DNA of 64,000 nt from Octopus sinensis (taxonomy: Eukaryota), in contig NC_043025.1 of assembly GCF_006345805.1 (NCBI RefSeq), positions 6,262,001-6,326,000 on the forward strand, written 5' to 3'. Position numbers and translations under genes: made by a program. Positions 1-64,000 of the stretch are shown here, one piece after another. How positions within the stretch are numbered: the first letter of the stretch is position 1; the number at the start of each line of letters is the position of its first letter. The notes beneath the pieces are model-generated. The model was not told where the DNA came from. It saw only the letters and a list, made by a program, of their open reading frames with translations, and did no database searches.

Positions 1-726
1 AACCTCAGAGATAACATTCCTTCGGTGCGCCAAGGGGCCGCGCAGGCGCTCTGCAACGTGGTCAAAGCGTACGGCGACGAGTGTCGCCACATGGTTGTGA
101 GCACGATCAAAGAAGGCCTGACTGGTATCGAACAGCAGGCGGCCACCGCCGAAAAGTATAGCAACCTGGACAAAGGCCTAGCCACCTACGGTGTAGCCAA
201 ACAGCTGAGGGACAACGATATGGAACTACACACCGACAAACAGATGTATTCGTGCGGGTCGCTGGCTCCGAAAATGGGGCGCGGCGGTGGATGCATGGAT
301 CACAAATTTCGCAAACCCGCAGAACCCTGGGAATATACCGACGGTTGCATCAACCTGGTCGCCGAGTTGGCTTCTCTGCCGCCCATGTCATCGACAGTTA
401 CCCAGCTGCTGCCCTTCGTCGCCAATGCGGCCAGTTTTCGCCACTACACCCAGCATCTTTACCTCCTGGAGACTGTATGCAAGAGGTTACCAGCCCTGGC
501 CTACGGGATAGGGAAGAGGAACTTCAAGAGCCAACTGGAGACCTTCTTTGACTGTGTTTTCTATGCGCTAACCTGTGATAGCCCCCTGACTTCGAGTGCG
601 GCCAGCCAGTGTTTGAACGCTCTCGGTAGTTTCCTAGGACCCAGCATTTTGCGTGGACGTGTCGAGATCTACAATCCGAAATACCTGGAAATGTTGGATG
701 CTAACCAGTACATTGCTCCTTTATAG
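1..726 (+). CDS. 3' coding end (terminal exon or part of it) of an uncharacterised HEAT/ARM-like alpha-helical protein; 5'-partial
   Basis: Frame is open from base 1 (NLRDNIPSVRQGAAQALCNVVKAYG...) to TAG 724-726, so the GTG start in the ORF track is not the real start. GC-rich relative to the flanks, non-repetitive protein-like composition. HEAT-like SVRQGAAQAL and TSSAASQCLNAL helices; AATAAA at 771-776. Confidence 0.8.
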   Translation, partial: NLRDNIPSVRQGAAQALCNVVKAYGDECRHMVVSTIKEGLTGIEQQAATAEKYSNLDKGLATYGVAKQLRDNDMELHTDKQMYSCGSLAPKMGRGGGCMDHKFRKPAEPWEYTDGCINLVAELASLPPMSSTVTQLLPFVANAASFRHYTQHLYLLETVCKRLPALAYGIGKRNFKSQLETFFDCVFYALTCDSPLTSSAASQCLNALGSFLGPSILRGRVEIYNPKYLEMLDANQYIAPL

Positions 727-869
727 GAAATACACGACTACCATCACACACACACACACACACATACAGAAATAAATATATACATACGTCCACATACACA
801 GTATGTGGCCGTAAAATAGAAACTGCTGATCTTCCTCTGTGCGTTGTGTCCCCTTTTCCTGCTACCTGT

Positions 870-904
<35 letters not shown>

Positions 905-1314
905 TATAAATACCTACATATACGTATACACACGTACACACACACATTTGGTGATGAAACACACACCACACACACACTTTCAGATATATATATTTATACA
1001 CTTATATACACGGATGTTTAGTTACTAGTTTAATTTTGACTTTGTTATAGTTGTTGTCATAAAACTGTGCCATAACTTTTCTCCTGGCCTAAACAGGGAC
1101 CACCCAAACACTTCCCACATCCACTTAAATTTTATCTAATGTATATATATATATATATATATATATATTTTTTTATTTTCGTCCATGTTAAGGGCAAGCG
1201 GTCTCCCTCCCCTCAATTCTTCCTTTTTTTTCCTCTACCTAGTTCTGTGTTCCTAAACTTTTGTTTTTGGGGGTGACACCTCCGTCTCTGCTCTGTCCAT
1301 GTTTTTTATGTGTG

Positions 1315-1358
<44 letters not shown>

Positions 1359-1443
1359 TATATATACACACCCAGCTTGAACTCATGATCTCTGATACAA
1401 TTTTCAAAATATCAAGAATTATATATACTCAGACATATATATA

Positions 1444-1758
1444 TATATATTAGAAGAAATGAGGTACTCAGAAGATGGGATGGTTTATATTTACAGATAT
1501 TTATTTGTATATTACATTTTTTATATATATATCATATCACTTAGATCATTAGCGCTTTCACCCATTCTAGTGGGGTTTTCAAATCAAACTAAGTTTGATC
1601 AAATTTATTTTGATTTGAAAACCCCACTAGAATGGGAGAAAGCGCTAATGATCTAAGTGATATGATATATATATATATATAAAAATGTAATATACAAATA
1701 AATATCTGTAAATATAAACCATCCCATCTTCTGAGTACCTCATTTCTTCTAATATATA
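1444..1758. repeat. Near-perfect inverted repeat, ~145-bp arms with 20-bp spacer
   Basis: 1444-1588 is the reverse complement of 1609-1758, with one substitution and one (TA)n length difference. Confidence 0.9.
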
Positions 1759-2043
1759 ATACCTGTATATCATTTCCAAACCTTCCAATATATATATATA
1801 TATACATACATACACACACTCACTCATATACGCATACATACATATAGTGTATTTGTGTACACTTGTGTACATATCTATGTAAGCATGTATATAAGTATAT
1901 AGAAATGCTATTTTTAATTTTTATCTGTATACCCATGTGATTAACTGTCTGATTTTCCACTCTGTATGTATATATGTGTGTGTATGTACATATGTATATA
2001 TATCATCATCATCGTTTAACGTCCGCTTTCCATGCTAGCATGG

Positions 2044-2081
<38 letters not shown>

Positions 2082-2136
2082 GATGATGATGATATATAGG
2101 TTGCTGTGTATGTTTATGTGCAAGCATGTATGTATA

Positions 2137-2192
<56 letters not shown>

Positions 2193-2257
2193 TAGGGAGT
2201 ATAACTCCAAACTTACAGGGAAAAATTAAATTTAGTATTAAATCAAATTTCACAGTA

Positions 2258-2680
2258 TAAATATATAAATTAGAGATAAAACCACTATTATACAACTCCA
2301 ACATTGATAGACACATAAACCAATACATAAATAACAAATTATATATATATTTATAAAACATATATGGCGGTGCCCCAGTATGGCCACAGCTCATGAGCTG
2401 AAACTAGAATCAATCAATCATATAACTAGATCTCAAAAAGTATAAAAATGAATGATCAATATATATAATATATTAATCTAATTAATAATTTAATATTATT
2501 AAAAAATATAAAATATTAATTTAATTAATATATTATATTTTGATCATTCATTTTTATACTTTTTGAGATCTAATTATGTTTTATTAAAATATATATTATT
2601 TGTTAATTATGTATTGGTTTATGTCTATCACTGTTTGAGTTGCATAATAGTGGTTTTATCTCTAATTTATATTTTATATA
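2258..2680. mobile_element. AT-rich foldback/MITE-like element with long inverted arms, interrupted by a SINE tail fragment
   Basis: 2258-2345 pairs with 2590-2678 and 2427-2475 pairs with 2523-2572; a partial copy of the right arm recurs at ~35690-35760. Confidence 0.65.
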
Positions 2681-3226
2681 TGTATATATATATGCTTGCA
2701 CGTAACCGTATACAGCAACCTCAGAATATTAGCGCAGATGTAATATTCGATTGTACGTGGTGATGGTTGAGAGAAAAAGTTGTCAGTGTGTGTAGTGTAT
2801 AACCTTGCTAAGTATGACTACCTCAAAAAGAAATTCAGCATTCGGTCATTTGTGGCTTTTGGAAAGTTTAATGCCTCGCAAAAACCCCTGCCCCCCCACC
2901 TCACTCCTCACACACACACACACACCTACAAACACCTGCGTATGCTTGTAAAACAAAATAAGTATAAACTTCCAGTAGAAAAATATATTTAAAAAATGCC
3001 CCTTAACTTCTGATGTGTTCTGTCTGTGATGAAACATTCTAGTCATTCTGAGGCTTTAAACTCTCCGACAGAACCTACATAATAATAATAATAATAATAA
3101 TTATGGTGGAGGTAAAGAATATGCACATCACCCTAAACACCAGGTGTGCATTTTCTTTACCTTTTCTATAAACAGAGGTAAGGAATACATGCACCACCTG
3201 TTTTTGGCATAACCCCTAAACCTAAA

Positions 3227-3708
3227 TACCTATTCTTTTTATTACCCACATGGGGCTAAACATAGAGGGGACAAACAGGGACAGACATAGGTATTAAGTC
3301 GATTATATCGACCCCAGTGCATAACTGGTACTTAATTTATCAACCCCGAAAGGATGAAAGGCAAAGTCAACCTCGGTGGAATTTGAACTCAGAACGTAAC
3401 GGCAGACGAAATACGGCTACGCATTTCGCCCGGCGTGCTAACGTTTCTGCCAGCTCGCCGCCCTAAACCTAAATACCTATTTCTTTACTACCCACAAGGG
3501 GCTAAACACAGAAGGGACAAACAAGGACAGACATAGGTATTAAGTCGATTATATCGACCCCAGTGCATAACTGGTACTTTATTTATCGACCCCGAAAGGA
3601 TGAAAGGCAAAGTCAACCTCGGCGGAATTTGAACTCAGAACGTAATGACAGACGAAATACAGCTACGCATTTCGCCCGGCGTGCTAATGTTTCTGCCAGC
3701 TCGCTGCC
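3227..3708 (-). mobile_element. Two tandem copies of a tRNA-derived SINE (family 2)
   Basis: Units 3227-3462 and 3474-3708 with ccctaaacctaaa at each boundary; tRNA-like head (ggcgagctggcagaaacgttagc...gagttcaaattcc). Other copies or fragments at ~6200-6800, 12050-12250, 31330-31490, 40090-40390, 58000-58125, 63610-64000. Confidence 0.8.
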
Positions 3709-4137
3709 CTAAACCTAAACACCGGTTGTGCATATTCTTTACCTTCAATAATAATAATAATTTCAAATTTTTTGGCACAGGGCCTGTGGTTTTTTTTTTT
3801 TTCTTTTTTGTTTTTTGAGAGGTGGAGCAGTCAATTACATCAACACAAGTATTGGATTTGTATTAATTTTATCAACGAAGCCAAAAACAGACAATTAGAG
3901 CCTGGTGCAGTTCTGGCATACCACCACCAGAGAAACCATCCAACCCATGCCAGCATGGAAAACGGACGCTAATGATGATGATGAACCCTGAAAGTACAAA
4001 AGGCGGAATTTGAACTAGGAAAATGTAAAGCCAGGTGAAATGTCACCAAACATTTTATCTGGCAGGGTAATGGTTCTGCTTGCTTGTTGCCTTAATAATA
4101 ATAATTGTTTGTAATTTAGGCTGAAGGGACAGCAGTT

Positions 4138-4857
4138 TTAACCCTTTCATTACTGTATTTATTTTGAGATGCTCTGTGTTTCTTTCAATTAATTTTAAAT
4201 ATAACAAAGAATTTAGTAAAATAACTTAGTTATCATTCAGCTAGTGTTAGGGACATAAATTGTGACTAAGGTTTGGTGGAAGATTTTAATTCAGAACTTA
4301 TGAAAACAAGACATTTGTACTACAGAACCAGGTGTGGTTTCAGCCCAGTTGGTAACAAAAGGGTTGAAAATATCATGGTGACTTTAACCCTTTTGTTACC
4401 ATATTTCTGTTGAGATTCTCTGTGTTTCTCTCAATTATGTTAAATATAACAAAGAATTTAGTAAAATAACTTAGTTATCATTAAGCTAATGTTAGGAACA
4501 TAAATTGTGACTAAGGATTGGTGGAAGATTTTAATTCAAAACTTATGAAAACAAGACATTTGTACTCAGAGCCAGAGGTGGTTTCAGCCGGGTTGGTAAC
4601 AAAAGGGTTAAAAATATCATGGTGACTTTAACCCTTTTGTTACCATATTTCTGTTGAGATTCTCTGTGTTTTTCTCAATTATGTTAAATATAACAAAGAA
4701 TTTAGTAAAATAACTTAGTTATCATTAAAGCTAGTGTTAGGAACATAAATTGTGACTAAGGTTTGGTGGAAGGATTTAATTCAAAACTTATGGAAACAAA
4801 ACATTTGTACTACAGAGCTAGAGGTGGTTTCAGCCAGGTTGGTATCAAAAGGGTTAA
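4138..4857. mobile_element. Trimer of a ~225-bp piggyBac-type MITE (TTAA-flanked, CCCTTTTGTTACC terminal inverted repeats)
   Basis: Three units bounded by ttaaccc...gggttaa and separated by aaatatcatggtgact; dimers of the same element at 27145-27602 and 42379-42861. Confidence 0.75.
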
Positions 4858-5072
4858 GGGAAACAGGTTAGTGGATACCATTGGCCCTTAGTACCTAACT
4901 AACTCAGAAATTATGAAAGGCTAAGTCAAACCTAGAACATAAAGAGCTTGTGAAATACTTTTTAGCATTCAGCTTCCTCTGTCAAACGTAATCCTTATTT
5001 ATCCACATTGTTTTGAATTAATCCTGCATTATCTTGTGGCTTTGAGATTTCAATGATGTGACTTATATATTA

Positions 5073-5501
5073 CTAGCAGCATAGCCCGGCGTTGCCCGGG
5101 TATGTAAGAGCCCCTAGTAGGCAACGACTAATCCCAATCTAGTCCTTTCCCTCTAGGGAACGAAGGCGCATGTGTAGGTTGCAATGTCTTCTCTTCACTC
5201 GAATACTTCTGTGTATACGATGTTCCTAGCTGTCCCTTTGGCCGATAAAAAGGTCGAGTGTGTCCCCTAGACAGAAAATGTGTTGCATATAAAAAGTTTA
5301 GATTCTCGACCCCATGTCGAATTTATCGATTTTGTTCAGAACTGGGGGAACTTTTCAAAATTTTTGCTGCGTTAGTTTTGAATTATGACATTGGGCTATG
5401 TGTGTGTCAAGTTTCATCAGAATCGGGTGAAAGCCGTGGTCAGGGTGAGGGTACAACCTGACAGACACACAGACACACAGACTGCCGTTTATATAGAGAG
5501 A
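5073..5501 (-). mobile_element. Non-autonomous Helitron
   Basis: On the minus strand it starts TC, ends with hairpin cccgggcaacgccggg followed by CTAG, and is inserted between A and T. Confidence 0.8.
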
Positions 5502-6979
5502 TTAAGGGGACATTGTAGGGTTGGTGTGAAAGTCCAGATCTGACCATTTTGGACATAAAACAGAATATTTGGACTGGATGTATCTGGTATGAATATGAAA
5601 TGGTTAAGTCCATCACTCTTTGTGGAGCTTAGGCCATCTGAAACTCTCCCCCACTGTTCCCAACTTTGAGCCGTCATTTCTGCTCCCCTTCTAGTTTGAT
5701 CCCTGCTTTTTCTGCTCTGCTTCAGTATCCAGCTATTTTTAGGGTGTCTTCTCTTCTGCCTTTCTTGTGGGTTCCAGATCAGGGCCTGATATGTAATGTA
5801 ATGCTAGATTTTTGCTTCCTTTTGGATTTTGCCGTAGTGTGCTTCCTTGAGAGAATTTATTAAAATAATTTGGTCTTTGTTAATCTGGTGTTTGGAACTT
5901 AAATTAGCATGGAATTTTGATGGAAGAAAGTTTTAATTTATATCACTTCAAAGAAGGAAGTTTGTACCATAGAACCAGCCAGATGCAGTCTTGGACTGTG
6001 TGATAAAAAAGTCCTTTTTCTTTTTTTTTTTTCTATTTTAAAAATTAATCAAAACAGAATTTCAGCAGAAATATAATAAAATTTTTTTCATGAACTCTGA
6101 CATTAAACTTACCTTATTTGGCTATGTTGTACCTCCTCAAAAAAAAAAAAAAAAAAATTTTGGTTGCTTGACATTAGTTGGGAAAATTACTTTCCAGCGT
6201 TTGTTCTGACTTAGGTTCCAAGTTCAAATCCAGCTGAAGTCAATTTTGATTTTCATCCTCTCGGGGTTGATAAAAATAAACACCAGTCAAGTACTGCAGT
6301 GAATGGCATCAACTTGTCCTTTCCCCTTCAAAATTGCTAACCCTAACCCTAAGTTAGAAAGGTTTATTATTATTATTATTATTATCAAGCTGGCAAAATT
6401 GTTATCACACTGGACGAAATGGTCAGCAGTATTTCGGCCATCTCTATGCTCTGAGTTCAAATACAGCCGAGGTGAACTTTGCCTTTCATCCTTTTGCGGG
6501 TCGATAAAATAAGAACCAGTGATTCACTGGAGTCGATGTAAATGACTGCCCCCTCCCCCAAAATTTCAGGCCTTGTGTCTTTAGTAGAAAGATTATTATT
6601 ATTATTGTTATTATTATTATTATCATTATTATTATTATTATACAAAAGCAGTGAGCTGGCAGAATAGTTAGAATGCTAGACGAAATACTTAGCGGTAGTT
6701 TGCCGTTCGCTATGTCCTGAGTTCAAATTCCGCTGGGTTGACTTTGCCTTTCATCCTTTTGGGGTTGATTGTGATCGACTCACCCTCTCCCCAAAAACTG
6801 CTGCCCTTCTGGCAAAATTTGAAGCCATTATTATTATTATTATTAAGTGGAGCAAGAAGCAAGCAGTGGGATGTATATACATATATATGTGTGTGTGTAT
6901 GTATGTATAAATATATGTATGTACGCTTGACATCAATGTCTGCTTTTTAATATTTTTCTGTAAATTTTTATTTAATGTT

Positions 6980-7241
6980 ATATATATATGCACACACACA
7001 CATTATGTATGTGTATGTGTGTATATATATATATACATATATATAATATATATGCATATATATACATATATATATGCATATATATACATATATATATATG
7101 CATATATATACAATATATATATATGCATATATATACATATATATACATATATATATGCATATATAACATATATATATATATGCATATATATACATATATA
7201 TATGCATATATATACATATATATATATATGCATATATATAC

Positions 7242-7282
<41 letters not shown>

Positions 7283-7585
7283 CATAATATATATATATGC
7301 ATATATATATATATATATATATATATGCATATATATACATATATATACATATATATATGCATATATATACATATATACATATATAATATATGCATATATA
7401 TACATATATATACACATATATATATATACACACACATATATATACACACATATATATATACACATATATATATACACACATATATATATACACATATATA
7501 TATATACACACATATATATACACATATATATATATACATACATATATATATACACATATATATATACACACATATATATATATAT

Positions 7586-7628
<43 letters not shown>

Positions 7629-7672
7629 TATATACATACATATATATATACACACACACATATATATATATA
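6980..7672. repeat. ~700-bp compound (TA)n/(TACA)n/(TATGCA)n microsatellite
   Basis: Direct reading; source of the spurious YI-repeat ORFs. Confidence 0.95.
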
Positions 7673-7953
7673 ACCAGTGACTGGTTGCTTCCTTCTTCTC
7701 TAGGACATCTTTAATATCATGTTCCATTGTTTGTCTGTCTGTCCATCTCTCTTTTAAATATCTTATTACTTATATATGTGTGTGTGAGTGTGTACATATA
7801 AATGGATGTATACGCATGGTTGTGTATATGCATGTGTATATATATACATATGTGTGTGTGTGTGCATAAGTCAGGAAAAAAATGAACTCCTATATCTGTC
7901 GACATAGTGTGTATATTATCTAAATTGTACAGCATTATATATATCCATTCATG

Positions 7954-8117
7954 TTAGGGGTACAATGGAGTGTTAGGTAACAATCCACATAACCCTACAT
8001 TCGTCAGGGGTAGCGAAGATGGAATGAAACATGGTGACATTCCATATCGCCTACCTCTGATGAATGTAGGGTTTTATGATCGAATTGTTACCTAATCCTC
8101 CTCCTTTGTACCCCTAA
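7954..8117. mobile_element. ~165-bp hairpin/MITE with near end-to-end inverted symmetry
   Basis: ttaggggtacaa...ttaggtaacaat pairs with attgttacctaa...ttgtacccctaa; inner aaccctacattcgtcag pairs with ctgatgaatgtagggtt; TA on both sides of GGGG...CCCC. Confidence 0.65.
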
Positions 8118-8177
8118 GTGTGAAACCAATTGGTAAGGTCATAATGGACATATAATACACCTTGGATGATATATATA

Positions 8178-8743
8178 TTGGGTTGTCCGGAAAGTTCATG
8201 CTGATTTTTAAAGGAAAGAAAAAGGTCAATAAATACTTGCCATTACATTTTTAATCAACCAAATATGAACCATTTTGTTGCACAATGTGTCTCCATCTTT
8301 CCTTTAACTTGAAAATACCCTCTTCCCAGAACTGAGGTGGTTTCATGGCAAAGAATTCATCAAGGTATCTTTTTATGTCATCTAAGGAATTGAAATTTTC
8401 ACCATTAAGACTATTCTGCAGAGACCTGAATAAGTGGAAATCCGAAGGAGCAATATCTGGTGAATATGGAGGGTGGGGTAACACATCCCAGCCGAGCTGC
8501 AGCAATTTTTGTCTGGTTCCCAAAGCATCAAGTGCTGAAAATGAACTTTCTTATCTTCCATTTAAAAGGGTTACAGAATTAACACAGGTTATAGGAACAT
8601 AAACCTTCTTCCATGAAAAGATAGCTTAAACTGTGCTCTAAATGGAGGTGTAGTCAAATCCTATTTTATGGATTCAAACATGTTCTAAAATAAGTCGAAA
8701 GGTAAGCTACTATAAATCGGCGCAAACTTTCCAGACAACCCAA
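8178..8743 (-). mobile_element. Internally deleted mariner element (566 bp) with both TIRs
   Basis: ~30-bp TIRs (ttgggttgtc[c/t]ggaaagtt...) flanked by TA. Transposase start MEDKKVHFQHLMLWE (ATG 8561) is joined out of frame to the C-terminus TRQKLLQLGWDVLPHPPYSPDIAPSDFHLF...GSYLVD (mariner YSPDLAP motif). Confidence 0.92.
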
Positions 8744-8830
8744 TATATATATATATATATATGTGTGTGCATCGTATGTATGAATGTGTATAAATGTATG
8801 CACACATATATAAATACATATCCATACACA

Positions 8831-8886
<56 letters not shown>

Positions 8887-9083
8887 TGTATATGTAAAAA
8901 GACAAAAAGTAACAAAAAAAATATTTTAAAAAAAACCCAAAGCAAACAGCCAAAACTAGAGACAGAAATTGATATTTCTTATATTTTTGTGATTAAAGAA
9001 TTGTTTATGAGTGATATTCTGTTGGAGAAGACAACTTGTTTGTGTCGTTATTGTTGTTATTGGATTATAAGACTTTATAAGAC

Positions 9084-9400
9084 TCCGCCGGTTACGACGA
9101 CGAGGGTCCCAGCTGATACGATCAACGGAACAGCTTGCTCGTGAAATTAACGTGCAAATGGCTGAGCATTCCACAGACACGTGTACCCTTGACGTAGTTC
9201 TCGGGGATAATCAGCGTGACACAGAGAGTGACGAGGCTGACCCTTTGAAATACAGGTCCTACACGTTTTTGCCAGCTGAGTGGACTGGAGCAACGTGAAA
9301 TAAAGTGTCTTGCTCAAGGACACAACGCGTCGCCGGGAATCGAACTCACAACCTTACGATCATGAGCCGAATGCCCTAACCACTAAGCCACGCGCCCTCA
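9084..9400 (-). mobile_element. tRNA-derived SINE (family 4)
   Basis: tRNA-like head at the right end; the same body recurs at 22790-23308 (with an internal duplication) and 54227-54488. Confidence 0.7.
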
Positions 9401-9707
9401 CTTATTGGATTAAGACAGATTGGAGTACAAAGAGCAACACGCTTCAAGCTCAGTGGAGGGGCCTTGAAATGCAAGGTCCTGGATGACCTCCCTACTGCTG
9501 GTAATTACAGCTATGTTCACTGTGAGGAGGAAAGTTTACCGAGAAAATGGAGTGGCTGTGTGGTAAGTAGCTTGCTAACCAACCACATGGTTCCCGGTTC
9601 AGTCCCACTGCGGGGCATCTTGGGCAAGTGTCTTCTGCTATAGCCCCGGGCCGACCAGTGCCTTGTGAGTGGATTTGGTAGACGGAAACTGAAAGAAGCC
9701 TGTCATA

Positions 9708-9752
<45 letters not shown>

Positions 9753-10179
9753 ATATATATGTATGTATATATATATGTGTGTGTGTATATATATAATAAT
9801 AATATTAGGGAGTATATTTTTGAAAAAAAAATAGGAGTGGCTGTATGGTAAGTAGTTTGCTAACCAACCACATGGTTCCGGGTTCAGTCCCACTGCGTGG
9901 TATCTTGGGCAAGTGTCTTCTGCTATAGCCCCTTAGCATTGCTTGACAACCGATGCTGGTGTGTTTACGTCCCCGTCACTTACCGGTTCGGCAAAAGAGA
10001 CCGATAGAATAAGTACTGGCCTTACAAAGAATAAGTCCCAGGGTCGATTTGCTCGACTAAAGGCAGTGCTCCAGCATGGCCGCAGTCAAATGATTGAAAC
10101 ATGTAAAAGAGTAAAAAGAGAGTAAGAGTATTTCAACATGAAGAGTTAGAAAACTATTTTATTGAAAAAAAAAAAAAAA

Positions 10180-10325
10180 CTGAACTTTCCCTCTGGTCAG
10201 TTGATACCAGTGAACTTCCCCTGCGGTGAATTGATGACAGTAAACTTTCCCTGTGGTAAATTGATGACTGAACTTCCCCTGTGGTGAATTGATGACAGTA
10301 AACTTTCCCTGTGGTAAATTGATAT
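10180..10325. repeat. Minisatellite, five ~28-30-bp units (tgaacttcccctgtggtgaattgatgacag)
   Basis: Directly abutting units with alternating variants and no spacers. Confidence 0.85.
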
Positions 10326-11202
10326 GCATTCCTTTCCTTCTTGGGACACAAAACTCTACTTGTGAAGACCTGTTGAGGCAAGTGAAGATCCAAAATCAAA
10401 ATCGAAATCGATCAACATCAATGGAATTTGTAGCTATGATACCAGTGCCGGTGGCACATAAGAGAACCATCCGAACGTGGCCATAGCCAGCGCTGCCCTG
10501 ACTGGCCTCCGTGCTGGTGGCACGTAAAAAGCACCATCCGATCGTGGCCGTTTGCCAGCCTCGTCTGGCATGTAAAAAGCACCCACTACACTCACGGAGT
10601 GGTTGGCGTTAAGAAGGGCATCCAGCTGTAGAAACACTGCCAGATCAGACTGGAGCCTGGTGTAGCCTCCTGGCTTCCCAGACCCCAGTTGAACCGTCCA
10701 AGCCATGCCAGCATGGAAAGCGGACGCTAAATGATGATGATGAGTGAAGCCATGCCAAGTCAGATTGGAACCTGGTGAAGCTCTGCAGCTTACCAGTTTC
10801 GGTCCAACTGTCCAACCGATGCCAGTATGGAATGCAGATACTCAATGATGATGATGATGACAGGTACAAGAGGAATAAGATACAAACAAACGGACAGCGT
10901 GAGTGATTACAACAGACAAGCAAAAATTTGAAGGGTAATGGGCAAAATTTAAACACAAGGCTTCAGGAGTGGCTGTGTGGTAAGTAGCTTGCTTACCAAC
11001 CACATGGATCTGGGTTCAGTCACCTTGGGCAAGTGTCTTCTACTATATGTATATATATATATGTATGTATATATATATATATGTATATATATGTATGTAT
11101 ATATATATGTATATATATATGTGTATATATATGTGTATATATATGTATATGTGTATATATATGTATATATGTATATATATATGTTTGTATATATATATAT
11201 GC

Positions 11203-11259
<57 letters not shown>

Positions 11260-11262
11260 AGG

Positions 11263-11595
11263 AGACTCCCCTTCAGTCATGAATGACCATGGAATTGCAC
11301 CTAGAAAGTTACCCTCCTAGGCACAAGTCCGGGCAAGGTTGTTTTTATGAAAGACCAGCAGTCACCCATGCATACCGGCCTCCCGTCTCCGATGTTGTCC
11401 AAGGGAAAGGCAAAGGGGCCGATACAGCTTGTCACCGGTGACGTCGCAACTCATTTCTACAGCTGAGTGAACTGGAGCAACGTGAAATAAAGTGTCTTGC
11501 TCAAGAACACAACACGCAGCCCGGGTCGGGAATTGAACTCACAACCTCACGAACGTAAGCTCAACGCTCTAACCACTGAGCCATGCGCCTTCACA
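11263..11595 (-). mobile_element. tRNA-derived SINE (family 5)
   Basis: Second copy at ~40626-40985; tRNA-like head (gtgaaggcgcatggctcagtggttagagcg...gagttcaattccc) on the minus strand. Confidence 0.75.
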
Positions 11596-12899
11596 TATAT
11601 ACGTAGTGTACCTAATTGTTTAGATCACCTGTGAACGAAACCCCCTATACTTTGTATATATATATGTATATATATATTCTTGCGATGTTAAACTGTCATA
11701 TGTCCAGATGTATGTGTGTGTATATATATATGTATGAGCCAATGAGAGAGACCTGTACATGGTAGCTAAACATGCTAGAAATAGCAGCCAAATTTCCCTC
11801 AAATCACACCTTACTGTCTTATGTATGTATGAGCCAATGAGGGAGACCCCTACGTAGTAACTAGACTTGCTAGAAATAGCAGCCAAATCTACCTCAAACC
11901 ACACCTTACTGTTTTATGTATATATATATATGTATGAGCCAATGAGAGAGACCTCTACATGGTAGCTAAACCTGCTAGAAATAGCAGCCAAATTTCCCTC
12001 AAATCACACCCTACACTCTTATGTATGTATATATATATATTCTTTTCTACTCTAAGCACAAGGGCCGAAATAATGGGGAAGAGGGGCAGTCGATTACATC
12101 AACCCCAGTATGCAACTGGTACTGAATTTATCGACGTCTGAAGGATCAAAAGCAAAGTTGACCTCGGCAGAATTTGAACTCAGAACATAAAGACAGACAA
12201 AATACTGCTAAGCATTTTGCCCAGCGTGCTAATGTTTCTGCCAGCTTGCCACTTTATATGCATATATAGGCGCAGGAGTGGCTGTGTGGTAAGTAGCTTG
12301 TTTACCAACCACATGGTTCCGGGTTCAGTCCCACTGCGTGGCACCTTGGGCAAGTGTCTTCTACTATAGCCTTGGGCTGACCAAAGCCTTGTGAGTGGAT
12401 CTGGTAGACGGAAACTGAAAGAAGCCCGACGTATATATGTATGTGTGTTTGTCCCCCTAGCATTGCTTGACAACCGATGCTGGTGTGTTTATGTCCCCGT
12501 CACTTAGCGGTTCGGCAAAAGAGACCGATAGAATAAGTACTGGGCTTACAAAGAATAAGTCACGGGGTCGAGTTGCTCGATTAAAGGCGGTGCTCCAGCA
12601 TGTAAAAGGGTAAAAAGGGATATATATATGAGCCAGTGAGGGAGACCTTTACATGGTAGCTAGACCTCCTAAAAATAGCTACCATTGTAGAGGTCACCCT
12701 GATTGGCTCATACATACCTAAGACAGTAGGGTGTGATGTGAGGGAGATTTGGCTGCGCCTTACTCGCATGTGTAAAAAGATTCGAGCAAGGTTGTTGCTA
12801 GTACCGCCTGACTGGCACCTGTGCCAGTGGAACGTAAAAGCACCCACTACACCCTCGAATCGGGTGGCATTAGGAAGGGCATCCAGCTGCAGAAACTCT

Positions 12900-14372
12900 G
12901 CCAGATTTGAAGATTTGGCTGCTATTTCTAGCAGGTCTAGCTGTCATGTAGAGGTCTCCCCCATTGGCTCATACACAGAAACATATATATATATATACAT
13001 ACATAAGACAGTAGGGTGTGATTTGAAGATTTGGCTGCTATTTCTAGCAGGTCTAGCTGTCATGTAGAGGTCTCCCCCATTGGCTCATTCACACAAACAT
13101 ATATACATACATAAGACAGTAGGGTGTGATTTGAAGGAAATTTGGCTGCTATTTCTAGCAGGTCTAGCTACCATATAGAGGTCTCCTTCATTGGCTCTAG
13201 GGTGTGATATGAAGCTTGGCTGCTATTTCTAGCAGGTCTAGCTACCATATAGAGGTCTCCTTCATTGCCTCATACATATATATATACATAAGACAGTAGG
13301 GTGTGATATGAAGATTTGGCTGCTATTTCTATCTGGTCTAGCTACCGTATAGAGGTCTCCCTCATTGGCTCATACATATATATATACACATACATAAGAC
13401 AGTAGGGTGTGATTTGAAGATTTGGCTGCTATTTCTAGCAGGTCTAGCTACCATGTAGAGGTCTCCCTCATTGGCTCATACATATATATATATACACATA
13501 CATAAGACAGTAGGGTGTGATATGAAGATTTGGCTGCTATTTCTAGCAGGTCTAGCTACCATATAGAGATCTCCTTCATTGGCTCATACATATATACATA
13601 CATAAGACAGTAGGGTGTGATTTGAAGATTTGGCTGCTGTTTCTAGCAGGTCTAGCTGCCATGTAGAGGTCTCCCTCATTGGCCCATACATAAGACAGTA
13701 GTGTGTGATTTGAAGGAGATTTGGCTGCTATTTCTAGCAGGTCTAGCTGCCATGTAGAGGTCTGATTCATTGGCTCATACATACATAAGACAGTAGGGTC
13801 TGATTTGAAGGAGATTTGGCTGCTATTTCTAGCAGGTCTAGCTACCATGTAGAGGTCTCCTTCATTGGCTCATACATATATATATATAAGACAGTAGGTG
13901 TGATTTGAAGATTTGGCTGCTATTTCTAGCAGGTCTAGCTACCATATAGAGGTCTCCTTCATTGGCTCATACATATATACACATACATAAGACAGTAAGG
14001 TGTGATTTGAAGGAGATTTGGCTGCTATTTCTAGCAGGTCTAGCTACCATATAGAGGTCTCCTTCATTGGCTCATACATATATACATACATAAGACAGTA
14101 AAGTGTGACTTGAGGGAGATTTGGCTGATATTTCTAGGAGGTCTAGCTACCATGTTGAGGTCTCCCACATTGACTCATACATACATAAGACAGTCAGGTG
14201 TGATTTGAGGGAGATTGGCTGCTATTTCTACCAGGTCTAGCTACCAAGTAGAGGTCTCCCTCATTGGCTCATACATATATATATACATACATAAGACAGT
14301 AGGGTGTGATATGAAGATTTGGCTGCTATTTCTAGCAGGTCTAGCTGCCATGTAGAGGTCTCCCCCATTGGC
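12900..14372. repeat. Tandem array of about 15 units of ~100-110 bp (core atttggctgctatttctagcaggtctagctaccatgtagaggtctccc)
   Basis: Repeated core with a variable internal (TA)n; inverted copies at ~11630-12020, further units at 12625-12750 and 60000-60115. Confidence 0.9.
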
Positions 14373-14716
14373 TCATAGACAAATACGATGAGGTGCTGAA
14401 AAGTTCCTGGCTTTGGATGAAAGGAAAAACTGGAGAATCAGTTCATTATAATTTTATTCAACATGTTCCCCACTCAGATCCACCCATTTATTGCAGTGGT
14501 CCTCCAACCACGCCTTCCTGGCGACACCCTTAAAGTCAGTAACGTTGTAGCATCCACCCGTATAAAACACACACAAGAGAGTAAAATGAGGAAGAAACAA
14601 AAATTATTCATACATTCCAAAAACAAAATATATTTACATTTATGTCGAGTCTTATACATCGTCACAGTTTGTTATTAATGCCGACTTTCCGTAAAATTAC
14701 TTTGAAATAAAATAAT

Positions 14717-15151
14717 TTGGCGATCTTTCGTCTCTAGTAGACCTTTCCGTCGATTTCCGTAAAAAAATTTCTTTTTTTTTTTACATATGGGCTTGCGGGA
14801 ACTTTTGAAGTAATGAGAGCGAAAGAGACTAAGAGAAAGCGATTGTATGACGAGGGAAGTTCTTTTGAAGTTACCGTGCATGTGAAGCATTGATGTATGT
14901 GTGTGTGTGTGTGTGTGTTTGATGGGGTGTGGGAGACAGACAGTATGTTGTGTAAGTGAAGTGCTTCTGTTAGTGTGTGTGAAGAGACAGAGTAGTGTGT
15001 GAAAGAAAGAGATAACTGAAATTTTTTACTCGGTGTATGTGTATATGTATGTATATTACTTCAAAAGTTCCCGCAAGCCCATATGTAAAACAAAAAAGAA
15101 GTTTTTTACGGAAATCGACGGAAAGGTCTACTAGAGACGAAAGATCGCCAA
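14717..15151. mobile_element. MITE-like element with ~45-bp TIRs (ttggcgatctttcgtctctagtagacctttccgtcgatttccgta)
   Basis: TIRs at both ends; full copy at 28673-29098 and a one-ended rearranged copy at ~36036-36360. No clear TSD, so the superfamily is unassigned. Confidence 0.8.
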
Positions 15152-16170
15152 TTATTTTGTTTCCGTAATCTACATCATCTGAAAATGTATCTAATTTCAT
15201 AAAAGAAAATTTCCACCAAAAGATATACATTTTTAAAGAAAGTCTTGGGGAGAAGCAAAGTCGGGGAGAGATCACCTGCGCGTGTATAAATTGCGTTTGA
15301 CCCTCTGGTCGATAATTGATGAGGATTTGGCAACCTTTTGTGTCTGTCTTTCGTTTGTTTGTGCATTTATTGTTTTCCAATATGTGTGTGTGTGTGTGCT
15401 TGTATATTTGCCAAGAGAATTGGGTATTATAATCAAAGTATATTTCAAATCCATTTCGGCCGATCTTAATCCATTCCGGACTTTGTATTAGATAAGTGGA
15501 CACGCAAAACTTAGACATATGGCATTCTTTCGATATAACTCGACAAAATCAAAGCCATTTCACTTCAGATATTTCCGTGGAACCAAATGACAGTTCGATT
15601 CTGGGTACTACTTGAGAACAGTGGGCCCGGTGCGCGCTGTCGCGTACTCGCGCCAGCTAGTCATGACTAGTCGATCCTTACTTTGTGTTATTTACTTTGC
15701 TTAAAAAAATTATTCACTTTGTTTAACAAAAATTATTTACTTTGCTAAGTAGTCGTTGTAGGATCGACTACTTATGACTAGCTAGCGCGGATGCACGACT
15801 GCGCGTATCGGGACCACGTTTTCTGCTTGGAAATTTGCGGATTTTAAGTACACACCTGAAACAGGTAAGAACAAATATGCAAGGCTTTTTTTTTTGCTTC
15901 AAGTTTAAAATTAAACATTGTTGGCATAATTTCGTTATATCTATTACTCCACAACCCACGGAAATACCCCAAGTGAAATATACATGTATATGAAAAAACA
16001 ATTGACTTTACTCCCAGTTATAGATCAGGCTACAATGAACAAGGTGCTTGCGTTTGGCCATAATATGCCCAATCAGGACTGACCTAGGGTCAAACAACAA
16101 TTACCACACACAGTCTCTCTTTCTTTCTTTCTTTCTTCTCTCTCTCCGTCCCAGCGGTTCCTGGTGGTCG

Positions 16171-16827
16171 TTACTTCTTCTTCTTGGACGCCTGGATTTC
16201 CTCCAATTGTCCGTGTAACTCGCGCAGCTGTCTGTCCGGGATGTAACGGTTCGCGTCGTCGTCGGCGGTGTGGTGCCGTACCCTCAGGGTGACCCCTTCG
16301 GGCAGGTGACACGTGAAGAGCGAGATGAGCGGCGGCAGGGCGGTGTTGGTCAAATCCTGGAGCAGGACGTTCCGTTCGTACACCTGCAGCTCGTAGGTGT
16401 TGTCGGTCACGGTCGATTGGGGCCGATACGTGGAGACGTGGAGTGATTTGGCCGGCATGGCGAAGGCCTCGCAGTTGTGGCCCAGGTTATCACACATCTT
16501 ATGCACGTAGCATGCAAACTTCTCCAGCACCACGAAATCGTAACCCTTCATCTCGATGCACAGTGCTTCGTAAGGCTCTATTTCTGGTGGGAGGCCGACA
16601 TCGGTCGGCTCCCAGCGGATGGGGTCCCGACGCGGGGTCAAAGTCGCGGCATTCCGTGTCCCGCTGATCGAAGATGGCGATTCATTTCCTGTGGAAGCAG
16701 ACGTAAGAGAAGATGAACAAGACACAGAAGAAGCAATAACGGACTTCTGCTGCCTCAATAAACCTCCAAGGATATCCCTGTGTGATCCGAATCTCCGGAG
16801 GAGATTCGATGCGACCGGAAGAAGCAT
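16171..16827 (-). CDS. MRPL48: Mitochondrial ribosomal protein L48 (mL48), single coding exon, 218 aa
   Basis: YDFVVLEKFACYVHKMCDNL..EAFAMPAK, YERNVLL, LPEGVTLRVRHHT and RYIPDRQLREL align with recalled human MRPL48 (YAQYVHNLCNSL..ESYAMPTK, LPEGVRLSVKEHT, RFKARPELEEL). R/S/L-rich N-terminus fits a mitochondrial presequence. Confidence 0.9.
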   Translation of the reverse strand: MLLPVASNLLRRFGSHRDILGGLLRQQKSVIASSVSCSSSLTSASTGNESPSSISGTRNAATLTPRRDPIRWEPTDVGLPPEIEPYEALCIEMKGYDFVVLEKFACYVHKMCDNLGHNCEAFAMPAKSLHVSTYRPQSTVTDNTYELQVYERNVLLQDLTNTALPPLISLFTCHLPEGVTLRVRHHTADDDANRYIPDRQLRELHGQLEEIQASKKKK

Positions 16828-17110
16828 GGCGAAATGTTAGTGTGGCAGTAGTGACTTCAGAGTTATCTCCCACTTTCCTTCCGCCTAGTTCTCAGATAGG
16901 TGGCGCTGTATTTGCATGACCTTCGGAGGTGACATTGACATTGACCTCTAGCCGTAAAGAAATAGAACGAAAACCGCCAAAAGGTCAGCAAAATGGGTCT
17001 TCGTCGTTTTCGAATAAACGGAATTTTCATTGAAATAACTTTTATGAGGGTGAGCATTCTACAAACACGTGTAATTTTTACGCAGTTCTCTGGAATTTTT
17101 TTCAAATTTC

Positions 17111-17774
17111 GGATCTTTTCGGTTTGAACGGCAGTTTTTTCTAGCGGTGTCATATGAAATTGTCACCCATAATTATGACCCTAGTATCGATCTATTGCAT
17201 TTCAATCTATTTTAGGGTTAGGGGGAAGGGAAGGGTATCCTTTTTCTTCAGAAATGTAAATAAACCCAATCTGTTTCTTAAACGAGGGACATATTCATAC
17301 GGCACAGAATGTTTTCACCTCAATAGACGTCAGTGATTGGTTGAAATTGCAGAAATTGAAGAAAAAAAAAACAAAAAATGTCTTACAAACTATAGAATTT
17401 CCTCGATAAAGCCAAGAGAAAAAGATGTCTTATAAACACATTCTACCAATATACGAAGTTTAAAAGTGTTTAGTTACGTGGAAATTATTTTAAAAAACTG
17501 CCGTTCAAACCGAAAAGATCCCTGTTTCTTAAATGAGGGACATATTCATACGGCACAGAATGTTTTTTTACTTCAATGGATGTCATTGATTGGTTGAAAT
17601 TGCAGAAATTGAAGAAAAAAAACAACAACAAATATCTTACAAACTATAGAATTTTCTCAATAAAGCCAAGAGAAAAAGATGTTTTATAAACACATTCTAC
17701 CAGTATACGAAGTTTAAATTTTTTTAGTTACCTAGAAAGTATGTTAAAAACTGCCGTTCAGACCGAAAAGATAC
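17111..17774. mobile_element. MITE (17111-17521; TIR ggatcttttcggtttgaacggcagtttt) followed by a tandem duplicate of its last ~250 bp
   Basis: TIRs at 17111-17139 and 17493-17521; 17271-17521 is repeated at 17522-17774; lies ~280 bp upstream of the MRPL48 ATG. Confidence 0.75.
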
Positions 17775-18295
17775 CGAATTTTTTTCAAATTTTTTTTTAA
17801 CCATTTGAAGCATTTCAAATTTTTACAAAATTGTTGTTTTCATGAAGGTTTGCTTGTTGATGACGAAAATTGTATGTATTTTATCTAGGAATTAAAAGTA
17901 GGTGCAGGCGTGGGGGTGTGGTAAGAAGCTTGCTCCCCCAACCTCAGAGTTCCAGGGCACCTTGGGCAACTGTCTTCTACCATAGCATTGAGCTGACCAA
18001 AGCCGTGTGAGTGGATTTGATAGACGGAAACCGAAAGAAGCCCGTCGTATATATGTATGTGTGTGTGTGTGTATGTATGTATGTGTATGTGTGTGTGTGT
18101 GTATGTATGTATGTGTGTATGTATGTGTGTGTATGTATGTGTATGTATGTGTGTATGTATATGTATGTATGTATGTATGTATGTATATGTATGTGTGTAT
18201 GTATATGTGTATGTATGTGTGTATGTATATGTATGTGTGTGTATGTATGTATGCATGTATGTGTGTATGCATGTGTGTGTGTGTATGTATGTGTG

Positions 18296-18522
18296 CATGT
18301 GTAATTCGGCAGGAGGACTTAAACGACATGCAAAGGTACATGAAGCCCAGTTACAACTACAGCCGGCTATTACCAGTAAAGGTTTTAGTTGCCAATTCTG
18401 TACAAGACATTGTAGATCTTTGGCTGGGCTAAAAAGTCTTATTCGATCACAGCACCAGTAACAGTTAAGCTTCGTGCAATGGCCATACTCGATAACGAGG
18501 GGGCAGCCATCATCATCATCAT
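18296..18522 (+). mobile_element. RTE-type LINE 3' end with C-terminal zinc-finger remnant
   Basis: CNSAGGLKRHAKVH...FSCQFCTRHCRSLAGLKSLIRSQHQ*, then a short 3' UTR and (CAT)n tail. Confidence 0.65.
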
Positions 18523-18806
18523 TGTTCGACCGTGGTCGAGACAATGGAATTTACCATGCTACGCCAGACTTCACGGTCCATCATGGCATTACGGAGGTCC
18601 TGTTGCTGGATGCCTGTATCCCTGGAGATTACATCAGGGTAGGAGAGTGTGCATCCTCTGGTATTGCGAGTAGATGGCTTCCAGAGGAGAAGAGTAGAAA
18701 TTACCTCTTTTTCAGCTCTACAACAATGTCCAGCAAACTGGACTCTCCTACCTTTCACAAGAGATGACACAGGTGGTAGTTTCCCATATATTTGCATTTT
18801 GGTTGG
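18508..18806 (-). mobile_element. RTE-type LINE 3' fragment
   Basis: QIYGKLPPVSSLVKGRRVQFAGHCCRAEKEVISTLLLWKP...AMMDREVWR ending in a (GAT)n tail. Confidence 0.8.
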
Positions 18807-19159
18807 GGCAGCCATAATAATGTATGTGTGTATGCATATGTGTATGTATCTGAGTAAGTGTTTATCCACCATCACTGGTTGACAACCAGTGTTGAAGTGT
18901 TTACGTCCCCGTAACGTAGCGGTTCGGCAAAATATACTGATAGAATAAGTACCAGACTTTACAAAAAAAAAAAAAAAAAGAAGCACTGAGGTCAATAAGT
19001 TTGACTAAAATTCTTCAAGGCGGTGCCCCAGCTTGGCCACGGTCCAATGACTGAAACAAGTAAAGAGATAGGCAAAAATAAAGAAATATCAGATCTTTAC
19101 CTTTTGACCAACAGATTTAAAAGATGATTTTTTGTTACTAAACACTTTCAAACTTCAGA

Positions 19160-19875
19160 CACTAGCATGGGTTGTACGATTTGACTGAGGTCTGGTGAAA
19201 CAAATGGCTGCACAAGGCTCCAATCTGATCCAGCAGAGTTTCTACAGCTGGATGCCCTTCCTAATGCATTATATATATATATGTATCAAATATCATCATC
19301 ATCATTTAAGGTCCGCTTTCCATGCTAGCATGGGTCGGATGATTTGACTGAGGTCTGGCGAACCAAATGGCTGCACAAGGCTCCAATCTGATCCAGCAGA
19401 GTTTCTACAGCTGGATGCCCTTCCTAATGCATTATATATATATATGTATCAAATATCATCATCATCGTTTAACATCCGCTTTCCATGCTAGCATGGGTTG
19501 GATGATTCGACTGAGGACTGGCGAACCAAATGGCAGCACCAGACTCCAGTCTGATCTGGCAGAGTTTCTACAGCTGGATGCTCTTCCTAATGCATTATAT
19601 ATATATATATATCATATATCATCATCATCGTTTAACATCTGCTTTCCATGCTAGCATGGGTTGGATGATTTGACTGAGGACTGGTGAACCAAATGGCTGC
19701 ACAAGGCTCCAGTCTGATCTGGCAGAGTTTCTACAGCTGGATGCCCTTCCTAATGCCAACCACTCCGAGAGTGTTGTGGGTGCTTTTTACATGTCACTGG
19801 CACAAGGGCCAGTCGGGCAGTACTGGCAACAGCCACACTCAAATGGTGCTTTTTACGTGCCACCTGCACAGAAGT
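19160..19875 (-). repeat. ~162-bp tandem amplification (3-4 units) of the 3' part of SINE family 3
   Basis: Units start near 19167, 19328, 19490 and 19656. Confidence 0.8.
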
Positions 19876-19890
19876 TCAATATCTGTCAAA

Positions 19891-20685
19891 TCATCATTCA
19901 TCATTGTTCGACCGTGGTCGAGACAATGGAATTTACCATGCTACGCCAGACTTCACGGTCCATCATGGCATTACGGAGGTCCTGTTGCTGGATGCCTGTA
20001 TCCCTGGAGATTACATCAAGGTAGGAGAGTGTGTGCCCTCTGGTATTGTGAGTAGATGGCTTCCAGAGGAGAAGAGTAGAAATTACCTCTTTTTCAGCTC
20101 TACAACAATGTCCAGCAAACTGGACTCTCCTACCTTTCACAAGAGATGACACAGGTGGTAGTTTCCCATATATTTGCATTTTGGTTGGATGACGCTTCCA
20201 CGAGAGATTTTGAGCTCTCATAAGGAGGTGAGTGTAGGTTCCATCCAACTGCCTCTCAAGCTGTCAAAGGGGAACTGCCTGAAAATCTCTTTCCTTTTTA
20301 AAACAGCTGAATACTTGCATGACTCGTTCTGTCGTTTGCGATGGACACAGAAACATTACTTCTATGGCAGATATATTCACCAAGTTCAATGAAGTTGCAG
20401 TGGTTGGCAAGTTGAGTTGTGTCACTTCGCATCTCTCTGCCGGGTTCCAGACAGAAACACCAGTTAGCTCCCCTTGTCCATGAAGTGGCATGACAGCCTG
20501 GTTCTAAGGGTATATATAGAAGCATGCTGACAAGCTCTCAGCTCTTCAAGGCATCAGGAGCTAACCTGAGGACTAATAAGCTCCATGCTTTGCTACCAAT
20601 TCCACCTTCCAGTAGGTCTCTCAACTCAGCTTGCCATAACATTACCCAGCTTTCGTGCATCTTGCAACGAATTTCCACCAAAATA
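19891..20685 (-). mobile_element. Second, longer and degenerate copy of the same RTE-type LINE 3' region
   Basis: LERQLDGTYTHLLMRAQNLSWKRHPTKMQIYGKLPP...DREVWR plus (GAT)n tail; upstream part has stops and frameshifts. Confidence 0.75.
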
Positions 20686-23600
20686 AAAATTGTTATGTTT
20701 AATAAATAATACACCTTAATCAATAATCAGCTACCAGATAATACCCAATCACATAATTTATTAACCAACTACATATGAACATCAAGGTCAAACATAATAG
20801 TATAGAACAAAACAGATTTCATCATCATCATCATTGTTTAATGTCCGCTTTCCATGCTAGCATGGGTTGGACGGTTCAACTGGGGTCTGGGAAGCCAGAA
20901 GGCTGCACCAGGTAAGTCATATCTGGCGGTGTTTCTACGGCTGGATGCCCTTCCTAACGCCAACCACTCCTTGAGTGTAGTGGGTGCTTTTTATGTGCCA
21001 GACGAGGCTGTCGAACGGCAACGCTCAGACGGTGCTTTTTACGTGCCACCGACACAGGTGCCAGACGAGGCTGTCGAACGGCAACGCTCAGACGGTGCTT
21101 TTTACGTGCCACCGACACAGGTGCCAGACAAGGCTGGCGAATGGCCATGCTCGGACGGTGCTTTTTACGTGCCACCGGCACGGATGTCAGGCAAGGTTGG
21201 CACGGCCACAATTGGATGGTGTTTGTTACGTGCCACCAGCACGGAGACCAGTCGATGCAGTGCTGGCTACGGTCACGTTCGGATGGTACTCTTATGTGCC
21301 ACCGGCACTGGTACAACTACAAATTCCATTGATGTTGATCGATTTCGATTTGATTTTTTGATTTATATTTATTTATACATATTGTACTTATTGTATCATA
21401 TTACTCATTGATGTGCACTGTATTATTCTGAACTATTATGTTTGACCTTGATGTTCATATGTAGTGGTTTAATAAATTATGTGATTGGGTATTATCTGGT
21501 AGTTGATTATTGATTAAGGTGTATTTCTCCATTTTCTTATTTTGTATTATTAATTTGTGGTAAATCATTTTACCTTTGACCATATAATACAGTAAATGAA
21601 TTAATTGCATCGCAATTCTTAACATTTATGTATTAACTTTGTTGGGTACTTCTCTTACAACCCCTATCTCAATTTGTAATTTTATGTTTAGTATATACTC
21701 TTGTACTTATTCTTTGTAATCCCAGTACTTATTCTATCGGTCTCTTTTGCCGAACCGCTAAGTGACGGGGACGTAAACACAGCAATGCTAGAGGGACAAA
21801 CACAGACACACAAACATATAAATATATATATACATATATACGACAGGCTTCTTTCAGTTTCCACCTACCAAATCCACTCACAAGGCATTGATCGGCCTGG
21901 GGCTATAGCAAAAGACACTTGCGCAAGGTGCCATGCAGTGGAACTGAACCTGGAACCATGTGGTTGGTTAGCAAGCTACTTACCACACAGCCACTCCTGC
22001 GCCTATATATTTAATCTTCATTTACATGTAGCCCACATGTGATCATCACATTCCCAGCCAAACATGACTACACTCATTCTCACTAATAAGTTAATTTGCA
22101 ACTACAAGAAAACGAGGTTAAACCGTATCTAATTAAAACTAGCCCTCCCCAGGCTACAGTAATTCATTTGTAATGTTACTTCTAGCCTCTCTGAATTGGA
22201 GAAAGAAGGAAAGTGGTGATTACACTTTACTCTTTTACTTGTTTCAGTCATGCGACTGTGACCATGCTGGAGCACCGCCTTTGGTTGAGCAAATCGATCC
22301 CATGACTTATTCCTTGTAAGTCTAGTACTTATTCTATCAGTCATTTTTGCCGAACTGCTAAGTTACGGGGACGTAAACACACCAGCATCGGTTGTCAAGC
22401 AATGCTAGGGGGACAAACACAGACACACAAACATATATATATATATTTATACATATATACGACAGGCTTCTTTCAGTTTCCGTCTACCAAATCCACTCAC
22501 AAGGCTTTGGTCGACCCGAGGCTATAGCAGAAGACACTTGCCCAAGGTGCCACGCAGTGGGACTGAACCCGGAACCATGTGGTTGGTAAGCAAGCTACTT
22601 ACCACACAGCCACTCATACACTTGGAGGATCTGCACAAACATGTCTGACAGATTTCAGGATATTTATCTTTGATTGAAATACCAGTCCGGGCGATTCCTA
22701 GATATCAATAATGAGGAAATAGGAACAGTGGAATAAAAACTGGTTTCACTTTAAAATGACATTGAGCAGAGGCCAAAGTTCTAAGATTTTTTCTTGGAGG
22801 CGCAATGGCTAGGGCAGCGGACTTGCGGTTTAGAGTCCCAGACCGAGCATTGTGAATGTTTATTGAGCGAAAACACCTAAAGCCCCACGAGGCCCCGGCA
22901 GGGAATGGTGGTGATCCCTGCTGTACTCTTTCACCACAACTTTCTCTCACTCTTACTTCCTGTTTCTGTTGTACCTGTATTTCAAAGGGCTGGCCTTGTC
23001 ACTCTGAATATCCTTGAGAACTACGTTAAGGGTACATGTGTCTGTGGAGTGCTCAGCCACTTACACGTTAATTTCACGAGCAGGCTGTTCCATTGATTCG
23101 GATCAACCAGAACCCTCGTCGTCGAAACCGACGGAGTGCTTCCATTTCAAAGGGCCGGCCTTGTCACGCTGAATATCCCCGAGAACTACGTTAAGGGTGC
23201 ACGTGTCTGTGGAGTGCTCAGCCACTTACACGTTAATTTCACGAGCAGTCTGTTCCATTGTTTCGGATCAACCGGAACCCTCGTTGTCGTAACCGACGGA
23301 GTGCTTCCAAGATTTTTTATTGTAAAACGGACTTTTCTGACTGCTACCCTTCACTGTGGAACAAAATCAAGATATATTATTATTGCCTTCCCAACATCGT
23401 ATTTTGTAGAGCGGAGCTCCAGTGCAGTTTCCCAGGATTTTTTCTAAGCAAAGAAACTGATTGAGAAAGTATTGAATGAAGGGAGCTAAGTCTACTTCTT
23501 AGAACTTTTCAGCCAGATGTTGAGACGCTGATATCCCTACGCAATGTGGTTACTGGTGGGGTGCAAATTTAGTCTTTCGTATCATCATCGTTTAACGTCA

Positions 23601-24142
23601 GTTTTCCATGCTGGCATGGGTTAGACGGTTTGACTGAGGTCTTGAGAGCCAGAAGGCTGCACCAGGCTCCAATCTGATCTGGCAATGCTTCTACAGCAGG
23701 ATGTCCTTGCTAACACCAAGAGTGTAGTGAGCGCTTTTTATGTGCCCGGTCAGGTGGACCTGGAATCGACCACATTCTGACAGTGCTTTTTACATGCCAC
23801 CGGCCATGTCCAGATGGTGCTTTGTATGAGCCACTGGCACGAGAGCCAGTCAGGGGGTGGGGGGTGGGGGTGGAGGGAGAAAAACAACAAAACGAAGGAT
23901 TAATTAAGATGAGTTTTATTCAAGAAAAAAAGGTTTGAATTTGCTGTAGAAAGGAATCAATGTCTGTAGGGGTGAATGGGCATTAGTAATGTGGCTTGGG
24001 TGCCATGGGGGCAGAAGTCCAAAAAAAAAAAAAAAAAAAAAAAAATGCAAACCACTGAATGAAACCATTCAAGGTGGTGCCCCAGCATGGCCACAGTCCA
24101 ATAACTAAAACAAATGAAAGAAAAGAGACGGCATATTAGTGT

Positions 24143-24348
24143 TTAGTTAACAAGTTGGTCCTCATAGTCTGTATATTTGTTACTTTTGCCAAACACTCTG
24201 TCTGCAGGATATTTCTTTGCGTTCTTCTGGAATTTACGCAGGGCAGCACTTGGAAGGTCAACCCTACACCGGTGCGCCAACCAAATCAGATATATTAAGA
24301 CATCACTCATTTCCTCACCTACATGTTCCTTTTCACATTCAGAAAATT
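24143..24348 (-). CDS. DCTPP1: DUF4817-like HTH / dCTP pyrophosphatase 1, copy A, exon 4 of 4
   Basis: Acceptor ttttttccag|AA at 24348; (E)FSECEKEHVGEEMSDVLIYLIWLAHRCRVDLPSAALRKFQKNAKKYP...QLVN*; EEMSD and K..N...YP motifs of DCTPP1. Join 32255-31975, 27879-27769, 26370-26336, 24348-24143 = 633 nt, 210 aa. Confidence 0.92.
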
Positions 24349-25279
24349 CTGGAAAAAAAGAAAAACCATGGATGTTATAATTGCAATATAGATTTAGATG
24401 AAGAGTTCCATACTCTCTTTCACTTGTTTCAGTCATTTGACTGCGGCCATGCTGGAGCACCGCCTTTAGTCGAGCAACACGATCCCGGGACTTATTCTTT
24501 TGCCGAACCGCTAAGTAACGGGGACGTAAACACACCAGCATCGGTTGTCAAGCAATGCTAGGGGGACAAACACAGACACACACACACATATATATATACA
24601 TATATATGACAGGCTTCTTTCAGTTTCTGTCTACCAAATACACTCACAAGGCATTGGTCGGCCCGAGGCTATAGCAGAAGACACTTGCCCAAGATGCCAC
24701 GCAGTGGGACTGAACCCGGAACCATGTGGTTGGTAAACAAGCTACTTACCACACAGCCACTCCTGCGCCTTTATTTTTTTTATATATAATCATTAGGTGT
24801 GGCTGTGTGGTAAGAAGCTTTGCTTGCCAATCACATGGTTCCAGGTTCAATCAAACTGCTTGGCATCTTGGGCCAGTGTCTTCTACCTTAGCCTTGAGTG
24901 GATTTGCTAGATGGAAACTGAAAGAAGCCATCCCACCATCACTTGACAACAAATGTTGGTGTTTATGTCTTTATAGCTTAGTGGTCCAGCAAAAGGGGCC
25001 AATAGCACAAGTCCTGGGGTTGATTTCTTTGATATATATATATATATATATCATCATCATCGTTTAACGTCCGCTTTCCATGCTAGCATGGGTTGGCCGG
25101 TTCAACTGGGGTCTGGGAAGCCTGAAGGCTGCACCAGGCTCCAGTCTGATCTGGCAGTGTTTCATCAGCTGGATGCCCTTCCTAACGCCAACCACTCCGT
25201 GAGTGCTTTTTATGTGCCAGACGAGGCTTTTTACTTGCCACTGGCACTGATATATATATACATATATATATAATAGGCA

Positions 25280-25461
25280 TTCAGAATGCTGGAAGGTTGT
25301 ATATAAAAAATATTTATATTTATTTACATATCACATATTTAATTAATAATTTTATTAAATATGTGATTTGAAGAAATAATATGTGATATGTAAATATATA
25401 TATATATATATATATAATATATATATATATATTTTTATATACAACCATCCAGCATTCTGAA
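25280..25461. repeat. AT-rich hairpin/foldback
   Basis: ttcagaatgctgga[a/t]ggttgtatataaaaa outer arms and atttacatatcacatatt inner arms are reverse complements. Confidence 0.75.
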
Positions 25462-26335
25462 CACCTTTTTCTTTCATAAGTATTAAATCTGTACATCACC
25501 CCCAATTATTATATATAATAATAATAAAAAGCAAGGCAGTGCTGCAGCATGGCCGCAGTCAAATGACCGAAACAGTTAAAAGAATTGTCACACTTTGGTC
25601 TCACTGCATACAAGGCATCGACTACATGGTTTTGTATTCAGTCCTACTGTACAACACATTCGGCGCTTTTAACTATGGACCTGGGTTGACCAAACTTTTG
25701 GGAGTGGACTTGATAGATAAAGTACTTAAAACAAATAAGTACTAAGGCAGTGCCCCAGCATGGCCACAGTCCAACGACGGAGACAACTAAGAAGATACAA
25801 GAGAGCAAGATTTTAAAGTTCTTTGGCTACAAATACATGTAGAAGCATGCAGGAGTGGCTGTGTGGTAAGTAGCTTGCTAACCAACCACATGGTTCCGGG
25901 TTCAGTCCCACTGCATGGCATCTTGGGCAAGTGTCTTCTACTATAGCCTCGGGCCGACCAAAGCCTTGTGAGTGGATTTGGTAGACGGAAACTGAAAGAA
26001 GCCCGTCGTGTACATATATATATATATGTGTTTGTGTGTGTCTGTCCCCCTAGCATTGCTTGACAACAAATGCTGGTGTGTTTATGTCCCCGTCACTTAG
26101 CGGTTCGGCAAAAGAGACCGATAGAATAAGTACTGGACTTACAAAAGAATAAGTCTCGGGGTCGAGTTGCTCGATTAAAGGCGGTGCTCCAGCATGACCG
26201 CAGTCAAATGACTGAAACAAGTAAAAGAGTACATCTGTAGAATTACAGACTTATCAAACCCCTACTTTTCACTAGCACTCCCAGCTGTCCCTCTATAATA
26301 TTTCAAGTAGTAAGAAACTTTGGTGGGGAACCTAC

Positions 26336-26370
26336 CTGGAAGTCCTTGTTTCACTTCACCCTTCCACTGA
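26336..26370 (-). CDS. DCTPP1: DCTPP1 copy A, exon 3 (35 nt)
   Basis: ctgttttcag|TCAGTGGAAGGGTGAAGTGAAACAAGGACTTCCAG|gtagg gives (F)QWKGEVKQGLP(E), containing the conserved FQW; identical to the copy B exon. Confidence 0.92.
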
Positions 26371-27768
26371 CTGAAAACAGGAGAAAATAGACATGAAAAC
26401 ATGTGTGTACACACACACACACACACACACATATATAACAATAGATAGGCAGAGAGATAGATACATATACACAATCACAAATAATGCTGCTGTGACAAAT
26501 TTTCATCTCTCTGGCATTCATTGTATTTTTAGAAGAGCAAGTCTATAAAGGATGTTATCTCTGGACAAAAATTACAGCAACTGGCCTATCAACTGTGTAT
26601 ACATTAAGTAAAAAACACTGTTTTCGAATGTGGCCATTGCCAGTACCGCCAAACCGGCCCTCATGCCGGTGGCACTTTAAAAGCACCCACTACACTCTCG
26701 GAGTGGTTGGCGTTAGGAAGGGCATTCAGCTGTAGAAACTCTGCCAGAACAAGATTGAAGCCTGGTGCAGCCATCTGGTTCGCCATTCCTCAGTCAAATC
26801 GTCCAACCCATGCTAGCATGGAAAGAGGACGTTAGACGATGGTGATGGTGATTAGTCATTGTGCCCTAAGTTCCGGTGGACTTGAGATGAATAGTGGAGT
26901 AGTTTCCCCCGTGGTCTTCTCTAGGCAGGTAGGATTTGAACACAGGATGTGGAGAACTGAAAGATATAGCATAAACCACCTCTGTTCGCGGGCCAATGGC
27001 CCTACCACTCTCCCACAAGCAGAGCAACATAGAATGAAATATTTTGCTCAAGAACACACAACGAACACCCAGTCCTGGAATTGAACCCACAATCTTGTGA
27101 CTGTAAATGCAATCATCCTAACCACTAGGCCACATGCATTCACATTAACCATTTTGTTACTGTATTTATTTTGAGGTGTTCTGTGTTTCTTTCAATTACT
27201 TTAAATATAACAAAGAATTTAGTAAAATAACTTGGTTATCATTAAGCTAGTGTTAGGAACATAAATTGTGACTAAGGCTTGATTTTAATTCAAAACTTTT
27301 GAAAACAAGACATTTGTACAACAGAGCCAGAGGTGGTTTCAACCAGGTTGGCATCGAAAGGGTTAAAAATATCATGGTGACTTTAACCCTTTTGTTACCA
27401 TATTTCTGTTGAGATGTTCTGTGTTTCTTTCAATTATTTTAAATATAACAAAAGAATTTAGTAAAATAACTTGGTTATCATTAAGCTGGTGTTAAGAACA
27501 TAAATTGTGACTAAGGTTTGGTGGAAGATTTTAATTGAAACCTTAAGAAAACAAGACATTTGTACAACAGAGCCAGAGCCGGTTTGGTAACAAAAGGGTT
27601 AAGTCACATGACTTACATAGAGACTATGAACTGGGTCTTTTTACTCTGACCAGAACCGTGATGACCCCCTTCCAATTTATGTCACCATGGAAATAAAGAT
27701 GGTACAGACACAGCATAAGAACCTACAGTTTTGACTTTGAAATCTTGGATAAATGTAAACCAACTTAC

Positions 27769-27879
27769 AATATTTCAGCGAGTTCTCCGACTTCTCCAAC
27801 CAGTGCCAACAAGATATTTCGTGGGGTTTGATACTGGTCCCGGTTCCGTGCCAGGCAGAAGTCCTCCTGTTTCTGGCGA
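27769..27879 (-). CDS. DCTPP1: DCTPP1 copy A, exon 2 (111 nt)
   Basis: ttttccag|T CGC...ATA TT|gtaag; RQKQEDFCLARNRDQYQTPRNILLALVGEVGELAEI(F) matches DCTPP1 PRNLLLALVGEVGELAELF. Confidence 0.92.
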
Positions 27880-30256
27880 CTGGAAAACATGTTAGAAAGA
27901 TAGTTTAAAACTTTTTGTTTTACACACTGTATAACTCTTTTACTTGTTTCAGTCATTTGACTGCGGCCATGCTGGAGCACAGCCTTTAGTCGAACAATTC
28001 GACCCCAGGATTTATTCTTTGTAAGCCTAGTACTTATTCTATCGGTCTCTTTTGCCGAACCGCTAAGTTACAGGGACTAGACACTGTATAACTCTTTTAC
28101 TTGCTTCAGTCATTTGACTGCGGCCATGCTGGAGCACAGCCTTTAGTCAAGCTTATCGACCCCAGGACTAATTCTTTGTAAGCCTAGTACTTATTCTATC
28201 GGTTTCTTTTGCCGAACCGCTAAGTTACGGGGACATAAACACACCAGTATCGGTTGTCAAGCGATGTTGGGGGGACAAACACAGACACATATATACGACA
28301 GGTTTCTTTCAGTTTCCATCTACCAAATCCACTTACTAAGCTTTGGTTGGCCCGAGGCTATAGTAGAAGACACTTGCCCAAGGTGCCACGCACTGGGACT
28401 GAACCCGGAACCATGTGGTTGGTAAGCAAGCTACTTACCACACAGCCACTCCTGCGCCATCCACGAACATACTTAGATATGAACACGCTCGGGCACACAA
28501 CCGTTATTTTTCGTATACAAGTACATACATAAGGGCTCGCGCACTCACACACAGCCCTTATCTTTCATGGCAATTAATCAGTATTGGTCTCAAGACTTGT
28601 CACCGACCGACTGACCTATGAAAATGCGTTTGTTAGTTTCCGTGAAAAGTTATTTACTAAGGGTATCACGACTTGGCAATCTTTCGTCTCTAGTAGACCT
28701 TTCCGTCCATTTCCGTAAAAAAATTTTTTTTCTTTTTACATATGGGCTTGCGGGAACTTTTGAAGTAATGAGAGCGAAACTGACTAAGAGAAAGCGATTG
28801 TATGACGAGGGAAGTTCTTTTGAAGTTACCGTGCATGGGAGCATTGATGGACATGTGTGTGTGTGTGTTTGATGGGGTGTGGGAGACAGACAGTATGTTG
28901 TGTAAGTGAAGTGCTTCTGTTAGTGTGTGTGAAGAGACAGAGTAATGTGTGAAAGAAAGAGATAACAAATTTTTTACTCAGTGTATGTGTATATGTATGT
29001 ATATTACTTCAAAAGTTCCCGCAAGCCCATATGTAAAAAAAAAAAAAAAGTTTTACGGAAATCGACGGAAAGGTCTACTAGAGACGAAAGATCGCCAACA
29101 TGGCATTTTAAATAACAATAAGTCAAATTATACCGAAATAAATGACATTTTATTTCGATTTCAAAATTGTTTTATTTTCACTTTGTTAATTAATGACTAA
29201 CGCAGGTCCACTCTCCCCCACGAGTACCAAAAAATGTATTAATTTTCCACACTTGTATCTCAGGGACTAATTCACTTTTTCCCAGAGAATTTTCTTGAAA
29301 CAGGATTTTGTCCGTGACAGCACGTGTTGACCACTAATTTGGCCTTTTCGACGTCGATCTAGTTTTCTTCTTCGGAATTTACGGATTTTACATACACAAA
29401 TGAAGCAGGTAAGAAAAAAAAGTTCGTTTCTCGTTGTGTTCAACGTTTTTTTTATGTCTTATACCCATATATGCATGTATATATAATTTATATTATATAT
29501 GTGTGGCTTTTGAACTTCGGCACCACGCCTGGTGCTTAGGGGTAGGATTTTTGTTATTCATATTATATATCTGTGGTTTTTGGAGAGACTGGAAGCGGTT
29601 GAAAAAAACCCCATTTTGACAGAAAAAGTTAAAGGATGTTGTGGGGATGATGGTAGAATATCTATTATGTCTATAGTTCCACGGACAGCCTTCAATTTTT
29701 CTTCTTTTTTTTTAAAACTTAAATACGGCGCAGGAGTGGCTGTGTGGTAAGTGGCTTGTTTACTAACCACATGGTTCCGGGTTCAGTTCCACTGCGTGGC
29801 ATCTTGGGCAAGTGTCTTCTACTATAGCCTCGGGCCGACAAAAGCTTTGTGAGTGGATTTGGTAGACGGAAACTGAAAGAAGCTCGTCGTATATATGTAT
29901 ATATGCGTGTGTGTGTGTTTGTGTGTCTGTATTTGTGCCCCTAGCATTGCTTGACAACCGATGCTGGTGTGTTTATGTCCCCGTTACTTAGCGGTTCGGC
30001 AAAAGGGACCGATAGAATAAGTACTGGGCTTACAAAAGAATAAGTCCCGGGGTCGAGTTACTCGACTAAAGGCGGTGCTCCAGCATGGCCGCAGTCAAAT
30101 GACTGAAACAAGTAAAAGAGTATGTTATTTTTACACAGTTTTCTCGGGGCGGCACTGCGTGGCACCTTGGGCAACTGTCTTCTACTATAGCCTCGGACCA
30201 ACCGAAGCTTTGTGAGTGGATTTGGTAGACGGAAACTTAAAGAAGCCCGTTGTATA

Positions 30257-30342
<86 letters not shown>

Positions 30343-31488
30343 TGTGTGTGTGTGTGTGTGCGTTTGTCCCCCCAACATCGCTTGACAACCGATGGTGGTT
30401 TGTTTACGTCCCCGTAACTTAGCGGTTCGGCAAAGGCGACCGATAGAATAAGTACTAAGCTCACAAAGAATAAGTCTTGGGGGTCGATTTGCTCGACTAA
30501 AGGCGGTGCTCCAGCATGGACACAGTCAAATGACTGAAACAAGTAAAAGAGTATAAATTTCTTTTCGAAAGTCCTCTCCTGACCCCCTCGAAGGAAAAAA
30601 TTTCTGTTCTCGAATTTGTTTAATATACATCTTTTTTATTACACCTTTTGTTTTGGTGACTGGGTGTTAAAAGTAAACAGCCCTTGTCACAGCGTGGGCC
30701 TGCTTATTCCAGACCGCCGTCCAATATTCATTTCGTTTCAGTACATAAAATACACGATACTTTTAGACATACCCCATTTTTTTTTAGAACTTGGCGCCAA
30801 CGAAATCTTTAAGTACCCGGATTTAAAATTATGCAATTTACGCGGGAAAACATGAAACTTGGGGAAAGAAATCTTACGGTTGAATGAAAAAATGCAACAA
30901 GGTCACTCTTCCTAAATACAACAGTTAAAGCTCCCTCAAATAACGCCGTAATGTCATGAAAAACGAAGGACACATTGTAAGTGTAAATATACTATGCCAA
31001 ATACGTTAACTAATGTAGCCCTAGGTCAGAGCTGGAACGTTTTTGATCATAGATCAACAGGCGCATGACAGACCAGGGACAAAACTACAAGGAGAGACAC
31101 ATTGAATATTGCAGTTTAGGTACACTATGACTGGGAATGAAACATATAGCTTAAAACAGGAAGATGCTAGCTTTTTTTTTTAACCTATGAAAGGACCACG
31201 CGGTCCCAGTTTCGGTTCCACCGTGCGTCACCTCGGACAAGTGTTTTCTACTAAAGGCCTTTGCCAACCGGTACCCCGCGGGAAACTATAAAAGTCCATC
31301 GTGTATGTGGCGATCCTTCGGCATAAGTACCATATTCAAATTCCGCCGAGGTCGACTTTGCCTTTCATCCTTTCGGGGTCGATTAAATAAGTACCAGTTA
31401 CGCACTGGAGTCGATGGAATCGACTTAATCCCTTTGTCTGTCCTTGTTTGTCCCCTCTGTGTTTAGTAAAGAAATAGGTATAAGTACC

Positions 31489-31523
<35 letters not shown>

Positions 31524-31900
31524 CTCCTTTACTTGTTTCAGTCATTTGACTGTGGCCATGCTGGAATACCGCCTTTAGTCGAAGAAATCGACACCAGGAC
31601 TTATTTTTGTGTAAGCCTATTACTTATTCCATCGGTCTCTATTGCCAAACCGCTAAGTTACGGGGACGTAAATACACCAGCATCGGTTGTCAAGCGATGT
31701 TGGGGGAGAAACACAGACACACAAATGTATACACACACACACACATATATACGACGGGCTTCTTTCAGTTTCCGTCTACCAAATCCACTCACAAGTCTTT
31801 GGTCGGCCTGAGGCTATAGTAGAAGACACTTGCCCAATGTGACACGCAGTGGGACTGAACCCGGAACCATGTGGTTAGTAAGCAAGCTACCTACCACTCC

Positions 31901-31933
<33 letters not shown>

Positions 31934-31974
31934 GTATATATGTGACTGAACCGAATAGTAAAATCAGTACTTAC

Positions 31975-32255
31975 ATATCTTCCAAAGTGGTTTGTAGACT
32001 AAATTTAAACTCAGGTTCGTCCTCAAGTCGCGTGATCTCACCGTTCTGCCGTGGTTGTTTTGGCGGTGATGTTCCCACATCGCCGTTTGAGTGGATATTT
32101 TCCGTAGCCTGGAAATTCTTTTCCCAAGTTAAAAGCATCTGATCTGTTGGAGGTTCTTCTGCGTAGTTCTCCGTCCATTTAACTCGCACAGCCTCCGTTG
32201 ATTTCAGCTCTGCCAGCCACAAAACCGCCTGCAACTTCTGGTTGAATGCTGCCAT
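31975..32255 (-). CDS. DCTPP1: DCTPP1 copy A, exon 1 (281 nt): DUF4817-like HTH, linker and start of the pyrophosphatase domain
   Basis: ATG 32255; ends FKFSLQTTLED-AT|gtaagt. The phase-2 join with exon 2 gives TLEDIR, as in human FSFSPEPTLEDIR. Confidence 0.9.
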
Positions 32256-32941
32256 GATTTAGCGCTTCTAAATTTGGATGTGCACAGCCTTAAGAAAGAC
32301 AACTCACACTGATTTATTATTTATAATGTGTTGGGCGTATCTCAGGTAACATGATAACACTGGGTAAGGTCGTTAGTAGGAGGAGTTAGGAAGGGAAATG
32401 GGAGGAAAATCAAATAAAGTTTTAAAAAACAGTATAAAGAAGATTTCATTTTCGTTTTCGTGATAGATTTGGGATATAACTATTTGAAATATTGCTGTCA
32501 GAGACTAGGGATATCTAGAACAATACAGTAAAAGATTTAGAAGTCGTTGGGTACATAAGTAAGTAGACAGAGGTAAGGGCCGGTCGATAAAAAGATGGAT
32601 TGACAGATACATCTGTTTGATACTCTCTTTTACTCTTTTACTCGTTTCAGTCATTTGACTGCGGCCATGCTGGAGCACCGCCTTTAGTCGAGCAAATCGA
32701 CCCCGGGACTTATTCTTTTGTAAGCCCAGTACTTATTCTATCGGTTACTTTTGCCGAACCGCTAAGTGACGGGGACGTAAACACCAGCATCGGTTGTCAA
32801 GCAATGCTAGGGGAAGAAATGCTATTTAAAATACAATGCAAGTGTTGAAGATTTATAGTGTAGGTATTTCATAATTTGTCTTTCTAATTGACACGCATGT
32901 TACGCAAGAATTGCCCTATTTTTATTCTTAGTTATTTTGTA

Positions 32942-33048
32942 CAGGGTGATTCAAAAGCCACCATACATAGGAAAAAATATTTTTTTTATAAGTAGTTTAA
33001 TAAAAAAAAAAAAATGTTCTTATGTATGGCGACTTTTGAATCGCCCTG
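32942..33048. mobile_element. 107-bp Tc1/mariner-type MITE, TA-flanked, TIR CAGGG[T/C]GATTCAAAAG
   Basis: ta|cagggtgattcaaaagccaccatacata...tatgtatggcgacttttgaatcgccctg|ta. Confidence 0.8.
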
Positions 33049-33699
33049 TAAAAATAGGGCTCAGACTTTCGGGAAAGACTTCCTTTTGTACCCCGTACCC
33101 ATTTATTTGTTTCAGTCATTTGACTGTGGCCATGCTGGAGCACCGCCTTTTTAGTCGAGCAAATCGACTCCAGGACTTATTCTTTGTAAGCCTACTATTT
33201 ATTCTATCGGTCTCTTTTGCCGAACCGCTAAGTTACGGAGACGTAAACACACCAGCATCGGTGTTCAAGCAATGGTGGGGGGACAAACACAGACACACAC
33301 ACACACATATATATATATACATATATACGACGGGCTTCTTTCAGTTTCCGTGGACCCAATCCACTCACAAGGCTTTGGTCGACCCGAGGCTATAGCAGAA
33401 GACACTCGCCCAAGGTGCCACGCAGTGGGACTGAACCCGGGACCATGTGGTTGGAAAGCAAGTTTCTTACCACACAGCCACTCCTACACCATCGTAATTT
33501 AATAACTGAACCCCAATCCTAGTTAACGCAGCAGATGGTGCTCAATTGATCTATGAGGATGGTAGAAGTGGGGGAAATTTGGTGCTTATGTGGGACCTAC
33601 AGTGCTGTACTCACAGAGTGGCATACACCATTCTATGCCTGACTGGCTGTACTGTAGTAGTACATAGTATGTAGGTTTTCAAGGTGAGCTCTGACTGGC

Positions 33700-33745
33700 C
33701 GTATGCAAATGAGTTCATTACTGAGGTCCGGAACTCACGTGGGAA
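33700..33745. promoter_or_regulatory. Candidate cis-elements in the 2.5-kb divergent intergenic region (octamer ATGCAAAT 33703-33710, E-box CACGTG 33736-33741)
   Basis: Motif matches within the only long non-repeat block between the two DCTPP1 ATGs; motif presence only. Confidence 0.2.
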
Positions 33746-34234
33746 AAGAATTTCGGGGCCGGTACCTTCAGCCACCCCTGAATATTCCAATAAAAGTTGA
33801 ATTACATTTTTTTATTCTTTTACTTGTTTCAGTCATTATATTGAATACATGGTACAGAATATATTTTAATAATTTTTAGTGATTCATAACTATCAAACAG
33901 GCTCAGCTTTAGAAATATATTATCACTGTTAGATAAAGATTATATCTTTCCTTTTCATTGTTTAGTTTATATTTTAACTTCCAGCCCCAAGTATACCAGT
34001 TAATAAGTCCGGTACTGTATAATATAATCTTTCTTAGAAATGGATGCGTGCGTTCCATCTTGTCCTGTACTCTATTTTTTCGTTGTTTAAGAAAAATGTC
34101 CTGTTCCTTGGTTTTGTGTTTATGTTTTCGTTTCTCATTGTCTGACGTTTTTTTGGTGTCCTGTACCCATATATGCATGTAGAGGTAGGTACGTACATAT
34201 ATGTATATATATATGCATATGTTTTATTTATTAA

Positions 34235-34634
34235 CTAGCAGTATCGCCCGGCGTTGCTCGGGTTTGTAAGGGAAATAACTATATAAGCATATTTAGAGAG
34301 TTATAGCCAAAAAATAGCAAAAAAATGCATTAAAAATGGAAAAAAATGATGGTAAATTTTTTTTAAAATCGTTGACTCATCGTAGATATTTTAGAGAGTT
34401 ACTTCCCTTATATAATAGCGAAAAAAATGCATTAAAATGGGGGAAAATGATGGTAAATTTTTTTTAAATTGTAGACTCATCGTAGACGCGCGCTAATACC
34501 CAGAAGGGCTCGATATGAATCACGACTATAAGATACCCGGTTTTGGTTAAACTGCACCGCAAAATGTGGGAGTAGTTAGGAATCTAAATCGTAGGAGACA
34601 GACACTCACACAACCTCACTTTTATATATAAAGA
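34235..34634 (-). mobile_element. Non-autonomous Helitron
   Basis: A|CTAG at the left with hairpin cccggcgttgctcggg, ...AAGA|T at the right (TC start on the minus strand); same terminal design as 5073-5501. Confidence 0.8.
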
Positions 34635-34800
34635 TTTACTGTATAATATAAGGTCATTTGGCTGCTATTTCTAGCCGCTCAAACAGTCACCCAGCATACG
34701 TCCTGTTTAATTTCTGCAAGGGAGATAATTGGAAACGTTTTGAATAATAAGCCAGTCGGAGTTATCTCTCTTAACCTCCATTACCGCGAATCGTTGAATG

Positions 34801-35084
34801 ATGGCAGCATTCGACCAGAAGTTGCAGGCGGTTTTGTGGCTGGCAGAGCTGAAATCAACGGAGGCTGTGAGAGTTAAATGGACGGAGAAGTACGCAGAAG
34901 AACCGCCAACAGATCAGATGCTTTTAACGTGGAAAAAGAATTTCCAGGCTACGGAAAATATCCACTCGAACGGAGATGTGGGAACATCCCCACCAAAAAG
35001 ACCGCGACAAGACTTTGAGAAGACGACGAACCTTGAGGACGAAGCTGGGTTTAAATTCAGTCTGGAAACCACTTTGGAAGATAT
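34801..35084 (+). CDS. DCTPP1: DUF4817-like HTH / dCTP pyrophosphatase 1, copy B, exon 1 of 4 (284 nt)
   Basis: MAAFDQKLQAVLWLAELKS...FKFSLETTLED-AT|gtgagt. Join 34801-35084, 54563-54673, 55341-55375, 56454-56665 = 642 nt, 213 aa (an in-frame ATG also at 34798). Confidence 0.9.
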
Positions 35085-36693
35085 GTGAGTATTGAAGCTT
35101 TTATACTGTTCTGTTCGGTTCAGTAACTGGGTGGTGGCCATGCTGGGGCACTGCCTTCAAAGAGACTAACACCGGTTTAGCAAGCTGTGTTGAACAAGCA
35201 CAAAACACGTTCCCTCATATATATAACGGATATAAATATATATACATGTGTGTATATATATGTATATATATATATGTGTGCATATATACTCTTTACTCTT
35301 TTACTTGTTTCAGTCATTTGGCTGCGGCCATGCTGGAGCACCGCCTTTAGTCGAGCAAATCGACCCCGGGACTTATTCTTTTGTAAGCCCAGTACTTATT
35401 CTAACAGTCTCTTTTTGCCAAACCGCTAAGTGACGGGGACGTAAACACACCAGCATCGATTGTCAAGCAATGCTACGGGGACAAACACAGACACACACAC
35501 TCATACATATATACGACGGGCTTCTTTCAGTTTCCGTCTACCAAATCCGCTCTCAAGTCATTGGTCGGCCCGGGGCTATAGTAGAAAACACTTGCCCAAG
35601 GTGTCACACGGAACCATGTGGTTGGTAAACAAGCTACTTACCACACAGCCACGCCTGCGCCTATGTATATATATATATATATTATATTATATTTATATTA
35701 TTGGTTTATGTCTATCACTGTTTGAGTTGCCTAATAGTGGTTTTATCTCTAATTTATATATATATATATATGTGTGTGTGTGTGGTGGAGGTAAAGAATA
35801 CGCACACCACCCGTTTTCGGCGTAACCCTAACCCCAAGGCCATCTCATTCCTTTGAAAGGCTCTCTGCAACTAATCCCTTCAATCAAAATTCATAAGCTA
35901 TACACCTTTTATTCGTAGCTATATTTTACTTTATTCTATCTAAAGTTCAATATTTCATGTTATTTTAGGATAAGAATGTCTTTAAAAGTACAAGTTATGA
36001 ATTTATTTAGGTTAATATAGGGCTGGAACTATCGGGCGATCTTTCGTCTCTAGTAGACCTTTCCGTCGATTTCCGTAAAAAACTTCTTTTTTTTTTACAT
36101 ATGGGCTTGCGGGAACTTTTGAAGTATTATACATACATATATACACATACACCGAGTAAAAAATTTCAGTTATCTCTTTCTTTCACACATTACTCTGTCT
36201 CTTCACACACACTAACAGAAGCACTTCACTTACACAACATACTGTCTGTCTCCCACACCCCATCAAACACACACACACACACATGTACATCAATGCTTCA
36301 CATGCACGGTAACTTCAAAAGAACTTCCCTCGTCATACAATCGCTTTCTCTTAGTCTCTTGGTAAGGAAGGCCAACATTTAATAGGGTTGAATAATTTAT
36401 TTGATGGACTCACAAATTTGCTAATCCGCTCAATGCCAGCGAACAACCAAACATAAACATTTTAATTAGAATTACAATCTGTAAATGGAATTAACTGATT
36501 ATACGTATGACAGCCGTTAAGACGATTGCAACGAATACAAAAAAAGTGCGGGAGACCGGGTCGGGCCCTCCTCCGTTTTCTGCAGAAAGAATGCATTTCC
36601 GATAGCTTACCGGGTCAACTTAGACGATTGCACCCGAAAAAACCTTGGAGACAAAAATTATTTAGTACCGAAATCGAGTCTTGTGTGAAACTA

Positions 36694-36727
36694 ACTATCT
36701 ATCTATCTGTGTGTGTCTATCTGTCTG

Positions 36728-36800
<73 letters not shown>

Positions 36801-36819
36801 ATCTATCTATCTGTGTCTG

Positions 36820-36881
<62 letters not shown>

Positions 36882-36888
36882 GTGTCTG

Positions 36889-36942
<54 letters not shown>

Positions 36943-36949
36943 GTGTCTG

Positions 36950-36999
<50 letters not shown>

Positions 37000-37006
37000 G
37001 TGTCTG

Positions 37007-37056
<50 letters not shown>

Positions 37057-37075
37057 CTATCTATCTATCTATCTA

Positions 37076-37107
<32 letters not shown>

Positions 37108-37110
37108 TCT

Positions 37111-37145
<35 letters not shown>

Positions 37146-37152
37146 GTGTCTG

Positions 37153-37214
<62 letters not shown>

Positions 37215-37221
37215 GTGTCTG

Positions 37222-37282
<61 letters not shown>

Positions 37283-37289
37283 GTGTCTG

Positions 37290-37321
<32 letters not shown>

Positions 37322-37348
37322 ATCTATCTATCTATCTATCTGTGTCTG

Positions 37349-37414
<66 letters not shown>

Positions 37415-37421
37415 GTGTCTG

Positions 37422-37460
<39 letters not shown>

Positions 37461-37467
37461 GTGTCTG

Positions 37468-37520
<53 letters not shown>

Positions 37521-37537
37521 CTATCTATCTGTGTCTG

Positions 37538-37580
<43 letters not shown>

Positions 37581-37598
37581 GTGTCTGTCTATCTATCT

Positions 37599-37649
<51 letters not shown>

Positions 37650-37656
37650 GTGTCTG

Positions 37657-37715
<59 letters not shown>

Positions 37716-37890
37716 GTGTCTGTCTATCTATTTATCTGTGTGTGTGTGTGTCTATCTGTGTGTGTGTGTCTATCTGTCTGTCTATCTATCTGTGTGTGTG
37801 TCTATCTGTCTATCTATCTGTGTGTGTGTCTCTCTCTGTCTGTCTATCTATCTGTCTGTCTGTCTATTTGTGTGTGAGTCTATCTTTCTG
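36694..37890. repeat. ~1.2-kb (TATC)n / GATA microsatellite with recurrent tgtgtctgtc and attatc variants
   Basis: Direct reading; source of the 400+ aa YLSI pseudo-ORFs. Confidence 0.95.
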
Positions 37891-38874
37891 TCTATATACA
37901 CTCATACATAAACATATAACCTATATATACAAACAAACACACCCATACACAGACTTTTATATAGTTTCCGTCTATCTGCTCTAGCCAAAGCATTGGTCAG
38001 GGCTTGGGGGGTCTATAGTAGAAAATAACCGGAGAACTTTAAATCTTTGTGCTAAAACTGTTTTGAAACTATTTGTGGGGAAGAAAGAAAAAAAAGAATC
38101 AAAGACGTTCTAGCTGTGACCTTCTCTGTTAAGTTCTTAGTCAGCCCCGTAATTAAAGCACTGAGGTCGTGACCATCGTGTCAATATGTGTTCATCATCA
38201 TCATCATTTAACGTCCGCTTCCCATGCTGGCATGGGTTGGACGATTCAACTGGGGTCTGGGAAGCCAGGAGGCTGCACCAGGCCCAGTCTGATCTGGCAG
38301 TGTTTCTACAGCTGGATGCCCTTCCTAATGCCAACAACTCCATGAGTATAGTGGGTGCTTTTTACGTGCCACCAGCACAGGTGCCAGACGGGGCTGGCAG
38401 ACGGCCACGATCGGATGGTGCTTTTTACGTGCAACCAGCACGGGGACCAGACGAAGCTGGCAACGGCCACGGTCGGATGGTGTTGTATATTTATAACTAC
38501 TTTATGTATCCGTTCTTTTTCATGACATTAAGTAAGGTGTTAATTGAGGGCACTTTAGTTGTTATATGTAAGAAGAGTTAGTTTGCCATATTTTTTCTTT
38601 CAATTTTTGAGTTTTTCTTACATTTCATATTTTCCCGCGTGAATTACATGACAGTAAATCCCAGCACTTGAAATACCGAAACGAAAACGATAGTGGCCAC
38701 TGCTGTTGGAATTTAAATGGATTAATGCAGGGGTCGGAGAACTTTTTTTAACCAATTACCCCAAAATATATTTATTTACGGTGATGTTACCCCCTTCATT
38801 TGAAAGGAAGAAAATCATAGATTCTTTGAATTCGAAAGGTTCATTGACTCTATTTATATGGAGAATACAATCTA

Positions 38875-39250
38875 TCATCATCATCATCATCATCATCATC
38901 GTTTAACGTCCGCTTTCCATGCTAGCATGGGTTGAACGGTTCAACTGGGGTCTGGCAAGCCCGAAGGCTACATCAGGCCAGTCAGATCTGGCAGTGTTTC
39001 TACAGCTGGATGCCCTTCCTAACGCCAACCACTCCGAGAGTGTAGTGGGTGATTTTATGTGCCACCGACACAGGTGCCAGACGAGGCTGGCTGACGGCCA
39101 CACTCGGATGGTGTTTTTTATGTGCCACCGACACAGGTGCCAGACGAGGCTGGCAGACGGCCACGCTCGGATGGTGTTTTTTATGTGCCACCGACACAGG
39201 TGCCAGACGAGGCTGGCGAACGGCTACGATCGGATGTTGTTTGTTACGTG
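38875..39250 (-). mobile_element. SINE-like family 3 with (GAT)n tail and internal ~58-bp subrepeats
   Basis: catcatcgtttaacgtccgctttccatgctagcatgggt...ctggatgcccttcctaacgccaacc; further copies at ~10490-10742, 20820-21310, 23580-23850, 25055-25245, 26640-26845, 38190-38485, 47750-48225. The tail resembles the RTE tails in this window. Confidence 0.75.
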
Positions 39251-39516
39251 ATATATAAAGATGAGAATGCGTATCTGTGTGTGTGAATCCCTAAAACTCG
39301 AGAATTACCCAACTGATTTCATTCACATGCCTTACGGTCTGTGCAACGTCATAGGCCCCAAAAATTTTCAACGTTGTACCTAATGCGAGCCCACAGTAAT
39401 CTCTTACACTAATTCGGGATTACATGTCAAATGTGAAACAATAATATCTCTCTATTGCAATGTGAGATACTTTCACTATTATAGTGAAATTATTACCTCA
39501 GATATATATATATATA

Positions 39517-39907
39517 GGCGCAGGAGTGGCTGTGTGGTAAGTAGCTTGCTAACCAACCACATGGTTCCAGGTTCAGTCCCACTGCGTGGCACCTTGGGCA
39601 AGTGTCTTCTGCTATAGCCCCGGGCCGACCAATGCCTTGTGAGTGGATTTGGTAGACGGAAACTGAAAGAAGCCTGTCGTATATGTGTATGTATATATAT
39701 GTATGTGTGTGTCTGTGTTTGTCCCCCTAGTATTGCTTGACAACCGATGCTGGTGTGTTTATGTCCCCGTTACTTAGCGGTTCGGCGAAAGAGACCGATA
39801 GAATAAGTACTGGGCTTACAAAGAATAAGCCCCGGGGTCGATTTGCTCGACTAAAGGCGGTGCTCCAGCATGGCCGCAGTCCAATGACTGAAACAAGTAA
39901 AAGAGTA
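39517..39907 (+). mobile_element. tRNA-derived CORE-type SINE (family 1), representative full-length copy; roughly 19 copies or fragments in the window
   Basis: A/B-box-like head ggcgcaggagtggctgtgtggtaag...gggttcagtccc, CORE-like accttgggcaagtgtctt, internal microsatellite, (TAAAAGAG)n tail. Others at 12268, 21715, 22228, 24413, 25849, 27945, 29726, 30155, 31524, 33103, 35248, 54845, 55960. Confidence 0.85.
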
Positions 39908-41359
39908 TATGCATACATACATATTTGGCATAAACACTCCACCACTATTACTAATAACTGTTGGGAACCCTTTCAGACCTGTCCTACATTCGAACCGGAA
40001 TCTCAAAAACATTGTCCCCTTACATCTCATTCTCATTTCATTCCCACCTCAGGGAAATAAAACTTAGTTTTCACTACGGGACAATGGAAGATGGTAACAT
40101 ATTTACCACATGACCCCAAAAGGATGAAAGGCGAAGTCAACCTCGGCGGAATTTGAACTCAGAACGTAGTGGCAGATGAAATAGCGCTGGGCGAAATGCT
40201 TAGCGGTATTTCGTCTGCCGCTACGTTCTGAGTTCAAATTCCGCCGAGGTCGACTTTGCCTTTCATCCTTTCGGGGTCGATAAATTAAGTACCAGTTACG
40301 CACTGGGGTCGATATAATCAACTTAATCTGTTTGTCTGTCCTTGTTTGTCCTCTCTGTGTTTAGCCCCCTGTGGGTAGTAAAGAAATAGATATTTACCAC
40401 ATGCTACATTCTCAAGTGAAGTATATTGTCATCCACCTTCACCTCTAACCTTCCTAGCATACGGAGAGTTCAAACAACCCCATATCACTATAGCGCCACT
40501 GATACCTTCATCCTTCTAGCTGTCTGCTTTCTTATAAATGCGACAGAATTCATTTCCCGCCAAATAACATCCTGAATGCAATTCATAATCACTCTGTCCT
40601 TTTCTCTTGTCTTCTCTTTCACAACATTGCTCTATCAAAGCAATCGGGACCCCCTTCAATCATGACACTGACCATGGGATTGCACCTAGAAACTTAGCCT
40701 CCCAGGCACAAGTCAGAGCAAGGTGGTTTATGGAAGACCAGCAGTCGCCCATGCATACCGGCCTCCCCTCTCCACACCACCGATGTTATCTAAGGGAAAA
40801 GCAAAGGGGCCGATACAGCTTGGCACCAGTGACATTGCAACTCACTTTTACAGATGAGTGAACTGGAGCAACGTGAAATAAAGTGTCTTGCTCAAGAACA
40901 CAACACGCAGCCCGGTCCAGGATTCGAACTCACAACCTCACGATCATAAGCTCAACGCTCTAACCACTGAGCCATGTGCCTTCACATCAAAGCAATACTG
41001 ATCAACTAAAGCACATTCATTCATTTTCCTGATTTCGGTACGTAACCTTTCTCCTTTGTAAATTGTGACAATATGAAACATTTCACTGCTATTTCTACCA
41101 CACACTGCTACCACGTAATGGCTTCTCGCGAATACCTGTTCAGTGGTAGCATGACGTGTTACAAATACCAACCAAGTCGGTCAATGTTTGCAAGTACACC
41201 TGCATATCAACTCCAAACACTTTTCTTTCTTTTCCAGCGGATTCATATGTTTTCCATCACGGACATTCCAATTATGCAAAAATAATACCTTTCATTTTCA
41301 ATTCCCTGTCCCTACTCCTAATTTTTACATTTTCACTTCTTTCAAAATAATTCCATACT

Positions 41360-42195
41360 TCTTCCCTAATGCAGGTGCCAAGAAATCTTTTACATTTCTT
41401 CAGTCAATTTCTTACATTTTCAATTCTTTTCAATTTCCTACATTAAGAATAGGGGAACAGGGTACTTGATACCAAGCAAAAACACTCCCACTTCTTTCAG
41501 TTTTCCTAATGCGGGTGCCAAGCAATCTTTTACATTTCTTCAGGCAATTTCTTACATTAAGAATAGGGGAACAGGGTACTTGATACCGAGCGAAAACACT
41601 CCCACTTCTTTCAGTTTTCCTAATGCGGGTGCCAAGCAATCTTTTACATTTCTTCAGGCAATTTCTTACATTAAGAATAGGGAAACAGGGTACTTGATAC
41701 CGAGCGAAAACACTCCCACTTCTTTCAGTTTTCCTAATGCGGGTGCCAAGCAATCTTTTACATTTCTTCAGGCAATTTCTTACATTAAGAATAGGGGAAC
41801 AGGGTACTTGATACCGAGCGAAAACACTCCCACTTCTTTCAGTTTTCCTAATGCGGGTGCCAAGCAATCTTTTACATTTCTTCAGGCAATTTCTTACATT
41901 AAGAATAGGGGAACAGGGTACTTGATACCGAGCGAAAACACTCCCACTTCTTTCAGTTTTCCTAATGCGGGTGCCAAGCAATCTTTTACATTTCTTCAGG
42001 CAATTTCTTACATTAAGAATAGGGGAACAGGGTACTTGATACCGAGCAAAAACACTCCCACTTCTTTCAGTTTTCCTAATGCGGGTGCCAAGCAATCTTT
42101 TACATTTCTTCAGGCAATTTCTTACATTAAGAATAGGGGAACAGGGTACTTGATACCGAGCAAAAACACTCTCACTTCTTTCAGTTTTCCTTACT
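41360..42195. repeat. 114-bp minisatellite, about 7 units
   Basis: agcaatc at 41521 and 41635 gives the period; the 38-aa repeat in the ORF track agrees. Confidence 0.92.
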
Positions 42196-43049
42196 GAAAT
42201 GCATGCCAATGCATGCATTAAAATTTCATGTGTCTGTTTTTGCTTCTTCTTTAATGTGGACCTGCAGACCTACCAACTTACCTTTAACCATTCCTACACT
42301 CACATGCGCATCAACGGCAATTTCTGCCCCACCAGCACCCCTAAACAAACCTAAGCAACTCATCCACTTGCTCTTTCATTAACCCTTTTGTTACCTAACC
42401 CTAACCCTGGCTGAAACAGGCCCTGGCTCTGTAGTACAAATGTCTTGTTTTCATAAGTTTTGAATTAAAATCTTCCACCAAACCTTAGTCACAATTAATG
42501 CTCCTAACACTAGCTGAATGATAACTTAGTTATTTTACTAAATTCTTTGCTATATTTAAAATTAATTGAAAGAAACACAGAGCATCTCAACAGAAATACG
42601 GTAACAAAAGGGTTCAAGTCACCATGATATTTTTAACCCTTTTGATACCAACTTGGTTGAAACCACCCCTGGCTCTGTAGTACAAATGTCTTGTTTTCAT
42701 AAGTTTTGAATTAAAATCTTCAACCAAACCTTAGTCACAATTTATGTTCCTAACACTAGCTGAATGATAACTAAGTTATTTTACTAAATTCTTTATTATC
42801 TTTAAAGTAATTGAAAGAAACACAGAGCATCTCAACAGAAATACAGTAACAAAAGGGTTAACCCTTTCTCTATCCAATCTATACGACAGAGCAGCCATAC
42901 ATTGACAAACAACACCCAAAATTCATGTCCACACAAACGACAACATTCCCAACACAATTCATAAACAATTTCTCCTTTGCTCTTACCATTTCCCTCGCCT
43001 TGCCTTTCACAGTGCGTCCATGCTGCCAACAAAGCACGCGGAGTTCTGT

Positions 43050-43640
43050 TCTTGATTTGACGGTCATTCGGAATGCTCACAGCAGCCATATTCCTACCGC
43101 TCTATGTCACACTGGTGAGACCCATATTGGAGTACGGGATTCAAGCCTCTTCTCCTTATCTCCTCAAAGACATACAGCATCTCGAAAGAGTCCAGAAGCT
43201 GGCTACCCGCATGGTTCTTGGTCTCAAGAATTTGTCTGATGAAGAAAGGCTGAAGACGCTCGACCTTTATTCTCTAGAAAAACGCCGCTGCCGTGGTGAT
43301 CTCATTCTTGGTCACAACATCATAAGTGGAAAGTGTAACCTTTCGAAAGAGCTGTTCTTCACTCCTGCTCCAGAGCGTCGGCTGTGGGGTCATTCCGAAA
43401 AGCTCTACCTGCGACGATTTCATCTCAATCGAAGGAGAGGAGCTTTCTCCGTCCGGGTTGCGGATCCGTGGAACAAGCTGCCAGACGAGATAGTGAAGAT
43501 GCCGACGACCGCTTTGTTCAAAGCCTCCCTGGACCTCAAGTGGCCTGAACTCTTTACATGAACACCCTCCCTGTACATAACTCCATGTCCCCCTACATGG
43601 CCTTGCTTTTTGAGCCAAAAAATTAACTAACTAACTAACA
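43050..43640 (+). mobile_element. CR1/L2-clade LINE, 5'-truncated ORF2 C-terminus with (AACT)n tail
   Basis: LYVTLVRPILEYGIQASSPYLLKDIQHLERVQKLATRMV...YSLEKRRCRGDLI...FSVRVADPWNKLP, typical of the CR1 post-RT region; tail aattaactaactaactaac. Confidence 0.9.
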
Positions 43641-43835
43641 ACTGTTTCCATTCTCATTTTCATGTCCTAACACTAACATCATCTGATTTCACACATTTAC
43701 CGTTCTATTACCTTTTCATTATTACCACAGCACTTGCAAGTTTTCAACTGCTCTACAGTTGCATGCTAACCCTTCAAATAATATTTCATACTCCACAGTG
43801 TATCTCACTGCATTTCATCATGCTTCTTTTAGATC

Positions 43836-46800
43836 ATGCCCCGAAGGAAGGCTTCTTCAATTGGACGCAAAACTGCAAGATCCTCAGCAAGGAGGGCCAA
43901 TGAATCGTCAGTGGAAACTGACATTAGACAATCCCAAAATGCTGAACATACAGCCACTTCAAGAGCACTCCAAACAGATCACTAGGGTACACTTCGACGA
44001 ACTGTTGATGTTGCCTCAACTGCTGCTGCATGAGCTGCAGAGAAGAAAAACGAATGCGCTCAGGAATGCAGCCAGCCTGGCTGCTGCGCGAGCTTCCCAC
44101 ACCTTACAACAGAGGTATACCATTTCTGCAGACTTCCATTCAACAAAGAGCTCATAGACGAGGATTTTCAACGCCACGATGGTTATTAAAGGCTTTCCAC
44201 TGCAACCCTAACCTTCGTTATGATTGCCACCCAGATATGAACATTGGAGATATGTCCATCATTTGCTCTTTCTGCAAAGCTAAGAAGTGGTCAAGAGAAA
44301 CTCCTGCGATGTGTTGTGCTAATGGAAAAGTTAACCCCACTCCACTGCAGGATCCACCACAGCTCTTAAAGTCACTCTACGCTGGCACAACTACAGAGTC
44401 GAAACATTTCCTGAATAACATCTGGAAGTACAATTGTGCATTCCATATGACATCTTTCGGCGCTAATGTTGTTCAAGAAAGCGGGTTTATGCCAACTTTC
44501 AAAGTGCAGGGACAGATTTACCATTGGATAGGATCGCTCCAACCTGCTGAAAATCAAGATCCTCAATTTTTTTAACTGTACTTTGTAGGTAATTTACATG
44601 AACAGGCCACCCGACGAAACCCCATTTCCATTGGTACTAACTTTCACTTGATAATGCAACTGCACAACTGCAAGACCTTTTGCACCAGGAAAACAGCTAT
44701 GTATGCAGCTTCAAGTATACCTTGGAAACAGAAGATTCATTAAATTTTAATGTTGTCATTGATGCCCAGAAAAGACCATCCAGGGAACATGCAGGCCGTT
44801 ACAATGCACCCACATGCAATGAAATGTCTGTACCCCTTCACGGTGAACAGCACAATCCCAGAGACATTGTCCTCAGCCGACGTGACACCACCCTCCAACG
44901 AAATAGTGAAACACACCGATTATACGATTCACTCCAATACCCACTTCTGTTTGTTAACGGTGAGGATGGCTACCACATCGATATAGCACTGCAAGATCCC
45001 CCAATTTGTAATGAACATCTCAACAAGCCAATGTCCTGCATGGACTTCTACTCATACTTCCACTTCGCCAATGACACCCTGCCATTCAACAGCTTGCAGT
45101 GCACCTGGAAAACGGTCAAAGAGTGTACTTCACCGATGCTAATGCTTCTCTGTTGTCAGAGGAACCAAGGGATAGCACACTCACTGCATTCTTCAAGCTT
45201 TGTCAAGTGTATCCATTCGCTCAAACTTTGCTGTATCCACAGATTCCATCGTACTACACTTGGAATGGAAAAAAAAATGGGCCCCACGGAAAGCAGGTCA
45301 AAATGTTCATGGATACCCTGGCATTAAGTTTCACACTTGCCTTGGGCGAGTATACACAGTGCATCCCACTCAACAAGAGTGCTTCTACCTCCGTCTACTA
45401 CTGCATGAGGTCAGAGCGCCAACGTCTTTCCAGGCCCTAAAAACCGTTCTTGGACATGTCTGCACAACATACAGAGAAGCCTGCTATCGACAAGGTCTGT
45501 TAGAAGATGGTGCACAATGGGATGCAACTTTGGGAGAGGCTGCTTTATCAGAATCACCTCAAAGTCTCAGGGTCACTATTTGCAGTATTACTACAAACAT
45601 GTGAGCTGTATGATTCTGCCACTCTATGGCTCAAATACAGAGACAACCCGGCTGAAGACTTTCGGTGCCAAGCTCAACTGCTCTATCCTGACATGGAGGG
45701 TATCAGCAATGAAGTCTATAACAAAACTCTCATTGACATTGAAGGCAGAATTACTAAACTGGGTGGAAATGAATTGTCCCCGTATGGCCTGCCGCAAACA
45801 TTCAGGTCAGGGTCAAATAGCCTTCCCACTGCTGTCATTCGTGAAACAACCTACGACACTCAAGCGCTTTCAAAGTTCATTGTTGAAAATGAGCCTAAAT
45901 TACTTCTGGACCAGCTGCAGGCCTACAGAACTATTCTTAACAGTGCATGCCAATGCGAGGGACAAATCTTCTTCCTCGATGCTCCTGGAGGGACAGGAAA
46001 AGCATTTATTACAAAGCTTCTCCTTGCAGAAGTTAGGTAGCATCAGGACGTTGCAGTAGCTGTAGCATCCTCTGGCATTGCAGCTACTTTGTTACCCGGT
46101 GGCAGGACAGCACACTCAACGTTTAAACTTCCTCTCAATTTAGCAGCATCCGAGATGCCTTCATGCAACATCAACAGAAGCTCAGATCAGGGGCAAGTAC
46201 TTAAAATGTGTCATCTAATTGTCTGGGATGAGTGCACCATGGCTCACAAGGGAGCTTTGGAAACATTAGATAGAGCCCTGAAAGACATCCGAGACTGTCA
46301 GGCTCCAATGGGAGGTGTAACGCTTCTGTTGTCAGGTGATTTCAGGTAAACTTTCCCTGTCGTTCCGAAAGGCACTAGAGCTGATGAAGTTCAAGCATGC
46401 CTAAAGTTCTCTACCCTGTGGCATCATATTACGATCCTCAGTCCTACCACTAATATGAGAGCTTAGCTACATGGCAACCAAATGTCCATAAAGGTTGCAC
46501 AGGACATTTTGACACTTGGTGAAGGCAGGATGCCTCTCGATGCTGCAGGACAAATGGAAGTGTAGCCATTTTCCTTTGTTGTTAATTCCGTAGATGAGCT
46601 CAAACAAAAAGTCTTTCCCAACTTCACAGAAAACTACTAAAATCACAATTGGCTGTGCAAAAGAGCAATATTACGAGGGGCGTTCAATAAGTAATGCCCC
46701 TGACCCACTTCCCATAGGAGTAGAGCAACGAAACTTGGCACAGTTATTAGTCTTTTTCTACATAGGAACCACCCAGAGTTACGCATTTCTCCCATCGTTT

Positions 46801-47641
46801 GCTGCGGCTCTGGAGACCGTTTTTGTAGAAGAACCCAGCTTGGTCCTCCAACCTGAACGTGACTTCAGAAATCAAGGCTGCATCATCTGGGAAACGCTTT
46901 CCTTTCAAAAACAACTTCATGATTGGGAAGAGGTAAAAATCAGAGGGTGCAAGGGGAGGAGTTCATAGCTGCACGCCTGTGCTTCTGATCTGGCGACAAG
47001 CGAGTTGTGGACCGGAGCGTTGTCCTGCAGGAGGAGGATGCCTTTGCTGATCTTGCCCTGCCTCTTGATTTTGATAACTTCTCTTAATTTCCTCAAAACG
47101 TCGCTGTTAACAAAATTAATCAACAGCTAATGCATTCTCTTCCCGGCACTATACACACTTACAAGTCTGTTGATACAATTCCCGATATAAATGAAATTGT
47201 GAACTATCCTCTTGAATTTCTCAATTCATTGGAGCCTCCTGAACTACCTCCGCACATATTAGCACTTAAAGTTGGAACTCCTGTAATGCTACTCCGCAAT
47301 CTGGAACCACCAAGACTTTGCAATGGAACACGACTGGTGATAAAGAAAACGATGTCACACGTTATCGAGGCAATAATTTTTTCTGGATGTGGAAAAGGTG
47401 ATGACTTCTTTATTCCAAGAATTCCTCTCGCTCCATCAGACGACTGCAATTCCTCCTTCGTGTCAGCTTTGCCATGTCCATTAACAAATCTCAGTGTCAA
47501 ACCCTCTCAGTAGCTGGTCTTCTCTTGGAAGAGCCCTGCTTCTCGCATGGACAACTGTATGTTGGGTGCTCAAGAATGGAAAGCGAAAGAAGCCTCTTTG
47601 TATATGCTCCACAAGGAACATTGTTTACGATGAGGTGTTAT
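43836..47641 (+). mobile_element. Degenerate Helitron RepHel pseudogene (PIF1-like helicase present, Rep core deleted)
   Basis: MPRRKASSIGRKT, CSFCKAKKWSRETPAMCCANGKV, GQIYHWIGSL, GRYNAPT, YDSLQYPLLF, VHLENGQRVYF, FLDAPGGTGK (Walker A), GRTAHSTFKLP, IVWDEC (Walker B), LLLSGDFR, MLLRNL..LCNGTRL, SINKSQ.QTL, HGQLYVGCSR; many stops and frameshifts. Confidence 0.93.
46674..47100 (-). mobile_element. Mariner 3' fragment nested in the Helitron helicase region
   Basis: TIR ta|cgaggggcgttcaataagtaatgc; minus-strand KGILLLQDNAPVH...PSDFYLFP...KRWEKCVTLGGSYVEKD*. The Helitron frame WLCKRAIL resumes as AVNKINQQL after it. Confidence 0.88.
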
Positions 47642-48239
47642 AATCACAACAGCCAGGAGGTATGTACATGGTCCCCTTCTTTTTACCAAACTTCATGTAC
47701 TTTCATGCATTTATATTGATATACATATGTGTGTGTGTGTGTATCATGAGAGCCTCCTCTGGCCCCTGTGCCGGTGGCACGTAAAAAACACCCACTACAC
47801 TCACAAAGTGGTTGGCATTAGGAAGGGCATCCAGCTGTAGAAACATTGCCAGATCAGACCAGACTGGAGCCTGGTGCATCCTCCTGGCTTCCCAGACCCC
47901 GGTCGAACTGTCCAACCCATGCTAGCATGGAAAACGGATGTTAAATGATGGTGATGGCTTTTTTTTTTTTTTGCCGGTGACACGTAAAAGCACCATCCGT
48001 TCGTGGCCGTTTGCCAGCTTTGTCTGACACCTGTGCGGGTGACACGTAAAAAGCACCCACTACACTCACGGAGTGGTTGGCGTTAGAAAGGGCATCCAGC
48101 CGTAGAAACACTGCCAGATCTGACTGGGCCTGATGAAGCCTTCCAGCTTCACAGACCCCAGTTGAACCGTCCAATCCATGCTAGCATGGAGAACGGACGC
48201 TAAATGATGATGATGATGATGATGATATATATATATATA

Positions 48240-48486
48240 TACTTTATTTAAAGCAGCAGAAAATTCAACAAAACCTGTTACTCTGAGTTTCCCGTTGCCG
48301 TTCATCGGACAGTTTTTCAAGCAAAAGAAGCCGCTTCTAGCAAAAACTGTCCGACGAACGGCAACGGGAAACTCAGAGTAACAGGTTTTGTTGAATTTTC
48401 TGCTGCTTTAAATAAAGCATATTACTCTACCACTGGTATTTGAGTACTCTTTTTTCCACCTTGTTTCACATTTATGTGTTTACTCC

Positions 48487-48523
<37 letters not shown>

Positions 48524-48856
48524 TATTCTAGCAAAAACTGTCCGACGAACCGGAACGTGAAACTCAGAGTAACAGGTTTTGTTGAATTTTTTGCTGCTTT
48601 AAATAAAGCATATTACTCTACCACGGGTATTTGAGTACTCTTTTTTCCACCTTGTTTCACATTTATGTGTTTACTCCGGTATATATATATATATATATAT
48701 TCTATTCTAGCAAAAACTGTCCGACGAACGGAAACGTGAAACTCAGAGTAACAGGTTTTGTTGAATTTTCTGCTGCTTTAAATAAAGTATATTGCTCTAC
48801 CACTGGTATTTGAGTACTCTTTCTTCCACCTTGTTTCACATTTATGTGTTTACTCC

Positions 48857-48860
<4 letters not shown>
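48240..48860 (+). mobile_element. Three tandem ~190-bp units plus an inverted partial unit, resembling Penelope-like pseudo-LTRs
   Basis: Units at ~48335, 48525 and 48703; inverted partial copy at 48240-48317; each carries a hammerhead-like motif. Confidence 0.65.
48717..48754 (+). ncRNA. Minimal type I hammerhead-ribozyme-like motif (best of four copies)
   Basis: CUGU-CCGACGA-ACG-GAAA-CGU-GAAA-CUC-A-GAG-UA-ACAG: stem I, core, GNRA-capped stem II, GAAA, palindromic stem III and a GUA cleavage triplet. The core has C at conserved U4. Confidence 0.6.
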
Positions 48861-48900
<40 letters not shown>

Positions 48901-50179
48901 TTGCTTGACAACTAATGTTGGTATCTTTATGTCTTCATAAATTAGCAGCTTCACAAAAGAGACTGGATAGAAGGAGTACTTGGGGGTCAATTCATTTGAC
49001 TAAAGGCAAAGCTCCACTAACGCCTCACTCAAATATTTTAAACAAGTAAAAGTTCCATTTTGTAGACATCAGGGGCGTGCACTCTCAGCTATGCGCTGCA
49101 TGCCTTCTTTGTTTCAAAGAAAATACGTCCAGTTGTTTTAGAAATATTGTCTCCCCTTCGTACATCTGCTTTGATAAATGCTTTTAGAAGATCGCATGAT
49201 ACACACTCCCTCTCTGTCTGTATTAGTTTGTCCTTCCTTCCTCTCTCTCTCTCTCTTAGTGGCTCGATAAATTTATCGCTTGTCATGTGTTGGGAAGACC
49301 GCATGAGACCCCCTCTCTCTCTCTCTTTGTTAGTTTGTCCCTCCTTCCTCTCTCTCTTAGTGACTTATTTAAAAGATATGCTAGGAGGAATGGTCACCCC
49401 CTTCTCTCTCAGTGATTCGAGAAATTCAGATATTTGAATAAATTTAAATACCTGTCAAATGGTGGTTTGGGTTTCAGTTCCTTCCCGGTCTAAAAATGAT
49501 TTTTTTTTTGTTATTAACTGGAATTGATTTAAATATCTTTATTTTTTTACCCCTTAACATTGTTACTGCTTTGTCTGTGAAAAGGTGGTTTGGGTTTCAA
49601 TTCCTTCCCAGTCTAAAAAAGTTTTTTTCGAGAATTCTATCTTTGAATCATTTTGGAATCCATTTTGTTTTTTTGTTTTTCTAGTTAATTATAATTAATT
49701 TTTGTTTATTTTCAGATCATTAAAATGGGATGTCAAGTTAAGAAAAACGAGCATTTTCAACACCTGCTTCTTTTTGCTTTTAATCAAGGTTCTAAGGGTG
49801 CAAAAGCTGCTTGCTACATTTGTGCCGTGTATGGAGTGGGTGCCATAGCTGAAAGAACTGCACCCAACACCAGAGCAGAAGACACCTCCGCTAGAGGAAT
49901 AGGGGCCGAAAGTGGACGTGGTTCCTCCTGATGATGTCTTGAGCTAACTGGATCCTATAAAGGAGCTGTTGTGGTAGCAGACCACGAAGCACGGTTGTAA
50001 TTCCTCCTTTAACTCACCCCCACCACTCCACTGCTCTTGAAATTCCTTTATCTGCAAGGACATCCAAACAGATCCCTAATTTGGGAGAGCAAACAAACAG
50101 AGATACATAAAACCATTTTCTGTGATCGGTTATTGATCTTCAGCTAGGATAGGTTTAAATATCTCATTTTTTCACTCTA

Positions 50180-51065
50180 TTTCTGTGGTTTGGGTTTCAA
50201 TTCCTTCCCAGTCAAAAAGTAATTTTTTTTTTTTGTTATTAACTGAAATAAATTGAAATATCTTTATTTTTACCCATAAACATTGTTGCTGCTTTGTCTG
50301 TTAAATGGTGGTTGGGTTTCAATTCCTTCCCAGTCAAGTAATTTTTTTTTTGTTATTAACTGAAATAAATGAAATATCTTTCTTTTTACCCCTAAACATT
50401 GTTGCTGCTTTGTCTGTTAAATGGTGGTTTGGGTTTCAATTCCTTCCCAGTCAAAAAGTAATTTTTTTTTTTTGTTATTAACTGAAATAAATTGAAATAT
50501 CTTTCTTTTTACCCATAAACATTGTTGCTGCTTTGTCTGTTAAATGGTGGTTTGGGTTTCAATTCCTTCCCAGTCAAAAAGTAATTTTTTTTTTTGTTAT
50601 TAACTGAAATAAATTGAAATATCTTTATTTTTACCCATAAACATTGTTGCTGCTTTGTCTGTTAAATGGTGGTTTGGGTTTCAATTCCTTCCCAGTCAAA
50701 AAGTAATTTTTTTTTTGTTATTAACTGAAATAAATTGAAATATCTTTTTTTTACCCCTTAACATTGTTGCTGTTTTGTCTGTTAAATGGTGGTTTGGGTT
50801 TCAATTCCTTCCCAGTCAAAAAGTAATTTTTTTTTGTCATTAACTGAAATAAATTGAAATATCTTTTTTTTACCCCTAAACATTGTTGCTGTTTTGTCTG
50901 TTAAATGGTGGTTTGGGTTTCAATTCCTTCCCAGTCAAAAAGTAATTTTTTTTTTTGTTATTAACTGAAATAAATTGAAATATCTTTATTTTCCCCTTAA
51001 CATTGTTGTTGCTTTGTCTGTTAAATGGTGGTTTGGGTTTCAATTCCTACCCAGTCTAAAAATTA
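50180..51065. repeat. ~120-bp tandem array, about 7 units (about 4 units in the mirrored arm at 53085-53480)
   Basis: ttgtctgttaaatggtggtttgggtttcaattccttcccagtcaaaaagtaa... repeated. Confidence 0.9.
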
Positions 51066-51567
51066 TTTTCTTGTTATTAAGTGAAGTATTATGATTATAG
51101 ACTAGTGGCTAGAGATGGTCACAACTGGAGTGTCGTTAATTATAATTGGTCTGGTAGAGTAGAACTAATCTGGAGTAAACAATGAAGCATAGTGTGTGTG
51201 TGTGAAAAATGGGTCTCATAGTTACCAAATCTTTTCATTAGGCACAAAAATTTAAATATCTTTATTTTTTTTTTTACCCCTTAACATTGTTGCTGCTTTG
51301 TCTGTTAAATGGTGGTTAGGGTTTCAAATCCTTTTCAGTCTAAAAATTTTTTTTTTTATTAACTGAAATTGGTCTGGTGGAGTAGAACTGATCTGGAGTA
51401 AACAATGAAGCATAGTGTGTGTGTGTGTGTGTGTGTGTGAAAAATGGGTCTCAAGACAGCCTTGCCATAGTTACCAAATTTTTTCATTAGGCACAAAAAT
51501 TTTAATAAATTTAAATATCTTTATTTTTTTTTACCCTTTAACATTGTTGCTGCTCTGTCTGTTCAAT

Positions 51568-52280
51568 AGTGGTTTGGGTTTCAATGTCTTCCCAGTCTAA
51601 AAGTAATTTTATTTTGGTGGTCTGGGTTTCAATGTCTTCCCAGTCTAAAAGTAATTTTATTTTGGTGGTCTGGTTTCAATGTCTTCCCAGTCTAAAAGTA
51701 ATTTTATTTTGGTGGTCTGGGTTTCAATGTCTTCCCAGTCTAAAAGTAATTTTTTTTTGGTGGTTTGGGTTTCAATGTCTTCCCAGTCTAAAAGTATTTT
51801 ATTTTGGTGGTCTGGTTTCAATGTCTTCCCAGTCTAAAAGTAATTTTATTTTGGTGGTCTGGGTTTCAATGTCTTCCCAGTCTAAAAGTAATTTTTTTTG
51901 GTGGTTTGGGTTTCAATGTCTTCCCAGTCTAAAAGTAATTTTATTTTGGTGGTCTGGGTTTCAATGTCTTCCCAGTCTAAAAGTAATTTTTTTTTGGTGG
52001 TTTGGGTTTCAATGTCTTCCCAGTCTAAAAGTAATTTTATTTTGGTGGTCTGGGTTTCAATGTCTTCCCAGTCTAAAAGTAATTTTATTTTGGTGGTCTG
52101 GGTTTCAATGTCTTCCCAGTCTAAAAGTAATTTTTTTTTGGTGGTTTGGGTTTCAATGTCTTCCCAGTCTAAAAGTAATTTTATTTTGGTGGTCTGGGTT
52201 TCAATGTCTTCCCAGTCTAAAAGTAATTTTATTTTGGTGGTCTGGGTTTCAATGTCTTCCCAGTCTAAAACTAATTTTTT
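51568..52280. repeat. 48-bp tandem array, about 15 units, derived from part of the 120-bp unit
   Basis: ggtggtctgggtttcaatgtcttcccagtctaaaagtaattttatttt; only one unit in the mirrored arm. Confidence 0.92.
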
Positions 52281-54562
52281 TTTTGTTATTTACTGAAATA
52301 GATTTAAATATCTGAATTTTCCCATTAATTTTGTAGCAGTTTCGGTGGCCTAGTAGGTAAGGTGCTAGAAGTAGTGGCATAATAATGGTTGAGGTTTCAA
52401 ACCTCTGCCGGGAAATTCATTTTTTTCCACTAGAGACAAAAAAAGTGAAAAATCTTGATTTCCCGGCAGAGGTTTGAAACCTCAACCATTATTATGCCAC
52501 TACTTCTAGCACCTTACCTACTAGGCCACCGAAACTGCTACAAAATTAAAGGGAAAATTCAGATATTTAAATCTATTTCAGTAAATAACAAAAAAAAATT
52601 ACTTTTAGACTGGGAAGACATTGAAACCCAAACCACTTTTGAACAGACAAAGGCTGCCTCAAGACCCATTTTTCTCACACACACATACATACACACTATG
52701 CTTCGTTGTTTACTCCAGATCAGTTCTACTCCACCAGACCAATTTCAGTTAATAAAAAAAAAAATTTTTAGACTGAGAAGGATTTGAAACCCTAACCACC
52801 ATTTAACAGACAAAGCAGCAACAATGTTAAGGGGTAAAAAAAAAAAAAAAAAAGATATTTAAATTTTTGTGCCTAATGAAAAGATTTGGTAACTATGGCA
52901 AGGCTGTCTTGAGACCCAATTTTCGCACACACACACATACACACACACTATGCTTCATTGTTTACTCCAGATTAGTTCTACTCTACCAGACCAATTATAA
53001 TTAACGACACTCCAGTTGTGACCATCTCTAGCCACTTGTCTATAATCATAATACTTCACTTAATAACAAGAAAATAATTTTTAGACTGGGAAGGAATTGA
53101 AACCCAAACCAACATTTAACAGACAAAGCAACAACAATGTTAAGGGGAAAATAAAGATATTTCAATTTATTTCAGTTAATAACAAAAAAAAAAAATTACT
53201 TTTTGACTGGGAAGGAATTGAAACCCAAACCACCATTTAACAGACAAAGCAACAACAATGTTAAGGGGAAAATAAAGATATTTCAATTTATTTCAGTTAA
53301 TAACAAAAAAAAAAAATTACTTTTTGACTGGGAAGGAATTGAAACCCAAACCACCATTTAACAGACAAAACAGCAACAATGTTTAGGGGTAAAAAAAAAG
53401 ATATTTCAATTTATTTCAGTTAATAACAAAAAAAAAAAATTACTTTTTGACTGGGAAGGAATTGAAACCCAAACCACAGAAATAGAGTGAAAAAATGAGA
53501 TATTTAAACCCATCCTAGCTGAAGATCAATAACCAATCACAGAAAAAGGTTTTACGTATCTCTGTTTGTTTGCTCTCCCAAATTAGGGATCTGTTTGGAT
53601 GTCCTTGCAGATAAAGGAATTTCAAGAGCAGTGGAGTGGTGGGGGTGAGTTAAAGGAGGAATTACAACCGTGCTTCGTGGTCTGCTACCACAACAGCTCC
53701 TTTATAGGATCCAGTTAGCTCAAGACATCATCAGGAGGAACCACGTCCACTTTCGGCCCCTATTCCTCTAGCGGAGGTGTCTTCTGCTCTGGTGTTGGGT
53801 GCAGTTCTTTCAGCTATGGCACCCACTCCATACACGGCACAAATGTAGCAAGCAGCTTTTGCACCCTTAGAACCTTGATTAAAAGCAAAAAGAAGCAGGT
53901 GTTGAAAATGCTCGTTTTTCTTAACTTGACATCCCATTTTAATGATCTGAAAATAAACAAAAATTAATTATAATTAACTAGAAAAACAAAAAAACAAAAT
54001 GGATTCCAAAATGATTCAAAGATAGAATTCTCGAAAAAAACTGTATTCCAAAATTTAAAAACGCAATAAATTCCAAAATTTAAAGAGCCTTAGTTGCCAA
54101 CCCAATATATGTATATAATATAATATAATAAAATCTCAGAGGTGTTGACTTCTGCCGCAACAGTTTTGAGAGGCTTTTTACAATGTTGAATTTTCGCTAT
54201 CTTTCATTGTGCGTGTATTCATGTATGTGGAGGTGCAATGGTTAGGGCAGCGGACTCGCGGTTTCGATTCCCAGACTGGGCGTTGTGAGTGTTTATTGAG
54301 CGAAAACACCTAAAAAAGCTCCACAAGGCTCCGGCAGGGGATGGTGGTGATCCCTGGTGTACTCTTTCACCACAACTCTCTCTCTCTCTTACTTCCTGTT
54401 TCTGTTGTACCTGTATTTCAAAGGGCCGGCCATGTCACTCTCTGTGTCACGCTGAATCTCCTCGAGAACTACGTTAAGGGTACACGTATATATATAAGCT
54501 GTTAGTATATATATAAGCTGCTTATCATAAATCACTTTTCCAACTCTCTAACTTCTTTCCAG

Positions 54563-54673
54563 TCGCCAGAAACAGGAAGACTTCTGCACGGAACGAAACT
54601 GGGCCCAGTATCACACACCACGAAATATCTTGTTGGCACTGGTTGGAGAAGTCGGAGAACTCGCTGAAATATT
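54563..54673 (+). CDS. DCTPP1: DCTPP1 copy B, exon 2 (111 nt)
   Basis: ttctttccag|T CGC...ATA TT|gtaag; RQKQEDFCTERNWAQYHTPRNILLALVGEVGELAEI(F), with the canonical ERxW..YH.PRN. Not shown in the ORF track. Confidence 0.93.
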
Positions 54674-55234
54674 GTAAGTTGGTTTACGTTTATCCAAGAT
54701 TTCAAAGTCAAAACTGTAGGTTCTTATGCTGTGTCTGTACCATCTTTATTTCCATGGTGACATAAATTGGAAGGGGTCATCACGGTTCTGGTCAGTTTCA
54801 TTTAGTTACTCCTCTGAATGAATGGTCAGAGTGAAAAGACCCTACTCTTTACTCTTTTACTTGTTTCAGTCATTCGACTGCGGCCATGCTGGAGCACCGC
54901 CTTTTAGTCGATCAAATCAACCCCGGGACTTATTCTTTGTAAGCCCAGTACTTATTCTATCGGTCTCTTTTGCTGAACCGCTAAGTGACAGGGACGTAAA
55001 CACACTAGCATCAGTTGTCAAGCAATGAGGCAGTGTTTAATTTCAAAAAGAGCCATCTGTGTATTGTACACTTGCAGTTTTTGTCCAGAAATAACATCAC
55101 TTGTTTTTTCTGTGTCTCTTTCTGTGGAAGAGCATAGGCTCGAAACAAAAGACTTTTTCTATTCCTGAGATTTATACTAATACATCTGTTTTGTACACTA
55201 CCTGTCTTCGTCTTTTGTTTTTTTCATAAACTCT

Positions 55235-55308
<74 letters not shown>

Positions 55309-55340
55309 ATGTTTTTATGTCTATTTTCTCCTGTTTTCAG

Positions 55341-55375
55341 TCAGTGGAAGGGTGAAGTGAAACAAGGACTTCCAG
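55341..55375 (+). CDS. DCTPP1: DCTPP1 copy B, exon 3 (35 nt)
   Basis: ctgttttcag|TCAGTGG...CTTCCAG|gtagg. Confidence 0.93.
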
Positions 55376-56149
55376 GTAGGTTCCCCACCAAAGTTTCTTG
55401 CTACTTGAAATATTATACAGACAGAAAGAGGGTGGGGTGCTAGTGAAAAGTACGGGTTTGATAGGTCTGTAATTCTACAGATATCCTCATGCTTCTATAC
55501 GTATTTGTAGCTCAGCAACTTTAACCTCTCTCTTTCATCTTAGTTGTCTCCATCATTGGACTGTGGCCATGCTGGAGCACTGCATCAACCTCGGTACTTA
55601 TTTTTAAGTACTCTATTGGTAGGTTTTGCTAAACTGCTAAGTCATGGGATGTAAACAAACCAATAAGACCTGTCCCCTATAACAGAATTATTAATGTTCC
55701 CTCTTTTCCAGCTGAAGAGGTTTTTGCCTTGAAGAACCCTCATTCCAGTCCACTTCAAAGGCACCAGTGTTGGTACCATGTAAAAAGTACCTGGCACATG
55801 GTAAAGTGGTTGATGTTAGGAAGGGCATCCGGCTGTAGAAACCAAACCCAATCAGGTTGGAACCTGGTACAGCTCTGGTCAAACCATCCAACCCATGCCA
55901 GCATGGAAAACAGACCAGAGACTAATGCTGTTTCAATCTTAATTTATATTCTTTTTTTCTCTCTTTTACTTGTTTCAGTCATTTGACTGCGGCCATGCTG
56001 GAGCACCGCCTTTAATCGAGCAACTCGACCCCAGGTCTTATTCTTTAGTAAGCCCAGTACTTATTCTATCGGTCTCTTTTGCCGAACTGCTAAGTAACGG
56101 GGGACATAAACACACTAGCATCGGTTGTCAAGCACTGTTAGGGGGACAG

Positions 56150-56180
<31 letters not shown>

Positions 56181-56453
56181 CGACGGGCTTCTTTCAGTTT
56201 CTATCTACCATATCCACTCACAAGGCTTTGGTCGGCCCGAGACTATAATAGAAGATACTTACCCAAGGTGCCACGCAGTGGGACTGAACCCAGAACCATG
56301 TGGTTGGTAAACAAGCCACTCCTGCGCCTATATTATGATGGGAATTCAAAAATTATTCACACTTTTACCATAACATACCTTTATCATTGTCACACTACCT
56401 TAGGTACATGGGTGCTTATCGTTGACCTCATACTTATTTCATTTTTATTTCAG

Positions 56454-56665
56454 AATTTTCTGAACGTGAAAAGGAACATGTAGGTGAGGAAATGAGTGAT
56501 GTTTTAATATATTTGATTCGGTTAGCCGACCGATGTAGGGTTGACCTTCCAAGCGCTGCTCTGCGTAAATTCCAGAAGAACGCAAAGAAATATCCTGCAG
56601 ACAGAGTCTTTGGCAAAAGTAACAAATATACAGACTATACAGACCAACTTGTTAAAGAAATTTGA
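56454..56665 (+). CDS. DCTPP1: DCTPP1 copy B, exon 4 (212 nt)
   Basis: atttttatttcag|AA TTT TCT...; FSEREKEHVGEEMSDVLIYLIRLADRCRVDLPSAALRKFQKNAKKYPADRVFGKSNKYTDYTDQLVKEI*, TGA at 56663-56665. Confidence 0.93.
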
Positions 56666-57293
56666 AGAATTAGTAGCAGAAAATAAAAAAAAAAAAACAA
56701 GAAACAAAACATCTTTTGTTGATATTTGTTTATCTCTATGAATCAGGTGTGTAATTTTAAATAATAAATACATACAGAAATACAGATTTATATACATGTA
56801 GACATATACAACAACAACATACATACATACATACATATGTGCGTAGAGATATATATATATATATATATATATAAACACACATTTTTTTTTTTTGTGTATG
56901 TATGTATACAGAAAGTGGTGAAAACAAATGTGTAGAATTTGCAAACGGGAAATCAAACTGAAGTGTGTAAAAATCATGTCAGTATAATGAAAAAAATATA
57001 CAAGAAATAATTAGAACTAACGATGCACACACACACACACACGCATGTACATATATTTATAGATGTGTGTATGTTTGGCTATATAGATTTTCTGTTTAAT
57101 ATGTTTACTTAAAACATGTAGACAAACACACACACATGTATCACACAAAACATATTTACATATGTGTGTATAGTTACGTATATATATAGTAGATTAAGCA
57201 CCTAAATGTGAAACAAGGTATACATACACACAGACATGCTTACAATATATATATATATATATATATATATACAAACATGTCAGTGTATGTATG

Positions 57294-57330
<37 letters not shown>

Positions 57331-57768
57331 TTGTGCTTGCATGACTGTATGTATGTATATATATCTATGCTTGTAACATAACATGGTACACACACACTCA
57401 CACACACAATCTAAGTAATGAGTGACATACAGGTATGATGAGAGAAAAATATCATTAAAACACTTCTATGTCAATCAAGAAACCAATGTGTAGATTATAC
57501 ACCAGTGTGTATACAGCAACTGTATGTATATACACCCATGTGTACACAGTAGTGCTAGGGGGGGGGGGTTAATCAATTTCACACGCACACACAGAAATAC
57601 CGAAACACACTTGTATATGTATGTGTGTATGTCAATGGTATGCATACATACATCCGTATAAAGTTATACACATCTGTATGTGTATATATTGTTCACATTC
57701 ATGCACGCACACACACACATCTATCTCTTATTTTTATGTGTGTATGTATATATACACAGCTGACTTTG

Positions 57769-57804
<36 letters not shown>

Positions 57805-57940
57805 TGTGTGTGTGTGTATACACACATATATATATATATATATATACAACAATTTATGCATATACACATGTACATTCATATATATGTACTTCTATACATG
57901 TATATATATTTGTACATGTATACATATAATCCTGTGTACA

Positions 57941-58000
<60 letters not shown>

Positions 58001-59039
58001 TTACTACCCACAAGGGGCTAAACATAGAGGAGACAAACAAGGACAGACCAACGGATTAAGTCAATTACATCAACCCAGTGCGAAACTGGTACTTAATTTA
58101 TCGACCCCGAGAGGATGAAAGGCACATATAAGTATCAATTGGACAGATGTTCTACATCACTGACCACAGTGCACTTCTTTTTAGTGTTTTAGCTTTCAAA
58201 TGATGCCACCTTGCTGGCAAGGCAGGCAGCTCAACACACACACTTATTCTACTGGTATTCTAAATTTCACAAATGCTCCAACAGGCCATGCTGGAGTACA
58301 ATCTAAAATTTCAATGATACCAGCTCCTTAGTATTTCATTTACAGAGGGTAAGTAATCTAAACTTAACAAAAAGAAAAATATTCTTTCTTAAAGGGAGAC
58401 CTTTTGACATGATGGTAAAATGTCAACATGTAGTTGAAATTTGAGGTATTTCATTGGTTAATGCAAACCACATAACACACCTACTGAAAACGTATGTCGA
58501 AAAAGAAATATTTAACAATTGGTTTCAAGGGGGGATAACTCTGCATTTAGCCTTTTCTTTGGTTACCTCCCTTATTGAAAAAAAAAAATGGTTTTCTTAA
58601 GGGGAGATAATTCTGCATTTAGCCTTTTCTTTGGTTACCTCCCTTTTTGAAAATTTTTTTCTTGGGGAAATGACTGCTTTTTCTTTGGTATAAATAAATG
58701 AACCATAGTTACCTTTTAAGCACCAAATGTACATTAAAAGGGTCGTGAATTTCTAGTCCTAGGCTATGAAGAAACAAGCAAAAATAAAACTAACCCCGAG
58801 TTGCCTCCCCTTGAAAATGGGTTTTTTTTTTTTGTTCTTTTAATTATGAAATTCCTGCCCTTAATATGCGATTCCCCTGTCAGTGTTAACCAATGAGGCC
58901 GAGCTTTTGGCACCCTCATAAACAGAAAGGCACGTTATACATTGTAGTCCAACGTAAAGCATTTGTGAAATTTCAGGTAATAACAGAAGGTGTCAGCCAA
59001 ATACACACACACAAATATATTACATTTAAAAATAAACAT

Positions 59040-59375
59040 ACGTACATATATATATGTAAACATTTACACACACACACATATATATATATAAATACATAAA
59101 AATAATTGTGTATATTTATATAAATATATATATATTTACATTTACACACACACATATATATATATAAATACATAAAAATAATTGTGTATATTTATATAAA
59201 TATATATATATTTACATTTACACACACACATATATATATATAAATACATAAAAATAATTGTGTATATTTATATAAATATATATATATCTACATTTACACA
59301 CACACACATATATATATAAATACATAAAAATAATTGTGTATATTTATATAAATATATATATATATATCTACATAC
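59040..59375. repeat. ~75-bp AT-rich tandem repeat, about 4 units
   Basis: taaatacataaaaataattgtgtatatttatataaat...catttacacacacaca repeated. Confidence 0.85.
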
Positions 59376-59599
59376 ATAAACTGTGTTTATGTGTAGAATT
59401 TAGTCAAGAGATAGAAACCAGGTATTCTAAATGTGTCGTACAAACACTCTTGTTAATTAAATTCAGTAAAATTAATTAATAAATTTATGTGCATTGATTA
59501 TGTTAATTAGAAGGAAAAAAACCTGTTAACAAAAAATATATAAATATGAGTAAATAAATAAAAAAACAACAACCCCTAGAAGAATTATAATATACAATA

Positions 59600-60120
59600 A
59601 CAACCGTTAAGGTGTCTCCATGTGGTCATATGACCTGCTAGAAATATCAGCCAAGTCTTACAAAAATCACGCTGTAGTGTTTATAAAAAGAAAAGGGGAC
59701 TACATTAGATAATGGAGTCCAAGGTATACTGTGTTGAAAAAAATGATAAAAAGATGGGATGGTCATTGCTGGAACATCTTTGATCATACATCTACAAGAT
59801 CAGGACTGACCTGGGGCTAAACAATAACAAAGAAACATTAGATAATGTAGTCCTAGATACACTATGTTTGAATAAAAGACAGGGTGGTCACAGCTGGAAC
59901 ATCTTTGATCATAGGTCTGCTGAATCAGGACAGACCTGTGGTTAAACAACATAAGACACTATGCCTGAATATAAGATGGGATGGTCACAGCTGGAACAGG
60001 AAGTCTAGCTACCATGTAGAGGTCTCCCTCATTGGCTCGAGGGAGATTTGGCTGCTATTTCTACCAGGTCTAGCTACCATGTAGAGGTCTCTTCATTGGC
60101 TCATACATAAAACAGTAGGT
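59600..60120. mobile_element. Rearranged interspersed repeat carrying the tagaaatagcagccaa motif and duplicated gatggtcacagctggaacatctttgatcat blocks
   Basis: Three similar blocks at ~59750, 59880 and 59975; related degenerate sequence at ~30960-31130, 34650 and 61400. Confidence 0.55.
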
Positions 60121-60569
60121 CCAGAAGATACTTATAACAAGACAATCCAGCCATGACTACTGAGTTTGATTTTCTTTTTAGACATGTCTGTTTGTTATCA
60201 TTGCACACACATTTTAAAAGTGCAGCAGACCTATACACCTATGATTGAAGACTCTCCAGCTGTGACCATCACCTGTCAAATCTTTGTGTTTCTCCCCCTC
60301 CAAAGACGTCTCGCTTTCTCTATATTACATTGATTGCAACCAACATCAGACGTTGGTGCAGATTATGGCTTTTGCTGCACATTGCATACAGCTATTGCAA
60401 TATTGGTGATTGTGCAGTATTCTCTTGCCTCACTATGAACAGTCGTGTGCATATATGTGCAGCAGCTGCAAAAATCATATTTTTAAAATGCATTTTTTGG
60501 TTAATTTTCATTCATTTTCTGTGAACACAGGTTAATAAATATCATTATTATTATTATTATTATTATTAG

Positions 60570-61186
60570 TGTGCTTTGACTGTACAACCGAGTGCAGTTC
60601 AGGTGTGCTGAATAAGGGCAATGCTTCTTGAGCGAGAGAGCAGTGCATGCCATCAAAGTGACAACAGGGTGACAGAGATACAAAGCCCAATATATCCATA
60701 ATGACAACCTTCTGATAAGGGTACCCTAGGCACGTGCACCACAACCATATGTGTGCGACATGGTGATCTCATATCAAGATAAACAGCACATAACCTTGCA
60801 GGTGGGGCCCAGTTAGAATTTTCTTCTGGTCGAGTAACCCATCCCACTCAAAAGGTCCCTGAATAAGGGTTGTTTAAGGATGATAACTGAAACAACCATA
60901 TTTCCAGGGGTGAATTATTCAAACCCCAAAGAATTTCTCTCAACACATGGCTATGATGCTCCCCCACTACTTCTGCTCGTGATCAGAGATGCACATATCG
61001 TCAGCCACTAAGGGACATGCTCAACTGGTTAAGGTCAAACAACTGACAAGCAAATCTGTGGTATTGAGCAGAATATTTGCTGTAGCCCATCTTTTATACC
61101 AAGACAAAACAATGTACATGATAACACTTCCAATCAGTTAAGATCAGAAGCCATGAGAGCCACTGCCTGGTACTGCATCAGGGCAT
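60570..61186. mobile_element. ~620-bp probable interspersed repeat flanked by (ATT)n tracts, family unassigned
   Basis: Discrete higher-GC block between two (ATT)n microsatellites with no credible ORF; single copy in this window. Confidence 0.35.
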
Positions 61187-62641
61187 TTATTATCATTATA
61201 ATTATCACTCTCATTCATTAGTGTTTTGTATTTGCGATTGTCTCGTTAATGTGCAAGCTTAGTGTGTTAAAGTTAGTTGATTATAAATTATAACATGTTG
61301 CATTTTTCACTGCAGTAATTTCATTTATATATATGCATGTGTGTTTAATTAGGTTTGTGTATTTATAAATATATATATATGTATATATACCGAACTTTTA
61401 GAAATAGCAGCCAAAGAATTTAACTATTTCCCCCACTGTAAGAAGAGTCTCCCAGACAATGTTTACTCGAAAACAATTCACGTAGGCATAGAGGGGAAAA
61501 TAACGAAAATCGATTATTGAGAATGTGTTTCTGGGTTAGTTAGATATAGAGATGCTAGAAATACATACCTATTCCAAGATTTCGTTAAATTTGGGAGCAC
61601 TAAAAATCGAACATACCTGTCTGATTTGAGTAACCTCAGACGAACCACCTTCGACATCCAGTAATAACGAATTCAAAACGTACAAATGAGGCTTTGCATC
61701 CTCCCCTGGCCACCCAGTTGAGTTATAGAGCAACAAGTTGCTCTATAAGTTACAATATATATATATATATATATATATGTAATGTTTTGTTGTTGCTCTT
61801 AGTTACCCTTTGCACCTGACATCTAAGCTGTGCAATTGCCGTGCATCATGCATGAGACAATTGTGACATGCATCTCTCTCCTGAGTCATAGCTATGCACT
61901 TAAATTCTGCTCTTTGGAAAATTTCTGCAGTTGCATTTTTCGCCAGATTCTGAAGACATTGCTGTCTCCCATGCTAATTGTGCAACATGCATTTTGCAGT
62001 TTCAAATGTTGCAGCTGCATTGTGCTAAATGCAAATCCAGTGCATTTCAGTTTCTTACAAAAGGTTGCACCTGGCATTGTATCAAGTCTGCAGATGCATT
62101 TGTTAATTTCAGCTGTTGCAGCTGTACATGTGCAGAATTGTATTTAAAAACTGTGGCAATTGACAGGCTGCACAATAAAAGTGCAACAAAACAGCTGCAG
62201 TTGATGCAGTCATTTCTCAACCTGAATCAGTTGACATTTGTGCAGTTTACAGTGGGATCATGACGGGCAGAAGGATTGGGTGAATAATAGTGTGTTTAGT
62301 GCAGAGTTGGTGTGTGGTGGCGAGACAAGTGGATGGGTGGCTGCATCAATATAAAGATGAGCAGGGAGAGGAGGAAGGGGCCGACAGTGTTTGGACTAGA
62401 ATGATATGGTTTGCATGGAGCAGAGTTTGTGGGGAGTGGCACAGTGGTTGGGGAGGGAATGTGTAACGAAAGGAGGATAGAGGCAGAGGGGGAAAAATTT
62501 TGGCACATTTTCTACATAGTGACCAATAATATATATACATATAAGTATATAGATATATATGCATACATGTATGCATTTATTTTTATGTGCATATAAATAT
62601 TTGTAGGGTTGTATATATGTGTGTGTATACATGTATTTGTA

Positions 62642-62688
<47 letters not shown>

Positions 62689-63262
62689 TATATATGTGTG
62701 TGTGTGTGTGTACATGTATTTGTATGCATATATATATATGTGTGTATACATGTATTTGTATGCATATATATATATATGTGTGTGTGTGTGTACATGTATT
62801 TGTATGCATATATATATATATATGTGTGTGTGTACATGTACTTGTATTCATATGTATGTATATTTATGTATGTGTAACTGTATACATGTATGTATATATA
62901 TATATATGCATCGTATTTTTCTTTTAGTTGTGCTATTAATTAAATAAATAAGGTAATTAAAGCAACTTTTTTTCTCCTCCTCCCACCCATCCCCCCTCAT
63001 GCACACCCCTCCCCCCCTTCTGTAATTTTGCAAACAAAAACATTAACATTTCTTTTTTCCTTTCTTCCCTTCCATCTGACCATCACTATTGCTATAATTG
63101 ACTATCATCATCATCATCACCATGACCATCAACCAAACCATTATAGTCAGCAAAAGTGCTACTACTATAACCTTAACCATCACCATGACCATCACCACCA
63201 ACATCATTGTTGTATATTTGTTTGCTTATAGTTTTTTTCCCTTATTGTTTTTGTATGTAGCA

Positions 63263-63293
<31 letters not shown>

Positions 63294-64000
63294 TTTACAA
63301 AAGTTTTGTTTGTTTAAGCAAACATCATCATCATCATCATCGTCAACAATTACAGCAGCAGCAATCAGGTAATCTGCCACCCTTTTCGCCCACCTCTTCA
63401 CGTCAGTTAATCTTTTTCATTTTTAAAGAAAGTGTACCGGTATGTATGACATAGTGTCCCAAGCTGCAGCAACAGTCAGCCAGTCCTGAAACACGCAATA
63501 TCACAAGAGTCATACTAACTTTGTTTACATTCATTTCGAAGAAAGTGGAGAATTCCCATGAAAGGGAGAAAAATCATCATCATCATCATCATTATTATTA
63601 TTATTATTAAGGCAGCAAGCTGGTAGAATCGTTAGCATGCCCAGCAAAATGCTTAGCAGTATTTCATCTCTTTTTGTTCTGGGTTCAAGTTCTGCCAAAG
63701 TCGACTTTGCTTTCCATCCTTTCGAGGTTCATAAATTGAGTACCAGTGATACACTGGGGTTGGGGGGGGGGGTGTCAATGTAATCAATCTGTCCACTCCC
63801 CCCAAAATGTCAGTCCTTGTGCTTATAGTGGAAGGGATGATTATTAGGGTGGTGAGCTGGTAGAATCGTTAGCATGCCCGACAGCGAAATGCTTAATTGT
63901 ATTTCATCTGTCTTTTTGTTCTGGGTTCAAGTTCTGCCAAGGTCGACTTTGCCTTTCATCCTTTTGTGGGGTCGATAAATTAAGTAGGTTGATGTAATCG

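What the first reader, a model, noticed from the sequence alone, without database searches (positions are those of the whole stretch)
27769..27879. Copy A has a rewired nucleobase pocket but intact catalytic residues
Seen: B reads FCTERNWAQYHTPRN and A reads FCLARNRDQYQTPRN, five changes in nine codons while the rest of the exon is identical in protein. By alignment to recalled human DCTPP1 these include W47->R, H51->Q and E44->A. W47 and H51 line the base-binding site in DCTPP1/RS21-C6 structures (established). Metal ligands E63/E66/E95/D98, W73, Y102 and K121/N125/Y129 are retained in both. Inference: altered substrate specificity (a different modified dNTP), or a pseudoenzyme that modulates the oligomer.
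Basis: partly seen in the sequence, partly recalled or inferred. Interest (0 to 1): 0.7.

Follow-up and report, generated by a model that had tools for sequence, protein, structure and literature searches.

The report
Octopus DCTPP1 paralog with altered base pocket
One of two head-to-head copies of the octopus nucleotide-cleaning enzyme DCTPP1 has replaced the near-invariant tryptophan and histidine that recognise cytosine but kept its catalytic residues, so it probably remains a working protein with a changed nucleotide preference.

Summary
Window 27769-27879 (minus strand) is exactly exon 2 of copy A of a head-to-head DCTPP1 gene pair. The window is Octopus sinensis: A equals RefSeq XP_029652915.1 and B equals XP_029652914.1.

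A reads FCLARNRDQYQTPRN and B reads FCTERNWAQYHTPRN. All metal and phosphate residues are intact in both copies.

- **What really changed in A.** Only W47R, H51Q and E44A are clearly derived in A. Asp48 in A matches the family consensus, so B's Ala48 is the unusual state. Position 43 is variable.
- **How unusual that is.** Trp47 is present in 321 of 326 sampled family domains and none has Arg. Published structures show Trp47 and Trp73' sandwiching cytosine, with His51 bonding to the base.
- **Why the rest of the exon is identical.** A recent A/B gene-conversion tract stops right at the pocket. This leaves an island of divergence: 9 differences in 40 nt, against 2 in 178 nt in the tract.
- **A second island.** Exon 4 carries R105W and D108H, shared with O. 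vulgaris and O. bimaculoides.
- **A is not decaying.** It has an intact ORF and GT-AG introns. dN/dS for exons 3-4 is about 0.06 between species.

Altered base specificity is the best reading. A pseudoenzyme subunit remains possible. Nothing biochemical was tested.

The parts
27769..27879 (-). Copy A exon 2 (the finding). It encodes A residues 95-130 plus split codons, covering helix alpha1, the base-pocket loop and the start of helix alpha2 with E63/E66/E69.
   Evidence: AG|TCGCCA ... AATATT|GTAAGT. The joined model is identical to XP_029652915.1.
27825..27864 (-). Pocket island of divergence: 9 nucleotide differences from copy B in 40 nt (6 at nonsynonymous positions, 3 synonymous). It gives L103, A104 (E44A), R107 (W47R), D108 and Q111 (H51Q) in A numbering.
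   Evidence: Conservation of these positions.
27646..27824 (-). Recent A/B gene-conversion tract: the 3' 56 nt of exon 2 plus about 122 nt of intron 2. A and B differ at 2 of 178 sites, while B differs from its O. bimaculoides ortholog at 19 of 178.
   Evidence: Fisher p = 1.5e-4.
31975..32255 (-). Copy A exon 1: start codon, an N-terminal three-helix extension and a linker.
   Evidence: AF2 pLDDT is 88-98 for residues 1-50.
26336..26370 (-). Copy A exon 3 (FQWKGEVKQGLP, contains W73). It is identical to the B exon.
24143..24348 (-). Copy A exon 4, carrying E95, D98, Y102, K121, N125, Y129 and the stop codon.
24269..24289 (-). Second island of divergence in A exon 4: 6 differences in 21 nt. 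It gives W165 (R105W) and H168 (D108H) plus 4 synonymous changes. The island is shared with the A orthologs of O. vulgaris and O. bimaculoides.
34801..35084 (+). Copy B exon 1, head-to-head with A exon 1. The two start codons are 2.5 kb apart.
54563..54673 (+). Copy B exon 2 with the ancestral pocket FCTERNWAQYHTPRN.
   Evidence: The same pocket is seen in O. bimaculoides B, and the same conserved residues in Argonauta.
55341..55375 (+). Copy B exon 3.
56454..56665 (+). Copy B exon 4 (IRLADRC, the ancestral state).

Best explanation
Copy A is a real, intact, selectively maintained paralog of the all-alpha (MazG-like) dNTP pyrophosphatase DCTPP1. It arose by an inverted, head-to-head duplication in the octopus lineage. 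Copy B keeps the ancestral cytosine pocket.

On the A lineage the base-recognition elements were replaced. Trp47, one face of the aromatic sandwich, became Arg. His51, a hydrogen-bond selectivity filter, became Gln. Glu44 became Ala. A coupled pair at the end of helix alpha3 also changed (Arg105 to Trp, Asp108 to His). Every metal-, phosphate- and sugar-contacting residue stayed, as did Trp73.

A and B still exchange sequence by gene conversion. The A-specific residues survive as two short islands of high divergence, which is the pattern expected when conversions across functionally diverged sites are removed by selection.

Most likely mechanism (inferred, not shown): A still hydrolyses nucleoside triphosphates but no longer prefers cytosine or 5-modified cytosine. 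It would act as a homotetramer, or in mixed tetramers with B, because each active site is built from several chains.
For: Shown:
- Both copies have complete 4-exon ORFs with GT-AG introns. A is 100% identical to RefSeq XP_029652915.1 and B equals XP_029652914.1.
- The same head-to-head layout is seen in independent assemblies of O. vulgaris and O. bimaculoides, so this is not an assembly artefact.
- B, O. bimaculoides B, Argonauta and the wider family carry E44/W47/H51/R105/D108, so A is the derived copy. The relative-rate count is 6 A-unique against 0 B-unique changes in 110 core residues, p = 0.014.
- W47 is W in 321/326 domains and never Arg. Of 35 positions at least 90% conserved, A departs only at 47 and 51.
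- Structural roles of W47, W73', H38 and H51 are stated in PMC13291643 and PMC13616921.
- The A pocket is unchanged in O. vulgaris, with 2 synonymous and 0 nonsynonymous differences in exon 2. IWLAH is shared with O. vulgaris and O. bimaculoides.
- A_sin against A_bim for exons 3-4 gives 13 synonymous and 4 nonsynonymous differences, omega 0.06, binomial p = 8e-7 against neutrality.
- Mosaic pattern: 9/40 differences in the pocket island against 2/178 in the adjoining tract (p = 4e-6). The tract is five-fold less diverged than the B orthologs (p = 1.5e-4).
- The AF2 model of A is confident in the core (pLDDT above 94). It superposes on human and mouse DCTPP1 at TM 0.92-0.95 and rmsd 1.3-1.9 A.
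- Islands of divergence under gene conversion as a sign of selection: PMC3728101 and PMC3924837.
Against: - There are no expression or activity data.
- Neither A nor B protein was found in transcript-derived (Logan) assemblies, so transcription of A is unverified.
- Part of the low dN/dS of A may be borrowed from B through gene conversion. Paralog dS in exons 3-4 is 0.21, lower than ortholog dS of 0.38.
- A's exon 2 in O. bimaculoides lies in an assembly gap. The pocket changes are therefore documented only in the close pair O. sinensis and O. vulgaris.
- A scan statistic for clustering within exons 2-4 alone is not significant (p = 0.088).
- The test that conserved-site hits fall on base contacts is post hoc.
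- Losing one face of the aromatic sandwich could simply cripple nucleotide binding.
Confidence: 0.55

Rival explanations
1. Copy A is a pseudoenzyme or regulatory subunit. Its own base pocket no longer binds a nucleotide productively. A is kept because it co-assembles with B, donating Trp73 and phosphate/metal residues to neighbouring composite sites and so tuning the activity or specificity of the tetramer.
For: - Each DCTPP1 active site is formed by residues of up to three chains. W47, F50 and H51 come from one chain and W73 from another (PMC13616921).
- A retains W73 and all catalytic residues.
- Outside the two islands the A and B core domains are nearly identical, so interfaces should be compatible.
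- In other taxa, tandem two-domain DCTPP1-like proteins have one domain lacking W47 or H51 (for example P0127, P0129, P0134, P0137). This is a natural precedent for asymmetric pairs.
Against: - Strict retention of all metal ligands in A is not required for a purely structural subunit.
- R105W and D108H might alter an interface instead.
- No interaction data exist.
Confidence: 0.25
2. Neutral decay is masked by gene conversion. A lost its function when the pocket was hit. Its ORF and low dN/dS are maintained passively, because B repeatedly overwrites A. The two islands are simply stretches that conversion tracts have missed so far.
For: - Gene conversion between A and B is demonstrable.
- Paralog dS is below ortholog dS in exons 3-4.
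- Synonymous differences cluster together with the nonsynonymous ones in both islands.
- O. sinensis A carries a private R-to-C change at residue 147.
Against: - The exon 4 island is kept with no amino-acid change, and only one synonymous difference, in three species across dS of about 0.38.
- The pocket island shows only synonymous differences between O. sinensis and O. vulgaris.
- No stop, frameshift or splice defect is seen in any A exon examined.
- The only two hits at highly conserved positions are both base contacts, and none fall among about 30 catalytic or structural positions.
Confidence: 0.17
3. Assembly or haplotype artefact: A and B are alleles of one gene wrongly assembled as an inverted duplication.
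For: None beyond the high similarity of some segments.
Against: - The head-to-head pair appears in three independent assemblies: O. sinensis (the window), O. vulgaris L002 and O. bimaculoides L001/L003.
- The introns of A and B are largely unalignable and differ in size: 4.1 kb against 19.5 kb for intron 1.
Confidence: 0.01

Closest known systems
Mammalian DCTPP1 / RS21-C6 (PDB 2OIG, 6SQW/6SQY/6SQZ, 7MU5), all-alpha MazG-like dCTP pyrophosphatase
   Same: - Pfam MazG-like hit above threshold.
- 50-56% identity and TM 0.92-0.95 to the solved structures.
- E63/E66/E69/E95/D98 metal site, and Y102, K121, N125, Y129 and W73 all present.
- Copy B also has W47 and H51.
   Different: - Copy A has Arg47 and Gln51 in place of the Trp/His that hold cytosine, plus Ala44, Trp105 and His108.
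- Both octopus copies have Gln38, as most invertebrates do, where mammals have His38.
- Both carry a roughly 95-residue N-terminal extension, with a three-helix domain, that is absent from mammals.
Natural H51Q members of the DCTPP1 family (for example P0177, P0227, P0258, reading FxxERxWxQFQTPRN)
   Same: Gln at position 51 with otherwise canonical motifs.
   Different: They keep Trp47. None of the 326 sampled domains has Arg47, so the W47R/H51Q combination is so far unique to the octopus A copy.
Tandem two-domain MazG / DCTPP1-like proteins with one degenerate domain (for example P0127, P0129, P0134, P0137; E. coli MazG as the general precedent, from background knowledge)
   Same: Two related MazG-type modules, one with a canonical pocket and one with a diverged pocket.
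   Different: In octopus the two modules are separate genes, not one polypeptide. The diverged one keeps all catalytic residues.
Paralog pairs with islands of divergence maintained against gene conversion (for example GOT1 paralogs in Tigriopus, PMC3728101; theory reviewed in PMC3924837)
   Same: Low paralog divergence in converted tracts, next to short high-divergence islands that hold the paralog-specific residues.
   Different: Here the islands coincide with a structurally defined substrate-recognition site. Population data to prove selection are lacking.

Membership tests
MazG-like / DCTPP1 family (Pfam PF12643) | Significant match to the family profile above the curated threshold | tested here: met
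   A scores 41.8 bits and B 43.5 bits against a cut-off of 27.
MazG-like / DCTPP1 family (Pfam PF12643) | All-alpha four-helix MazG fold | tested here: met
   The AF2 model of A has core pLDDT above 94. TM is 0.92-0.95 and rmsd 1.3-1.9 A to 7MU5, 6SQW and 6SQY.
MazG-like / DCTPP1 family (Pfam PF12643) | Metal-binding acidic residues (E63, E66, E69, E95, D98) | tested here: met
   Present in both A and B.
dCTP-specific pyrophosphatase (functional DCTPP1) | Cytosine pocket: Trp47/Trp73' aromatic sandwich | tested here: not met
   A has Arg47, with Trp73 kept. B has both Trp residues. The role of these residues is taken from PMC13291643.
dCTP-specific pyrophosphatase (functional DCTPP1) | His51 hydrogen bond to the cytosine base (selectivity filter) | tested here: not met
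   A has Gln51 and B has His51. Gln51 occurs in 7 of 338 family domains.
dCTP-specific pyrophosphatase (functional DCTPP1) | Preferential hydrolysis of dCTP and 5-modified dCTP to the monophosphate plus pyrophosphate | not testable with these tools
   Requires an enzyme assay.
dCTP-specific pyrophosphatase (functional DCTPP1) | Homotetramer with composite active sites | not testable with these tools
   Only a monomer model was possible. The tetramer is known from PMC13616921.
DUF4817 helix-turn-helix domain (PF16087), for the N-terminal extension | Profile match above the curated threshold | tested here: inconclusive
   No hit for the octopus or Argonauta N-termini. There is a sub-threshold hit (14.4 bits against 22.6, E = 0.031) for the related P0131. 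UniRef names the O. bimaculoides protein P0128 a 'DUF4817 domain-containing protein'.

The most novel reading that the evidence does not exclude
Copy A is a neofunctionalised nucleotide-pool enzyme. Its Arg47/Gln51 pocket recognises a base other than cytosine, such as a purine, uracil/thymine or a damaged or modified nucleotide. Selection against A/B gene conversion is what keeps the two pocket islands distinct. It would be the first natural DCTPP1-family enzyme without the Trp47 stacking platform, and a natural experiment on how base specificity is encoded in the all-alpha NTPase fold.
Probability: 0.3. Interest if true: 0.6.

Novelty: new variant of a known kind. Interest (0 to 1): 0.45.

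Why it matters
DCTPP1 specificity is thought to rest on the Trp47/Trp73 sandwich and the His38/His51 filter. The enzyme is also a drug target, because it degrades cytidine-analogue drugs.

A naturally maintained paralog that swaps exactly these determinants, while keeping the catalytic core, gives a ready-made test of that model. It could also reveal a new house-cleaning activity.

The locus is a compact example of paralogs evolving in concert by gene conversion, except at the sites that define their difference. The scope is narrow, though. It concerns one lineage-specific gene pair, already annotated as 'dCTP pyrophosphatase 1-like', and has no functional data.

Tried and rejected
1. A search for A-type exon 2 in other species using the exon peptide failed. 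The 44-aa genomic-ORF query returned a single irrelevant spider fragment. No further orthologs of the pocket were obtained.
2. In O. bimaculoides, A exon 1 and exon 2 fall in runs of N (L001 6190-9501 and 10682-11196). The age of W47R and H51Q relative to that species could not be set.
3. A permutation scan for clustering of A/B differences within exons 2-4 alone gave p = 0.088 for the 40-nt window and 0.23 for the 21-nt window. These are not significant. The mosaic argument rests instead on the island-versus-tract and paralog-versus-ortholog contrasts.
4. The hypothesis that E44 and R105 form a coupled pair was not supported. Family covariation is not significant (p = 0.15). R105-D108 is strongly coupled (odds ratio 12, p = 4e-14).
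5. Contact-level geometry, such as the distance of residues 105 and 108 from the pocket loop, could not be computed because model coordinates are not exposed. Only the helix topology supports their lying at the same end of the bundle.
6. The Pfam scan of the N-terminal extension gave nothing above threshold.
7. The assembly-artefact reading was rejected.
8. No paper mentions dCTP pyrophosphatase together with octopus.

Full report
**What is at the coordinates.** The window is animal DNA, rich in SINEs and microsatellites. I built both gene models by hand.
- Copy A is on the minus strand: exons 32255-31975, 27879-27769, 26370-26336 and 24348-24143, giving 210 aa.
- Copy B is on the plus strand: exons 34801-35084, 54563-54673, 55341-55375 and 56454-56665, giving 213 aa.
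- All introns are GT-AG and both ORFs are complete.
- The finding's interval is exactly A exon 2.
- The protein search then showed the window is Octopus sinensis. My A model is 100% identical to XP_029652915.1, named 'dCTP pyrophosphatase 1-like'. B equals XP_029652914.1, which has one extra N-terminal Met.
- The two genes are head-to-head, with 2.5 kb between their start codons.

**The observation.** A reads FCLARNRDQYQTPRN and B reads FCTERNWAQYHTPRN. That is five amino-acid differences in nine codons, with nothing else different in the exon. An HMMER alignment to mouse RS21-C6/DCTPP1 (2a3q, 6sqw) fixes the numbering at T43L, E44A, W47R, A48D and H51Q, written in the B-to-A direction. E63, E66, E69, W73, E95, D98, Y102, K121, N125 and Y129 are present in both copies.

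**Which copy changed, and how unusual it is.** The O. bimaculoides B ortholog has the same pocket as B. The single Argonauta hians gene (FCVERNWNQYHSPRN) and Lottia, Crassostrea and other homologs keep its E44, W47 and H51.
- With Argonauta as outgroup, the 110-residue core has six A-unique replacements: E44A, W47R, H51Q, R87C, R105W and D108H. There are no B-unique ones (relative-rate p = 0.014).
- Positions 43 and 48 differ in all three sequences. A's Asp48 is the family consensus (Asp, Asn or Glu in most sequences), and B's Ala48 is rare. Position 43 is freely variable.
- Among 179 close homologs, Trp47 is invariant and His51 is 172/179.
- In a wider sample that adds 50%-identity representatives from a full HMMER scan (349 domains), Trp47 is 321/326 with no Arg. 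His51 is 312/338, with Gln the commonest alternative at 7. Ala44 occurs 28 times.
- Of the 35 core positions that are at least 90% conserved, A departs only at 47 and 51, and B departs at none.
- The meaningful content of the 'five changes' is therefore two A-derived hits at near-invariant sites, one at a moderately conserved site, and two at variable sites.

**What those residues do.** Structural papers on human and mouse DCTPP1 state that the cytosine ring is sandwiched between Trp47 and Trp73 of the adjacent monomer.
- One paper assigns the His38 and His51 hydrogen bonds to O2 and N3 of cytosine, and the other has His51 engaging the 4-amino group. Both histidines are described as selectivity filters.
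- Trp47 sits next to C5 of modified substrates.
- Phe41, Ile101, Tyr102 and Tyr129 line the sugar site.
- Each active site draws on several chains of the tetramer (PMC13291643; PMC13616921; docking in PMC4491611).
- I found no statement about Glu44.
- Both octopus copies have Gln38, as most invertebrates do.

**Why the rest of the exon is identical.** Aligning A and B with the O. vulgaris A locus (L002), the O. bimaculoides B locus (L003) and the O. bimaculoides A locus (L001) shows a mosaic.
- A and B differ at 9 of 40 nt in exon 2 positions 16-55 (window 27825-27864). Three of these are synonymous.
- They then differ at only 2 of 178 nt across the last 56 nt of the exon plus about 122 nt of intron 2.
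- In that same stretch, B differs from its O. bimaculoides ortholog at 19 of 178 sites (Fisher p = 1.5e-4). Island against tract gives p = 4e-6.
- The duplication predates the O. sinensis / O. bimaculoides split, as the next paragraph shows. Paralogs that are closer than orthologs therefore mean recent A/B gene conversion, and the tract ends at the edge of the pocket.
- Paralog dS in exons 3-4 (0.21) is likewise below ortholog dS (0.38).

**A second island.** In exon 4, A and B differ at 6 of 21 nt (window 24269-24289). The result is IWLAH in A against IRLAD in B (R105W and D108H), plus four synonymous changes.
- The O. bimaculoides A fragment (P0109, XP_014782924.1) and O. vulgaris A (P0186) share IWLAH.
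- Arg105 and Asp108 covary strongly across the family (odds ratio 12).
- In the AF2 model of A, helix alpha3 ends at residue 169 and alpha1 ends at 104, and the two helices run in the same direction. The second island therefore lies at the same end of the bundle as the 104-111 pocket loop. This is a topological inference, not a measured contact.

**Is A alive?**
- A has no stop, frameshift or splice defect in O. sinensis. The O. vulgaris exons, and the two O. bimaculoides exons that can be seen, also read through with intact splice sites.
- A_sin against A_bim for exons 3-4 gives 13 synonymous and 4 nonsynonymous differences. Omega is 0.06, with p = 8e-7 against neutrality.
- A_sin against A_vul for the core gives 4 synonymous and 1 nonsynonymous difference. 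In exon 2 there are 2 synonymous and 0 nonsynonymous.
- The model of A is confident and superposes on 7MU5 and 6SQW at TM 0.92-0.95.
- One caveat applies: conversion from the constrained B copy can lower A's apparent dN/dS.
- No transcript-derived copy of either A or B exists in the protein collection. Expression is therefore untested, and the absence is uninformative.

**Interpretation.** The best-supported reading is a maintained paralog whose base-recognition site has been remodelled while the phosphate and metal chemistry is kept. The paralog-specific residues persist as islands of divergence in a gene pair that otherwise evolves in concert. That pattern has been described as a signature of selection for a new function (PMC3728101, PMC3924837).
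- Arg can stack on bases and Gln can both donate and accept hydrogen bonds. A shift away from cytosine is therefore chemically plausible, but this is my inference.
- A pseudoenzyme subunit in mixed tetramers is the main rival. It has natural precedents in tandem two-domain relatives with one degenerate pocket.
- Passive decay masked by conversion is less likely but not excluded.

**Comparison and novelty.** By homology, fold and catalytic motif, A is a member of the MazG-like/DCTPP1 family. It fails the two features that define cytosine recognition, so the label 'dCTP pyrophosphatase' is unsupported for A. The gene is already annotated, and no paper mentions it. I rate it a new variant of a known kind and of moderate interest.

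Noticed in passing
window 34801-34965 (+) and 32091-32255 (-); also L004 10001-10147: Both octopus DCTPP1 copies begin with an extra N-terminal domain of about 55 residues, predicted as a confident three-helix bundle (pLDDT 88-98). It is also present in Argonauta hians (P0130) and in a 232-aa protein from Logan assemblies of unstated organism (P0131), and is absent from other molluscs and vertebrates. UniRef calls the O. bimaculoides protein 'DUF4817 domain-containing', but Pfam gives only a sub-threshold DUF4817 hit. A helix-turn-helix-like module fused to a nucleotide-pool enzyme is unexplained.
   Followed up: partly
window 35085-54562: Intron 1 of copy B is 19.5 kb in O. sinensis but only about 1.07 kb in O. 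bimaculoides (L003 6282-7346). It is filled with satellite arrays (about 36.7-37.9 kb; 41.43-42.19 kb with a 114-nt period; inverted arrays at 49.6-54.0 kb), Helitron/Pif1-like helicase ORFs (44030-46059) and a reverse-transcriptase fragment (43073-43561).
   Followed up: partly
L003 about 11020-11316 (O. bimaculoides B exon 4 region): In the O. bimaculoides assembly, the 5' half of B exon 4 is replaced by unrelated repeat-like sequence next to a run of N (10509-11019). That half encodes E95, D98 and Y102. The RefSeq models there (P0124, P0125) have no Pfam hit. Either the canonical copy is broken in that species or this is a scaffolding artefact.
   Followed up: partly
window 24335-24337 (-): O. 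sinensis A has Cys147 (TGT) where O. vulgaris A, O. bimaculoides A, B and Argonauta have Arg (CGT). This is a private CpG-type change in the alpha2-alpha3 loop.
   Followed up: partly
L002 20485-20690 versus protein P0186: The deposited O. vulgaris A protein (CAI9744393.1, 243 aa) leaves exon 4 after ...PSAAL and continues with unrelated sequence. The genomic exon 4 is nevertheless intact and reads through to a stop, as in O. sinensis. This is probably an annotation difference.
   Followed up: partly
window 16171-16827 (-): A single-exon 218-aa ORF lies downstream of copy A. It is syntenic with a Ribosomal_S10-domain gene in O. bimaculoides (L001 13789-14445) and is probably mitochondrial ribosomal protein S10.
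   Followed up: no
proteins P0123, P0126, P0127, P0129, P0134, P0137 (not in the window): Several animals and fungi encode tandem two-domain DCTPP1-like proteins. In some, one domain has lost Trp47 and/or His51, a recurrent asymmetric-pair theme parallel to the octopus A/B genes.
   Followed up: partly
window 25..726 (+): An ORF at the window edge encodes a 233-aa segment. It is probably a terminal exon of an unrelated neighbouring gene and was not examined.
   Followed up: no

What the first reader, a model, noticed from the sequence alone, without database searches (positions are those of the whole stretch)
31975..35084. Transposase-type DUF4817 HTH fused in frame to dCTP pyrophosphatase 1
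Seen: in both copies exon 1 encodes QKLQAVLWLAELKSTEAVRVKWTE[K/N]YAEEPPTDQMLLTW[K/E]KNFQATENI, a linker, then FKFSLxTTLEDI, which splices in phase into the DCTPP1 core. Established: human DCTPP1 has only a ~22-aa low-complexity leader there. The leader pattern here (Q...VLW..E.KS...V...W...Y...PP....L..W.K.F..T.NI) fits my recollection of DUF4817 (PF16087), the N-terminal HTH of Tc1/mariner-type transposase-like proteins. Hand count between copies over codons 1-56: 4 synonymous and 3 non-synonymous changes, consistent with constraint. Inference: a domesticated transposase DNA-binding domain that could tether a nucleotide-sanitising enzyme to DNA or TE ends and locally control 5-methyl-dCTP pools.
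Basis: partly seen in the sequence, partly recalled or inferred. Interest (0 to 1): 0.87.

Follow-up and report, generated by a model that had tools for sequence, protein, structure and literature searches.

The report
Transposase HTH fused to cephalopod DCTPP1
In octopus, argonaut and cuttlefish the housekeeping enzyme that clears unwanted dCTP-type nucleotides carries, at its front end, a small three-helix domain captured long ago from a mariner-type jumping gene; the capture is real, old and undescribed, but the domain no longer looks like a DNA binder.

Summary
The window is Octopus sinensis and holds two head-to-head, intact, four-exon DCTPP1-like genes. Exon 1 of each encodes the quoted peptide and splices in phase into a MazG-like core.

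The DUF4817 assignment holds, but only with profile methods. Pfam alone finds nothing in the window's own peptides, and orthologues score below threshold (E about 0.03). A profile of five cephalopod N-termini retrieves bona fide DUF4817 transposase relics (E down to 3e-14). hhalign against 27 of them gives 99.0% probability (E 8e-18). The source family is mariner-like: DUF4817, a second HTH, then DDE_3, with homology to Mos1.

The fusion also occurs in O. bimaculoides, Argonauta hians and Sepia esculenta, where RNA-seq contigs carry it as one mRNA. I saw it in no non-cephalopod DCTPP1 and no paper describing it.

The HTH is constrained (31-49% identity) while the linker is not (7-16%). The proposed DNA or TE-end tethering is unsupported. 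All five cephalopod HTHs have net charge -3 to 0, against +4.5 for transposon copies, and the lost basic positions lie on helices 2 and 3. Helix 1 is kept. In Mos1 the homologous N-terminal 55 residues also mediate dimerisation.

Verdict: a new member of the host-transposase fusion class, of moderate interest.

The parts
34798..34968 (+). Plus copy, exon 1, residues 1-57: DUF4817-type three-helix HTH (helices 5-18, 21-31, 39-54)
   Evidence: ORF and gene model. Profile homology to DUF4817. AF2 pLDDT 90-97.
34969..35049 (+). Plus copy, exon 1, residues 58-84: disordered linker that includes PPKRPRQ
   Evidence: AF2 pLDDT about 50-65. It is 7-16% identical between genera and 28-69 aa long. BLASTP aligns its RPR with the transposase SGRPR motif.
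35050..35084 (+). Plus copy, end of exon 1: start of the DCTPP1 core (FKFSLETTLED + AT of the Ile codon), followed by donor GTGAGT
   Evidence: It aligns to mouse DCTPP1 FRFSPEPTLEDI.
54563..54673 (+). Plus copy, exon 2 (IRQKQEDFCTERNWAQYHTPRNILLALVGEVGELAEIF): cytosine pocket and first metal-binding motif
55341..55375 (+). Plus copy, exon 3 (QWKGEVKQGLP)
56454..56665 (+). Plus copy, exon 4 with stop codon (EFSEREKEHVGEEMSDVLIYL...KEI*)
   Evidence: Pfam MazG-like 3.8e-11.
32088..32255 (-). Minus copy, exon 1, residues 1-56: DUF4817-type HTH
   Evidence: (P0002, E 7e-31 to the cephalopod profile).
32010..32087 (-). Minus copy, exon 1: linker (PPKQPRQ...)
   Evidence: (linker omega 0.34, dS 0.59).
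31975..32009 (-). Minus copy, end of exon 1: start of the DCTPP1 core (FKFSLQTTLED+AT), donor GTAAGT
27769..27879 (-). Minus copy, exon 2. It carries the W->R and H->Q changes at the positions of human Trp47 and His51.
   Evidence: Residue roles come from PMC13291643.
26336..26370 (-). Minus copy, exon 3
24143..24348 (-). Minus copy, exon 4 with stop codon. It carries R->W at a position that is 88% conserved.
32256..34797 (.). 2.5-kb divergent intergenic region between the two start codons. Only about 63-74 bp next to each ATG (32256-32329 and 34735-34797) is still alike between the copies. The rest is SINE-like repeats, microsatellites and one MITE.

Best explanation
SHOWN. Exon 1 of both genes encodes the first helix-turn-helix (DUF4817, the counterpart of Mos1 HTH1) of a mariner-like Tc1/mariner transposase. 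It has become the N-terminus of the cephalopod dCTP pyrophosphatase DCTPP1. Only this first HTH was captured. There is no second HTH and no DDE domain. The layout is a folded three-helix bundle (about residues 5-54), a fast-evolving disordered linker (28-69 aa), and a MazG-like core that is canonical in the plus copy. The fusion is shared by Octopus, Argonauta and Sepia, so it predates the split between octopods and decapodiforms. It is the only DCTPP1 form seen in those species. In O. sinensis the gene has been duplicated head-to-head. The plus copy is the positional orthologue and is canonical. The minus copy has changed its cytosine pocket.

INFERRED mechanism, about 45% likely. The enzyme part still works as a dCTP / 5-modified-dCTP pyrophosphatase. 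The HTH no longer reads DNA. It serves instead as a protein-protein module on a flexible tether, either for self-association of the HTHs or for docking a partner. The reasoning is that the basic residues on helices 2 and 3 were lost while helix 1 was kept, and that in Mos1 the homologous N-terminal 55 residues form the hydrophobic dimer interface.
For: Identity of the HTH. A profile of five cephalopod HTHs finds proteins pre-annotated PF16087 at E 3e-14 to 2e-9 among 5.8 billion sequences. An exhaustive HMMER search of 1.84 billion representatives gives 222 hits, and apart from three cephalopod sequences the listed hits I examined are short transposon-type relics. Six of the ten retrieved proteins I scanned pass Pfam's DUF4817 cut-off and also carry HTH_32 or HTH_Tnp_Tc3_2. 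P0313 is an intact 347-aa transposase with DUF4817 above cut-off and a DDE_3 match just below it. It is homologous to Mos1 over residues 23-288 (E 4e-7). hhalign of the cephalopod profile against the transposon profile gives 99.0% probability, E 8.4e-18, over 57 columns. AF2 gives three helices with pLDDT above 90.

Only the first HTH is present: tblastn of the transposase against the window hits only the two exon 1 copies.

One mRNA. Sepia esculenta RNA-seq contigs of about 1 kb encode HTH, linker and core without interruption. There are 31 contigs from several runs, and an in-frame stop lies 6 codons upstream of the ATG. The species was identified from SRR19578109 in PMC10141105. Argonauta has the same exon-1 layout and donor phase.

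Constraint. Between genera the HTH is 31-49% identical with no gaps, the linker 7-16%, the core 66-74%. Omega is 0.18 between the paralogues and 0.14 against O. bimaculoides.

The plus copy matches all 57 highly conserved DCTPP1 positions.

Argument against DNA reading. Net charge is -3..0 against +4.5 +/- 2.1, with only 5 of 138 transposon copies at or below 0. Positions 26 and 29 are 81% and 77% K/R in transposons and 0 of 5 in cephalopods. Positions 22, 30, 34 and 39 have turned acidic. Helix 1 matches the transposon consensus at 60% of cells, helices 2 and 3 at 25% and 23%. Deleting Mos1 residues 1-55 makes the transposase monomeric (PMC3561948).

Distribution. Only cephalopod proteins cover the full profile, and other molluscs match the core only.
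Against: The window's own exon-1 peptides give no Pfam DUF4817 hit at E<=10, so family membership rests on profile methods. Foldseek against the PDB is not significant (best E 1.3), although the top five hits are Mos1 and SETMAR N-terminal HTHs. I found no transcript evidence for O. sinensis itself, only the genome record. The protein-protein role is inference only. Conserved helix-1 hydrophobics may simply be the core of the bundle. K8, K19 and K/R27 are retained, and four copies per tetramer could give avidity, so weak DNA binding is not excluded. DCTPP1 is already a tetramer, so the need for a further self-association module is unclear. Counts for dN/dS within Octopus are small, and dS is saturated between genera.
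Confidence: 0.55

Rival explanations
1. The captured HTH still binds DNA, either generic chromatin or the terminal repeats of its source transposon family. It tethers the tetrameric dCTPase to DNA so that modified dCTP pools are cleaned locally.
For: The domain descends from a DNA-binding motif. Mos1 HTH1 reads the inner 8 bp of the inverted repeat (PMC3561948). Transposase DNA-binding domains captured by host genes usually keep binding their transposons (Cosby et al., bioRxiv 10.1101/2020.05.07.082677). K8, K19 and K/R27 are retained. Octopus keeps a KRPR next to the HTH that aligns with the transposase GRPR motif. Four HTHs per tetramer could give avidity.
Against: Net charge is -3..0 in all five cephalopods, against +4.5 for transposon copies. 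The strongly basic positions 26 and 29 are lost in 5 of 5. Several helix-3 basic positions are lost or turned acidic. The second HTH and the GRPR linker, which complete the bipartite DNA-binding domain in mariner transposases, are absent. The KRPR is not conserved in Argonauta or Sepia. No copy of the source transposon lies in the window.
Confidence: 0.25
2. Passenger leader. The transposon fragment supplied a new start codon and 5' end. The HTH is kept folded only because an unfolded or frameshifted leader would harm the enzyme behind it, and it has no activity of its own.
For: Surface residues of helices 2 and 3 evolve freely (23-25% match to the transposon consensus). Argonauta's HTH is strongly diverged, at 31-41% identity to the others. 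No function is demonstrated.
Against: The adjacent linker shows what unconstrained sequence looks like in the same exon: 7-16% identity and lengths of 28-69 aa. The HTH stays gap-free, with 13 invariant positions across the five aligned HTH sequences. Omega is 0.1-0.2 within Octopus, as low as in the catalytic core. The HTH is retained in every cephalopod DCTPP1 seen and in both O. sinensis paralogues.
Confidence: 0.17
3. Annotation or assembly artefact. The HTH reading frame lies upstream by chance, or belongs to a transposon copy, and is not part of the DCTPP1 protein.
For: No O. sinensis transcript could be retrieved here.
Against: Sepia RNA-seq contigs contain the contiguous fusion reading frame. 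The same exon layout occurs in three genera. The first Met of the reading frame follows an in-frame stop. No transposase body or flanking copy is present.
Confidence: 0.03

Closest known systems
Host-transposase fusion genes (for example SETMAR and KRABINER; Cosby et al., bioRxiv 10.1101/2020.05.07.082677)
   Same: A transposase DNA-binding module of a Tc1/mariner element is fused in frame to a host domain. The transposase catalytic part is lost or unused. The fusion is kept by selection in a clade.
   Different: The partner is a metabolic enzyme (a MazG-like dCTP pyrophosphatase), not a KRAB, SCAN or SET regulatory domain. Only the first of the two HTHs was kept. The HTH sits in the same exon as the host N-terminus, rather than being joined by alternative splicing. 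The clade is the cephalopods. The domain has lost its net positive charge.
Pfam PF16087 DUF4817, the N-terminal HTH of mariner-like transposases (for example P0313; Cloeon dipterum XP_065343849, P0290)
   Same: It has the same three-helix pattern, with VLWLAELKS in helix 1 and the PP...W..F motif. hhalign gives 99.0% probability, and identity to the nearest transposon copies reaches 49%.
   Different: It falls below Pfam's cut-off. It is not followed by the SGRP linker, the second HTH or DDE_3. The near-invariant Arg and the ETGS motif are lost in most cephalopods. Net charge is about 5-7 units lower.
Mos1 mariner transposase HTH1 (residues 1-55; PDB 3HOS, 5HOO)
   Same: It is the homologous position in a homologous transposase. 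It is the top, though non-significant, structural match, at rmsd 2.4-2.7 A over 43-49 columns. Mos1 HTH1 is both a DNA reader and the dimer interface (PMC3561948), which is the model for the proposed role.
   Different: Identity is about 22%. Mos1 HTH1 belongs to Pfam HTH_48, not DUF4817. Neither dimerisation nor DNA binding has been tested for the cephalopod domain.
Mammalian DCTPP1 / RS21-C6 (PDB 2A3Q, 6SQW, 7MU5)
   Same: The core is clearly orthologous (E 9e-39 over residues 79-207). The plus copy keeps all 57 conserved positions.
   Different: The mammalian N-terminus is a short low-complexity leader (the PDB match begins at chain residue 14). The cephalopod protein adds a folded HTH and a linker. 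The minus paralogue replaces the Trp47 and His51 equivalents.

Membership tests
Pfam PF16087 (DUF4817 HTH) | Scores above Pfam's gathering threshold (22.6 bits) with the family HMM | tested here: not met
   O. sinensis exon-1 peptides and full proteins give no DUF4817 hit at E<=10. The O. bimaculoides and Sepia N-termini score 14.6 and 14.2 bits, E 0.026 and 0.034.
Pfam PF16087 (DUF4817 HTH) | Homology to family members shown by profile methods | tested here: met
   The cephalopod profile retrieves PF16087-annotated proteins at E 3e-14..2e-9. Six of the ten retrieved proteins scanned exceed the Pfam cut-off, at 25.7-42.1 bits. hhalign gives 99.0%, E 8.4e-18, 57 columns.
Pfam PF16087 (DUF4817 HTH) | Three-helix HTH fold of about 55 residues | tested here: met
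   AF2 gives helices 3-18, 21-32 and 39-55, with pLDDT above 90 over residues 11-50. The same fold appears in the full-length model. This is a prediction only.
Tc1/mariner transposase (autonomous element) | Bipartite DNA-binding domain (two HTHs) plus a DDE/D catalytic domain, flanked by terminal inverted repeats | tested here: not met
   tblastn of an intact DUF4817 transposase (P0313) against the window matches only residues 1-78 and 1-61, at the two exon 1 copies. What follows the HTH is a linker and DCTPP1. It is therefore a captured fragment, not a transposon.
Host-transposase fusion / domesticated transposase domain | The transposon-derived and host-derived domains lie in one reading frame of one transcript | tested here: met
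   Sepia esculenta RNA-seq contigs carry the whole 232-aa fusion reading frame. Gene models for O. sinensis, O. bimaculoides and Argonauta agree. O. sinensis transcripts were not available.
Host-transposase fusion / domesticated transposase domain | Orthologous retention across species under purifying selection | tested here: met
   It is present in three genera spanning octopods and a cuttlefish. The HTH is 31-49% identical and the linker 7-16%. Omega is 0.10-0.18 for three of the four within-Octopus estimates and 0.56 for minus against O. bimaculoides, all on small counts.
Host-transposase fusion / domesticated transposase domain | The captured domain keeps binding DNA or the cognate transposon ends | not testable with these tools
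   Indirect evidence is unfavourable: net charge of -3..0 and loss of basic positions 26 and 29 and of helix-3 basic positions.
DCTPP1 (all-alpha MazG-like dCTP pyrophosphatase) | MazG-like domain above the Pfam cut-off, and orthology to solved DCTPP1 structures | tested here: met
   PF12643 scores 43.5 and 41.8 bits against a cut-off of 27. Mouse and human DCTPP1 match at E 9e-39 to 4e-36.
DCTPP1 (all-alpha MazG-like dCTP pyrophosphatase) | Metal-binding acidic motifs (E..E in GEVGELAE; E..D in EE.SDVL) | tested here: met
   E125, E128, E157 and D160 (plus-copy numbering) are present in both copies, in Argonauta and in Sepia, at positions 100% conserved in 33 other DCTPP1s.
DCTPP1 (all-alpha MazG-like dCTP pyrophosphatase) | Cytosine pocket: the Trp47/Trp73 sandwich and His51 (human numbering; PMC13291643) | tested here: inconclusive
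   The plus copy keeps W109, H113 and W135. The minus copy has R and Q at the first two. So the feature is met for one paralogue and not for the other. Human His38 is Gln in both octopus copies and in Sepia. Enzyme activity was not tested.

The most novel reading that the evidence does not exclude
The HTH, four copies per DCTPP1 tetramer, still recognises DNA, possibly relics of its own mariner-like transposon family. It would place a dCTP / 5-modified-dCTP-destroying enzyme on chromatin. Cephalopods would then police which cytosine nucleotides reach the polymerase at particular loci. That would be a locus-tethered nucleotide-pool sanitiser, which I know from no other organism.
Probability: 0.15. 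Interest if true: 0.8.

Novelty: new member of a known kind. Interest (0 to 1): 0.5.

Why it matters
DCTPP1 is a conserved housekeeping enzyme that keeps dCTP and 5-modified dCTPs out of DNA. It was the only DCTPP1 form among the best 120 hits listed for the cephalopods covered by the databases searched. In each of them it carries a folded domain taken from a mariner-type transposase, and it has kept that domain since before octopuses and cuttlefish diverged.

Known host-transposase fusions are mostly transcription factors. This one joins a transposase HTH to a metabolic enzyme, and the HTH seems to have been repurposed away from DNA binding. That makes it a clean natural case for asking what else a captured HTH can become. 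It also flags a lineage-specific twist in nucleotide-pool control in a clade known for transposon-rich genomes.

The O. sinensis duplicate with an altered cytosine pocket adds a small, testable case of paralogue divergence.

Tried and rejected
1. Direct Pfam scan of the window's exon-1 peptides gave no DUF4817 hit, only a chance SWI-SNF_Ssr4_N match at E 0.03. I did not take this as refutation, because orthologues gave sub-threshold DUF4817 hits and the profile methods were decisive.

2. Foldseek of the HTH model against the PDB gave no significant hit. I use it only as weak, consistent evidence.

3. I looked for transcript contigs of the two O. sinensis proteins and found only the genome record.

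4. Literature searches found nothing on this fusion. They covered DUF4817, DCTPP1 with octopus, and dCTP pyrophosphatase with cephalopod. The main text of a large TE-domain fusion screen (PMC12062965) mentions neither MazG nor molluscs.

5. I considered that the CAGGGTG inverted repeat marks the source transposon. It is a single 111-bp TA-flanked MITE with no other copy in the window, and no transposase body lies nearby. I rejected it as evidence for a target site.

6. I considered that the KRPR in the linker is a conserved nuclear-localisation signal or AT-hook relic. It is present only in Octopus, so I do not rely on it.

7. dN/dS between genera is unusable because dS is saturated. I used the contrast in identity between HTH, linker and core instead.

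8. Nautilus or other basal cephalopods could not be checked, because no such record appeared in the searches.
Full report
**What is in the window**

The window is Octopus sinensis. Two NCBI proteins named 'dCTP pyrophosphatase 1-like [Octopus sinensis]' match my gene models at 100% (P0001) and as the second copy (P0002). Both map to chromosome record CM016887.1.

There are two head-to-head genes of four exons each.
- The minus copy has exons 32255..31975, 27879..27769, 26370..26336 and 24348..24143, and encodes 210 aa.
- The plus copy has exons 34798..35084, 54563..54673, 55341..55375 and 56454..56665, and encodes 214 aa.

All introns have GT..AG borders. Exon 1 ends with two bases of an Ile codon, which the first base of exon 2 completes. 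A TGA stop lies directly upstream of the plus-copy ATG.

**The C-terminal part is DCTPP1**

Pfam MazG-like scores 43.5 and 41.8 bits against a cut-off of 27. Mouse and human DCTPP1 structures match residues 79-207 at E 9e-39 to 4e-36, and nothing in the PDB matches residues 1-78 by sequence.

I compared both copies with 33 non-cephalopod DCTPP1s. The plus copy keeps all 57 positions that are at least 85% conserved, including the acidic metal-binding residues.

**Is the leader DUF4817?**

The O. bimaculoides and cuttlefish N-termini give DUF4817 at E about 0.03, scoring 14 bits against a cut-off of 22.6.

Profile methods settle the question.
- A profile of five cephalopod N-termini (A1) was searched against 5.8 billion proteins. 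It finds 29 short proteins. Ten of the top eleven are pre-annotated PF16087, at E 3e-14 to 2e-9. They share VLWLAELKS and the PP...W..F pattern, and continue into a PRSGRP motif.
- An exhaustive HMMER search of 1.84 billion cluster representatives gives 222 hits at E<=1e-3. Only three of the 150 listed are cephalopod-type, and the others I examined are short transposon-type relics.
- Six of the ten retrieved proteins I scanned pass Pfam's DUF4817 threshold, at 25.7-42.1 bits. They also carry HTH_32, HTH_psq or HTH_Tnp_Tc3_2.
- P0313 is an intact 347-aa transposase with DUF4817 above cut-off, followed by HTH_32 and DDE_3 matches below their cut-offs. It aligns to the Mos1 mariner transposase over residues 23-288 (E 4e-7).
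- hhalign of the cephalopod profile against 27 such transposon proteins gives 99.0% probability, E 8.4e-18, over 57 columns.
- UniRef already names the truncated O. bimaculoides model 'DUF4817 domain-containing protein'.
- AlphaFold2 predicts three helices with pLDDT above 90.
- Foldseek against the PDB is not significant, but its top five hits are the N-terminal HTHs of Mos1 and SETMAR.

The leader is therefore the first HTH of a mariner-like transposase. Only that piece is present. tblastn of the intact transposase against the window hits nothing but the two exon 1 copies.

**Distribution and age**

The same HTH-linker-DCTPP1 protein occurs in O. bimaculoides, Argonauta hians and a protein known only from Logan contigs (P0013). 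Argonauta has the same exon-1 layout and donor phase.

P0013 lies on 31 contigs of about 1 kb from several sequencing runs, with the whole 232-aa reading frame uninterrupted. One of those runs, SRR19578109, is a Sepia esculenta transcriptome (PMC10141105). These contigs are therefore cDNA, and they show that the HTH and the enzyme sit on one mRNA. An in-frame stop lies six codons upstream of the ATG.

In two full-length searches, only cephalopod proteins cover the whole query. Other molluscs, annelids, arthropods and further groups match the core only. The species with the fusion show no second, HTH-less DCTPP1 among the hits listed. The capture therefore predates the split between octopods and decapodiforms. 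No Nautilus record was available. I found no paper describing the fusion.

**Constraint**

Between genera the HTH aligns without gaps at 31-49% identity. The linker in the same exon is 7-16% identical and 28-69 aa long. The core is 66-74% identical.

Within Octopus, omega for the HTH is 0.18 between the paralogues over codons 1-57. On a 53-codon core it is 0.10 between the paralogues, 0.14 for plus against O. bimaculoides and 0.56 for minus against O. bimaculoides. The counts are small. Between genera dS is saturated.

The full-length AlphaFold2 model shows two confident domains joined by a low-confidence linker covering residues 55-85.

**What the HTH probably does**

Nothing here tests function, so this part is inference.

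The sequence does not favour it.
- All five cephalopod HTHs have a net charge of -3 to 0. The 138 transposon-type domains average +4.5 (sd 2.1), and only five of them are at or below 0.
- Column by column, positions 26 and 29 are K/R in 81% and 77% of transposon copies and in none of the cephalopods.
- Several helix-3 positions that are often basic are lost or turned acidic.
- Helix 1 matches the transposon consensus at 60% of cells, against 25% for helix 2 and 23% for helix 3.
- The second HTH, which completes the bipartite DNA-binding domain in mariner transposases, is missing.

In Mos1 the homologous N-terminal 55 residues have two roles. They read the inner 8 bp of the inverted repeat, and they form the hydrophobic interface that makes the transposase a dimer. 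Deleting them gives a monomer (PMC3561948).

My best reading is that the cephalopod domain kept its fold and its helix-1 surface and lost the DNA-reading surface. It would then act as a protein-protein module, for self-association or partner docking, on a flexible tether attached to an otherwise ordinary dCTPase. I put this at about 45%. I put residual DNA binding at about 25%, a folded leader with no activity of its own at about 17%, and artefact at about 3%.

**The duplication**

Between the two copies, similarity around exon 1 extends only about 63-74 bp upstream and about 35 bp into the intron.

The plus copy shares more upstream sequence with the single O. bimaculoides gene, to about -160 bp plus a further block. 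O. bimaculoides has no second exon 1 within 6 kb upstream. The plus copy is therefore the positional orthologue.

The minus copy differs at three highly conserved positions, 100%, 100% and 88% conserved: W->R, H->Q and R->W. The first two correspond to human Trp47 and His51. These are one half of the tryptophan sandwich around the cytosine base and a histidine proposed as a cytosine selectivity filter (PMC13291643). The minus paralogue has probably changed or lost its cytosine preference, while keeping its HTH.

**Comparison with what is known**

The case belongs to the known class of host-transposase fusions. Cosby et al. count at least 94 in tetrapods, mostly DNA-binding domains joined to KRAB-type regulators through alternative splicing.

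This one differs in four ways: the partner is a metabolic enzyme, only one HTH was captured and it sits inside the host's first coding exon, the clade is different, and the electropositive surface has apparently been lost. I rate it a new member of a known kind, with moderate interest.

Noticed in passing
window 27769-27879 and 24143-24348 (minus copy, exons 2 and 4): The minus paralogue replaces the equivalents of human Trp47 (W->R) and His51 (H->Q), both 100% conserved in 33 other DCTPP1s. It also has R->W at a position that is 88% conserved. The plus copy is canonical. Trp47 and His51 line the cytosine pocket (PMC13291643). Substrate preference has probably changed or been lost.
   Followed up: partly
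window 32940-33050: A single 111-bp TA-flanked MITE with arms of about 50 nt (TACAGGGTGATTCAAAAG...) lies between the two start codons. There is no other copy in the window. It looks mariner-like from its terminal sequence, by my own recollection. No link to the HTH is shown.
   Followed up: partly
window 44030-47513 (+), inside intron 1 of the plus copy: A run of broken reading frames matches PIF1-like helicase (PF05970, E 1e-23) and the Pif1 2B domain. This is a decayed Helitron-like element, and it helps explain why intron 1 of the plus copy is 19.5 kb against 4.1 kb in the minus copy.
   Followed up: partly
window 49725-49931 (+) and 53731-53937 (-): Two identical 68-aa reading frames in inverted orientation match the Mos1-type HTH_48 domain (E 6e-9). 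They are fragments of an ordinary mariner, a different HTH family from DUF4817. A separate fragment resembling a mariner C-terminus lies at 8251-8523 (-).
   Followed up: partly
window 16171-16827 (-): An intact 218-aa single-exon reading frame carries a Ribosomal_S10 domain (E 1.5e-14). It is probably the mitochondrial ribosomal protein S10 gene or a retrocopy of it.
   Followed up: partly
L009 (O. bimaculoides) about 11000-11320: The first half of the last DCTPP1 exon is missing, replaced by a run of N and a dispersed repeat. The locus holds 5055 N in total. This explains the aberrant O. bimaculoides models (P0006, P0007, P0010). I could not tell whether it is an assembly gap or a real insertion.
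   Followed up: partly
window 36526-37984, 41430-42218, 51569-52315: Three long tandem-repeat blocks show up as repetitive reading frames on several frames. The first is a CT-rich short-period array with strong strand skew (GC skew -0.38). The second has units of about 35 codons. All three lie within intron 1 of the plus copy.
   Followed up: no
P0003 (Ostrea edulis), P0004 (Aplysia californica), P0005, P0008, P0315 (Owenia): Several other lophotrochozoans encode proteins with two DCTPP1 cores in tandem in one polypeptide. This is a different way of elaborating the same enzyme.
   Followed up: no
window 25-726 (+): A 233-aa open reading frame at the window's left edge looks like a coding exon of a helical-repeat protein, but it has no Pfam match.
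   Followed up: no
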